Shown piece after piece: positions 1-42,874 of a stretch of DNA of 42,874 bases; the first letter of the stretch is position 1; every line of letters begins with the position of its first letter. This DNA comes from a virus, in the IMG/VR virus record IMGVR_UViG_3300027111_000003; one strand, written 5' to 3'. Made by a program: the position numbers and the translations under genes. The notes below the pieces were generated by a model that was not told where the DNA came from, did no database searches, and saw nothing but the letters and a program-made list of their open reading frames with translations.

Positions 1-46
1 GATTTAGGTTCTTCCGTGTTTTCTCTCCGGTAAAGAAGACAATAAA

Positions 47-79
47 CTCAAGGTCCTAGCAAACCTTGGGTTTTTCTTT
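47..79 (+). terminator. Intrinsic terminator upstream of the RNAP gene region
   Basis: Stem CTCAAGGT/ACCTTGGG (8 bp including one G-U) with an 8-nt loop, followed by TTTTTCTTT. It lies about 100 bp downstream of tRNA-Leu in the circular map. A duplicate copy sits at 42794-42826. Confidence 0.75.
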
Positions 80-83
80 GCCC

Positions 84-106
84 TAAATATCTTCTGTATC
101 GGAGAG
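84..106 (+). promoter_or_regulatory. Family-A-type 23-bp motif (variant): TAAATATCTTCTGTATC|GGAGAGA
   Basis: A/T-rich 5' end, a pyrimidine block and a GGAGAGA start region. The 11-mer TATCGGAGAGA recurs at 39492-39502. A degenerate second copy, CTGCGATAGCGGAG, lies at 108-121. Confidence 0.4.
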
Positions 107-147
107 ACTGCGATAGCGGAGTGCCACGTTTTCTGGAGGCTAATCAG

Positions 148-345
148 ATGGAAATAAAGGATATTCTTGCGATAATCGGAACGGTGGCGATTTGGTTCGT
201 TGTGACAATGGCACTCCTCGGGATGACCCTGGTGCCTCTGTCCCTTTTCCTGGAGCAGCAGTGGGAACTGTATCTCCAGCGCCGAAAGGATCGCAAGCGG
301 AGAGAACGAGCAGAACGTAACGCGCTGAAAAAGCTGGAGAATTGA
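148..345 (+). CDS. Small membrane protein with basic C-terminal helix (hypothetical)
   Basis: ATG at 148 is preceded by GGAGG with 7-nt spacing. There is one clear hydrophobic span (ILAIIGTVAIWFVVTMALLGMTLVPLSLFL) and then a K/R/E-rich tail. The track ORF 121..345 uses an upstream non-ATG start. Confidence 0.5.
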   Translation: MEIKDILAIIGTVAIWFVVTMALLGMTLVPLSLFLEQQWELYLQRRKDRKRRERAERNALKKLEN

Positions 346-368
346 GAAGATCGCTCCGCTAACGGAGG

Positions 369-391
369 AATTACCCCTCCATACAGCACAT
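369..391 (+). promoter_or_regulatory. Family-B phage promoter candidate B1 (AATTACCCCTCCATACA|G)
   Basis: The 18-bp stretch 369-386 is identical to 12606-12623. It has T3/T7-group architecture and lies 33 nt upstream of the RNAP ATG. Confidence 0.6.
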
Positions 392-423
392 TCGAACAAC
401 CTTCGAGCAACGATGAGGCTTGA

Positions 424-2913
424 ATGATTACCGAAGACCTATACCAGACCGAGCTTGCCCTTGAGGAAGAAGCTCGGGGCCTGACGATCCAGCGGTTCCA
501 CAGAGAGCATCTCAAGGGAACCTTAGAGGAAACCTTCAGTGAGACCTTTCTTGGTTCTCATCTAATCGGAAACTACCTAGTCCCTTACACTCAGGGCATC
601 TCTGAGTGGCTAAGGGCCTCCAATTCAGGCAAGGCAGGAAGGCGTAGTAGAGCTGCTGTCTTGATCGAACACGTCGATCCGGCGCTCCTCGCCTTCCTGA
701 TGCTGAAAGCCATCCTCAACAAGGTGGGTGTCTACCACGAGGGCAAGTCTTGCTCGTTCACCGGCCTAGCCATCTACGGCGCGGGTCTGGTGCACGACGA
801 GCTCCGCCTCCGGGAGTTCGACGCCGAACACGCCAAGTTGTCTAAGCGCATCCACGCCGACTTCGCCAGCCGCGAGCTGACCAGGTCGAAGCGTGAGGAG
901 TACATGCAGAAGGTCTTCGAGAAGCACGACATGGAATGGTCGGTGTGGACGAAGACCGAGATGGTGCAAGTAGGCACGGCGCTCCTGGATGTCTTCCGGG
1001 CCGTCACGGGTGACATCGAGATCATCACCGAGGGAAGCGGCAAGGGGAAGCGGGACGTCGTCCAGCCCTCCCTCGGCCTCCTCCAGGCGGTCGAGATGAC
1101 CTCGGATCACTGCGAGGCTCTCTTCACCACCTACTTCCCGACCGTCATACCGCCCCGTCCGTGGTCGGTGGACACCCTGGAGACCGGAGGCTACCACAGC
1201 CACCACGTCACCCCGTATCCGCTCGTGAAGGCGTCCAAGAAGGCGTACCGCACGATCCTCCGGGATGCCGTGGAAGCCGGAAAGGTGTCTCGGGTCCTCC
1301 AGGCCGTGAATGGCCTCCAGGACACCCGGTGGTGCATCAATGTCCGAGCTCTGGACGCCATCGAGGCTGTCTACGAGCGCAACATCCCTTGCGGCAAGCT
1401 CCCCCGAGCCGACCGGAAGATACCCGACCCGCCGCCGAAGTCGCTGGAGGGCCTGGACATTGACCACCCTGACGTGAAAGCCTACCGCGTATACTGCTTC
1501 GGCGTTCATGAGAACAACCGGCGCATCATTGGCAAGCGCGTCATGGCGCAGCGAGCCTTCCACCTGGCCCGTAAGTTCTCTCAGTTCGAGGCCATCTACT
1601 TTCCACATGACCTCGACAGCCGGGGCAGGGCTTATCCCAAGCCGTCCGGCCTTAACCCTCAAGGACCCGATTATGTCAAAGGCATCCTTCAGTTTGCGGA
1701 GGCCAAAAGTCTCGGGCAAAGCGGCCTCTTCTGGCTGGGAGTGCACGGAGCTAACTGTTATGGGGAGGACAAGCTACCTCTGGACCAACGCTCGACTTGG
1801 GCGCGAGATAATTTGGAGCTCGCCCGACGTGTGGCCCGGAACCCACTGCAAGAACTCTCATGGACTCGATGTGATAACCCTGTCCAGTTCCTCGCGTGGT
1901 GCTTCGAGTGGGCAGAAGCCCATTCCCTCCAAGACCCGACCACGTACCGGTCGCGACTCCATGTAGACCTCGATGCAACCTGCTCCGGCCTCCAGCACTT
2001 CTCGGCTATGCTCCGGGACAAGGTTGGCGGCTTCCACGTCAACATGACGCCCAACGATGTCCGCCAGGATGTCTACGGGGCCGTCGCCAAGGAAGCGATC
2101 AAGCTGATCGATGCTGACGAGGACGAGGAGAAGGTAACCCTCGCCGACGCCTGGAGAACCTTCGGGATGACCCGGAGCACGACCAAGCGATCGGTGATGG
2201 TCAAGCCCTATGCTGGCACCCGCCAGTCTTGCACGAACTATGTCTCCGAAGCCGTCGAGGACGCCCTGAAAGATGGCGTAGCCCTCCCGGTTCCCCGAGA
2301 GCTCATGTGGGAGTTCAAGATGTACGGGGCCGACAAGGTGTGGAAGGCAATCCCAAAGGTTGTCGTCGCCGCAGACGGGGCCATGCAATGGCTCATGGCG
2401 ATCTCACGCCTGGTCGGTAGGTCACAGCCTAGCCAACGCCGGATCGAATGGGTGACCCCCCTGGGGCTCCCGGTGCACCAGTACAAGTTCGACACCCGGT
2501 CCCGCAGGGTCGAGACGTTCTTTGATGGCGCTCGCATCCAGCCCCGGATCACCGAGGACCTCGATAGCCTCGATCCGAGACAGATGGCTACCTCGGTGGC
2601 CCCCTCGTTCGTCCACTCGCTCGACGCTTGCCACCTCCAGGCAACCCTGAGTGCCGCTATGGACGATGGCATGACCTACTTCGCGGCTGTCCACGATAGC
2701 TTCGGGGTCCATGCTGCCGATGTCGAAAGGTTCACCAGGATCATCCGAGAGCAATTCGTTCAGATGTACGAGGAGCACGACGTCCTGGCCGAGTTCCTGG
2801 AGACAGCCTCGCCGTTGATCCTGCCGGAACTTCGGGAGGAAATCCCGACGTTACCCCCTAAGGGCTCCCTGGACCTCCGGGGCATCCTTGAAAATCAGTT
2901 CTTCTTTTCCTGA
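424..2913 (+). CDS. T7-family single-subunit DNA-dependent RNA polymerase
   Basis: 829-aa ORF. Catalytic motifs are visible in the translation (DLDATCSGLQHF, AAVHDSFGVH), as is a specificity-loop region (GARIQPRI) and a C-terminal FFFS foot comparable to T7 FAFA. Confidence 0.97.
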   Translation: MITEDLYQTELALEEEARGLTIQRFHREHLKGTLEETFSETFLGSHLIGNYLVPYTQGISEWLRASNSGKAGRRSRAAVLIEHVDPALLAFLMLKAILNKVGVYHEGKSCSFTGLAIYGAGLVHDELRLREFDAEHAKLSKRIHADFASRELTRSKREEYMQKVFEKHDMEWSVWTKTEMVQVGTALLDVFRAVTGDIEIITEGSGKGKRDVVQPSLGLLQAVEMTSDHCEALFTTYFPTVIPPRPWSVDTLETGGYHSHHVTPYPLVKASKKAYRTILRDAVEAGKVSRVLQAVNGLQDTRWCINVRALDAIEAVYERNIPCGKLPRADRKIPDPPPKSLEGLDIDHPDVKAYRVYCFGVHENNRRIIGKRVMAQRAFHLARKFSQFEAIYFPHDLDSRGRAYPKPSGLNPQGPDYVKGILQFAEAKSLGQSGLFWLGVHGANCYGEDKLPLDQRSTWARDNLELARRVARNPLQELSWTRCDNPVQFLAWCFEWAEAHSLQDPTTYRSRLHVDLDATCSGLQHFSAMLRDKVGGFHVNMTPNDVRQDVYGAVAKEAIKLIDADEDEEKVTLADAWRTFGMTRSTTKRSVMVKPYAGTRQSCTNYVSEAVEDALKDGVALPVPRELMWEFKMYGADKVWKAIPKVVVAADGAMQWLMAISRLVGRSQPSQRRIEWVTPLGLPVHQYKFDTRSRRVETFFDGARIQPRITEDLDSLDPRQMATSVAPSFVHSLDACHLQATLSAAMDDGMTYFAAVHDSFGVHAADVERFTRIIREQFVQMYEEHDVLAEFLETASPLILPELREEIPTLPPKGSLDLRGILENQFFFS

Positions 2914-2914
2914 A

Positions 2915-2937
2915 ACAATCTCTACGATAACGGAGAT
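2915..2937 (+). promoter_or_regulatory. Family-A 23-bp motif (ACAATCTCTACGATAAC|GGAGAT)
   Basis: Conserved core CGATAACGGAGA. It lies immediately after the RNAP stop, and its GGAG doubles as the Shine-Dalgarno for the ATG at 2943. Confidence 0.5.
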
Positions 2938-2942
2938 AAAGT

Positions 2943-3302
2943 ATGACCACCTTCAAGCCAGGTGATAAGGTTCGCGTGAACCCCACGCAGGAAAATATCA
3001 CGTACTTTCGGGCCAACGCTCCCGGAGTGAGTATACAAGACCCCTTCACGGTAAAAGAACAGAGAGGGTACCTTTTATCATGCGAGGAACTTGCGCAGAG
3101 ACACTACGCTGACAGGTTCTATCTCGTCTCACCACCGGTCGCTGAGAAACCCCGCCAGCTCCTCACGGTTCTCCAGATGGATCGGGCTATCGCCGCCGCT
3201 GGCGGGACCCCGAGTGTCCTCGAAGAGTACCTCGATCGGCCACTCTCGGACTTCATCCAGAACGTCATGGCCCCGAACAGTCTCACCCTCAAGTACAAAT
3301 AA
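2943..3302 (+). CDS. Hypothetical protein
   Basis: 119-aa ORF whose ATG lies 7 nt after GGAG. Coding-like composition; no recognisable motif. Confidence 0.7.
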   Translation: MTTFKPGDKVRVNPTQENITYFRANAPGVSIQDPFTVKEQRGYLLSCEELAQRHYADRFYLVSPPVAEKPRQLLTVLQMDRAIAAAGGTPSVLEEYLDRPLSDFIQNVMAPNSLTLKYK

Positions 3303-3309
3303 CGGGAGA
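3287..3309 (+). promoter_or_regulatory. Degenerate family-A motif (AAATAACGGGAGA)
   Basis: ATAACGGGAGA overlaps the stop of the preceding ORF and supplies the SD for the ATG at 3318. It carries one extra G relative to the core. Confidence 0.3.
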
Positions 3310-3317
3310 CCACGCAG

Positions 3318-3803
3318 ATGCGTGCTTTGATCCTGGCGGCACTCTCCGCCCTGGTAATGACAGCATACGCATACGCAGCCCCTATACCGCCGACCTACAC
3401 GATCTCCGAGGATTTCGGAGGCCGCCTGGACGAATACGAGCACAAGTACAACCGGTGGTCCCGCGAGGGTGCCAAGGTGATCCTCGACGGCATCTGCGGG
3501 AGCGCCTGTACGGTGGTCCTCAGTACCAAGTACAACCTGGATGTCTGTGCGACGGACAGGGCCGAGGTCCTCTTCCACATGCCCTTCATGCTCGACAAGC
3601 ACATGAAGCTCGTGGACACCCCGTACAACCGGGCACTCGCGATGGTGATCTGGCACGACCATTTCCTGCGGGTCCTCCCGCCCAAGATGGCGGCTGTACT
3701 GGAGAAGAAAAAGATACCGAGCGTCTACGAAGGCGCTGAGTACAACGAGATGATCGGATGGAAAGCCCCCGATCTTTTCAAACACGTCAAACCCTGTAAC
3801 TAA
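3318..3803 (+). CDS. Secreted/periplasmic protein with cleavable signal peptide (hypothetical)
   Basis: 161 aa. The N-terminus MRALILAALSALVMTAYAYA|AP is a typical Sec signal. The mature part contains G-x-C-G-SAC and several Cys. It weakly resembles ClpP/SppA-fold periplasmic protein families, from memory only. Confidence 0.75.
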   Translation: MRALILAALSALVMTAYAYAAPIPPTYTISEDFGGRLDEYEHKYNRWSREGAKVILDGICGSACTVVLSTKYNLDVCATDRAEVLFHMPFMLDKHMKLVDTPYNRALAMVIWHDHFLRVLPPKMAAVLEKKKIPSVYEGAEYNEMIGWKAPDLFKHVKPCN

Positions 3804-3823
3804 TTCTCTACGATAACGGAGAA
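3801..3823 (+). promoter_or_regulatory. Family-A 23-bp motif (TAATTCTCTACGATAAC|GGAGAA)
   Basis: Exact core CTCTACGATAACGGAGA as at 2920-2936. It overlaps the upstream stop codon and provides the SD for the ATG at 3830. Confidence 0.5.
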
Positions 3824-3829
3824 ATAACC

Positions 3830-4033
3830 ATGTTCAGCCCGACTACCTCGTCTGCCCTCAAGGACCTCACGAAGTCCCTCGCGAAACTTCGCGCCGCCGC
3901 TTCCGCCGCCAACCGCCGCAAGGAAGCCGCCGATCGTCTTATCTGCGACCTCGTCGCCAAGTCCGAAGCCGAGAAGGCCGAGGTCGACCACGCCCTCCGC
4001 GTGGCTAGTAAGCTGTCCGATCTCCTCGCCTGA
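3830..4033 (+). CDS. Hypothetical Ala-rich helical protein
   Basis: 67-aa ORF directly downstream of a family-A motif/SD. Composition looks like a coiled coil. Confidence 0.6.
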   Translation: MFSPTTSSALKDLTKSLAKLRAAASAANRRKEAADRLICDLVAKSEAEKAEVDHALRVASKLSDLLA

Positions 4034-4057
4034 TCCCCCAATACCCATACCTTTTTT

Positions 4058-4080
4058 CTAATCCCTCCGATAACGAAGGA
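4058..4080 (+). promoter_or_regulatory. Family-A 23-bp motif variant (CTAATCCCTCCGATAAC|GAAGGA)
   Basis: TAAT + CCCTCC + GATAAC architecture, sequence-wise intermediate between families A and B. AAGGA serves as the SD for the ATG at 4087. Confidence 0.45.
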
Positions 4081-4086
4081 AATTCA

Positions 4087-4317
4087 ATGACCCCGACTGC
4101 ACAGATGAAAGCCATCCGCTCGAACACCCGCTACGTGGAGGCTTCCGTCCACTACAACCGCCGCAAGTTTGACAAGAAATACGAGGTTGTCGCTCGCCTC
4201 TACGACGACGCCCTCGAAGACCTCGGCGTTGCCATCGGCGGGGAAGTTGTCCTCGACGTCCGCGAAGACCGCCACGACGCCCTCGAAAGCGTCCGCTTCT
4301 TCCGTAACCAGGGCTGA
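4087..4317 (+). CDS. Hypothetical protein
   Basis: 76-aa ORF with an SD 7 nt upstream. Confidence 0.65.
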   Translation: MTPTAQMKAIRSNTRYVEASVHYNRRKFDKKYEVVARLYDDALEDLGVAIGGEVVLDVREDRHDALESVRFFRNQG

Positions 4318-4325
4318 GGTGGACC

Positions 4326-4613
4326 ATGCGAGCACGTCGCTGCCCCGGTTGCGGGGACCGTTTCTACCACAACCCAGCCGAACCCAAGAACACCTGCCAG
4401 AACTGCGCGGGGGAATACGATCCCACGAAGCAAGCGCAGGAAGACGCGGCGAACATCGCCCGTGTCAACGACTTCCGGGTCCTCGGCAATCGTAAGCAGA
4501 CGGTGGACCTGAAGACCCTTCAGGACGCCCAAAAGGCCGCGTCAGGCGATGACGTGGCGGAACCCAATCAGGTGGCCGCACCGGCTCCGCGAGGCAAGAA
4601 TGCAAAGAGTTAA
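4326..4613 (+). CDS. Zinc-ribbon protein (hypothetical)
   Basis: 95 aa. Has CPGC...17 residues...CQNC near the N-terminus. SD GAGGTGG lies upstream of the ATG. Confidence 0.6.
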   Translation: MRARRCPGCGDRFYHNPAEPKNTCQNCAGEYDPTKQAQEDAANIARVNDFRVLGNRKQTVDLKTLQDAQKAASGDDVAEPNQVAAPAPRGKNAKS

Positions 4614-4869
4614 CCTTCCCTTCTTCGTCACCCGAGTCGATAGCGCCGCCCAGTACGTGGATGACTTCGGCGACCTGCTTGATCTGATCGTGGACCAGTC
4701 CGTGGACGATCCTGATTACCAGACTTTCTCCGAGGCGCTCCAGGACGACTGGAACGACGAGGACCACCGCCTTGAAGTCTTCGGCCCCCACTTCACCGAA
4801 GAGACCCTCAAGGACACGCTCGACCTCTGCGAGGCGGTCGAGGCAATGAACAAAGGCTACATTCTCTAA
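4600..4869 (+). CDS. Acidic hypothetical protein
   Basis: ATG at 4600 with a GAGG SD. 89 aa and very Asp/Glu-rich. The track ORF 4549..4869 begins upstream inside the previous gene. Confidence 0.55.
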   Translation: MQRVNLPFFVTRVDSAAQYVDDFGDLLDLIVDQSVDDPDYQTFSEALQDDWNDEDHRLEVFGPHFTEETLKDTLDLCEAVEAMNKGYIL

Positions 4870-5481
4870 ATGGCAAATCCAGTCCTGACACTCACGAAGG
4901 GTGTCGCAGTCTATCCGGCACTGAACCGCCCGGACACCAAATTCGATGAACTCGGCCAGTACAAGGCTGATGTCAAAATGAGCGCCGAGGATGCCGCTCC
5001 CTTCATCGCACGTATCCAGGCGGTCGCCAAGGAACACATGGGCAAGGTCCTTCCCAAGGCCAAGAACTCGGCCTTCGAGATGGTCCTGAACGACGACGGC
5101 GAGGAGACCGGAGAGGTCCTCTTCAAAATCCGAGTGAAGAACAAGCTCCGCAAGTCTGACGGGAAACTGTGGGACCGCCGACCGCTTATCATTGATGCCA
5201 AGAAGAATGACCTCCCGGTGGATGTCGCCATCTGGGGCGGCACCACGATGCGGGTGCAGCTAGAGGTTTACCCGTGGAACACGGGGGCCAAGAAGGGCAT
5301 CTCGCTCCAGCCGATCATGGTCCAGGTCATCGACCTGAAGACCGGGGGTGGCCGAGGTGATACCGACGCCTTCGATGAAGAAGACGGTTACGAGGCCGAG
5401 GAAGAGAACACGGTCAACAAGAACGCCTTCGACAACGAGGACGATGATGCAACCGTAGATACGGGGTCGGATGACTATTAA
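4870..5481 (+). CDS. Single-stranded DNA-binding protein (T7 gp2.5-like)
   Basis: 203 aa, positioned before endonuclease I. The acidic C-terminal tail (DNEDDDATVDTGSDDY) ends in an aromatic residue, as in gp2.5. Confidence 0.8.
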   Translation: MANPVLTLTKGVAVYPALNRPDTKFDELGQYKADVKMSAEDAAPFIARIQAVAKEHMGKVLPKAKNSAFEMVLNDDGEETGEVLFKIRVKNKLRKSDGKLWDRRPLIIDAKKNDLPVDVAIWGGTTMRVQLEVYPWNTGAKKGISLQPIMVQVIDLKTGGGRGDTDAFDEEDGYEAEEENTVNKNAFDNEDDDATVDTGSDDY

Positions 5482-5866
5482 CAGTCACCGGTTCCGTTCC
5501 GGCCTGGAACGACAGGTGGCCCGTCAGCTAGAGCTGGCGGGTCGCCCCTACGGGTTTGAAGAAGACAAGATCGACTACGTCAAACCCGCGAAGAGGGCCA
5601 AGTACAACCCCGACTTTCACGTCATCAAAAAGCGTGATGGGTCCAAAATGTACATCGAGAGCAAAGGCCGCTTCCTCACCGAGGACCGGGCCAAGCATCT
5701 CCTCATCCGAGATCAACATCCCGAGTTGGACATCCGCTTCGTGTTCCAGAACGCGAACGCCCGGATCAGTAAGACCTCGTCCACCACCTACGCCCGGTGG
5801 TGCACCGACAAGGGCTTCAAGTTCTCCGACAAGGGCATCATCCCAAAAGACTGGTTGAATGAATGA
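5471..5866 (+). CDS. Endonuclease I / Holliday-junction resolvase (T7 gp3-like)
   Basis: 131 aa. By-eye alignment to T7 gp3: FRSGLE, YNPDF, ESKG, HLLIRDQHPELDIRFVF, KGFKFSDK. Confidence 0.9.
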   Translation: MTINSHRFRSGLERQVARQLELAGRPYGFEEDKIDYVKPAKRAKYNPDFHVIKKRDGSKMYIESKGRFLTEDRAKHLLIRDQHPELDIRFVFQNANARISKTSSTTYARWCTDKGFKFSDKGIIPKDWLNE

Positions 5867-6501
5867 GAGTACTCGTTGCCTGTGAATACTCAGGCCGGGT
5901 CCGGGACGCCTTCGCTGCGCTGGGACACTACGCCCTTTCCTGTGACCTACTCCCTACGGAAGCAGAGGGAAACCACTACCAAGGCGATGTATCGGACATC
6001 ATAAACGACGGCTGGGACCTCATGGTTGCCCACCCGCCCTGCACGGACCTCGCGGTCTCCGGGGCTCGCCACTTCGCCGCCAAGATCGCCGATGGTCGCC
6101 AGCAGAGAGCCTTGGATTTCGTCCAGTTCCTCATGGATGCCCCCATCGATCGCATCTGCATTGAGAACCCCATCAGCATTATCAGCAGCCGCATCCGCAA
6201 GCCTGAGCAGATCATCCAGCCGTGGCAGTTTGGTCATCCTGAATTCAAGGCGACGTGTCTCTGGCTCAAGGGTCTCCAGCCGCTCACCCCGGTTAACCCA
6301 TTGGTTCCTCCTACAAAGCCCACAGGTTTCCTTACTCCCGAGGAATATGAGATCGCGTTGAAAGAGTGGCGGGGATGGAACCGAGTTCATCAGCTTCCCC
6401 CCGGTCCCAACCGGTGGAAGGAGCGCAGCCGCACCTTCGAGGGTGTCGCCGCAGCGATGGACGACCAGTGGGGACGTGAAGAACTCAAGGCGGTTGCATG
6501 A
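5863..6501 (+). CDS. Small C5-cytosine-methyltransferase-like protein (no recognisable target-recognition domain)
   Basis: 212 aa. Has motif-I-like VLVACEYSG, motif-IV-like HPPCTDLAVSG (Pro-Cys) and motif-VI-like IENP. ATGA overlap with the upstream stop. Confidence 0.55.
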   Translation: MRVLVACEYSGRVRDAFAALGHYALSCDLLPTEAEGNHYQGDVSDIINDGWDLMVAHPPCTDLAVSGARHFAAKIADGRQQRALDFVQFLMDAPIDRICIENPISIISSRIRKPEQIIQPWQFGHPEFKATCLWLKGLQPLTPVNPLVPPTKPTGFLTPEEYEIALKEWRGWNRVHQLPPGPNRWKERSRTFEGVAAAMDDQWGREELKAVA

Positions 6502-8195
6502 GCGAAGCGATCCAGACGCACCAACCGTGCGACGATTGCGGCTCCTCAGATGCCCTCACGGTCTACGCCGACCACACATATTGCTTCTCCTGTGAAACCC
6601 GAAGGAACACCGATGGCGAATCCAGTCCTGACCATCATTCCCATTCTGATAGCGATGGATCGAACAAAGCCCTATACCGGTGCACCTACTCGGCACTCGC
6701 CAAGCGCAACATCACCGAGGAAACGGCGAGATTTTGGTCCTACGGTCGTACTGATGCTCTCGGGCGCAGTGCTGTCCACTGTGCTAATTACCTTGATCTT
6801 AATCGGCAAGTAGTTGCCCAGAAATTAAGGCTGCCTGACAAGACCTTCCCCTGGACAAACCGAGCGGCCTTCAAGGGTCTCTACGGCCAGTGGCTCTGGC
6901 GGGACGGAGGCAAGCAGGTGGTCATCACCGAGGGCGAGATCGATGCCCTGAGTGTGTCACAAGTCCAGCAGAACAAGTGGCCCGTGGTGTCCCTCGTGGA
7001 CGGCGGGGGCAAGAACGCCGTCAAGCCGATCAAGGAAGCCTACGAGTGGCTCCAGAAGTTTGAGAAGATCATCCTCTTCTTCGACAACGACGACAAGGGC
7101 CGCCAGACGGTCGAGATCGTCAAGCGGATGCTGCCGCTAGGTAAGGTGTACATCGCGTTTGCCCCAGAGGGCTTCAAGGACGCGAATGACATGCTCATGG
7201 CGGGGAAGGGCAAACAGATCATCGATACGATCTGGGGAGCCAAGCAGTACCGCCCTGAGGGACTCGTGAGTGGCTCGTCGGTCATCGATCGTCTCCGCAA
7301 CCGCCCGAAGGTCCAAGCCTATCCGTACCCCGCCTTCATGGAGCAGCTCAATTACAAGACCGGTGGCGGCATCCGCCTTGGCGAACTGGACACCTGGACG
7401 TCCGGGACCGGCATGGGCAAGACGACGATCATTAAGGCCCTCCAGCACCACTACTTCCACACGACCTCCTTCAACCAGGCCCTCATCCACCTCGAAGAAC
7501 CTCTCGAAGACACCGGGGACGACCTGATCGCCTACGAGGTCGCCAAGAGGTTCACCGTGGACGACCCGGACTTTCGGGACACCCTCGAATACTCGACCGC
7601 CGCCGAGAAGCTGTTCCTGGCGAAGGACGAGGAGGGCAACGACCGGCTGCAACTCTATGATGCCTTCGGGTCTATGGAGGACGAGAGCCTCTACGAGATC
7701 ATCCGCTACGCCGCCAAGGCGCAGAACTGCAAGATGGTGTGGCTAGACCACCTCTCCATCCTTGTCTCCGACATGGGCGACGGGGCAGGGGCCGATGAGC
7801 GCAAGCGCATCGACAGCATCATGCACAACCTCAAGTCCCTCACGGTCGAGCTCGGCATCTACGTCGGCCTCATCTCACATCTTAGGAAACCCCCAGGAAA
7901 TGGTAAGTCCTTCGAGCAAGGCGCTGTTCCGTCACTTGATGACCTTCGCGGTTCTGGTGGCATTAAGCAGCTCTCAAATGGTGTCTTCGCTATCTCCCGA
8001 GATCAGCAAGCAACCGACCCAACAGTACGCAATACTTCCACGGTCTCCGTCCTTAAGTGTCGCAAGACGGGGCGGACAGGCACCGCGGATTTCCTGACTT
8101 TCTCGGACGCCACAGGGCGCATCGAGAGAGGCACGGACCCGGCACTCGCCGATAACAAGACTGCCTTTAATGACGAAAGCAACGGAGAATACTGA
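6498..8195 (+). CDS. Bifunctional DNA primase/helicase (T7 gp4-like)
   Basis: 565 aa. Has an N-terminal Cys4 zinc ribbon (CDDCGSSD...CFSC), TOPRIM acidic motifs (EGEIDALS, FFDNDDKG), Walker A GTGMGKTT, and a DnaB-like C-terminal half. Confidence 0.95.
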   Translation: MSEAIQTHQPCDDCGSSDALTVYADHTYCFSCETRRNTDGESSPDHHSHSDSDGSNKALYRCTYSALAKRNITEETARFWSYGRTDALGRSAVHCANYLDLNRQVVAQKLRLPDKTFPWTNRAAFKGLYGQWLWRDGGKQVVITEGEIDALSVSQVQQNKWPVVSLVDGGGKNAVKPIKEAYEWLQKFEKIILFFDNDDKGRQTVEIVKRMLPLGKVYIAFAPEGFKDANDMLMAGKGKQIIDTIWGAKQYRPEGLVSGSSVIDRLRNRPKVQAYPYPAFMEQLNYKTGGGIRLGELDTWTSGTGMGKTTIIKALQHHYFHTTSFNQALIHLEEPLEDTGDDLIAYEVAKRFTVDDPDFRDTLEYSTAAEKLFLAKDEEGNDRLQLYDAFGSMEDESLYEIIRYAAKAQNCKMVWLDHLSILVSDMGDGAGADERKRIDSIMHNLKSLTVELGIYVGLISHLRKPPGNGKSFEQGAVPSLDDLRGSGGIKQLSNGVFAISRDQQATDPTVRNTSTVSVLKCRKTGRTGTADFLTFSDATGRIERGTDPALADNKTAFNDESNGEY

Positions 8196-8197
8196 CG

Positions 8198-8389
8198 ATG
8201 AGTGATCGACACGTAACGATCTCTGACGACGAATACGCAAGCCTCCTAGATGACCGGAAGTGGCGACAATGCCTCGAAGATGGTGGTGTGGACAACTGGA
8301 GCTATTACTTCGAGAGCCTCCAAGTAGGCGGCTACTTCGGCGAAGATAATGATCTCGTGGATGAAGACACACTCTTCAGACACGGATGA
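8198..8389 (+). CDS. Hypothetical acidic protein
   Basis: 63-aa ORF beginning 3 nt after the helicase stop. Confidence 0.5.
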   Translation: MSDRHVTISDDEYASLLDDRKWRQCLEDGGVDNWSYYFESLQVGGYFGEDNDLVDEDTLFRHG

Positions 8390-8759
8390 AACTGACGCGG
8401 TCTTCCACCGCGCCGAGCGGTTGACCCTCGAAGCAACCGCCGAACCCAAACTGCTCCCCCAATACCAAGACGCAATGAAACAAGCCCGAGCCCTTGAAGG
8501 TGCTCCGGGATGGAAAGGAAAAACACGCATGACCCAGGTAGAGAAAATCCTCAATCACATCCAGAAGAACGGCTCGATCACGCAGCGTGAAGCGTACCTC
8601 GACTACAGCATCCAGAGCTTCCACCGCCGCCTCTCGGACATCCGCGAGATGGGCATCAAGTTGCTCCCGGTGACCAAGGTCCATCCGACTACCGGACAGG
8701 AATACACGCGCTACTACCTCGCTGGCTCCAAGGCCAACCAGAAGCCGATCGCCGCGTGA
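8349..8759 (+). CDS. Winged-helix DNA-binding protein (HTH_39-like); start uncertain
   Basis: The C-terminal segment ILNHIQKNGSITQREAYLDYSIQSFHRRLSDIREMGIKL...YTRYYL looks like a phage winged-helix domain. Alternative in-frame ATGs at 8475 and 8529. Confidence 0.55.
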   Translation: MISWMKTHSSDTDETDAVFHRAERLTLEATAEPKLLPQYQDAMKQARALEGAPGWKGKTRMTQVEKILNHIQKNGSITQREAYLDYSIQSFHRRLSDIREMGIKLLPVTKVHPTTGQEYTRYYLAGSKANQKPIAA

Positions 8760-8982
8760 CCTACGGGGAAACCTTTTGGCGCACCGTGAGGCTCAGTCTC
8801 ACGGTTGCCCTCCCGGTCCTAGCGGCCATCCTCCTGTCTTTCTAACGGTGAACGTGATGCGCCTGATCGTTATCCTATTGTTCTCGTTCCTTGTTTTGTC
8901 GGTGGCGAACTTCGTGACCAACGTCCTGCTACTGGTACTGTGAGTGAACGACCACACAAACGAAAACCTACCGAGTGATCTC

Positions 8983-9015
8983 AAGGTCTCACGGCGCGGA
9001 GACCTTCTTATTTTC
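8983..9015 (+). terminator. Hairpin plus T-rich tract in the helicase-polymerase intergenic region
   Basis: Perfect 8-bp stem AAGGTCTC/GAGACCTT with an 8-nt loop, followed by CTTATTTTC. Confidence 0.4.
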
Positions 9016-9110
9016 ACGACCCGCACAGCAATCATCTCCATCGACTTCAAACGTCGGGAGGAGATCATAGCGGCCATTCGTGCTCTGACTTAACATACCG
9101 GGGCAACCCA

Positions 9111-11006
9111 TTGAAAACTTTGATATTTGACATCGAGACCGATGGGTTCCTCGAAACGATGACCCGCGTCCACTCGCTTGTCATCAAGGACCCGGACACT
9201 GGAGACCTTACCTCCTGTGCCGCCGACTACGCCATAGACGGTAGGGCTGTTGAGGACGGACTTCACCGCCTCATGGAAGCTGATCGGATCGTCGGCCACA
9301 ACATCATCAAGTTCGACCTCCCGGCGATCCAGAAGGTTTACCCCTGGTTCACCTATGACCCCTCGAAGGTCTTCGACACCCTCGTCGCCTCGCGCCTCAT
9401 CTGGACACAGATCGTGGACACCGACATGGGCAAGATCAGGGCAGGGACCACCACCCTCCCACCGAAGCTCGCCGGTCGCCACGGCCTGGAAGCCTGGGGC
9501 CACCGCCTCGGGAACTGGAAGGGCGACTACGCGAAGATGATGGAAGACCAGGGCCTCGACCCCTGGGCCGCCTGGTCGCAAGACATGCAGGACTACTGCG
9601 AGCAGGACGTCGAGGTAAACGCCCAGCTCTACCAGCTCATCCTAGACAAGAACTACTCCGAGCAAGCCCTTGAAATTGAACGACGTATCGCGTTCATCAT
9701 GGCTGAGATGGAGCGGACAGGCTTCGGCTTTGACGTCGAGAACGCCGAGAAACTCTATGTCAAGCTCGCCGGTAAACGTGAGGAGCTCTCCCAGGAACTC
9801 CGCAACCTCTTCCAGCCCTGGTTCGTCAAGGACGGGCCGATAAAGGAGCCCAAGAAACCCCTGGCTCGCCTCGGGTACTGGGGCCACAAGAACGACGACG
9901 GCTCCTGGACAGGCTACCCCTTCCAGAAGGTCAAGCTCACTGTCTTCAATCCAAACTCACGAGACCACATAGCCGACCGCCTCATGCGGGTTCGCGGCTG
10001 GAAGCCTACCGAGATGACCCCCGGTGGCAAGCCCAAAGTGGACGAAGATGTCCTCGCTGGTCTCAAGTACCCCGAAGCCCAAGCCCTGACCGACTTCATG
10101 ACGCTCCAGAAGCGTATCGGCCAGTTAGCGGAGGGCGACAACGCCTGGATCAAGCTGGTCAAGGCGAACGGGCGCATCCACGGCTCGATCAACCCAAACG
10201 GGGCGGTCACCGGGAGAGCAACTCACAACACTCCGAATATCGCCCAGGTTCCTAAGGTCGGGACCCTCTACGGGGCCGAGTGCCGTGCCCTGTTCCTCGC
10301 CAAGATGAAGGGCCGGGTGCAGCTCGGCTGCGACGTCTCTGGTCTCGAACTGCGAATGCTTGGTCATTTCATGGCGAAGCACGACGGCGGGGCCTATGGC
10401 CGCGAGGTGATCGAGGGAGACATCCACACGATCAACCAGACAGCCGCAGGGCTCCCCACGCGAGACGATGCCAAGACCTTCATCTACGCCTTCCTATACG
10501 GGGCGGGGGACGGAAAGATTGGCTCGATCATCGGCAAGGGACGCAACGCGGGACGGCTCATAAAGAAGAAGTTCTTTGAGAAGGTCCCCGCTCTGGCGAA
10601 ACTCGTGGAGGGTGTCAAGGCCGCCGCAAACAGCAAGGGTTACCTGAAGGGCCTCGACGGTCGCCTCCTGCACATCCGCTCGGACCACGCTGCGCTCAAC
10701 ACGCTGTTGCAGTCGGCAGGGGCCATCGTGTGCAAGCAGTGGATCATAGAATTCTACGATCTCCTGTCCGAACACGGGCTGCACGACAAGGTTGCTATCG
10801 TGGCATGGGTACATGATGAGTTGCAAATGGAAGTCGATCGGTCGCTCCTCCGGGAGGAACTGAACGACAAAGGCGAGACGGTCATCAAGTCGCTCGTCGG
10901 TGATCTGTGCATCCAAGCGATTGAACGCGCAGGAAATAAACTCGGCATCCGTGTGCCGCTCACTGGTGAATACAAGACTGGAAAGAACTGGAAGGACTGC
11001 CACTGA
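9111..11006 (+). CDS. Family A DNA polymerase (T7 gp5-like)
   Basis: 631 aa. Has Exo I DIETDG and pol motifs CDVSGLELRML, RDDAKTFIYAFLYGAG and WVHDELQ. Only a TTG start (9111) precedes the conserved DIETD. Confidence 0.95.
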   Translation: MKTLIFDIETDGFLETMTRVHSLVIKDPDTGDLTSCAADYAIDGRAVEDGLHRLMEADRIVGHNIIKFDLPAIQKVYPWFTYDPSKVFDTLVASRLIWTQIVDTDMGKIRAGTTTLPPKLAGRHGLEAWGHRLGNWKGDYAKMMEDQGLDPWAAWSQDMQDYCEQDVEVNAQLYQLILDKNYSEQALEIERRIAFIMAEMERTGFGFDVENAEKLYVKLAGKREELSQELRNLFQPWFVKDGPIKEPKKPLARLGYWGHKNDDGSWTGYPFQKVKLTVFNPNSRDHIADRLMRVRGWKPTEMTPGGKPKVDEDVLAGLKYPEAQALTDFMTLQKRIGQLAEGDNAWIKLVKANGRIHGSINPNGAVTGRATHNTPNIAQVPKVGTLYGAECRALFLAKMKGRVQLGCDVSGLELRMLGHFMAKHDGGAYGREVIEGDIHTINQTAAGLPTRDDAKTFIYAFLYGAGDGKIGSIIGKGRNAGRLIKKKFFEKVPALAKLVEGVKAAANSKGYLKGLDGRLLHIRSDHAALNTLLQSAGAIVCKQWIIEFYDLLSEHGLHDKVAIVAWVHDELQMEVDRSLLREELNDKGETVIKSLVGDLCIQAIERAGNKLGIRVPLTGEYKTGKNWKDCH

Positions 11007-11245
11007 TGCAACGCTTTCATCCTGTGCCGGGGTTCCTCGGCATCTCCTACGGAGACATGACGACCAACGCCATCATCTGGGGCATGGACGGGGAGTTCTA
11101 CTTCTACGTCGTCTCCCGAGCGGAGGCCGCCCAGATCGAGGAGTGGCACCAGCGGGACACCCTCGAAGACTGCGTGTCGAAACTCGCCAAGATTCTCCCG
11201 AGGGCATCCAACGATGACCTCTCGATGTTCTGCTGGGGTATGTGA
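11006..11245 (+). CDS. Hypothetical protein
   Basis: 79-aa ORF with an ATGA overlap on the polymerase stop. Confidence 0.55.
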   Translation: MQRFHPVPGFLGISYGDMTTNAIIWGMDGEFYFYVVSRAEAAQIEEWHQRDTLEDCVSKLAKILPRASNDDLSMFCWGM

Positions 11246-11539
11246 TTGATCGGTCCCCTCTTCTTCATTCTAAACATGGACGCCCCTCCCGAGTACCGGG
11301 TGGACCTCTATTGTAGCCGCAAGAGAGTGACCAGGACGCATGTCCACTTTGAGGTCATCAACGGTTGCTGGGACGGACAGATCAATCCCGAAACCGGCGA
11401 GCTCCTAATTAAGGCGACCGGCGGCATCTCTCGAAACAACCGCATCCTCAATGTCTCCCCGCCCAAAAATCGGAGCGGCAACTACAACGATGCAATTAAC
11501 TGGGCCAGGGAATACCTGATTGAAAACTCTCCTGATTGA
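11246..11539 (+). CDS. Hypothetical protein (start TTG 11246 or ATG 11276)
   Basis: 97/87-aa ORF filling the gap before the exonuclease gene. Confidence 0.5.
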   Translation: MIGPLFFILNMDAPPEYRVDLYCSRKRVTRTHVHFEVINGCWDGQINPETGELLIKATGGISRNNRILNVSPPKNRSGNYNDAINWAREYLIENSPD

Positions 11540-12329
11540 CGGCGACATGCTCGTCCACCGGTCCACTGTGGCCGTCGAAAAAGACACCCGGTTCCTCGAC
11601 CGATACCACATCCTGTTTTCGGACGCCGAGAGCGCCTGGAATGTCCTCATGGAAACCCTGGGGGAACTCCAGGACTCCTCGGGCACCTCCGAGGTCCTCG
11701 TCGCCTTCTCTGACCCGGAAGAGAACTTCCGCAAGGGCCTCGTCGGCGGGGACTACAAGTCTCACCGGGCCGGTTCGCGCAAGCCGCTGGCCTACTGGGA
11801 AACCCGGAGGCGGGTCGAGGAGGGCTTCTCCACGATCTGCTATCCGACCTTGGAGGCCGACGACGTGATGGGTGTCCTCATGACCGAGCACCCCGGCGAT
11901 TTCGTCCTCTGGTCCCTCGACAAGGACTTGAAGCAAATCCCCGGTTACCACCTGGTGGACGACGAGGTCATCAAGCGGCCCCTCTCCGAGTGTGACCTCT
12001 TCTTCTACCTCCAGACGCTCGCTGGCGATGTCACCGATGGGTACACCGGGTGCCCGGGCATCGGCAAGGACCGGGCCGAGAAGTACCTCCGGGAGAACCT
12101 CCGGGTTACCCCGGTGAGCCATGAGCTCAAAAGCGGCCCCCGCAAGGGCCAAGTCGAAACGCGATGGGACGAGGGGCTCGCCTCCTCTCCCTGGGATACC
12201 GTGGTGTCCCTATACCAAAAGGCCGGTCTCGGGGAGGAGGACGCGCTCCTCAACGCCCGGATGGCTCGCATTCTTCGCACAGAAGACTACGTGAATGGAG
12301 AAATCGTCCTTTGGACCCCCAACGCATAA
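11520..12329 (+). CDS. 5'-3' exonuclease (T7 gp6-like, FEN/PIN fold)
   Basis: 269 aa. Has N-terminal LLIDGDMLVH and acidic clusters (EADDVMG, SLDKDL). TTG start, because no ATG precedes the conserved N-terminus. Confidence 0.88.
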   Translation: MKTLLIDGDMLVHRSTVAVEKDTRFLDRYHILFSDAESAWNVLMETLGELQDSSGTSEVLVAFSDPEENFRKGLVGGDYKSHRAGSRKPLAYWETRRRVEEGFSTICYPTLEADDVMGVLMTEHPGDFVLWSLDKDLKQIPGYHLVDDEVIKRPLSECDLFFYLQTLAGDVTDGYTGCPGIGKDRAEKYLRENLRVTPVSHELKSGPRKGQVETRWDEGLASSPWDTVVSLYQKAGLGEEDALLNARMARILRTEDYVNGEIVLWTPNA

Positions 12330-12547
12330 CCTCGGACGGCGGATCGTCCAGCTACTATATCCTCCCAGAAGGGGCCAAGGAATTAGGAGACCTCATCGAG
12401 TTCAAAGAAATGGACTTCAATCTCGGTAACATCTTCAAGGCTTGTTACCGACTGGGTGAGAAGAATGACCCGCTGTACGAGATCAACAAGATGGAGTGGT
12501 TCGTCGCCAGACTAAAGGCGCACTACCTCCGAAAGACACAAAAGTAA
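12311..12547 (+). CDS. DUF3310-like protein
   Basis: GSSSYYILPEGAKELGDLIEF...FNLGNIFKACYRLGEK...KMEWFVARLKAHY matches my memory of DUF3310. No ATG is available upstream of the conserved part. TTG at 12311 lies 10 nt after GGAG. Confidence 0.6.
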   Translation: MDPQRITSDGGSSSYYILPEGAKELGDLIEFKEMDFNLGNIFKACYRLGEKNDPLYEINKMEWFVARLKAHYLRKTQK

Positions 12548-12560
12548 CTATCGACACATA

Positions 12561-12587
12561 GAGGGTTCCTTCGGGGACCCTCTTTTT
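12561..12587 (+). terminator. Strong hairpin terminator at the end of the DNA-metabolism block
   Basis: 9-bp stem GAGGGTTCC/GGGGACCCTC with a UUCG tetraloop, followed by TTTTT. Confidence 0.85.
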
Positions 12588-12605
12588 GTTTGTCAAGTAC
12601 AAAAT

Positions 12606-12628
12606 AATTACCCCTCCATACAGAGAGA
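12606..12628 (+). promoter_or_regulatory. Family-B phage promoter candidate B2 (AATTACCCCTCCATACA|GAGAGA)
   Basis: Identical to the T3 consensus AATTAACCCTCACTAAAGGGAGA at 18 of 23 positions. It lies immediately after the terminator and ahead of the structural block. Confidence 0.65.
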
Positions 12629-12639
12629 CACGTAAAGAA

Positions 12640-12822
12640 ATGACGCAAGTTTTTCCTAGTGACGCTAGTTACCCTTCAGTAACCCCTCAACTTATAGAAC
12701 ACCTTTGTAATAAATACCCATTAGAGGGTTTTAAGAATATTCGTTCAGAAGGTGAACTAAAGACATACCAAGGTGCACAAGAGGTCATTGACTACTTGAA
12801 GACACTGCTCGCCCGACAGTAA
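12640..12822 (+). CDS. Hypothetical protein in a low-GC islet
   Basis: 60 aa from the ATG at 12640. The track ORF starts at a TTG inside the terminator T-run. The local A+T-rich composition differs from the flanks. Confidence 0.5.
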   Translation: MTQVFPSDASYPSVTPQLIEHLCNKYPLEGFKNIRSEGELKTYQGAQEVIDYLKTLLARQ

Positions 12823-12831
12823 GGAAAGCCG

Positions 12832-13035
12832 ATGTGTTTCGGTGGTAAGGAATCAAAGGTAGAGGCCCCGCCGCCTCCGGCTGAGACCCTTGAACAGGTG
12901 GCCCCTGAGAAGAAGACAGCCGCAAAGATCAACAACTCCCTGTCCATCGGTACGAAGAAGTACCGCAACGAAAGTGGTCTCGGAACCTCTGGCATGATCT
13001 CGGGTTCACCCTCGGGTCTGTCCCTGTCCAAATAA
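12832..13035 (+). CDS. Small virion-associated protein candidate (gp7.3-like position)
   Basis: 67 aa starting MCFGG. Low complexity with a Ser/Gly-rich C-terminus. SD AAGGA. It sits just before the portal gene. Confidence 0.5.
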   Translation: MCFGGKESKVEAPPPPAETLEQVAPEKKTAAKINNSLSIGTKKYRNESGLGTSGMISGSPSGLSLSK

Positions 13036-13038
13036 CGA

Positions 13039-14682
13039 GTGCCAATGTCTGACCCCGTGAATGACCTCACGGCGGTAGTGGACGCTGACGCCGCGATGTA
13101 CTCCAGGCTGGAGACAGATCGCGAAGACTTTCTGTACCGAGCGCGTGAAAACGCCAAGCTCACCATCCCATCCCTGATGCCACCCGAAGGCCACTCGTCG
13201 GCCTCCCAGCTTTACAAGCCGTGGCAATCGATCGGTTCTCACGGGGTTAACACCCTGACCTCCAAGCTCCTGATGACCCTCCTGCCAGCGAACGCTCCCA
13301 TGTTCCGCTACTCGACAAGCGACCAAGCTATCGAGGAACTGGCCCAGGACAAGAACGTCCGAGCCGATGTCGAGAAGAAGCTCAACGAGATTGAGCGTTC
13401 CGTCCAGGATGAGATCGAAGGTCTCAGTATCCGAGCCGCCCTAGTGGAAGCCCTGAAGCACCTCGTGGTGTGTGGGAATGTCCTGCTATACCTCCCGAAG
13501 TCCGGGAACCTCCGAATTTACCGCCTGGACCGCTACGTCGTCCAGCGAGACTACGAAGGCAACCTCCTTCGTGTCCTCATCAAAGAGACGGTCGCCAAGG
13601 AAACCCTTCCGGCCAACATCCAGGCCATGCTGTCCACCCCGAGTGACCTTCCGTCCGAGAAGGACAAACAGGTCAACGAGAAGGAATACGACGTTTACAC
13701 CGTGTTCACTCGTCAGGGAGACCGCCTGGTTACCCACCAGTCCATCAAGGGCATGAAGCTCCCCGGTTCCGAGGGCTCCTGGAAGGTCGATAAGTCGCCG
13801 ATCATGGCGCTTCGCTGGACCTACCTCCACGATGAAGACTATGGCCGCGCCTACATTGACGAGTACATCGGTGACCTGACCGGCGCAGAGGCCCTCTCGA
13901 AGGCCCTTCGCGAAGCTGCTGCGGCCTCGTCCAAGATTAACCCCATGGTGAACCCTACGGGCCTCACCAGGGCAGTCGACATCGCCAACGCCGAGAACCT
14001 CGAAGTCATCTCTGGCCGCGCCGACGATGTCACCATGCTCCAGTTCGACAAGCAAGCCGACATGCAGGTAACCCAGGTGGTCCTCCAGGACCTCATTACC
14101 CGCCTGTCACACGCTTTCATGATGAACAAGTCCATTCAACGTAACGGAGAGCGCGTCACAGCCGAAGAAGTGCGCACAATGATCTCCGACATTGATGATG
14201 TCCTCGGCGGTATCTACTCGCTGCTCGCCCAAGAGCTCCAGCTTCCATTGGTGGTCCGAATTATCGACCGAATGGAGCGCGAGAAGAAGATACCGAAGCT
14301 GTCGTCCCTCAAGGGAGCCGATGGTAAACCAGTCACTCGACCGAAGATCGTGACAGGTATTGAGGCGCTCGGACGTGGTCACGACTACAACAAGTACATG
14401 ACCCTCGTGAAGGAAGTACTTGCCCCGATCGGTGACGCTGCATGGCAGGAAGTCAATCTCAGCGACTTCATCAAGCGAGCCGCTGTGTCTCTATCCATCG
14501 ATACTGATGGTCTACTCAAGAGCCCCGAAGACAAGCAAGCCGCCCTCGCGCAGCAGCAGGGTCTTCAGCAGGGCCAAATGAACCAGCAGATGCTAATGGA
14601 CGTGGTGAAAGGCGCAACGCCCCAGGTCGCCAAGGTGGCCTCTGAGGGTATCGCTTCTCAAATCACAGGGACACCAGAATAA
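13039..14682 (+). CDS. Portal (head-tail connector) protein, T7 gp8-like
   Basis: 547 aa (GTG 13039; the first ATG is at 13045). Size and position relative to scaffold and capsid fit gp8, and it has an acidic/Gln-rich C-terminus. Confidence 0.92.
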   Translation: MPMSDPVNDLTAVVDADAAMYSRLETDREDFLYRARENAKLTIPSLMPPEGHSSASQLYKPWQSIGSHGVNTLTSKLLMTLLPANAPMFRYSTSDQAIEELAQDKNVRADVEKKLNEIERSVQDEIEGLSIRAALVEALKHLVVCGNVLLYLPKSGNLRIYRLDRYVVQRDYEGNLLRVLIKETVAKETLPANIQAMLSTPSDLPSEKDKQVNEKEYDVYTVFTRQGDRLVTHQSIKGMKLPGSEGSWKVDKSPIMALRWTYLHDEDYGRAYIDEYIGDLTGAEALSKALREAAAASSKINPMVNPTGLTRAVDIANAENLEVISGRADDVTMLQFDKQADMQVTQVVLQDLITRLSHAFMMNKSIQRNGERVTAEEVRTMISDIDDVLGGIYSLLAQELQLPLVVRIIDRMEREKKIPKLSSLKGADGKPVTRPKIVTGIEALGRGHDYNKYMTLVKEVLAPIGDAAWQEVNLSDFIKRAAVSLSIDTDGLLKSPEDKQAALAQQQGLQQGQMNQQMLMDVVKGATPQVAKVASEGIASQITGTPE

Positions 14683-15302
14683 TGGCATCCTTCAGTAACG
14701 CCTTCTCCGCTGCCCGAAAGGCGGGGAAGAAGACTTTCACATGGCAGGGCAAGAGCTACAATACGAAGGTAGCCAAGACCCCCAAGCTCCCTAAGAAGGG
14801 GCCGGTCCCAACCGCCAAGCCTACCGCCAAGACTGGTGCCACGGCTTCCGCCAAGGCCGCAGCTCCCAAGGCTCGGGCCGACTTCCCGAAGCCAGCGAAG
14901 GGCGTAGGCATCGCCAAGCCCGGTTCGCGTATCTCCAAGGCAGTCGCCCGGAAAGAGAACGCCCCGAAGTCCACCGTGAAGTCGGACGCCCCGGCTCCCA
15001 AGCTGGCGGCCCTCGGGAGAACCTCGGGGAAAACCCCGGTTCCCACGTCCAGCCCGAACAAGGCAGACCTCGGGAAATCCACGGGTAAGACCCCGATCCC
15101 CGCGAGCAACCCCCGGAACGCCCCGGCAGTCGGCATCGCCCGTAAGGGGTCCCCGCTGGCCATCGCTGCGCAGCGCCGCAAGGAAGCCCCGGTGAAGGAC
15201 GACAAGCCAATCGACGCGCTCAAGTACAGCCCCACGCCCCTGGCGAAGGCTCACATGGGCGACCTGACTGGCCCGAAGTTCCCGAAGCCGAAGAAGAAGT
15301 AA
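14682..15302 (+). CDS. Lys/Pro/Ala-rich basic low-complexity protein (histone-H1/AlgP-like composition)
   Basis: 206 aa with a TAATG overlap on the portal stop. N-terminal motif FSAARKAGKKTFTWQGKSYNTK is followed by KPxA/KTPxP repeats, including SGKTPVPTSSPN / TGKTPIPASNPRN. Confidence 0.7.
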   Translation: MASFSNAFSAARKAGKKTFTWQGKSYNTKVAKTPKLPKKGPVPTAKPTAKTGATASAKAAAPKARADFPKPAKGVGIAKPGSRISKAVARKENAPKSTVKSDAPAPKLAALGRTSGKTPVPTSSPNKADLGKSTGKTPIPASNPRNAPAVGIARKGSPLAIAAQRRKEAPVKDDKPIDALKYSPTPLAKAHMGDLTGPKFPKPKKK

Positions 15303-15375
15303 CCGTATTTCCCCCGCCCTCTGCCCTAGGCATGGCGGGGCACTCCTTTCTCAACTCCCCCGATAGAGAGCATTT

Positions 15376-16227
15376 ATGTCCAATCATCAATCCACTACCA
15401 TCACAGCCTCGGAGAACACCGGGCCGTCCCTCGAAGAACAGTATGAAGCCCTGAAAGCCGAAGGTCTGGTCTCAGACGATGAAGACGGCGCGACCACCGA
15501 GGCAACCCCAGTTGCTCAAGGGGGAGCAGACGGCGAGCAGGAGGGTGCCGGTAGTTCCGACGATCGCCCCTCCTGGCTCCCGGAAAAATTCGCCACGGTC
15601 GAAGACTACGTCGCCTACGTGAACGAGCTTGAAGCCAAGCAGACGGGCACGACGGAAGAAGACCCGGCTCCCCAGGCGACCCCTGAGGAAACCGCCGCAG
15701 CAGAGAAGGCCGCCGAGAAGGCTGGTCTGGACCTCGGCCAGGTGTCCCAGGAATGGTTCGCCAACGGTGGTCTCAAGGAAGAAACCTATGCCGCCCTCGA
15801 CAAGGCCGGTTACCCCCGCGAGATGGTTGACATCTACATCGAGGGTCTCACGAGCCGCACCACGCAGACGACCAAGCAAGCCTACGACCTCGTAGGTGGC
15901 GAGGAAAGCTACGGTGAGATGATCGAGTGGGCAATCGACAATCTGTCCCCCGAAGACCAGGCGGCATTCGACTCCGCCGTCAACTCCAACAACCCGCGAC
16001 AGGCCATCCTGGCGATCAAGGGCCTCAAGGCCGACTGGGAAGCCGCCCTCATGGCGGACATGTCCGACGAGCCGCAGACCCCTCTTAATGCCAAGGGCGC
16101 TGTCCCTCAGGCCGGTTACGCCTCGCTCGATGACTACATGGAGGACCTCAATGATCCCCGGTACGACAAGAACGAGACCTTCCGCGCCCAGGTAGCCGCC
16201 AAGCTGGCTAAATCCAACATCATGTAA
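15376..16227 (+). CDS. Scaffolding protein (T7 gp9-like)
   Basis: 283 aa. Strongly acidic and helical composition, located between portal and capsid. Confidence 0.8.
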   Translation: MSNHQSTTITASENTGPSLEEQYEALKAEGLVSDDEDGATTEATPVAQGGADGEQEGAGSSDDRPSWLPEKFATVEDYVAYVNELEAKQTGTTEEDPAPQATPEETAAAEKAAEKAGLDLGQVSQEWFANGGLKEETYAALDKAGYPREMVDIYIEGLTSRTTQTTKQAYDLVGGEESYGEMIEWAIDNLSPEDQAAFDSAVNSNNPRQAILAIKGLKADWEAALMADMSDEPQTPLNAKGAVPQAGYASLDDYMEDLNDPRYDKNETFRAQVAAKLAKSNIM

Positions 16228-16235
16228 GGACCTCG

Positions 16236-16466
16236 ATGGTGAGAGACTATGACAAAGAGTACGCGGCCTCTCGCCGTCCCGACCGCCGAGCGGACAACAT
16301 CGCTCGTAAACGTGCCCGTCGAAAGATGATTAAGAAGCACGGAGAGGCGGCCCTCAAGGGCAAAGAGGTCGATCACAAGAACATGAACCCGCAGAACAAC
16401 TCGTTCAGCAACCTGTCTATTATGACCCGCAAGGCCAATCGCAAGAAGCAGCCCAAGCGGAAGTAA
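16236..16466 (+). CDS. Small basic protein with HNH-like (H-N-N) motif
   Basis: 76 aa. KEVDHKNMNPQNNSFSNLSIMTRKANRKK resembles a minimal HNH core. SD AAGGA. Confidence 0.5.
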   Translation: MVRDYDKEYAASRRPDRRADNIARKRARRKMIKKHGEAALKGKEVDHKNMNPQNNSFSNLSIMTRKANRKKQPKRK

Positions 16467-16476
16467 TCCCCTTCAC

Positions 16477-16489
16477 CCCAGGTAACCCC
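16477..16489. repeat. 13-bp direct repeat CCCAGGTAACCCC, left copy (flanks lysis cassette)
   Basis: Exact copy at 17621-17633. Both copies lie about 10 nt after an AAGTAA stop context. Confidence 0.9.
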
Positions 16490-16491
16490 CA

Positions 16492-17040
16492 ATGAAAACC
16501 AGTGCTGCCGGTCGCAAGGCGATCCGCGCTCGCGAGGGCGTTGTCCTCAAGGCATACCGGGATTCGGTCGGCGTCCTGACCATCGGCGTCGGCCACACGT
16601 CCGCCGCAGGTTCCCCCAAGGTTACCCCCGGTCTGACCATCACCGCCACCCAGGCGGACGAGATTCTGTCCCGAGACCTGGCGATCTTCGAGAAGGCCGT
16701 CAACGCCTCCGTAAAGGTCCCGCTCTCCCAGAACGAGTTCGATGCCCTCGTGTCCCTCGCGTTTAACATCGGGGCAGGGGCGTTCAAGAAGTCCACGCTC
16801 GTCCGCGAGCTCAACAAGGGCAACCGGGCCGCTGCTGCCGATCAGTTCCTCAGATGGAACAAGGCCGGGGGCAGGACCCTCAAGGGCCTCGTGAACCGTC
16901 GCCACGCCGAGCGTCTCCAGTTCCTTTCGGGCAAGGCACCAGCCCCAGAGGTTCCCCAGGTTACCCCTGAGAAATCCCGAGGCTGGCTCACCGAGCTCAT
17001 CTTCCGGCTCCTCTCCGCGCTCTTTAGGAGAAAGACATGA
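16492..17040 (+). CDS. Endolysin, GH24 (lambda R/T4 E-type) lysozyme
   Basis: 182 aa. REGVVLKAYRDSVGVLTIGVGHT contains the Glu/Asp/Thr catalytic pattern, and NRRHAE is also present. The C-terminal segment GWLTELIFRLLSALFRRK is amphipathic. Confidence 0.88.
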   Translation: MKTSAAGRKAIRAREGVVLKAYRDSVGVLTIGVGHTSAAGSPKVTPGLTITATQADEILSRDLAIFEKAVNASVKVPLSQNEFDALVSLAFNIGAGAFKKSTLVRELNKGNRAAAADQFLRWNKAGGRTLKGLVNRRHAERLQFLSGKAPAPEVPQVTPEKSRGWLTELIFRLLSALFRRKT

Positions 17041-17240
17041 CACCCGTCATCATCCGCATCCTCCTGCGCTACGGCTCAGGATTCCTGGCCGCCAAGGGCC
17101 TCCTGGCCCCTGAGGTTGGCGTCGAGCTGGCCGAGGACCCGGACATCAATATGGTTCTCCAGGTTCTCTCGGGGATCGTCGCCGGGGCCGCCGCAGAGGG
17201 CTTCTACTACCTCGCCCGTAAGTTCGGGTGGGCCAAGTAA
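17037..17240 (+). CDS. Holin-like small membrane protein
   Basis: 67 aa with two hydrophobic segments. ATGA overlap with the endolysin stop. Confidence 0.55.
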   Translation: MTPVIIRILLRYGSGFLAAKGLLAPEVGVELAEDPDINMVLQVLSGIVAGAAAEGFYYLARKFGWAK

Positions 17241-17615
17241 GTGTTCCTGAAGTTCATCCTTTCGATGTTCTCCGGGCCTCTGGACCGCATCCTCGATACC
17301 GTAGACCGTAAGGTGGACAACGAGACCGCTCGGGAGGAAATCCGCAACAAGACGGTGTCCTCCTACGTCGAGCAGCTCGCTCGGGTGCAGACCTCCAAGT
17401 GGGGATGGGCGCCGCTCCTCTTCTACATCCCGGTGGGCTTCTGGTTCGCCGCAGTTTGCATCTACTCGGTCCTGTGGTGTCGCGATTGCGCCTTCCCGCA
17501 GGAGTGGTCCATCGCCGCCCTCCCGGCATCCCTCAATCCCTGGATAGGCCCGATCATTGGCTCGCTGTTTATCGGCAAGGCCGGTGAGACGATCCTCCGG
17601 GTCCTCCGCAAGTAA
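17241..17615 (+). CDS. Membrane protein of the lysis cassette (resembles 3-TM GTA-type holins)
   Basis: 124 aa (GTG 17241 or ATG 17265). A soluble N-terminal part is followed by hydrophobic spans (WAPLLFYIPVGFWFAAVCIYSVLW, PWIGPIIGSLFIG). The family assignment is from memory only. Confidence 0.55.
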   Translation: MFLKFILSMFSGPLDRILDTVDRKVDNETAREEIRNKTVSSYVEQLARVQTSKWGWAPLLFYIPVGFWFAAVCIYSVLWCRDCAFPQEWSIAALPASLNPWIGPIIGSLFIGKAGETILRVLRK

Positions 17616-17620
17616 ACCCT

Positions 17621-17633
17621 CCCAGGTAACCCC
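17621..17633. repeat. 13-bp direct repeat CCCAGGTAACCCC, right copy
   Basis: Identical to 16477-16489. It also forms the hairpin CCCAGG-TAACC-CCTGGG. Confidence 0.9.
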
Positions 17634-17662
17634 TGGGTGGGCTGTGAAGTATCAGATCAAGG

Positions 17663-17685
17663 AAGATCACCACACTATAGCCGCT
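17663..17685 (+). promoter_or_regulatory. Possible late promoter upstream of the capsid gene (AAGATCACCACACTATA|G)
   Basis: Contains ACACTATAG, identical to the SP6 promoter core, and shares 10 of 18 positions with family B. Single occurrence, so this is weak. Confidence 0.3.
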
Positions 17686-17849
17686 CCTCTTTAGGAGGGC
17701 GATCTCCCTTATGATTTCGAGCAAAACGAATACTCTCAAGTAACCTCAGGTCCCCTCGGGGAATAACCTCCAGATGAAACCGAGTTTTCCGAAGCGAAGT
17801 CACACCGCGCCGCCTTTGCCGCGCACTCTGATTACTTCCGAGAACTTTA

Positions 17850-18821
17850 ATGCCTCAGTCCACAACTACCACTGCTGGTGTACCGGCAGGTCCGTCCCAT
17901 TCGGACAACCTCTACCTGAAGGTCTTCTCTGGTGAGACCATGAAGGTCTTCAACAAGCGCACGGCTCTCAAGGGTCGCCACCGCGAACGCACGATTGCCT
18001 CGGGTAAGAGCGCACAGTTCGCTGCGATCGGCAAGGCCGCCGCAGAATATCATACGCCGGGTAATCTGATCCTCGGTCAGGACATCAACCACGGCGAGAA
18101 GGTCATCACCATCGATGACATGCTCATCTCCTCGACGTTCGTCTCGAACTTCGAAGAGGCCATGAACCACTACGAGACCCGTAGCGAGTATGCCTTCCAG
18201 ATGGGTGACAGCCTTGCTCAGGCGTATGACCAGCACCTCTTTGCTATCGCCACCAAGGCGGCTGTCAACGGCACGACCGGCGCAGTTACCGAGATGGGCG
18301 CTGCTACCGAAGACAAGATCGGTGCCACGCCGACGATCGCCAACATCGTTGACGCAATCTACAACGCCGCTGCCTACTTCGACGCGACGAACGTCCCGGA
18401 CACCGAGCGCACCGCGTTCGTCACTCCGTCCGTCTACTGGGACCTCGTCCAGGACGGCTCGTTCCTCGACCGTGACTTCGGCAACGATGGTAACGGCTCG
18501 CAGTCCAAGGGCGCTGTCTACCGCGCTGCTGGCATCGAGATCGTTCCCTCGAACAACCTCGCGCTGAACTTCGGCGTGGCTACGCTCGCTGGCCGTCAGG
18601 CTGGCTCGGCCACCACGGACTACACCGTAGACGGCTCCACGTCGCTCGTCCTCATCATGCAGAAACAGGCCCTCGGCACTGTCAAGCTGATGAACCTCGC
18701 GACGGAGAAGGAATACCAGGTTGGCCGTCAGGGCACCCTGATGGTCTCCCGTATGGCTTGCGGTCACGGCGTTCTGCGCCCTGAGTGCATCCGCCTGATC
18801 TCCGCGAAGGCCGCCGCCTAA
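17850..18821 (+). CDS. Major capsid protein (T7 gp10A-like)
   Basis: 323 aa. By-eye alignment to T7 gp10: LYLKVFSGE, SGKSAQF, EKVITIDD, EEAMNHYETRSEY. Confidence 0.96.
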   Translation: MPQSTTTTAGVPAGPSHSDNLYLKVFSGETMKVFNKRTALKGRHRERTIASGKSAQFAAIGKAAAEYHTPGNLILGQDINHGEKVITIDDMLISSTFVSNFEEAMNHYETRSEYAFQMGDSLAQAYDQHLFAIATKAAVNGTTGAVTEMGAATEDKIGATPTIANIVDAIYNAAAYFDATNVPDTERTAFVTPSVYWDLVQDGSFLDRDFGNDGNGSQSKGAVYRAAGIEIVPSNNLALNFGVATLAGRQAGSATTDYTVDGSTSLVLIMQKQALGTVKLMNLATEKEYQVGRQGTLMVSRMACGHGVLRPECIRLISAKAAA

Positions 18822-18830
18822 CACTCCATA

Positions 18831-18861
18831 GGGAGGTCCTTAATTGGGCCTCCCTTTTTTT
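18831..18861 (+). terminator. Terminator after the capsid gene (T-phi analogue)
   Basis: 9-bp stem GGGAGGTCC/GGGCCTCCC with a 6-nt loop, followed by TTTTTTT. Confidence 0.85.
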
Positions 18862-18878
18862 CCTTAGGGAGCCTTCCC

Positions 18879-19478
18879 GTGTCAGTTAAGTCCTATACCG
18901 AGCTTGAGGCGGTAAACCTCATCCTAAGAAACATGGGCGAAGCCCCTGTAAACTCCCTTTCAAGTCCCCCGCTGGATGCCTCCGAGGCCCTTGCGACCCT
19001 CCAAGAGACCTCGTTCGAAGTGCAGAAGCGCGGCTGGTACTTCAACACCGAAATTTACCGGCTCTCCCCGGACAACAACGGGAACATCCAGCTCCCGGTG
19101 AACACCCTCCATGTCGAGTCCACAGGGAACTCCAAGGGCACCCGGGTGGTCAGCCGTAACGGCCTCCTCTACCGCATCAAGCCGTTCGACAACGGCCCGG
19201 TATTCGAGGGACCGATGGAGCTCCGCCTGGTTCTCGGGCTGGATTTCACCGATCTCCCGGCATCCGCCCGGTCCTACATCGCCATCCGCGCCTCGCGTGT
19301 GTCCCAGGTCCGCTCGGTGGGCGACCAGATGAGCGCCCAGGACGACAGCCAGGACGAAACCCGGGCCTTCGCCGAGCTCCACGCAGAACAGCTAGCCGCC
19401 GAGCGGCTGTCTCTCAAGAACTCCGTGACGGTCAGCAGTGGCTTGTATGGAGCGTATACGCCTCAGGTAGTCCAGTAA
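18879..19478 (+). CDS. Tail tubular protein A (T7 gp11-like)
   Basis: 199 aa. GTG start 8 nt after GGGAG. By-eye similarity to gp11 (ELEAVNLILRNMGEAPV, QKRGWYFN). Confidence 0.88.
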   Translation: MSVKSYTELEAVNLILRNMGEAPVNSLSSPPLDASEALATLQETSFEVQKRGWYFNTEIYRLSPDNNGNIQLPVNTLHVESTGNSKGTRVVSRNGLLYRIKPFDNGPVFEGPMELRLVLGLDFTDLPASARSYIAIRASRVSQVRSVGDQMSAQDDSQDETRAFAELHAEQLAAERLSLKNSVTVSSGLYGAYTPQVVQ

Positions 19479-21857
19479 ATGACAGCCATCTCCGGTGCCA
19501 TCCCCAACCTCATCGGGGGTGTCTCACAGCAGCCCCGAGAAATCCGGGCACCTAATTCCGCGGAACGCCTCCTCAATACCACCTGTGACGTCGCCATCGG
19601 GCTCACCACGAGGCCGAACGCGCTCCTCCAGGCCATTGTGGGTGACGCCCCGGCCTCGAATTACACGCTTGCCACACACGTCATCCAGAAACCCTCGGGA
19701 AACTTCCAGATCACCGCCTTCAACGGGGCGGTCCACGTCACGAACCTGACGACCGGGGTGACCTCCTCAGTTACCCTTGAGGGTTCCTCGGCGGCCTACC
19801 TCGCTGGCTCCGAGGATCTGGAGAATGTCCTGGACTTTCTGACGATTGGGGATACGACCTTTGTCTACAACAAGGCGAAGACGGTCCTGGCGACAACGAT
19901 CGCCGAAAGTGGCGTCTCAGGGGTCACCGAGGACGGTGTGGTTCGCAAGAGCCCCAACCGCCACTCGACCCTTTGGGTTCGCCAGAGGGCCGGATACAAC
20001 GCCAACTACGGCCTGTACGTAAACGGGGTCCAGAAGGCGAACGTCGTCACCGACACCGAGACCCCTTCGTCCATCGCGGAGTCCATCGTTACCGAGGCGA
20101 CCACCAACGGCATCACACTGTCTCGCCTAGAAGGCAGCGTCGTCTCCGTGACGCATCCCAATGACACTAGCTATATCACCAGCCACGACGATCTCGCGAA
20201 CACCGCCATCTTCGCCTACAACGACGAGGTTACAGAGTTCACCAAGCTGCCCAACTCGGACGTCGAGGGGCGCCTGGTCCTCATTACCCAGTCGGAAGAC
20301 GGGGCCGAGGACGACTACTGGGTCTGGTATAAGAAGGGAAGTTGGCAGGAGACCTACGGATGGGGTGCCTACGAGGTTCCCCAAGCGAGCACCATGCCGC
20401 ATATCATCGTGGATAACGGTGATGGCACCTGGACGATGAAGCCGCATGTCTGGCCTGGCCGTGAGGTCGGGGACAAGGACAGCAACGCCTCGCCGACCTT
20501 CATCAACAAGACGATCAACCGGCTGTTCCTCTATCGAGGCCGGATGGTGATTCTCAGTGACGAGAACTTCATCGCCTCCCAGGTGGGAAACTACGAGAAC
20601 TTCTACCGATCCACCTGTACGCAGCTCCTCGATGACGACCGGATCGACATCGCGTCCCCAAACAGCCGGGGATCGTTCCTCCACACGGGAGAAGAGTTCG
20701 ACGGCAAGCTCCTGCTTTCCAGCAACTTCGACCAGTTCGTGGTGGACAGCTCCGCTGACGACGTCCTGTCTCCGAACACCGTGACGATCAAGAAGGTGAA
20801 CAGCTACCACATGTCGGGTGCTGTCTCGCCGGTCTCGATCGGCCCAAACTTCATCTTCGTGGACGACTTCCAGAACCGGGGCCACGCCCTCCTCAGGGAG
20901 TACCAGGTCGAGCGCGTATTTGGCCGCCAGGTTGCCCTCTCGGTAACCGATCAGGTCCCCGAGTACATTCCGACCGGGGTCTATCAGATGGCCGCCTCGG
21001 CCTCCGATGACATCCTGGCGGTAGTCTCCAAGGGCAACCGTTCGTCTCTCTGGCTTTACAACTACTACTTCAACAACGAAGGCAAGGTCCTGTCCTCGTG
21101 GCAGGAGTGGACGTTCCCCTTCACCGTCTACGGGGTCTCGTTCCTCGATGATCTTCTCCTGATGACGGCGGTTTACAACGGCAAGATCGCCATTGTGTCC
21201 TTCTCGTTCGACTCCGGTGTGGATGAAATCCTCGACAGCGGGGATGTCCTCCTAGACCTCGGGGTGGCCTCCTCGGGGGCAACTCTGGCTTACGACGGGA
21301 CCAACACGATCGTTACTCTCCCATACGCCCTGGCCTCCGACGCGGACCTCGCCCTGTACCGTGGCGTGGTGACGCCGGATAACCCAGGGACCCTCAAGGG
21401 TGGCCGGGTGTTCAAGCCGACCGCCCGGTCTGGTGCCGACATCACCTTCGCCAACGTGGACCTGACCGGCAACGATCTGGTCTTCGGGTTTGCCTTCCGG
21501 TTCTACTGGAAGCTCAATCCGATCTATGTCCGTGACCGAAACCTCGTGGCTATCCAGGATGGCCGCCTCCAGCTCCGCAACGTGTCTTTCCTCTTCAACA
21601 ACTCAGGACCCTTCGATGTCCTGGTGACCCCGCTTGGCCGGGATACCTACCGCGACCGCTACACCGGCATCTTCGTCGGCGCTCAGTCTACTCCTCTGGA
21701 CAAGCTGAACATCGGTAGTGGCGAGTTCCGCTCCGCCGCCTATGGCGAGGGGGACAAGGTCGGGATTGAAGTCGAAGCCTACACGCCGTGGCGCGTCCGG
21801 TTCTCCTCCCTCGAATGGGACGGGGCCTACAGGGGACGCAAGAAAAGGACTACCTAA
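19479..21857 (+). CDS. Tail tubular protein B (T7 gp12-like)
   Basis: 792 aa. Follows the gp11-like gene directly and starts with the typical N-terminus GGVSQQP. Confidence 0.9.
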   Translation: MTAISGAIPNLIGGVSQQPREIRAPNSAERLLNTTCDVAIGLTTRPNALLQAIVGDAPASNYTLATHVIQKPSGNFQITAFNGAVHVTNLTTGVTSSVTLEGSSAAYLAGSEDLENVLDFLTIGDTTFVYNKAKTVLATTIAESGVSGVTEDGVVRKSPNRHSTLWVRQRAGYNANYGLYVNGVQKANVVTDTETPSSIAESIVTEATTNGITLSRLEGSVVSVTHPNDTSYITSHDDLANTAIFAYNDEVTEFTKLPNSDVEGRLVLITQSEDGAEDDYWVWYKKGSWQETYGWGAYEVPQASTMPHIIVDNGDGTWTMKPHVWPGREVGDKDSNASPTFINKTINRLFLYRGRMVILSDENFIASQVGNYENFYRSTCTQLLDDDRIDIASPNSRGSFLHTGEEFDGKLLLSSNFDQFVVDSSADDVLSPNTVTIKKVNSYHMSGAVSPVSIGPNFIFVDDFQNRGHALLREYQVERVFGRQVALSVTDQVPEYIPTGVYQMAASASDDILAVVSKGNRSSLWLYNYYFNNEGKVLSSWQEWTFPFTVYGVSFLDDLLLMTAVYNGKIAIVSFSFDSGVDEILDSGDVLLDLGVASSGATLAYDGTNTIVTLPYALASDADLALYRGVVTPDNPGTLKGGRVFKPTARSGADITFANVDLTGNDLVFGFAFRFYWKLNPIYVRDRNLVAIQDGRLQLRNVSFLFNNSGPFDVLVTPLGRDTYRDRYTGIFVGAQSTPLDKLNIGSGEFRSAAYGEGDKVGIEVEAYTPWRVRFSSLEWDGAYRGRKKRTT

Positions 21858-22333
21858 TGCAATACGTGATCCGGGGGGTCCGGGAGGGCGACCTCCCGTA
21901 TCTCACCGACAACCTCCGTGGGGCCGACACCCGCGAGCTCATCGCCACATATGGGAACACCCGGTTCCTCGAAGGTCTCACCCGCTCTGTCTCCGCCTCC
22001 GACGAGGTGCAGCTCTGCGAGGGCGACGGGCTCCCGATGGTCCTCTGGGGCATCTATCAAATCTCTTCGCTTTCCGCAGTCATCTGGTGCTGCGCTACCC
22101 CTCAAGTGACAAAGTTCCGTCTCCCGTTCGTCCGAGAGAGCCGCGCCATCTTCCGGCGCTGGTTCACCGAGCGTCCCGAGTTGCAGACCTTAATCAACTT
22201 CTCCCACGCCAAGAACGAGCTCCACCACCGGTGGCTGCGTACCTGTGGCGCGACTGTCTTCCCAAGTGTGCCCGTGGGGCCTCTAGGTGAACCCTTCAGT
22301 CCCTTCGTAATTCGGAGAGAGCACTATGTGTGA
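21857..22333 (+). CDS. Internal virion / assembly protein at the gp13 position (hypothetical)
   Basis: 158 aa from the ATG at 21857, with a TAATG overlap on the gp12 stop. The track ORF 21788 extends into gp12. Confidence 0.6.
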   Translation: MQYVIRGVREGDLPYLTDNLRGADTRELIATYGNTRFLEGLTRSVSASDEVQLCEGDGLPMVLWGIYQISSLSAVIWCCATPQVTKFRLPFVRESRAIFRRWFTERPELQTLINFSHAKNELHHRWLRTCGATVFPSVPVGPLGEPFSPFVIRREHYV

Positions 22334-22787
22334 CCTCGGTATCGTTCTCGGCCTCGCGGCTGGTGCTGCCACCGCAGTCGGTGAAGCTGACGCGGCTAAG
22401 AAGAACACCCGCATGATTCAGCAGCAGAAGAACCTCGAATACGCCGCCCAGGAGCGCGAGCGTCTTGTCGAGACCGATGCTGCAAACAAAGAAGGCGCTC
22501 AGGCGCAGCTCGAAGCAGACCGTGTAGCCTCAACCGTCCGCGCAGCCGGGGAGGGGATGGGCGGGTCTACCGCTGTAGAGCGTAACGCCGAGCAGCAGCG
22601 CCAGGGTGCCTTGTCCATCGCCAACGCGAAGGATCGGACTCAGGCCGCCAACGCCAATTACGCGATGGCAGGAAAGAACACCCAGATCGCCGCCCAGAAC
22701 CGCATCAACACCATTCAACCCAACCCCTTCACGATGTTCGCGAATGTGGCGACCTCGGGTCTTCAAGGATATGGAGCCTTTAAATAA
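22326..22787 (+). CDS. Internal virion protein B (gp14-position)
   Basis: 153 aa. The hydrophobic N-terminus MCDLGIVLGLAAGAATAV is followed by a Gln/Ala-rich helical part. Confidence 0.65.
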   Translation: MCDLGIVLGLAAGAATAVGEADAAKKNTRMIQQQKNLEYAAQERERLVETDAANKEGAQAQLEADRVASTVRAAGEGMGGSTAVERNAEQQRQGALSIANAKDRTQAANANYAMAGKNTQIAAQNRINTIQPNPFTMFANVATSGLQGYGAFK

Positions 22788-24772
22788 TGGCAGCGCCACA
22801 GCAGTCCACCGTTCCGGTCTACAAAGAGACCTCGAACATTCCGAACCCGAACACCGCCTATTTCCAGTATGACGCCAGGGACACCCCAGGGGCCGCCCTC
22901 GGGAAGCTCCTCGGGGTCTCCGTCGATGCCATTCAGAAGAAGAAGCAGATCGATGAGAAGGGTCCCTCCCAGATGGAGACGGAGCAGCTCGCTGCCCTGG
23001 CCTCTGTAGGGGCCGAGCGTGACCGCCTGAAGCTGGCGGGAGGCCAGACGATGTTCGGTATCCTCAAGGACCCGGACTCCTCTATGGACTCCTATGAGCT
23101 CAACAGGGGCCGCAGGGACGCCGACCTATACGCCGGAAAGCTCCGCGACGAGTATGCCGCCTCCGGGCTGGCCGACAACGACGACCCCAAGGCGTTCGCC
23201 GAGTTCGTCAAGATGAAGCAGCAGGAACTCTTCGAGGGCTCCCTGAAGGGTTCCGATCCGTCCTACTACCACGGCTTCCTAACCCGTGTCTCCTCATCCT
23301 TCGAGGACATGGCGAAGGCCCACGCCGGTAACCTGGACAGCTTTATTTCTTCCAAGAACAAACTGGCGATGGAGAGCCGGATCGAGGCCAAGGTCGGGAT
23401 CGACATGGCTACCGCCAAGGAGACCTCGGCGTTCGGCGCGTTCATGAACGAGATCATCGGCGTCGAGAGCGGGGGTAATTACAACGCCTTCCACGGCAAC
23501 GGCAACAACAGCCGGGTCCGCTTCACCGACATGACGATCCAGCAAGTCCTGGATTGGCAGAAGAACGGCGACTGGAAGCGTCTAGGCGCTGGCAGTTCCG
23601 CAGTCGGCAAGTACCAGTTCATCGAGGGCACCCTGAGGGAAACCGTCCGGGCCTCGGGGATTGACCCGAACGCCAAGTTCACCCCCGCCGTCCAGGACAA
23701 GCTCATCATGCACCGCCTGTTTACCACGCGGAAGATGCAGGACTATCTCGAAGGCAAGATTTCCGACGAGGAGATGGTGGACCAGCACCTCGCAACCGAG
23801 TTCGCCGGTCTCAAGAAGACGGATGGTCGCGGCGTGTACGACGGAGACGGCCTCAACAAGGCGTCCCTGTCTGCCCGTAGGACCATCGCCGCCCTCCAGC
23901 GGTTCAAGGATGCCTACATGCGGGACCCAGCAAGTGTCGTTACGAAGGCAGAGGATGGTAAGATCATCATCGGCGGAGCCCAGCCCTCGGCTATCAGCTC
24001 CGAGATCGAGAACTCCGAGAAGGAGTTTGGCCTCCCACAGCCGGTGGTCCGAAAGGCCGCAGCCAACGCCATCGTCAAGATGCTCGAAGCTGACCCGGCG
24101 ATGGCCGAGAGGGATGACCTCGAAGACATCATGGCGAACGCCAAGCTCTCGATGTCCGAGCGTGCCACCGTCACCGACGTCCGGGACCGCCTCCGCAAGG
24201 AGAACGAGACCAAGGGCCAGATCGCCGAACGCGAGAGGGAAACCCAGCTCGTCACCGCAGCCGACAAGTTCGTCCGCTCTGGCGACCAGGAGGCACTAGC
24301 GGAAGTCCGTAAGGCCAACCCCGAGGTCTACCAGAAGCTCCTGTCTCTCGAAGCCAGCTCCCCGGCGAACCCGGACGACATGGCCGAGAGCAATCTGATG
24401 TTCATGGGCCGGTTGAACTACGATGACCCCGAGACCCCCGTGGTTACCATGAGGGCCTACTCGGACGGCCTCATTAACAAGACCACCTACGCCAAGATCA
24501 TGCGCCAGTACGACACCGTCCAGGCCGCCAAGGATGTCCTCGACCTCCCAGGGGTGGACGCCTTCGTCAGCACGATGGAGGCGAGCCTCCCGGTCACCGT
24601 CCGCAAGCAGTTCAAGGAAGGTCTGGCGACAGCCGTCACCGATCTGAAGGAACAGAACGACGGGAAGCGTCCGCCTATCACCACGATCATGGAAGAGGCG
24701 CAGCGCATCCACACGCTCCTAGCGTCCGCCGGTCAGGCGGAGGCTCAGAAGCTCATGTCTAAATACGATTAA
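22787..24772 (+). CDS. Internal virion protein (gp15-position) with lytic-transglycosylase (SLT)-like domain
   Basis: 661 aa. IIGVESGGNYNA ... AVGKYQF ... matches the SLT catalytic Glu-Ser and GxxQ pattern, at about nt 23430-23790. Confidence 0.8.
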   Translation: MAAPQQSTVPVYKETSNIPNPNTAYFQYDARDTPGAALGKLLGVSVDAIQKKKQIDEKGPSQMETEQLAALASVGAERDRLKLAGGQTMFGILKDPDSSMDSYELNRGRRDADLYAGKLRDEYAASGLADNDDPKAFAEFVKMKQQELFEGSLKGSDPSYYHGFLTRVSSSFEDMAKAHAGNLDSFISSKNKLAMESRIEAKVGIDMATAKETSAFGAFMNEIIGVESGGNYNAFHGNGNNSRVRFTDMTIQQVLDWQKNGDWKRLGAGSSAVGKYQFIEGTLRETVRASGIDPNAKFTPAVQDKLIMHRLFTTRKMQDYLEGKISDEEMVDQHLATEFAGLKKTDGRGVYDGDGLNKASLSARRTIAALQRFKDAYMRDPASVVTKAEDGKIIIGGAQPSAISSEIENSEKEFGLPQPVVRKAAANAIVKMLEADPAMAERDDLEDIMANAKLSMSERATVTDVRDRLRKENETKGQIAERERETQLVTAADKFVRSGDQEALAEVRKANPEVYQKLLSLEASSPANPDDMAESNLMFMGRLNYDDPETPVVTMRAYSDGLINKTTYAKIMRQYDTVQAAKDVLDLPGVDAFVSTMEASLPVTVRKQFKEGLATAVTDLKEQNDGKRPPITTIMEEAQRIHTLLASAGQAEAQKLMSKYD

Positions 24773-24781
24773 AGGTAATCT

Positions 24782-27700
24782 ATGTCCAATTGGGAACCGC
24801 AGAAGGATGGGACGTTCCTCCCGTCCGCTGACCTTATGGCGCGTGTTCGTGCCAACCCGCAGCAATATCCTGATGCGGTCTCCGACTTCGCCAAGATCAC
24901 TGGCAAGTCTGAACAGGAAGTCCAAGACATCATCGACAACCCGGGGTCCTCGGGGTTCTTCGGGACCCTCGGGGGCATCGGCGTGGACATCGGCCAGGGT
25001 GCCGTCAAGTCCGCAGCAGTAGCAGCCGAAAACCTCATCCCCGAGAGCATCTTGGGGGAGGGCACGGGCCAGGAGATGCGAGACTTCGCACAATCCATGG
25101 ACCCGAAGTTCGAGAGTGAAAAGAGTGTAGGCGAAGTCATCGCCGAGGGTGCCGGTCAGGCGCTCCCGACCATCGCCGCGACCATCGGAACCGGTGGGTG
25201 GGGAGGCGTCCTCATCGGCGCTGGCGTTGCCACGCTGACCTTCGAAGACGAGGAGAACCTCGCCAACGTGATGGAAGAGGTTGCCCCCGGGATCACCCCG
25301 GACATCCTCGTGGTTCAGCCCGACGACGATGAGTTTACCTCCAAGTCCAAGGCCCTCGTGACCAACATCCTCACCGACGCCGCCTTCATGGGCACCTTCA
25401 GTATCGCCGGGAAGGCCATCAAGGCGCTCGCCCGTGGCGCTCCGGTCGAAGAGATCGAAGTCATAGCGAAGGAAGCGGACGAGCTGGTCGGCACGAGTTC
25501 CCTCCCGGTTTCCCAGGTGGAGACCCTCTCCAAGACAGCCGCCCGGAAGCGCCTCGCGCAACAGGCCGAGCTCCTGGAGGCAACCGGAAAGTCCGTTCTC
25601 CCCGACGCGCCAGACCCGACGCTCCGCAAGGCATTCCACGACAACGTCTTCAATTCCTTCAAGCGTCTCTCCGAGCGTTCGGGGGAAGTGAATGAAGGTC
25701 TGGACGCCTTCCGCACCGCTCGCAAGGCGGACCTGGTCTCCTATGCCGACAATGTCCTCCAGGCGATCACCCGAGGGGACCACGAGGCCGTCCTAGCGAA
25801 CCTGAAGAAGGGCGTGGTCGCGAACAACTCCCTCGAAGCCGCCTACATCAACCCATTCCAGAACGCCGTCCTCAAGGAAACCATGAGGAGTCTCAGCGAT
25901 AGCTTCGATGAAACCATCAAGTTGATCCGCGAGGACCCCTCGATCAAGACCAAGGCCGCCTGGAAGCAGACGATGGCGCAGTTCAGCGACACCGTGGGCG
26001 AGATTGGCGAGCTCTACCGGCTCTACGGCTCCTCTGCCTCCTACCAGCTCCTCGACCGCAAGGGTCTCCTGCCGAATGGCGGGTTTGAAGAGGTGCTCCA
26101 GGCGGAGAAGTGGGCCAAGGAAGCCTACAAGGACCTCGGGTTCGACCTCTTCTCGGACAAGATCGAGTTCGTTACAGCCAACGCGCTGAAGTGGGATGAG
26201 CTCGGCATCGACGTCACTCGGGTACTCCCCGAGCTGGACGACATGTTCGCCAAGTTTGACGTCGAGCGTCAGGGCGTCCTCGCCAACCTGCGCCAGAACG
26301 CCACGGCCAAGCTCACCCCTGAGCAACGCATGGCGGCCACGGCGTCCTTCGTCCGCATGGTCAAGGACATCCAGTCCGCAGCCCTCCTCGGGCAGCTCTC
26401 CACGACCGGCCTCGAAGTGGTCTCGAACACCCTGAACAACCTGCTTCTGCCTTTCATGGAGCACGGCCTCGCCAAGGGCAACTTTGCTCGCGCCGGGGCG
26501 GAATACGCTGGGTACGCCTCGGCCTTCAAGACCGCAGCGTCGATCGCCAAGAAGACCTTCGTCAAGGGCAAGGGCGTCCTGGACGACTTCGACCTCACCG
26601 AGGGGGCTCACTCCTCGATCCTCGACTACGAGGGCCTCGCCGGGAAACCCCTGAGGCTCCTGATGGTGCGCATGTTCAAGTTCGCCACGGACCTCTCTCT
26701 GGCCTCCTCGGAGTTCTGGAAGTCCACCCGGGCCTTCGGTCTCGCCTACGCAGACGGTCTGGAGCTCGCGCTCAAGTCCGGCAAGGGCAGGGTCCACGCG
26801 AAGCAGGTTGCTCGCGAGTTCGCCCAGCAGCAGTTCGATGACAGTGGCCGCCTGGTCAACGTCATGTACCGCAACGATGTCTCCAGGACCTCCTGGCAAC
26901 AGGCATTCGATACCCGCTACGCCACCGGCAAGTTGGCCCAGTCCGTGGACAACATCCGTAACAGGGACGACTTCCCCGGCCTCATGGCTCGCTCGGCCAT
27001 CCCGTTCTTCAGGACGCTGGTCAATATCGGCTCCGATGCGATGCAGTACATTGTCCCTCCGGGGATGCCAGCGGCTCTCCGGGCGATGTCCAAGACCAAG
27101 CAAGGCTCGTGGCTCCAGAAGGTCCCTAAGACCCTCAAGGCCCTCGATGATTTCACCGGGGTCAACGGCTCCGCCGCACAGGCCCGGGCCATCGGACGCC
27201 ACCGGCTCGGCATGACCCTTACGGCCTCCGTCCTGGGTGCCGTGGCTCTCAATGACAACATCGAGATCACGGGTGCCTCGGGGACCAAGCGATGGGATGC
27301 GAAGAAGCGAGCATTCGAAGAGTACCCGCCGAACTCGATCATCATCAACGGGGTTTCGACCGATCTCAACCGTCTCCTGCCCTTCTCGGCCCCGCTCATG
27401 CTGGCCGGGATGCTCAGGGACATGGAGATCGAAAGCCAGCTCCAGATGAAGGACGGCAACTACAGCGCCGATAACTCGGTGTTCGATGACCTCCTGAACT
27501 ACGCCCCGGCCCTGGTCTACACCAGCCTGACGCTGTTCCAGGACAGTGCCGCCGCCCAAGGCGTCTTCGATCTGGCAACCGCCGTTGACGAGGCGATGAC
27601 CGAGGGTGACCCCGGCGCTCTCGTCCGGTACGCCCAGAGCTACGCCAAGCAGTATACGCCTGGTGCTCTGAAGATGGCCGCCAAGTCCACGAACCTCGAA

Positions 27701-28450
27701 CAGTACGAAGGCTTTGACTTCTACTCCAGCTTCCTCGCCTCGGCGGGTCTGCCGGTGGGATTCAAGCGTCTCGACTTCCTCGGGGAACCCATCGTCCACG
27801 GCATTGGTCGCGGTCTCGATCCTCTGAACATGAAGCAGCTCGACGTGTCCTCACCGGTACGGAAAGAGTTCGTCTTCCTGAACAAGGTCGAAGGACTGGC
27901 CCTGGTGCCGCCCAAGCCCGACGCTGTCTTCGACAAGCCGTTCTGGCGAGCAATGGGTATCGACGTCGGCGGAGCCTTCTCCTCGGCCCAGATGCCCTCC
28001 CTGGTGACCCTCAAGACCACCTCGGGCAAGAACGGGTGGGATGCCTACCGCGAATACCTCTACGAGGGCCGCACGTCGGAAGACGAGCTGGTGTCCACAG
28101 GTTCCCAAGGGGATCGGTACGACATCGGCAAGGTGCTCATCAAGAAGGGCGAGAGCTTCAAGGACGCAGTCAGCCGTCTCGTGGAGGAGCCCTCCTACCA
28201 GTCCCTCACGCCCGACGCTCGCGTCAAGGCATGGAACGCTGTCTTCGGCTACTTCAAGAAGCAGTCTAAGGACCAGCTCAAGGACGAGCTCGTGGTTAAC
28301 CCCGAGGTCTTCGAGGGAAGCCGCTACGGCACCCCGATCCCAGTAGCATCCACTCTATCCGACACCTCCAAGGCCGCTGAGGCCCTCGGGGTCGGCATTC
28401 AGCAAACCGAGGGTTCACCCCTGGATGCTGCTTTTGCGATTAAAAAGTAA
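24782..28450 (+). CDS. Internal virion protein D (gp16-like ejection protein)
   Basis: 1222 aa. The largest ORF, in the position preceding the tail fibre. Confidence 0.85.
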   Translation: MSNWEPQKDGTFLPSADLMARVRANPQQYPDAVSDFAKITGKSEQEVQDIIDNPGSSGFFGTLGGIGVDIGQGAVKSAAVAAENLIPESILGEGTGQEMRDFAQSMDPKFESEKSVGEVIAEGAGQALPTIAATIGTGGWGGVLIGAGVATLTFEDEENLANVMEEVAPGITPDILVVQPDDDEFTSKSKALVTNILTDAAFMGTFSIAGKAIKALARGAPVEEIEVIAKEADELVGTSSLPVSQVETLSKTAARKRLAQQAELLEATGKSVLPDAPDPTLRKAFHDNVFNSFKRLSERSGEVNEGLDAFRTARKADLVSYADNVLQAITRGDHEAVLANLKKGVVANNSLEAAYINPFQNAVLKETMRSLSDSFDETIKLIREDPSIKTKAAWKQTMAQFSDTVGEIGELYRLYGSSASYQLLDRKGLLPNGGFEEVLQAEKWAKEAYKDLGFDLFSDKIEFVTANALKWDELGIDVTRVLPELDDMFAKFDVERQGVLANLRQNATAKLTPEQRMAATASFVRMVKDIQSAALLGQLSTTGLEVVSNTLNNLLLPFMEHGLAKGNFARAGAEYAGYASAFKTAASIAKKTFVKGKGVLDDFDLTEGAHSSILDYEGLAGKPLRLLMVRMFKFATDLSLASSEFWKSTRAFGLAYADGLELALKSGKGRVHAKQVAREFAQQQFDDSGRLVNVMYRNDVSRTSWQQAFDTRYATGKLAQSVDNIRNRDDFPGLMARSAIPFFRTLVNIGSDAMQYIVPPGMPAALRAMSKTKQGSWLQKVPKTLKALDDFTGVNGSAAQARAIGRHRLGMTLTASVLGAVALNDNIEITGASGTKRWDAKKRAFEEYPPNSIIINGVSTDLNRLLPFSAPLMLAGMLRDMEIESQLQMKDGNYSADNSVFDDLLNYAPALVYTSLTLFQDSAAAQGVFDLATAVDEAMTEGDPGALVRYAQSYAKQYTPGALKMAAKSTNLEQYEGFDFYSSFLASAGLPVGFKRLDFLGEPIVHGIGRGLDPLNMKQLDVSSPVRKEFVFLNKVEGLALVPPKPDAVFDKPFWRAMGIDVGGAFSSAQMPSLVTLKTTSGKNGWDAYREYLYEGRTSEDELVSTGSQGDRYDIGKVLIKKGESFKDAVSRLVEEPSYQSLTPDARVKAWNAVFGYFKKQSKDQLKDELVVNPEVFEGSRYGTPIPVASTLSDTSKAAEALGVGIQQTEGSPLDAAFAIKK

Positions 28451-28459
28451 CAACATTTC

Positions 28460-30850
28460 ATGGCAACCAGCATTACGTACCCGGATCAGACCGGGGCGCA
28501 GAGTACCTACGCCATCCCGTTTGAGTATCTCGCCAGGAGCCACGTCAAGGTAACACTCGACGGGGTCCTCCTGGAGAGTGGCGTCACTTTCCTCTCTACG
28601 TTCATGCTCTCCATCTCCCCGGCTCCGGTCGGGGATTTGAAGGTCTACCGAAAGACCCCGAGGGACGAAACGATCAACGTCTACACGGACGGGTCGGTCC
28701 TCCTCTCGGACGAGCTGAACGCCTCGTTCATTCAATCCGTTTTTATCTCCCAAGAAGTAGGAGAGGTTGCAGACGACACGGCCTCCCGTGGGTGGGTAAC
28801 CTCTAACTTTGGAGACGGTGGGACCATCCAAAAGGGAACCCTCGGTCAGCTCGCTAAGTACGACGACGAAGGTAACCTTGTACCCACCTCCGTGATCTTA
28901 GACCCTGCCACGGGTTCTGGGTTCATGGTTAGAACGGCGTACGATCCCTCTGAAATCGCCAAGGACGCTTATGACACGTCCAATCATAAGCAACTCGTCT
29001 TCGATAACATCGCCACCAAGAACATCCCGGCCCCCGTGACCGGTTTTTCTACCTTCGGGCGTAACGACCTGGGCGACGGCGGAGGTGCCCACTGGCACAC
29101 GATTTCTACACCGTCCCCTGTGGAACCCTGGCACAAACAGAGTGCCGATGGGCGTTGGTGGCAGATTTCGAAACAGCGGCTCGATGTCCGCATGTTCGGA
29201 GCGAAGATTGATGGCGTTACCGACGACTCCGCTGCGATCAACGCTGGTCTGAGACTGAGTGCCCTTTACGGGGTCGAGCTGTTTCAACCTGCGGGGACTT
29301 CGATGCAGGGGTCAACCATCACGCTACCTAACGGGACCTCCTGGGTGGGCTTCAACTATCTTTCCGTGGTCAAGAAACTGGCGTCCTTCAACGGAGTCGC
29401 GGTCCAATCCGAAAACTTCGCGTCATTGACGGGAACTGGCGATGCGTTCGCGTCAGGGGTTCCTGAGAGAGTATGCATTAAGTACATCACGCTTGATGGA
29501 AACTATCAGAACACCGAGCGTACAGCGTATGTTCAGACAGGAGGCGAAGGTCTCCAAATCTATGCTCGAAAGATACAGCTCCACCTTCGAGTCTTTAATA
29601 TGCAGGGCGTTGGGGTGTGGTTGGAGTGTTCTACGGGTAACGGCCCGACGCCTCTTCAGCCCGGATTTTCCCGTGAAGCTGAAATCATTCTGTACACGCA
29701 CCAGACGCAATACGAAGGTCTGGTCTTCAAGGGACCTCCTGACGTCCGTCTCGATTGGGTTCTTACGGCGGATGCCGGTTCCCGGATAATTGCGGAAGAA
29801 TCGAATGGGAAGATCAGCTCTCCCACATACGGGACTGTCAATGGAAACCAAACATACGGTGTGGTCATTGATGGTAAAGGTGCCGAAGTCGGCGAAATAC
29901 ATACCTTCGGCTGCTACGCTGGCGGGGGAATACACTGGCTTAATGGAGGCCGCATCAACGCCAACCTCCTCATGGCGGAAAGCTGCCTATTCGGGGGTAT
30001 TAAAATCTCCGGGTCGGCCCTGGGAACTATCAGTAAGCTCGATGTTCACAGGACCGGTGGCTTTGGCGGAGATACCACGCCTGACTTCATCTATGAAGGC
30101 ACAGGCAGCAACAACAGAGGCGTCGAAATTGGCGTACTGAGTTGCTACCGCCAGAATGCTGCGCACACGGGAGCTAGAAATGGTGTCCACGTTACCGGGG
30201 ATTTCTTCCGCGTCGGCGTCCTCTGTGTAGACCTGGGCAGCACAGCAACAGCCGGTCACGGCCTCTACATCGACAACGACCAGGCCCAGTGGATCACCAT
30301 TGGCAGCGGCGAAGTTGCTCGTTGTAAGGGGACCGCAGCGGATGGTCTACCATCAGCCGGTGTATACCGTAAGACAACCGGAAACGGATCGATGATTCGT
30401 ATTGCGTGTGATGTTCGTGATTGCGATGTTGCCTTCCGGTCTGTAGGGACCCCGCGTGTCGAAAACATTGACATACAGTTCTTTCTGGGCGTAGGTCAGC
30501 TCCCCTTCGACGGGGACGCCAGGACCCAGGTTGCACAGCGATGGGATATTAGTGGTGTAGTTAACGGCGTACAGAAGTCCTCCAGGTTCGTTGGCTTGAC
30601 AGCGGCTTTTGCTTCTAACAACATTACTGAACAGGCCCTTACCGTGGCGCACAACCTCATCTATGCGCCGCCATTCGGGAAGTACCACGCGACTGGCCTG
30701 GTGGACACCCCAACCGATATGTCCGATGGGGATGTTGGTTATTTCCATGTATCCGGCGCGGACGCAACAAACGTCACCGTCGTGTTCAAAATGGCTACGG
30801 CGAACAGTTCGGACACTGCCCCGCGTGTCAGCGTAACTGCGGAGATTTGA
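28460..30850 (+). CDS. Tail fibre/tailspike: T7 gp17-like N-terminal adaptor plus beta-helix (pectate-lyase-like) domain
   Basis: 796 aa. N-terminus TYAIPFEYLARSHVKVTLDG is typical of T7-type fibre anchors. LDVRMFGAKIDGVTDDSAAINAGL is the classic start of a right-handed beta-helix depolymerase. The C-terminal two-thirds are visibly lower in GC. Confidence 0.88.
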   Translation: MATSITYPDQTGAQSTYAIPFEYLARSHVKVTLDGVLLESGVTFLSTFMLSISPAPVGDLKVYRKTPRDETINVYTDGSVLLSDELNASFIQSVFISQEVGEVADDTASRGWVTSNFGDGGTIQKGTLGQLAKYDDEGNLVPTSVILDPATGSGFMVRTAYDPSEIAKDAYDTSNHKQLVFDNIATKNIPAPVTGFSTFGRNDLGDGGGAHWHTISTPSPVEPWHKQSADGRWWQISKQRLDVRMFGAKIDGVTDDSAAINAGLRLSALYGVELFQPAGTSMQGSTITLPNGTSWVGFNYLSVVKKLASFNGVAVQSENFASLTGTGDAFASGVPERVCIKYITLDGNYQNTERTAYVQTGGEGLQIYARKIQLHLRVFNMQGVGVWLECSTGNGPTPLQPGFSREAEIILYTHQTQYEGLVFKGPPDVRLDWVLTADAGSRIIAEESNGKISSPTYGTVNGNQTYGVVIDGKGAEVGEIHTFGCYAGGGIHWLNGGRINANLLMAESCLFGGIKISGSALGTISKLDVHRTGGFGGDTTPDFIYEGTGSNNRGVEIGVLSCYRQNAAHTGARNGVHVTGDFFRVGVLCVDLGSTATAGHGLYIDNDQAQWITIGSGEVARCKGTAADGLPSAGVYRKTTGNGSMIRIACDVRDCDVAFRSVGTPRVENIDIQFFLGVGQLPFDGDARTQVAQRWDISGVVNGVQKSSRFVGLTAAFASNNITEQALTVAHNLIYAPPFGKYHATGLVDTPTDMSDGDVGYFHVSGADATNVTVVFKMATANSSDTAPRVSVTAEI

Positions 30851-30861
30851 TCCCGCTAGAC

Positions 30862-30884
30862 GGCCTCCCCGAAAGGGGAGGTCC
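30862..30884 (+). terminator. GAAA-tetraloop hairpin after the tail fibre gene
   Basis: 9-bp stem GGCCTCCCC/GGGGAGGTC followed by a pyrimidine-rich tract rather than a pure T tract. Confidence 0.45.
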
Positions 30885-30910
30885 TTCTTCCTATTAAAAG
30901 TATCCATTCT

Positions 30911-31138
30911 ATGGACCCCTCAATCCTTAACGAACTCCAGCGATCCCTCGGACGCATCGAGGGCAAGCAAGACGCCCTCCTGTTGAACCAGGACCGCCTC
31001 CGGGAGGACTACGACACGATCCGCAAGGACGTGGACGGTCTCCGCTTCCGGCTCAACACATACTCCGGGGCGCTGGCCGCAGTCGGAACGATTACGATGC
31101 TGTTCAAGGACCGCCTCACTCAAATTTTCCTCGGGTAA
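30911..31138 (+). CDS. Hypothetical coiled-coil protein with C-terminal hydrophobic segment
   Basis: 75 aa, at the position of T7 gp17.5, but I see no sequence similarity. Confidence 0.55.
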   Translation: MDPSILNELQRSLGRIEGKQDALLLNQDRLREDYDTIRKDVDGLRFRLNTYSGALAAVGTITMLFKDRLTQIFLG

Positions 31139-31141
31139 CCC

Positions 31142-31378
31142 ATGAGTGCCGCTTCCCAAGACCTGATGGCCCGGTTGCACGGCGTCGTTGCCGAGGAGCT
31201 GATGAACCGTATTAAGGATGGTACGGCAACCGCCGCAGACATCTCGAACGCCATCAAGTTCCTTAAGGACAACGGCATCGAAGCACGGGCCGACAAGAAT
31301 GCCGCCGTGGCCTCTCTGGCCTCGCAGTTCCCGACGTTTCACGACGAAGAGGAACAGGCCCTCCGGGGCAAACACTGA
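31142..31378 (+). CDS. Terminase small subunit (T7 gp18-like)
   Basis: 78 aa, immediately upstream of TerL. Has the ...AIKFLKDNGIEA motif typical of gp18-type proteins. Confidence 0.7.
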   Translation: MSAASQDLMARLHGVVAEELMNRIKDGTATAADISNAIKFLKDNGIEARADKNAAVASLASQFPTFHDEEEQALRGKH

Positions 31379-31435
31379 TGATCTCAGGGGGACCTTCGGG
31401 TTCCCCGGGGGTCCTTCTCCTCCCTGAGCACTCCC

Positions 31436-33163
31436 TTGTCCTACAAGAACGCCTTGAAGTCCTCCACCGCTGGTGTCGAGGCCGATCCTCTGCGATCCGA
31501 TTTCCGCAAGTTTATGTGGCTGGTCTGGAAGTACATCAACCTCCCGGACCCGACCTCCACCCAGTACGACATCGCCCGGTTCCTCCAGACCGGTCCCAAC
31601 AAGATTTGCATCGAGGCTTTCCGAGGTGTCGGCAAGTCCTTCATCACCTCGGCCTTCGTGCTCTGGGTTCTGTACTGCAATCCACAGATGAAGATCATGG
31701 TTGTCTCCGCCTCGAAGAACCGAGCGGACAACTTCGTGACCTTTACGCTCCAGCTCATCAACCTGATCCCCGAGCTCCATCACCTGAAGCCCAAGCCGAG
31801 CCAGCGGTCCTCCCGCGTCGAGTTCGACGTCGGCCCAGCGGAGCCCGATCAGACCCCCTCGGTGTTCGCCAAGGGCATCGATAGCCAGCTTACTGGTGGC
31901 CGTGCAGACATCATCGTCTCCGACGACGTCGAGGTCTGGAACAACTCCCAGACGGTCGCTGCCCGAGACCAGTTGATCGAGAAGACCAAGGAATACTCCG
32001 CTATTCTGAAGCCGCTCGACCACGCCCGGATCATCTACCTCGGGACCCCTCAGACCGAGGACAGCATCTACAACAAGCTGCCTGAGACCTTCACGAAGCG
32101 CATCTGGCCCTCCCAGGTTCCCACGAGGGACGAGAGACCAGGCTACGGCGACGACCTCGCTCCGCTTGTCGAGGCGATGTACGAGGCCGGGAAGTACGGC
32201 TACCCCGTGGACCCCGAGCGGTTCGACATGGACGAGCTCATCGATCGCAGGGCCGAGTATGGCGCTGCTGGCTACCAGCTCCAGTTCATGCTCAACACGA
32301 AGCTCTCCGACGAGGAGCGCTACCCGCTGAAGCTCAAGAATCTCGTGGTCACCCCGGTTCCCCCGGTGAAGGCCCCGTACGACATCCACTGGCTCCCGAA
32401 CCCCGACAGGCTCCTCAAGGACCTCCCGCTCTACGGGATGGCCGGGGACAAGTACTTCTCCGCCGCTGGACACTCTGCCCAGTTCGAGGACTACCAGCAC
32501 CGCGTCATGTCTATCGACCCCTCGGGCCGGGGCAAGGACGAGACCGGCTACGCAGTCGGCTACATGCTCGCCTCGAACATCTGGGTCCCCAAGGCCGGTG
32601 GTCTACAGGGAGGCTACGACACCGAGACCCTCGATGCCCTCGTGGCGATCGCCAAGGTTCACAAGGTGCAGACCATCGTCATCGAAAGCAACTTCGGAGA
32701 CGGTATGTTCGGGAAGCTGCTGGAACCGGTCCTCCTGAGGGCTGGCGTGACAGCCGAGATAGTCGAGGTACGATCTACCTCTATGAAGGAGCATCGCATC
32801 CTGGACGTACTGGAGCCCGTTATATCGCAGCACCGTCTCATCGTTGACCCGAGTGTCATCGAGGACGACCATAACTCGATCCAACAGTACGAGGGCCTCA
32901 TCCGCTCGCACAAGAGCCTCTTCCACCAGATGACCCACATCTGCCGGATGAAGGACGCCCTGCGCCACGATGACCGCCTGGACGCCCTAGCGATGCTCGT
33001 GGGCTACTTCACGGAGCTGATGAACCAGGATGCCCAGAAGACGGCAAACCTCGTCCACGCCGAAGCTATGGCCGCAGAAATAGCCAAGCTGCATCTCAGT
33101 CCCCTGAACAAGCACTTCGTTAACTCGAAGGTAACTTGGGGAGGCAAGAGTGGCCTCATCTAA
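31436..33163 (+). CDS. Terminase large subunit (T7 gp19-like)
   Basis: 575 aa. The N-terminus DFRKFMWLVWKYINLPDPTSTQYDIARFLQTG aligns by eye to T7 gp19. Has Walker-A-like FRGVGKS and nuclease-half acidic motifs. Only TTG 31436 or CTG 31424 precede the conserved N-terminus. Confidence 0.95.
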   Translation: MSYKNALKSSTAGVEADPLRSDFRKFMWLVWKYINLPDPTSTQYDIARFLQTGPNKICIEAFRGVGKSFITSAFVLWVLYCNPQMKIMVVSASKNRADNFVTFTLQLINLIPELHHLKPKPSQRSSRVEFDVGPAEPDQTPSVFAKGIDSQLTGGRADIIVSDDVEVWNNSQTVAARDQLIEKTKEYSAILKPLDHARIIYLGTPQTEDSIYNKLPETFTKRIWPSQVPTRDERPGYGDDLAPLVEAMYEAGKYGYPVDPERFDMDELIDRRAEYGAAGYQLQFMLNTKLSDEERYPLKLKNLVVTPVPPVKAPYDIHWLPNPDRLLKDLPLYGMAGDKYFSAAGHSAQFEDYQHRVMSIDPSGRGKDETGYAVGYMLASNIWVPKAGGLQGGYDTETLDALVAIAKVHKVQTIVIESNFGDGMFGKLLEPVLLRAGVTAEIVEVRSTSMKEHRILDVLEPVISQHRLIVDPSVIEDDHNSIQQYEGLIRSHKSLFHQMTHICRMKDALRHDDRLDALAMLVGYFTELMNQDAQKTANLVHAEAMAAEIAKLHLSPLNKHFVNSKVTWGGKSGLI

Positions 33164-33200
33164 GACAAGGAAAGGGGAGACAAAAGTGAAGACAAGTCTG

Positions 33201-33230
33201 TTGACTTCTTCTACTCTTCTGTGCTACCCT
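33201..33230 (+). promoter_or_regulatory. Host-type promoter candidate P1 (TTGACT-N18-TACCCT)
   Basis: CTGTTGACTTC is shared with P2. First of three TTGACTTC elements. Confidence 0.4.
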
Positions 33231-33347
33231 ATCTAACTTAAAGATAACTTAGAGACATCCTAGGTTATCTTAGGTTTATTACTAGTTAGATAAGAGTAGT
33301 ATAATATCTTAGGTTACCCCAGAGGTTCCCCCGGAGATAACTTAGAG
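33211..33347. repeat. A+T-rich repeat cluster (interrupted inverted repeat and ATCTTAGGTT / GATAACTTAGAG direct repeats)
   Basis: CTACTCTT...ATCTAACT (33211-38) pairs with AGTTAGATAAGAGTAG (33284-99). ATCTTAGGTT occurs at 33267-76 and 33306-15. GATAACTTAGAG occurs at 33243-54 and 33336-47. Confidence 0.85.
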
Positions 33348-33441
33348 TGAACCACGAGTTCCCTCCGGGTTCCTCCGACGGGCTTCCTACTACTCTCTCC
33401 CATACTTGGTTTGATGTATCGATTTACTTTCCCCCAGAGAG

Positions 33442-33470
33442 CCCTCAGGAGTCCCTCAGGGACCCTCTGG
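33442..33470. repeat. Three helically phased copies of CCCTCAGG/CCCTCTGG (10-11 bp spacing)
   Basis: Copies at 33442-49, 33453-60 and 33463-70. This is the reverse complement of the motif in the array at 33850-33941. Confidence 0.85.
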
Positions 33471-33849
33471 GCTACCACCGTAGCCGAGCACCCCCAGAAC
33501 GCTCTCCACGGGCTCCTGTGGGCGATTACGGGGCACATGGAGGTGCACCCGAGGGTTACCCGGGGGAACCCCGCGACCTTTTTCTGAAAAATCTGCATCC
33601 CTGTATCATATATACCCACAACCTACAATCCCCCCGTGGCCCCCTGTAGAGCAACCTGGAGTGCCCTATACGGCACGACCAACCGGCACAGTCTCCACTA
33701 AGTGATTGATTTCATTAGGGTACACATTAGATGTAGTATCGGTTAGGGCCGACGAGGGCGGGGATAACCCCAGGTTTCCCGGGGTTTCCAGCCTTCTATG
33801 TCTATACATATTCAAGCCTCCGTGTCCCCTCCCACATTTTTTCCCTCCA

Positions 33850-33941
33850 GGGCAACCTGAGGGCACCCCGAGGGCAACCGAGAGTCCACCGCTCCCATGT
33901 CATCCGGTTCCCTCCAGGGTCACCGAGGGGTCACCGAGGGG
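33850..33941. repeat. Five 11-bp tandem units GGGYMMCCNGA (3 + 2 copies)
   Basis: GGGCAACCTGA, GGGCACCCCGA and GGGCAACCGAG at 33850-82. GGGTCACCGAG occurs twice at 33917-38. Confidence 0.85.
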
Positions 33942-34112
33942 ACTAACTATCTATCACGTTATGTTACACTCTGTAACAATTCACCTCGTAAAGCTGCTGG
34001 ATAGCAGCGTACATCCAACCAAGCATATATAGCACACGCGCATAACGCACGGTTCCAATCCTATACCGATGGCCCCTCAGCGCAGCCGCTCAAACTTTCT
34101 TCGATAAGCCTG

Positions 34113-34141
34113 TTGACTTCGATAACGGAGATATGCTTATC
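34113..34141 (+). promoter_or_regulatory. Host-type promoter candidate P2 fused to a family-A core (TTGACTTCGATAACGGAGA)
   Basis: The -35 hexamer TTGACT is directly followed by CGATAACGGAGA. A possible -10 (GCTTAT/CTTATC) lies 16-17 nt downstream. Confidence 0.45.
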
Positions 34142-34350
34142 TGTAGTCACGGTGATCGAAAGAGAAACCGGGCAGAGGTCCTCCGGGGTCTCTGAGTTCT
34201 TCGAAATCGATAGATGGTCTCTTTGAGTTACCTCAAGGTCTCCACCGGTTCACTGGGTCTCAACCGCTCAACCTGCTACGGCAAACAGAGTACTGAGAAG
34301 CTGGAAAACACGGCAGGACAACAAACCAAGAGAAAGCCTCAAAATAGGGA

Positions 34351-34378
34351 TTGACTTCGATAACGAAGCGAATACAGT
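34351..34378 (+). promoter_or_regulatory. Host-type promoter candidate P3 (TTGACT-N16-TACAGT) fused to a family-A-like core
   Basis: TTGACTTCGATAACGAAG followed by TACAGT. It has the same -10 flavour as the regulator promoter at 39906. Confidence 0.5.
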
Positions 34379-34707
34379 TAGACACAACAGAGCGGCGGCG
34401 GCAGAGCGCTAAAGCGGATCGGATGGAAACTCCGAGTGTTCTTTGAAAATCAAATAGGGAAGTGTGGACATGTCCAAAGCACGTAGTGCGGAGGGGCGGC
34501 CTGGTAAACCGCAACGGGAAACCGTGTGTCCACTACGATAACCCACGAAATGGCTCCCGCGTCCAAAGCGTCGGAGTAAGTGCAGTGCATACTAGCCACG
34601 GGTCTTAGGTCCATACTAAGTGTCCCGTGTTTCCATTACCTTCGATTGTCTTAGCCAACCGCAGCATTTGCGGTTCGTTAAAGCAATCCAACCGGGGAGC
34701 ACCTCAA

Positions 34708-34995
34708 ATGACCGTCACAATCAAAACCGATAACAAATGGAAAGACTTCAAGTACGCCAACGAGGTTCCGGCAAAGGTCCTCGCGTCACAGTTCGACCAC
34801 CTGGAGGACGAAACTGATGGTTTCATCCTATACCGTGGCCGCTGGTATCACCTTTCGGACTTCATGCGCGTTCCTGAAGGGGCGGAGGACTTGAAGGGCT
34901 GGCATGGTTACGCCGGTGATAGTTTCTTTAGTGGCGTCCTCATCAAAGTGAGCCGCGACGGCGAGCAATATATGATTGCCACGCATTTGTCCTAA
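34708..34995 (+). CDS. Early protein, hypothetical
   Basis: 95 aa from the ATG at 34708, 8 nt after GGGGAG. The track ORF starts upstream at a non-ATG codon. First gene downstream of P1-P3. Confidence 0.65.
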   Translation: MTVTIKTDNKWKDFKYANEVPAKVLASQFDHLEDETDGFILYRGRWYHLSDFMRVPEGAEDLKGWHGYAGDSFFSGVLIKVSRDGEQYMIATHLS

Positions 34996-35014
34996 TCTCT
35001 GCGATAACGGAGAG
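34992..35014 (+). promoter_or_regulatory. Family-A 23-bp motif (CTAATCTCTGCGATAAC|GGAGAG)
   Basis: Overlaps the upstream stop codon. Its downstream sequence GAGAGACACG is shared with family-B copy B2. Confidence 0.5.
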
Positions 35015-35026
35015 AGACACGCGATC

Positions 35027-35119
35027 ATGTCCACCTTCATTCCCCTCGCAAGTATCACCGCGATTACCCTCGCGGTTCTCCTCTCGGTTGGCGCGTTGGT
35101 ATTCTATGCCGATCGGTAA
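35027..35119 (+). CDS. 30-aa hydrophobic micro-protein (candidate)
   Basis: MSTFIPLASITAITLAVLLSVGALVFYADR. A single TM-like span, starting 13 nt after the family-A motif. Below the ORF-track size cut-off. Confidence 0.4.
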   Translation: MSTFIPLASITAITLAVLLSVGALVFYADR

Positions 35120-35147
35120 AGCACTCAAATCCCTGGAGATAACTCAG

Positions 35148-35480
35148 ATGGACATCGATTTTAGCACGGCAACTGCCATCGGCATCATTAACCGATCAAT
35201 CCTTATGCATCCGTCTCTTTTCAGGGATGCCGTGATGTCCCGCTATCAGGAGGACATTGGCTATGCGTCCAAGTCCGAAGGCCGCACCCGTCAAGCCGTT
35301 CTCGCAAGTGCCGACGCATCCCTTCGAGGATATAACATCGTGGCGGAGGGATACCAGATCGATGCAATCGACATGGCTTCCGGTATCATCCTGCTTAACA
35401 TCGCGTGTAAGCTCCAATGCATCCCAGCGTATGTCAGGACGGCAGCAGCCCTCCGCACTTGGCCGGGCGACGACGTCTAA
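35148..35480 (+). CDS. Early protein, hypothetical
   Basis: 110 aa from the ATG at 35148, 8 nt after GGAGA. The track ORF starts at 35088 with a non-ATG codon. Confidence 0.55.
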   Translation: MDIDFSTATAIGIINRSILMHPSLFRDAVMSRYQEDIGYASKSEGRTRQAVLASADASLRGYNIVAEGYQIDAIDMASGIILLNIACKLQCIPAYVRTAAALRTWPGDDV

Positions 35481-35500
35481 TTCCCTGCGATAACGTAGAG
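35478..35500 (+). promoter_or_regulatory. Family-A 23-bp motif variant (TAATTCCCTGCGATAAC|GTAGAG)
   Basis: Overlaps the stop at 35478-80 and is followed by a structured leader. Confidence 0.45.
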
Positions 35501-35581
35501 ATAACCTGTACCGATTGTCTTATCGGCCCCTCGGGTAACCCCTGAGGCGCCCATTAAGTTAATCCAACGGGAGCAACGATC

Positions 35582-35743
35582 ATGCCGCTTCACCTTCTGT
35601 ATGCCGAGGAAGAACTTGTCGCCAAATGGCAGCGCCATGCCGCCTACTTCTATGCGCAGTGGAAGGCGTGGGGCGACCGCGACCACCTCGCAGCGTATCG
35701 CCGGTATTCCCAGATGGCCCTGAAGGTCCTCACCGAGTGCTAG
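35582..35743 (+). CDS. 53-aa helical early protein (candidate)
   Basis: ATG is 7 nt after GGGAG. MPLHLLYAEEELVAKWQRHAAYFYAQWKAWGDRDHLAAYRRYSQMALKVLTEC. Not in the track (under 60 aa). Confidence 0.45.
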   Translation: MPLHLLYAEEELVAKWQRHAAYFYAQWKAWGDRDHLAAYRRYSQMALKVLTEC

Positions 35744-35816
35744 TGCGATTGTCTCTGATACACCTCGCGTGTCTCCTGGTGTTAACCATCGGGTTTCTCG
35801 CGGGTGAAACTGTGTT

Positions 35817-35839
35817 CTAATCTCTCCGATTGTGAAGGG
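35817..35839 (+). promoter_or_regulatory. Degenerate family-A motif (CTAATCTCTCCGATTGTGAAGGG)
   Basis: The upstream half is identical to family A; the downstream half has diverged. Confidence 0.3.
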
Positions 35840-35849
35840 AACCTATACC

Positions 35850-36341
35850 ATGCCTATCACCGCTGACGACCTCGTCCGCCGCGAAGTGTTCTATTGCGTG
35901 TCCTCGCTTGTCTCGACGCTGGCGCAGGGTTCGGGAGCCATAATCGGCGACCGCGACCTATCGTCGCTCACCGAGCAAGCCTTCGAGCTCGCTTGCCCCG
36001 TTGATGATTACGAGCGCGCCGCCCGTCAGGAGGGCTGGAAAACCGCCGACATGACGCCGGGGATGCTCATCAACGAAACCACCTACGGGGAGAGCCAACC
36101 AGCAGAAGCGTTCTACGGCACCTGGGAGGAGCTTTGCGAGCGTTTCGACATCGAACCCTATCAGCGCGAAGTGTTCGAGCACTGGATTGTCTCCGATTGG
36201 CTCGCCGACAAGCTCGCCGAGCACGGGGAGAAGGTGGACAAGGACTTCGCCGGGTTAACCGTGTGGGCTCGCACGACAACCGGTCAGGGCATCGCTTCCG
36301 ATAGCGTCATCGAAGCAATCGTCGCCGACATCAACAAATAA
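35850..36341 (+). CDS. Early protein, hypothetical
   Basis: 163 aa from the ATG at 35850. The conserved-looking C-terminal part is EVFEHWIVSDWLADKLAEHGE...VWARTTTGQGIASDSV. I cannot name the family. Confidence 0.65.
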   Translation: MPITADDLVRREVFYCVSSLVSTLAQGSGAIIGDRDLSSLTEQAFELACPVDDYERAARQEGWKTADMTPGMLINETTYGESQPAEAFYGTWEELCERFDIEPYQREVFEHWIVSDWLADKLAEHGEKVDKDFAGLTVWARTTTGQGIASDSVIEAIVADINK

Positions 36342-36361
36342 CCGAGGAGAGGTGTGTCCGA

Positions 36362-36550
36362 ATGCCTACGATAACGGAGACAACAGGTCTCACCACAGAA
36401 GCCCTCGAAGCTGTCATCGAGGAGCTCCGCGCCAACGATAGTCCCCTGGTGCCTGGGATAACCGTGAGTAACCAGCGGCGGATACCCGTTGTGGACTTCT
36501 ATTTCCCAAGGCTGTGGGGGGGCCCACCCCGACCTCCTCGTTGTCGATGA
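36362..36550 (+). CDS. Short ORF, possibly the true N-terminus of the following large protein (frame change at a G7 run)
   Basis: Strong SD (GAGGAGAGG) 9 nt upstream of the ATG at 36362. The ORF overlaps the +1 frame ORF, which is open from 36489. G7 lies at 36516-36522. Confidence 0.35.
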   Translation: MPTITETTGLTTEALEAVIEELRANDSPLVPGITVSNQRRIPVVDFYFPRLWGGPPRPPRCR

Positions 36551-36584
36551 CATCGAGGTCCTCGGCCTCCGGGAGGTGTCCCAG

Positions 36585-38216
36585 ATGATGTACGGGGTCT
36601 CAATCCAGCACATCTACGCGGATGTCATCCCCGACGAAATTCCAACCAACATCCCCGTTGATGCAACCAAGGGTCTCACCGCCGTGACCGAAGTAACCGC
36701 AAGTGCACCTATACCGTCCACCGTAGTTACCTCCGAGGGCCGGGTCCGTCCCGCGTTGCCCGAGGGCATCCGGTATTACGACGATACGAACGACCACATC
36801 ACCATCACGGATGACGCGGGGTGCCCTGAGGGTGCCTTCTGTGATGAGAGCACGTCCACGTATGCCTATAAGTATCCCACAGACAGTAATGTGTATCGTG
36901 GGCCGTTGTATAACGGCATAACGGACCCCTCACTGTTTACAGGCGGCCAGCGCCTCCACATCCTGCGGCATCCGACACACGCCACGTATTTTAGGAGCGG
37001 GGATGACGACCACCCGATGTTGTTCTCCTCCAAGGATAACGGCATGAACCCGTGGCACGGACACTCGTGGTACTCCACCCATTGGCTGCGCTGGATTGAA
37101 CACATGCCAGCCCCATCCAAGGATCACCCTGGGCTCCTGATGTACTTTCAGACCCCTACGAAACGCGCTCGCAACATTCGCACCCCCATCAAGCCCGGGA
37201 AATACCTCAAGAAATACTTCGGCGACATTCTCGGCGAAGAGGAAATCAACGACCTCGCGGTCAAGTGGTCCAACATGGCCAGCCCCGCGAAACTCTCGGT
37301 CACCCAGGATGCCGACGAGATCGAGAGGGTCTATAAGGGCAAGCACAACGGCTCGTGCATGCACTTCGCTCATGACAGCTACGATGGCAATCAGCACCCG
37401 GCTCGTGCATATGCTGGCCCGGACCTCGCCACGGCGTACATCGGGGCGCTGGACTGCGCGGACGCACGTTGCCTCGTGTGGCCCGAGAAGAAACTCTATT
37501 ACCCGAAGTTCTACGGGGACTATCGCCGCATGGAAGATGCCCTCCAGGACGCCGGGTACACCCGTGGTCGCGAGGAGGACTTCATTGGCGCTCGCATCCA
37601 ACGCCTCCCGTACAATAAGACCTTTGTGGTCCCCTACCTCGATGTCGGCGGCTGTGTCGAAGACAACGGGGAGTATCTGGTGATTTCCTATGACGGTATT
37701 AACTGCCGGGAAACCGAGGGCCTTGCCCATACCGGACGGACTTGCGCCTATGATGGGGAACGCTACCCCGCAGACGAGATGACCTACGTACAAGATTACG
37801 GATGGGTGGCGAACGAAAACCTACACTCGTGCGGGGAGTTCTTCGAGTGCTCTGTGGTGGGTGATTGGTTCTGCGAACGTGATCGTCGGGACAGTCCCGA
37901 GGATTACCCGGTGTCCAGCGCAGCAGTGGTATACCATTCCCGCCAGATATTCTACTGCGATGCTACCGAAATGTACTACCCATTGAACATCTTCAATCCG
38001 GTTCAGATGGCTAACGGGGAAACTTGGGAGCAGGACTACTTCAATGACCACGGGGTGACCTGTGATTTCTCCAGAGATAACTACCCGTCCTCTCAGGTCA
38101 TCTACCTTGACAACGGCAAGGTGGTCGCCGACGACCTGATTGACCTGGATAACCCCGAGTATCTGGCTTTTGCTGGCCTGGATGTCTCCGTTATCGAAGA
38201 GGTAGAGGCGGCTTAA
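36585..38216 (+). CDS. Large Cys/aromatic-rich early protein, unknown function
   Basis: 543 aa from the ATG at 36585 (SD GGGAGG). Has many Cys, Trp and Tyr and a GSCMHF motif. I recall no catalytic signature for it. Confidence 0.75.
   Translation: MMYGVSIQHIYADVIPDEIPTNIPVDATKGLTAVTEVTASAPIPSTVVTSEGRVRPALPEGIRYYDDTNDHITITDDAGCPEGAFCDESTSTYAYKYPTDSNVYRGPLYNGITDPSLFTGGQRLHILRHPTHATYFRSGDDDHPMLFSSKDNGMNPWHGHSWYSTHWLRWIEHMPAPSKDHPGLLMYFQTPTKRARNIRTPIKPGKYLKKYFGDILGEEEINDLAVKWSNMASPAKLSVTQDADEIERVYKGKHNGSCMHFAHDSYDGNQHPARAYAGPDLATAYIGALDCADARCLVWPEKKLYYPKFYGDYRRMEDALQDAGYTRGREEDFIGARIQRLPYNKTFVVPYLDVGGCVEDNGEYLVISYDGINCRETEGLAHTGRTCAYDGERYPADEMTYVQDYGWVANENLHSCGEFFECSVVGDWFCERDRRDSPEDYPVSSAAVVYHSRQIFYCDATEMYYPLNIFNPVQMANGETWEQDYFNDHGVTCDFSRDNYPSSQVIYLDNGKVVADDLIDLDNPEYLAFAGLDVSVIEEVEAA
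38184..38202 (-). promoter_or_regulatory. Inverted copy of the family-A core (CTCTTCGATAACGGAGAC on the minus strand)
   Basis: The exact 11-mer CGATAACGGAG lies on the minus strand, inside the 3' end of the 36585..38216 CDS. Confidence 0.35.
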
Positions 38217-38259
38217 CGTCGCCTCCCTCAAACCTATACCAAACTTAGAGGAGGCCGAC

Positions 38260-39270
38260 GTGGCCAAACTGACCGCCGACGAAAAAACGATCCTCGACAT
38301 GTTCCAATACATGCGTCCCTCGGGGACACCTATGGAACAAGTCTTCATCGATCGTTTCCTGACGCCCCTGGGGTTCACCCGAGACCCCTTCCGTAATCTC
38401 GTCCTGACCGTGGGCGACCGGCCTAACATCCTGTGGTCCTCGCATATGGACACCGTCCATCGGGAGGAGGGCATCCAGCCCCTCCACTATGACGGGGAGT
38501 TCCTGGAGATCGGCAAGAAGGCCAAATCAAGTACCTGCCTCGGCGCTGACGACACGGCGGGTATCTGGATTATGACCGAAATGGTCAAGGCGGGTGTCCC
38601 CGGGGTCTACGTCATTCACCACGGGGAGGAGATCGGTTGCAAGGGGTCTCGGGCACTCGCCAAGGGAAACCCCGAGTTCTTCGAGGGCATTGATGCGGCC
38701 ATCGCGTTTGACCGGATGGGATACAACAGTGTCATCACTCACCAGATGGGAGCTCGAACCGCCTCGGATGCCTTCTCGGCCAGTTTCGCGGATGCCCTCG
38801 ATGATGCCCTGGGGATAGACGCGGGGTTCAAGGCGGATGACGGAGGAGCCTACACCGATACAAACGAGTACGCGGACATCGTCTCCGAGTGCACGAATAT
38901 CTCGGTTGGCTATCACAGTCAGCATAGCCGCAACGAAAACCAGCACGTTCCCTTCCTGATCGCCATGCGCAACGCGATGGTACGGATGGACCTCTCGGCC
39001 CTCGTCTTCGCCAGGGACCCCTCTGTGGTCGATTACGCGGGGTCCTACGGGTTCTACCGGGGCTACAAGTCCCTCTTCGATGACGACCCCTGGGATGACC
39101 CGAACAACTACGTCATCCCGGACAGGCGCTCGGACGATAGCATCGAGGAGGTCATCAAGGCGTACCCGGAGATCGTCGCGGCGATCCTCCACTCCTACGG
39201 GTTAACCCGGACGATGCTCCTCGATGAGATCGCCGAGGTCTACGGGGAGGAGGCGCTGATTGCAAACTGA
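38260..39270 (+). CDS. M28/M20-type zinc metallopeptidase-like protein
   Basis: 336 aa. GTG start 6 nt after GAGGAGG. The metal-ligand pattern SHMDTVH, LGADDTAG, HHGEEIGCKGS, GGAYTDTNEY and GYHSQHSRNE is typical of co-catalytic zinc aminopeptidases. Confidence 0.75.
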   Translation: MAKLTADEKTILDMFQYMRPSGTPMEQVFIDRFLTPLGFTRDPFRNLVLTVGDRPNILWSSHMDTVHREEGIQPLHYDGEFLEIGKKAKSSTCLGADDTAGIWIMTEMVKAGVPGVYVIHHGEEIGCKGSRALAKGNPEFFEGIDAAIAFDRMGYNSVITHQMGARTASDAFSASFADALDDALGIDAGFKADDGGAYTDTNEYADIVSECTNISVGYHSQHSRNENQHVPFLIAMRNAMVRMDLSALVFARDPSVVDYAGSYGFYRGYKSLFDDDPWDDPNNYVIPDRRSDDSIEEVIKAYPEIVAAILHSYGLTRTMLLDEIAEVYGEEALIAN

Positions 39271-39312
39271 AATGACGTGCAACCTATACCCTTCACAAGG
39301 AGATCATCGATC

Positions 39313-39483
39313 ATGGTGCGCATTTATGAAGAGTTCTGGACCCGCCAGGAGGCGGCTGAATACCAGCGGTTTTATATTACTAATTACCCGCCGAGAACCC
39401 TCGGGACTGTCCTGACGATCATGCGTGATCGCATAGCAGGTATGTGGGTTGTAAGCGGCCATCGCTTTCCCACTCCTGGATGA
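39313..39483 (+). CDS. Early protein, hypothetical
   Basis: 56 aa from the ATG at 39313, 9 nt after AAGGAGA. The track ORF begins at a GTG at 39277. Confidence 0.5.
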   Translation: MVRIYEEFWTRQEAAEYQRFYITNYPPRTLGTVLTIMRDRIAGMWVVSGHRFPTPG

Positions 39484-39502
39484 GACCTCGCTATCGGAGA
39501 GA

Positions 39503-39536
39503 ACTAGACCAGATGGACTAGTCCACTGACTTTTTT
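39503..39536 (+). terminator. Possible terminator closing the early block
   Basis: Imperfect hairpin ACTAGACC-AGAT-GGACTAGT, followed 8 nt later by TTTTTT. Confidence 0.4.
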
Positions 39537-39731
39537 GGCTTGGACTCTTGAGAATGAGTCTAAAGTGTGGCTAATACATTTGCGTTAACCCTCTCTTCAC
39601 GTTTGGAGGACACGGCGACGGTACAAAGTGGCGCTGCAAATACGCACGAGTCCGTCGTCCCTTGAGTGAGAATGCGGCACCTGAATTTGACGAGGAGGAG
39701 GCCGACAACTTGTTGAAAGAACTAATGGAAA

Positions 39732-39884
39732 ATGAAAATTGAATTCTACAACAGCGAAGGCGAAAAAATTCGCGTCGAAATTCTCGACACGGATGACTAC
39801 TGGGAGGCATGTGAGATCGGGCATACCTACCTAGAGGAACATCGGATAGAGGGAGCGGAGGACTTCCACCTACCCGAAGATTGA
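39732..39884 (+). CDS. 50-aa acidic ORF in a low-GC spacer (weak candidate)
   Basis: MKIEFYNSEGEKIRVEILDTDDYWEACEIGHTYLEEHRIEGAEDFHLPED. Only a weak SD. Confidence 0.3.
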   Translation: MKIEFYNSEGEKIRVEILDTDDYWEACEIGHTYLEEHRIEGAEDFHLPED

Positions 39885-39905
39885 GTGTTCCTCTTGTGTT
39901 CCCAG

Positions 39906-39934
39906 TTGACGCTGTGAGAGGTGGGGTTTACAGA
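39906..39934 (+). promoter_or_regulatory. Host-type promoter for the regulator-integrase operon (TTGACG-N17-TACAGA)
   Basis: Good -35 and 17-nt spacing. It lies about 30 nt upstream of a strong SD (CAGGAGAG) and the ATG at 39966. Confidence 0.5.
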
Positions 39935-39965
39935 GTAGAGACCTTTTCACTACAGGAGAGAAAAC

Positions 39966-40343
39966 ATGGGGACCGAGAGAGACACGATTGGGCGGTTAAT
40001 TAACGCCTTGCGACTGTTCAACAGGATGGACACAAAGATGCAGGTGTCTACCATCCTTACCTTCTTAGAAGTTGCAGCCGCAGACCTGGACAAGCGAGAC
40101 CTTTCAATGAGGGAACTGGAAAAACGCATCGGGTTCACCTCGGGGGTCGCCTCCAGGAACGCCTACTACTGGGGCGAGGGTACAAAGGAAATGCGCGGAG
40201 GTCGGCAGTTGATCGACGTGCGAATGAGTCGTCAAGACCACCGACTGAGAGATTTGGTTCTAACCAACAAGGGAAGGGCCTTCCTCCACACTCTGATAGG
40301 AGAGGACAATGGCGCGGCAACGCGGGAAGAAGTACCAGGCTGA
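39966..40343 (+). CDS. MarR-type winged-helix transcriptional regulator (candidate lysogeny repressor)
   Basis: 125 aa. LSMRELEKRIGFTSGVASRNAYYW ... DHRLRDLVLTNKGRAFL fits the MarR wHTH-plus-wing pattern. It overlaps the integrase start by 35 nt. Confidence 0.65.
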   Translation: MGTERDTIGRLINALRLFNRMDTKMQVSTILTFLEVAAADLDKRDLSMRELEKRIGFTSGVASRNAYYWGEGTKEMRGGRQLIDVRMSRQDHRLRDLVLTNKGRAFLHTLIGEDNGAATREEVPG

Positions 40344-41277
40344 CGTCGTAATCGACGGGGTTCGTAAGCGCCCCACCTTTGCGACGTTGGCAGAAGCAGA
40401 AGCCTATGAACGGGCTATTGCAAACGGGCTCCCCGCCGCCGGGGTGTCTACCTTCAAGAAGTTCCACGAGACCCACTTCGAGTTCATCTGGGGCGACAAC
40501 AATGCCCCCGAGGCAACTCAGTTCAACCTGGGCTCCCTGGACAAGTTCATTCCAGCCGACAAGCCGATCGCCGAGATCACCGCCCCTTACATCATCGACC
40601 TCGTGTCGCGGATGAAGAAAACGGGTATCTCCAATGCGACGATCAATCGCCGCTTATCGGCCTTGTCGAAACTCCTGAAACACGCGGAGAAACTCGAACT
40701 CACCCGGAAGCCCCCGATAGGTTTCCTGCGGGAGAACGAGGGGCGCGACCGCGTCCTATCCCGTGTCGAGGAGCAGAAGATGTTCCAGTTCTTCGACCAC
40801 ATGGGGATGACCCTCTCGGGGGCCATCGTGCGGTTCCTCCTGTACACCGGGTGTCGCCTCGGGGAGGTCTTCACGCTCGACCGGGACCGAGTGAGCGACG
40901 GACGGGTGACCTTCCACTACACCGTTACCAAGACGAGCAAGACGCGGCTGGTGCCCCTGATAGGCCCCGCGAAGGACGCCTGGACCCGCGTGTGCGGCAT
41001 GACGAACAACCCGTATCCCTTCGCGGAGATGCCGAGGGATACTTTCAGGGACCACTGGAACCGCTTCCGGGAGCACATGGATGCCCTGGACGATCCCCAG
41101 TTCGTCCCTCACATGCTGCGGCACACATGCGCCTCGCGGCTTGTCTCGAAGGGCGTCCCGTTGCCCCAGGTCATGCTGTGGATGGGACACCGGAATATTC
41201 AAACGACCATGCGGTATTCCCATCTGGCCCCGAAGGACCTCGATGGTGCCGCAAAGGCGCTCCTGGAGGATGCGTGA
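40309..41277 (+). CDS. int: Tyrosine recombinase / phage integrase
   Basis: 322 aa. Has Arg I (YTGCRLGE), H-x-x-R (HMLRHTCASRL) and a catalytic Tyr context (GHRNIQTTMRYSHL). Confidence 0.95.
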   Translation: MARQRGKKYQADVVIDGVRKRPTFATLAEAEAYERAIANGLPAAGVSTFKKFHETHFEFIWGDNNAPEATQFNLGSLDKFIPADKPIAEITAPYIIDLVSRMKKTGISNATINRRLSALSKLLKHAEKLELTRKPPIGFLRENEGRDRVLSRVEEQKMFQFFDHMGMTLSGAIVRFLLYTGCRLGEVFTLDRDRVSDGRVTFHYTVTKTSKTRLVPLIGPAKDAWTRVCGMTNNPYPFAEMPRDTFRDHWNRFREHMDALDDPQFVPHMLRHTCASRLVSKGVPLPQVMLWMGHRNIQTTMRYSHLAPKDLDGAAKALLEDA

Positions 41278-41660
41278 TGATAACCGAGAAAGACATTAAC
41301 CGTTTGGCCTATGTCGCTTGTAGAGCATTAGACGTCCCGACTGTCTCTACCCACATGGAGGCGGTTATGGTTGCACTAAGTAGAGAGCTCCGCTCCTGCC
41401 TTCTCGATAAGCCGGAGGCGGTAGAGGCTCCCGAAGGGATGGACGACATTCTCGCCGAGCAATCCGAGGTGAATGTCCTGCGGCCCGGAGAGAAATGGAG
41501 GCTCTTCCCCAAGAAGGCGCCGGGAGAAGTGGACAGAGACCCGGTTTACCGCGAAGCCAGCCGGCAACTGAAACCGCTACGGGACGCCATGTTCTCCACC
41601 CCCGCCGATACGGACGCCGCGCAGAGCGGGGAGAGCGGCTTCAAGGCTGAACGCACCTGA
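41277..41660 (+). CDS. Hypothetical protein translationally coupled to the integrase (possible recombination directionality factor)
   Basis: 127 aa from the ATG at 41277, with an ATGA overlap on the int stop. The upstream part of track ORF 40851..41660 is an alternate frame of int. Confidence 0.5.
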   Translation: MITEKDINRLAYVACRALDVPTVSTHMEAVMVALSRELRSCLLDKPEAVEAPEGMDDILAEQSEVNVLRPGEKWRLFPKKAPGEVDRDPVYREASRQLKPLRDAMFSTPADTDAAQSGESGFKAERT

Positions 41661-41862
41661 AGTAAGCCATGAGGTTCTTCGCGTCGTGTAACTGCGCGAC
41701 CTTCCCGTACTTCTGACAATGAGCGTCCGCATTGCTTTGCGCCGCTCCAATATTCAGGTTCCCTACCATCGTGTAGGTGATCCCGGCAGAGTTCCCGGTG
41801 CCCGACCCGGCGCACCCGGACAGGCTGACTAGTGCTGCTAGGGCGATCATCGCATAGCGCAT
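41641..41862 (-). CDS. Small lipoprotein (moron candidate), the only convincing minus-strand gene
   Basis: 73 aa. MRYAMIALAALVSLSG|C is a signal peptide plus lipobox. SD GGGGGAA lies 8-9 nt upstream on the minus strand. Two Cys in the mature part. Confidence 0.7.
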   Translation of the reverse strand: MRYAMIALAALVSLSGCAGSGTGNSAGITYTMVGNLNIGAAQSNADAHCQKYGKVAQLHDAKNLMAYFRCVQP

Positions 41863-41946
41863 TCTTGAAATTTCCCCCTTGAGAAAACCTACGGCTAACG
41901 TGATCGCGCTGCGATTGCAAGGCCGATAACCTATGGAGCTGTTGAA

Positions 41947-42318
41947 ATGAAACCTATGCCTGGAGCAGGACTTGCCTTGCCAATCGCTGAAGCCATGAAA
42001 CAGCTCGCCGCCGCCGAGGCGGAAGCGATTTCTACTCTCAAGAAGGTGCAAGCTAAGTGCGACCACCAGATCGTATCTGAGATGCCGTGGCGAGCTGGAA
42101 ATTACTTTGGAAGCCGGGCGGCGCACCGCATCTGCAACCATTGTAGACTGATCGAGGAAGGCTCTCACTGGAGCGGCGGCTCTGTTTGGTCGAGACACGA
42201 CTACGGGGAAGCTGATCTAGGAAATACCCCGGGACGAATTGTCTTACCCATCGACAGTGACGAATTCTGGAAAATGCGGACGGAGGGCGGGATGGGCCTC
42301 CTAGGGGGAGCAGCATGA
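41947..42318 (+). CDS. Hypothetical Cys/His-containing protein
   Basis: 123 aa. SD GGAG 8 nt upstream. Has a CDH...CNHC pattern. Confidence 0.55.
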   Translation: MKPMPGAGLALPIAEAMKQLAAAEAEAISTLKKVQAKCDHQIVSEMPWRAGNYFGSRAAHRICNHCRLIEEGSHWSGGSVWSRHDYGEADLGNTPGRIVLPIDSDEFWKMRTEGGMGLLGGAA

Positions 42319-42530
42319 AGGCTTGCAAGGACTGCTGTTTCTATGACCAGAGCTGGGGAGCCTCGTGTAACCGACCCGAGCTTCGAAGGTTTGATTTGGT
42401 TGACGGGGAGCTCCCTTCCTATCCCCATCAAAATCGAGAGGACGAGGACAAATGCGGCCCCGAGGCGAAACTCTTCGAGGCTCGGTCTCGACCAGGAAAC
42501 TGGTGGCGATCCTTCTGTTCTCTGGCTTGA
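42315..42530 (+). CDS. Small Cys-rich hypothetical protein
   Basis: 71 aa with an ATGA overlap on the upstream stop. Has the pattern CKDCC...C...C...C. Confidence 0.55.
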   Translation: MKACKDCCFYDQSWGASCNRPELRRFDLVDGELPSYPHQNREDEDKCGPEAKLFEARSRPGNWWRSFCSLA

Positions 42531-42565
42531 CCCCCAGGCAACCCTGTGAGATACCGCGCACCATC

Positions 42566-42650
42566 GCGGGTGTGGCGGAATTGGCAGACGCACTTGGTTT
42601 AGGTCCAAGCGCCGCAAGGCGTGGGGGTTCAAGTCCCTCCATCCGCACCA
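42566..42650 (+). tRNA. tRNA-Leu (anticodon UAG), type II with long variable arm, CCA encoded
   Basis: Manual cloverleaf. Acceptor stem GCGGGTG/CATCCGC. Anticodon stem CTTGG/CCAAG with loop TTTAGGT. Variable arm GCC-GCAA-GGC. T arm GGGGG-TTCAAGT-CCCTC. A73 followed by CCA. Confidence 0.9.
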
Positions 42651-42655
42651 AAATT

Positions 42656-42698
42656 CTTGTGCCAACGCTGTGCCAAACGGTGCCAGACACGGCACAAG
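42656..42698. repeat. Phased GTGCCA repeats (3 direct, 1 inverted) just 3' of the tRNA: candidate attP arm-type protein-binding sites
   Basis: GTGCCA starts at 42659, 42670 and 42680 (11- and 10-bp spacing). CTTGTGCC (42656-63) is inverted with respect to GGCACAAG (42691-98). Confidence 0.6.
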
Positions 42699-42747
42699 GT
42701 ATCGCCGGGAACCCCTGGAAACCCTGAGTTTCTTGGTGTTCTCAATT

Positions 42748-42874
42748 GATTTAGGTTCTTCCGTGTTTTCTCTCCGGTAAAGAAGACAATAAACTCAAGG
42801 TCCTAGCAAACCTTGGGTTTTTCTTTGCCCTAAATATCTTCTGTATCGGAGAGACTGCGATAGCGGAGTGCCAC
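42748..42874. repeat. Terminal direct repeat, copy 2 (identical to 1..127)
   Basis: Exact duplicate of the first 127 bases. Confidence 0.95.

Follow-up and report, generated by a model that had tools for sequence, protein, structure and literature searches.

Several phages with a lysogeny module next to a single-subunit RNA polymerase gene have been described. Mesorhizobium phage vB_MloP_Lo5R7ANS (Pairvirus, KM199771; below Lo5R7ANS) encodes, in this order, a wHTH regulator, a tyrosine integrase, cargo, a tRNA-Leu(TAG), and a T7-type polymerase; prophages resembling it reside in the single-copy tRNA-Leu(UAG) gene of S. meliloti AK21 and RU11/001 and themselves carry a tRNA-Leu(UAG) (PMC11476347). 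In the T7-like HTVC019P-type pelagiphages, especially HTVC025P and HTVC011P, a MarR-type regulator, an integrase, and a tRNA-Leu(TAG) precede the polymerase; their insertion disrupts the tRNA gene of the host, the phage copy being “likely used instead” (10.1101/410191; later Environ Microbiol 2019), and environmental attR reads contain integrase, intact tRNA-Leu, 3′ tRNA-Leu, and trigger factor (10.1101/410191). In LUZ100 (Pseudomonas; PMC10134795) and Pasto (Rhizobium/Agrobacterium; Boeckman et al. 2022), regulator and integrase form one operon transcribed from a host promoter, with a tRNA-Leu within the module and a terminator plus a phage-type promoter upstream of the polymerase gene; for LUZ100, a role of the regulator in polymerase silencing has been proposed in print (PMC10134795). 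Tyrosine integrases with arm-type sites are also found in Fionnbharth-type mycobacteriophages (Guerrero-Bustamante and Hatfull 2024, PMC10865867), whose common core of ~10 bp lies inside the host tRNA gene, which is therefore not rebuilt. There, tRNA-dependent lysogeny was demonstrated experimentally; Fionnbharth without its tRNA has a normal burst size and yields no viable lysogens at attB (PMC10865867).

The window considered here (the whole stretch of 42,874 nt that was analysed) represents a circular map of 42,747 bp, positions 1–127 being exactly equal to 42748–42874, and the junction of the circle is spanned by independent assemblies. A first-pass annotation had proposed a lysogeny module at 39906–42747, upstream of a T7-type RNA polymerase gene, and its parts (promoter, regulator, integrase, coupled ORF, lipoprotein, tRNA-Leu, and phased repeats) could each be located there (Table 1). 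The upstream position stands, but the transition to the polymerase gene is not as “straight” as described, since a promoter-like block and an ORF of 65 aa, besides the core of attP and a terminator-like hairpin, intervene. Together, these elements very probably make up a working lysogeny cassette, belonging to a temperate, T7-like phage whose host is Sinorhizobium medicae, an explanation comprising integration, tRNA substitution, and polymerase silencing.

Table 1. Elements of the cassette and of the adjoining polymerase region, with positions in the window
Feature	Position	Strand	Basis or remark
Candidate host (sigma-70-type) promoter, regulator-integrase operon	39906..39934	+	TTGACG (39906-39911), 17 nt, TACAGA
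Putative lysogeny repressor: winged-helix regulator with MarR fold, 125 aa	39966..40343	+	phrog_9665, AlphaFold, Foldseek
Tyrosine integrase, 322 aa	40309..41277	+	PF00589 1.5e-21; phrog_1 1.4e-58
127-aa ORF, integrase-coupled, variable cargo	41277..41660	+	TGATG overlap with integrase stop codon
Lipoprotein gene, 73 aa	41641..41862	-	Signal peptide and lipobox MRYAMIALAALVSLSG/C (LSG/C); sequence MRYAMIALAALVSLSGC
123-aa ORF, cargo	41947..42318	+	Hypothetical genes in Sinorhizobium phages 16-3 and NV1.1.1 share 72-74% DNA identity with it
71-aa Cys-rich ORF, cargo	42315..42530	+	ORF call
Complete phage tRNA-Leu(UAG) gene (anticodon TAG)	42566..42650	+	ARAGORN; Rfam RF00005 52.3 bits
Three phased GTGCCA repeats and one inverted GGCAC; candidate arm-type integrase sites (P arm)	42659..42695	+	Simulation
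attP common core GATTTAGGTTCT, 12 bp	42748..42759 (= window 1-12)	+	attL/attR junctions
18-nt inverted repeat TCTCTCCGGTAAAGAAGA / TCTTCTGTATCGGAGAGA, candidate protein-binding sites	42769..42854	.	Flanks terminator; 89% complementary
Intrinsic-terminator-like hairpin, then T-run	42791..42820 (= window 44-73)	+	11-bp stem, directly downstream of core
Candidate P′-arm integrase site GTGCCAC	42868..42874 (= window 121-127)	+	Prophage L004 has GTGACAAC at matching position
65-aa membrane-protein ORF between attP and polymerase gene	148..345	+	Called in all related contigs
Palindrome CTCCGCTAACGGAG, then T3/LUZ100-type promoter-like block AATTACCCCTCCATACAGCACAT	354..393	+	Just upstream of polymerase start
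Single-subunit T7-type RNA polymerase, 829 aa	424..2913	+	PF00940 4.4e-100; phrog_414 4e-224

Integrated, Empty, and Circular Forms

A prophage 99.2% identical to the phage is present in the S. medicae metagenome contig ERZ27247765:k141_229335 (94,147 bp, ENA) with host DNA on both sides, i.e., SecDF, squalene synthase, and TrmFO on one and trigger factor and gcvPHT on the other. At attL, the 5′ half of the host tRNA gene is followed by the core and by the window from position 13 onward; at attR, the window up to 42747 is followed by the core and the 3′ half. Identical junctions occur in JGI 3300033430, ERZ27247764, ERZ27247758, and IMG/VR 3300022740; they were read base by base, attL in four contigs (L016, L017, L018, L028) and attR in three (L008, L011, L012). 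When the two host flanks are joined, ARAGORN recognizes an intact tRNA-Leu(tag), while attL gives no tRNA call and the sole call at attR is the tRNA of the phage. The empty site so obtained exactly matches five S. medicae assemblies over 270 nt, the trigger factor of the flank is identical to S. medicae ABR60032.1, and attP is read through in assemblies SRR5683559, ERZ27247767, and SRR7635121, representing the free or circular form.

The absence of integrated copies had been named in advance as grounds for rejecting the module; instead, the search returned prophages with exact attL and attR in the host tRNA-Leu(UAG), which, with the empty attB sites in S. medicae, supports the suggested temperate, T7-like phage with a lysogeny module. 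At the level of assembled sequence, the junctions demonstrate integration at this site, and integrated copies, empty sites, and circular form are direct evidence supporting a temperate lifestyle. As partner for the core, the integrase uses an identical 12-bp stretch within the anticodon stem-loop of the host tRNA-Leu(UAG) gene, which is situated ~175 bp upstream of tig; because the shared identity amounts to only 12 bp, recombination divides the host tRNA gene, and neither junction rebuilds it. In isolate AFS086343, a related prophage, whose polymerase is 86% identical, occupies the corresponding position of this tRNA gene, and S. medicae CP149869.1 contains another one with regulator, integrase, its own tRNA-Leu(TAG), and GTGACAA repeats, in which the same core is followed by the 3′ half of the host tRNA.

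Attachment Site and Phage tRNA

The phage tRNA gene ends 97 nt upstream of the core, and the identity between attP and attB ends on both sides of its 12 bases. The phage tRNA gene itself was considered as attachment site and rejected, the core being located downstream of it. Thus, the earlier notion of “tRNA-Leu attachment” holds for the host tRNA-Leu(UAG), which is split, but not for the phage tRNA, which is no split or duplicated copy but a separate, complete substitute. The two tRNAs are identical in 68 of 85 nt (80%), and where their stems differ the changes are paired; for the anticodon stem, the phage has CTTGG/CCAAG and the host CCAGA/TCTGG, and the phage tRNA gene therefore lacks the 12-bp core (9/12 bases are present) and cannot serve as a second crossover site. 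Judged from these sequences, the phage tRNA-Leu(UAG) most likely replaces the host tRNA split by integration (“tRNA-dependent lysogeny”) and would supply the decoding function lost with the host gene.

The phased GTGCCA repeats start at 42659, 42670, and 42680 (spacing 11 and 10 nt); three copies this close on the same strand have a chance probability of ~1e-4 in simulation. Phased arrays of the same motif adjoin homologous integrases in Mesorhizobium prophages (CTGTGCCA-like, five copies) and in Pasto (four copies), and GTGACAA arrays are present in the S. medicae prophage L114 and in Lo5R7ANS. The repeats are probably arm-type integrase sites, and attP would span roughly 42655 to 127 on the circle, including the GTGCCA arms, the core, the terminator, and GTGCCAC. 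The terminator-like hairpin (dG -12.9 kcal/mol, z -2.4) keeps its position in prophage L004, where one A-T pair is changed to G-C, and Pasto and Lo5R7ANS have a terminator at the corresponding place. In L004, the flanking inverted repeat corresponds to CCCTACGATAACGACGA and CTACGTTAACGTAG; the latter is a perfect palindrome and follows a TTGACA hexamer.

Integrase, Regulator, and Their Promoter

In alignments to the structures of HP1 Int, P2 Int, and XerD, the integrase retains R183, K208, H268, R271, H294, and Y303, so that the catalytic set described as intact is indeed complete and the proposed check for a “catalytically dead” enzyme turned up no defect. Among phage proteins, those most similar to it come almost without exception from T7-like phages and are integrases, including those of ProddE, BB8, P-PSG-11, Lo5R7ANS, LUZ100, HTVC200P, and Pasto.

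The integrase start overlaps the regulator gene by 35 nt. The regulator matches phrog_9665 (“transcriptional regulator”, 5.6e-14); its sequence by itself has no Pfam match above threshold, while 33 of 76 members of its family match Pfam MarR_2 and the family profile matches MarR-family PDB chains (7.6e-6). The AlphaFold model (pLDDT 90.8), for which the top Foldseek matches listed from the PDB are MarR-family proteins (e.g., MepR, MexR, and MarR; TM 0.5–0.66), supports a MarR fold as predicted structure, in agreement with the MarR-like assignment made from the sequence. The protein is homologous to LUZ100 gp10, Lo5R7ANS_11, and Pasto_007 (hhalign 99.8%, 99.3%, and 96.8%). A G+C-rich phage of this type that encodes an explicit MarR-type regulator can no longer be regarded as unusual, since LUZ100 (61% GC), Lo5R7ANS, and Pasto carry the family upstream of their integrases; a MarR-type regulator is also annotated at this place in pelagiphages and roseophages, and in all of these the MarR-fold regulator is a conserved partner of the integrase.

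A host-polymerase promoter would drive the operon of regulator and integrase. In the phage sequence it is a candidate by consensus match, absent from the list of a strict consensus scan and with a weak -10 element; the relatives L108, L109, and L110 share its -35 TTGAC as well as the distance to a TA-rich -10, with poorer conservation in L021 (TTACC). LUZ100 has a mapped host promoter (P3) at the corresponding place (PMC10134795).

Polymerase Region and Proposed Silencing

The nearest cultured relatives of the polymerase are less than 40% identical. The 65-aa ORF in front of its gene has a counterpart in L004, and Pasto encodes a membrane protein at the same position. The palindrome and the promoter-like block are conserved in L004 and L029, the palindrome arms co-varying (CTTCG/CGAAG in L029), and the block AATTACCCCTCCATACAGCACAT resembles the mapped phage promoters of LUZ100, (G)ATTACCACACAG.

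Silencing of the polymerase in the lysogen may have three components. In the prophage, the polymerase gene and the regulator-integrase operon come to lie at opposite ends, far left and right, respectively, and 42 kb apart, so that the polymerase gene would no longer be reached by read-through from the early operon; transcription entering from the host tRNA promoter would be stopped by the terminator immediately behind the core; and any promoters left around the polymerase gene, its own phage-type promoter among them, would be under repression by the MarR-fold protein. We infer the repressor role and the target sites of the regulator from its position, its fold, and the published LUZ100 hypothesis (PMC10134795).

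Cargo Genes

The coupled ORF, the lipoprotein gene, and the two small ORFs between integrase and tRNA would be exchangeable prophage cargo. About 210 nt of the coupled 127-aa ORF are 98.7% identical to Sinorhizobium phage AP-16-3, and the variants L009 and L011 carry other genes in its place; there, a DUF7352 gene and a 224-aa gene also substitute for the 123-aa ORF. Neither the coupled ORF nor the Cys-rich ORF has a family match in profile searches. The lipoprotein, retained in the variant phages at 91% DNA identity and weakly matching a lipoprotein family (E 0.01), would be prophage cargo, possibly related to exclusion or the envelope.

Alternative Explanations

The overlap of regulator and integrase genes, with the former directly upstream, resembles the xis-int arrangement of lambda, and the MarR-fold protein might be a recombination directionality factor or architectural (excisionase-like) cofactor acting with the integrase at attP, attL, and attR, rather than a lysogeny repressor. 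Many excisionases are, like the regulator, winged-helix proteins; the genome holds no other excisionase candidate by Pfam, phrog, and further family searches, and the repressor role is hypothetical for all T7-like phages (PMC10134795). Still, such a function is unlikely: the predicted fold includes the long N- and C-terminal helices of MarR dimers, and the top structural matches listed are mostly repressors, several solved on palindromic operators; moreover, the early region contains no other candidate repressor, and palindromic sites surround the promoter region of the polymerase and, in relatives, are present in the promoters of the regulator. ProddE, which has no MarR-fold protein, encodes a CI-type repressor and a separate excisionase, but this comparison is not decisive.

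The phage tRNA could also serve mainly lytic growth, either through the decoding of a rare codon or as a means of escaping an anticodon nuclease of the host; its adjacency to attP would then be a by-product of an old imprecise excision rather than a prerequisite of lysogeny. CUA codons amount to 3.7 per 1000 in phage genes and 1.7 in ~3,600 codons of the host flanks (~2.2 times fewer in this sample), which makes a translational role possible; capture of the tRNA-Leu by imprecise excision was proposed by the LUZ100 authors (PMC10134795), and anti-defence roles of phage tRNAs are documented (discussion in PMC10865867). However, CUA still makes up only 4.4% of the leucine codons of the phage, and the anticodon is that of the very gene destroyed by integration, a gene that is single-copy in the sister species (S. 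meliloti 1021; PMC11476347). A tRNA-Leu(UAG) is also kept beside the attachment site in L114 and Lo5R7ANS, both with the same core, and the phage anticodon stem departs from that of the host exactly at the core position, which fits co-existence with the integrase. A mainly lytic purpose is thus rather improbable, although lytic and lysogenic roles are not mutually exclusive. That the whole module is a decaying relic of a now effectively lytic phage, as suspected for P-SSP7 or LUZ100, can hardly be maintained: LUZ100 has the same gene set and yet stable lysogens were unobtainable (PMC10134795), and the operon promoter has a weak -10 element, but prophages 99–100% identical to the circular form occupy the precise site in several samples, which already contradicts a relic, and both the integrase catalytic residues and the attP elements are conserved.

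Comparison with Known Systems

Fionnbharth-type phages, siphoviruses of Actinobacteria using tRNA-Lys(UUU), have integrases and repressors unrelated to those found here; the requirement for the phage tRNA is genetically proven there, whereas here we infer it. LUZ100 and Pasto share with the present phage the homologous regulator, the operon driven from a host promoter, the tRNA-Leu within the module, and the terminator and phage-type promoter before the polymerase; Pasto in addition has the same 35-nt overlap, an upstream zinc peptidase, and GTGCCA repeats. Their tRNA-Leu has the anticodon TAA instead of TAG, and in LUZ100, for which no lysogens were ever obtained, it is encoded on the opposite strand, flanked by the regulator and integrase genes.

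The HTVC019P-type pelagiphages likewise share regulator, integrase, and tRNA-Leu(TAG) with the present cassette, in the same layout in HTVC025P and HTVC011P, with attP in the intergenic region between integrase and polymerase and the same host locus on the trigger factor side, but these are AT-rich marine phages of SAR11 with ~30% protein identity. Their integration was seen by PCR and in reads from infected cultures, SAR11 genomes being without resident prophage (10.1101/410191); for the present kind of phage, in contrast, resident prophages are found in contigs and isolate genomes. Lo5R7ANS matches the gene order and the CTTGG/CCAAG anticodon stem, and has the same core, GATTTAGGTTC, downstream of its tRNA-Leu(TAG), followed by a terminator and GTGACAA repeats. 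It differs in the gap between core and tRNA (20 nt versus 97 nt), in the arm repeats being on the other side, in its cargo (a BglII-type restriction-modification pair), in host species, and in its distant proteins (polymerase ~35%, integrase ~32% identical). The design of the cassette is already known from related phages, and the locus is a well-documented example of it rather than a new kind of system.

Integrated copies and the attachment site

The first-pass annotation had taken the window for the genome of a temperate phage, and this is borne out by integrated copies. An exact look-up of the regulator protein returned 16 contigs, and on ENA contig ERZ27247765:k141_229335 (94,147 bp) a phage 99.2% identical to the window is flanked left and right by host DNA with recognisable genes: SecDF, squalene/phytoene synthase and TrmFO to the left of its polymerase end (locus L016), trigger factor and gcvP-H-T to the right of its integrase end (locus L008). 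Phage identity starts at window position 1 (equal to 42748) on the left and stops at 42759 on the right; base by base, attL reads ...GCGGGTATGGTGAAATTGGTAGACACGCCA, GATTTAGGTTCT, TCCGTGTTTT... and attR reads ...GGTGTTCTCAATT, GATTTAGGTTCT, GGTGCCGCAAGGCGTGGGAGTTCAAGTCTCTCTACCCGCACCA... One or the other junction was seen again in JGI 3300033430, ERZ27247764, ERZ27247758 (a cargo variant) and IMG/VR 3300022740. When the host halves are rejoined, an 85-nt tRNA-Leu(tag) results, which ARAGORN folds; the same program finds no tRNA at attL and, at attR, the phage tRNA only, none being formed from host sequence. The rejoined site is identical over 270 nt to five Sinorhizobium medicae assemblies, where an intact tRNA-Leu(TAG) lies between YjiS-like genes and the trigger factor gene tig, and the trigger factor beside the prophage has the same sequence as S. 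medicae ABR60032.1. The core of the crossover is thus the 12-bp GATTTAGGTTCT (window 42748-42759). In the host tRNA-Leu(UAG) it takes in the whole 7-nt anticodon loop, the two bases of the 5′ anticodon stem just before the loop and the three bases of the 3′ stem just after it.

The free form of the phage is represented as well. The assembly is circular with 42,747 unique bases, window 1-127 being an exact repeat of 42748-42874, and its junction is read through at 99-100% identity in Logan SRR5683559, ENA ERZ27247767 and Logan SRR7635121. The 127-nt repeat was considered as a biological direct terminal repeat, but an overlap left by the assembler is the likelier origin: in a Logan contig of this genome the overlap is 30 nt, and further assemblies continue across the junction. 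Base 1 of the window is the first base of the att core, and 127 nt is a common assembler k-mer length, which suggests that the contig breaks at a branch of the assembly graph, where the free (attP) and the integrated (attL) form diverge; both forms may thus have been present in the sample.

A phage tRNA as probable replacement of the host tRNA

The attB site lies within a host tRNA gene, the 12-bp core is too short to rebuild that gene, and the phage brings a tRNA-Leu(TAG) of its own; these are features of tRNA-dependent lysogeny, which has been shown genetically in mycobacteriophages (PMC10865867) and was remarked upon in the T7-like pelagiphages HTVC025P, HTVC119P and HTVC200P (10.1101/410191). 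Phage and host tRNA-Leu(UAG) are 80% identical (68/85), with paired changes in the D, anticodon, T and acceptor stems. The anticodon stem is CTTGG/CCAAG in the phage versus CCAGA/TCTGG in the host, which is why the phage tRNA has only nine of the 12 core bases. The first-pass annotation had expected prophages flanked by a split or duplicated tRNA-Leu(UAG); the phage gene itself is rejected as attP, since the junctions map to the core 97 nt 3′ of it. Because the host gene is destroyed without being rebuilt, and because the sister species S. meliloti 1021 has a single tRNA-Leu(UAG) gene (PMC11476347), it is simplest to read the phage tRNA as standing in for the host tRNA lost on integration. A purely translational role would find some support in codon usage, as CUA is commoner in the phage (3.7 per 1000 codons) than in a host sample of about 3,600 codons (1.7 per 1000), but with CUA making up only 4.4% of the phage leucine codons this is the weaker explanation. 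Environmental pelagiphage attR reads run from integrase through an intact tRNA-Leu and a 3′ tRNA-Leu into trigger factor (10.1101/410191), that is, into the same host locus as that used by the present phage.

The lysogeny module

All elements that the first-pass annotation had listed for the module were found in the window; they are collected in the table together with those of the stretch leading from attP to the polymerase gene.

Features of the lysogeny module, the stretch between attP and the polymerase gene, and the promoter-like elements (window positions)
Feature	Position	Strand	Remarks
Single-subunit RNA polymerase	424-2913	+	PF00940 4e-100; phrog_414 4e-224
Intergenic element, 26-30 nt, 8 copies	2909-2938, 3795-3824, 4052-4081, 34104-34133, 34986-35015, 35472-35501, 35811-35840, 36353-36382	+	
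Candidate host-type promoter	39906 (TTGACG)		TTGACG, 17 nt, TACAGA; consensus match only, within the window sequence itself
Regulator gene	39966-40343		
Integrase gene	40309-41277		35-nt overlap with regulator gene; GGAGAGG ribosome-binding site inside regulator gene
Coupled ORF, 127 aa	41277-41660		Starts in TGATG overlap with integrase stop codon
Lipoprotein, 73 aa	41641-41862	-	Lipobox LSG/C
Two further small ORFs	41947-42318; 42315-42530		
tRNA-Leu(TAG)	42566-42650		ARAGORN; Rfam 52.3 bits
GTGCCA repeats	42659, 42670, 42680		
Inverted repeat, 18 nt	42769-42786, 42837-42854		Brackets terminator-like hairpin
Terminator-like hairpin	42791-42820		11-bp stem, T-run, dG -12.9 kcal/mol, z -2.4
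GTGCCAC			After inverted repeat and terminator, before membrane-protein ORF
Membrane-protein ORF, 65 aa	148-345		
Perfect palindrome CTCCGCTAACGGAG	356-369		
Promoter-like block AATTACCCCTCCATACAGCACAT	371-393		Ends 30 nt 5′ of polymerase start

A strict consensus scan of the window did not list the TTGACG/TACAGA promoter. When four relatives with 44-56% regulator identity are aligned, the TTGAC hexamer is kept in three and less well in the Mesorhizobium locus L021 (TTACC), and a TA-rich hexamer stands at equal distance in all four; this conservation of hexamers and spacing supports a real operon promoter. A 17-nt element, (C/T)TAC(A/C)GGAGAGAAAACA, spans the regulator ribosome-binding site (39949-39965, plus strand) and recurs inverted beside the att core (42763-42780, minus strand) with 15 of 17 positions identical; related copies lie at 39488 and 42840. 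Just 5′ of the module an M28/M42-like zinc peptidase is encoded (38260-39270; phrog_4191 1e-69), and as phage Pasto has a “zinc peptidase” at the same place, it is apparently an early gene that the lineage has conserved.

Between integrase and tRNA the sequence is a mosaic. Outside this part, two cargo variants (SRR7635121 and ERZ27247758) are 98.5% identical; at 11399-13105 of these (L009 and L011), corresponding to window 41362-42296, they have instead a gene of 179 aa, a DUF7352 gene and one of 224 aa, with the lipoprotein gene retained (91% identity). Window 41389-41628 matches the temperate Sinorhizobium siphovirus AP-16-3 at 98.7% over about 210 nt, and 42037-42280 matches the temperate Sinorhizobium siphoviruses 16-3 (p083) and NV1.1.1 at 72-74%. 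Such short matches fit a Sinorhizobium host and point to recent gene exchange among its unrelated temperate phages.

The integrase, its candidate arm sites and their recurrence in rhizobia

The integrase matches PF00589 with 77.4 bits (Pfam cut-off 27.1), its SAM-like core-binding domain scoring just under the Pfam threshold, and R183, K208, H268, R271, H294 and Y303 align with the active-site residues of the HP1, P2 and XerD recombinases, so that the catalytic set is complete. Against 50,697 phage records it matches best, with few exceptions, the integrases of T7-like phages, among them those of ProddE, BB8, P-PSG-11, Lo5R7ANS, LUZ100, HTVC200P, Pasto and the CRP roseophages. Precise attL and attR junctions sharing the core in several samples, together with an empty attB in five genomes, are the products expected of such an enzyme, and the integrase of the window is inferred to be their maker.

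Phased GTGCCA repeats flank the core. The hexamer is not enriched genome-wide (20 found versus 18.6 expected), but three copies on the same strand within 22 nt would arise in only about one of 10,000 random placements. Similar arrays have been conserved beside homologous integrases: in Pasto, four GTGCCA copies in phase follow the tRNA-Leu; the cultured phage Lo5R7ANS has a tRNA-Leu(TAG) with the same CTTGG/CCAAG stem, followed 20 nt on by AGATTTAGGTTC, then a terminator and four GTGACAA. As they adjoin homologous integrases even in distant relatives, the arrays are good candidates for arm-type integrase sites.

The site itself is used repeatedly. In the isolate “Rhizobiales bacterium AFS086343”, a prophage (L004) whose polymerase is 86% identical occupies the same position of the same tRNA, with the same series of elements after the core. 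A different prophage sits in the same tRNA-Leu(UAG) site of a complete S. medicae chromosome (L114; CP149869.1, 1548030-1555505), where a homologous regulator, a 347-aa integrase, a tRNA-Leu(TAG) of its own, three or four GTGACAA, the same 12-bp core, the host 3′ half and tig are found. Mesorhizobium prophages with a T7-type terminase and a regulator 56% identical (L019-L022, for example CP100469.1) carry five CTGTGCCA-like copies between integrase and tRNA-Cys(GCA), at which the prophage ends, adjoining PCMT, TolC-like and ValRS genes; tRNA-Cys next to ValRS is also used by pelagiphages. The IMG/VR proviruses among the relatives by regulator (L108-L110) are trimmed at gene ends, before att sites and tRNAs.

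A short regulator with a MarR fold

The regulator had been called “MarR-like” in the first-pass annotation, which holds at the level of fold and superfamily; the curated Pfam test is not passed by this short protein, which taken alone has no Pfam match at E <= 0.01. Direct assignment from the single sequence (Pfam, NCBIfam, PDB) likewise gave nothing usable: MprA was reached only at E 0.018, matches to PPR proteins are repeat artefacts, and among solved structures there was no sequence match to the protein by itself. Assignment required a profile of a 76-member family and a structure model. An exhaustive search found 134 relatives, mostly of 105-130 aa; 33 of the 76 aligned members match Pfam MarR_2 (best E 9e-7), and the family profile matches MarR-family PDB chains with a best E of 7.6e-6. 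The AlphaFold model built on the family alignment (pLDDT 90.8) has helices at 2-21, 27-41, 48-55 and 59-69, a beta wing at 83-99 and a helix at 101-112, that is, a winged helix-turn-helix with flanking dimer-interface helices. The top Foldseek PDB matches listed are regulators of the MarR family, with MepR, MexR, MarR, SlyA and PefR (TM 0.5-0.66). The protein is shorter than typical members, and the last helix is apparently absent.

A MarR-type regulator in a GC-rich T7-like phage had been thought unusual, which no longer stands, as this regulator family is already described in temperate T7-like phages: it takes in LUZ100 gp10, Lo5R7ANS_11 and Pasto_007 (hhalign 99.8%, 99.3% and 96.8%) and the regulator of another S. 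medicae prophage (99.9%). A solitary homologue, 57% identical, lies between RidA-like and argininosuccinate synthase host genes with no integrase nearby (L023, 2798-3172), and may be a domesticated or orphan copy.

Promoter-like elements and the polymerase gene

The palindrome and the promoter-like block preceding the polymerase gene are kept in the AFS086343 prophage, which keeps the terminator and the membrane-protein ORF too, and in a further relative (L029), where the palindrome arms co-vary to CTTCG/CGAAG; L029 is trimmed just 5′ of the membrane-protein ORF, so that the comparison covers the palindrome and block side only. The block resembles the T3 promoter, AATTAACCCTCACTAAAGGGAGA. It likewise resembles the mapped phage promoters of LUZ100, (G)ATTACCACACAG; the LUZ100 polymerase gene, too, has one of these in front of it. 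On the strength of these likenesses the polymerase gene probably has a phage-type promoter of its own and would be able to amplify itself, as the first-pass annotation had assumed.

The eight intergenic elements look like promoters of the T3/T7 type (AAT..C.CT.CGATAAC/GGAGA) and are read as such. Their palindrome-like core, CGATAACG, occurs nine times versus 1.9 expected, a count reached in none of 100 shuffles; at 34104 and at 34342, a related copy, it follows a TTGACT hexamer. In the AFS086343 prophage a perfect palindrome, CTACGTTAACGTAG, follows TTGACA, and CGCTAACG- and CGCTAGCG-like cores are found 3′ of the -35 of the regulator promoter in L021 and L110, two relatives by regulator. In the three copies 3′ of the polymerase gene, GGAG is also the ribosome-binding site of the next gene. 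An RNA hairpin hiding that site was considered for the 26-nt element; the variable third position of the arms is usually non-complementary among copies, and the hairpin is weakly supported.

How the polymerase might be kept silent

The attP site lies between the unit of regulator, integrase, cargo and tRNA and the polymerase gene, so that integration places the two 42 kb apart at opposite ends of the prophage. The polymerase gene would thereby be cut off from read-through of the early operon, the route proposed for polymerase expression in LUZ100 (PMC10134795). In the prophage the gene is instead preceded by the truncated tRNA with its host promoter, and the terminator after the core is well placed to block transcription from there; a terminator is found at the corresponding position in the AFS086343 prophage, Pasto and Lo5R7ANS. 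The remaining promoters would be repressed by the MarR-fold protein, since no other protein of the early region is recognisable as DNA-binding; a repressor role for it is put forward as a hypothesis in the LUZ100 report (PMC10134795, citing Boeckman et al. 2022).

Candidate palindromic operators are predicted near promoters. The palindrome CTnCG(A/T)TAACGnAG is present in all eight copies of the phage-polymerase-type promoter and within two host promoters of the TTGAC type (34104, 34342), where it lies in the spacer, and it adjoins the promoter of the polymerase gene (354-369), its arms co-varying in a relative. A single repressor of many promoters would be consistent with this distribution, which may serve as a lead. 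The complete proposal, in which one small MarR-fold repressor would silence the whole T7-type programme through this palindrome, together with the two structural insulators (severance from the early operon by integration, and the terminator after the core acting on transcription from the host tRNA promoter), we consider doubtful; if true, it would give a concrete answer to how a T7-like lysogen keeps a self-amplifying polymerase circuit off. The same protein might act in excision instead. Its gene overlaps that of the integrase, as xis overlaps int in lambda, and scans of small ORFs at relaxed thresholds found no other excisionase; the predicted operators near promoters would go with repression, and a role as excision cofactor appears quite improbable to us.

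Relation to known temperate T7-like phages

With endonuclease I, primase-helicase, DNA polymerase A, T7 tail protein, small terminase and T7-type large terminase identified by Pfam among the called genes, content and order are of the T7 type. The nearest cultured polymerases, among them those of roseophage CRP-804, Ralstonia phages, Lo5R7ANS and Pasto, are less than 40% identical. The regulator-integrase pair 5′ of the polymerase gene, with attP between integrase and polymerase, and the host-integrated copies place the phage among the temperate T7-like phages (integrase-bearing Autographiviridae); CRP-804, LUZ100, Lo5R7ANS and Pasto have the same order of regulator, integrase and polymerase. 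The region 3′ of the large terminase gene (33200-36500) has a lower GC content (0.51-0.56), small unannotated ORFs and many promoter-like elements, and is probably where the genome physically ends and where its true early region is located.

As a test bed for silencing of the polymerase by the regulator, the resident relatives in AFS086343, S. medicae CP149869.1 and S. meliloti AK21 and RU11/001 may be of use, and integrase, attP and tRNA could form an integration vector for rhizobia. The question of silencing is real; it was known before and has better-studied models, and the general understanding of this kind of system is unchanged by the present finding. The gene order of peptidase, wHTH regulator, integrase, cargo, tRNA-Leu, terminator, membrane protein and polymerase is already described in temperate T7-like phages, as are the regulator family, the integrase clade, the attP position, the target tRNA and the neighbouring host gene (pelagiphages, 10.1101/410191; LUZ100, PMC10134795; a survey of S. 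meliloti prophages, PMC11476347; also Pasto and Lo5R7ANS). What is added is the exact att anatomy for a phage of S. medicae, proof of both its integrated and its free form, and recognition that the phage tRNA is distinct from the attachment site and probably a substitute. At the level of sequence this is a clean example of T7-like lysogeny in a cultivable, genetically tractable host, with attP, attB, attL and attR all already in public data. tRNA-dependent lysogeny, earlier shown in mycobacteriophages and remarked upon in pelagiphages, thus appears to be the standard design of a rhizobial T7-like lineage, in which the 12-bp core falls in the tRNA-Leu(UAG) anticodon loop and the phage tRNA is recoded in its anticodon stem.
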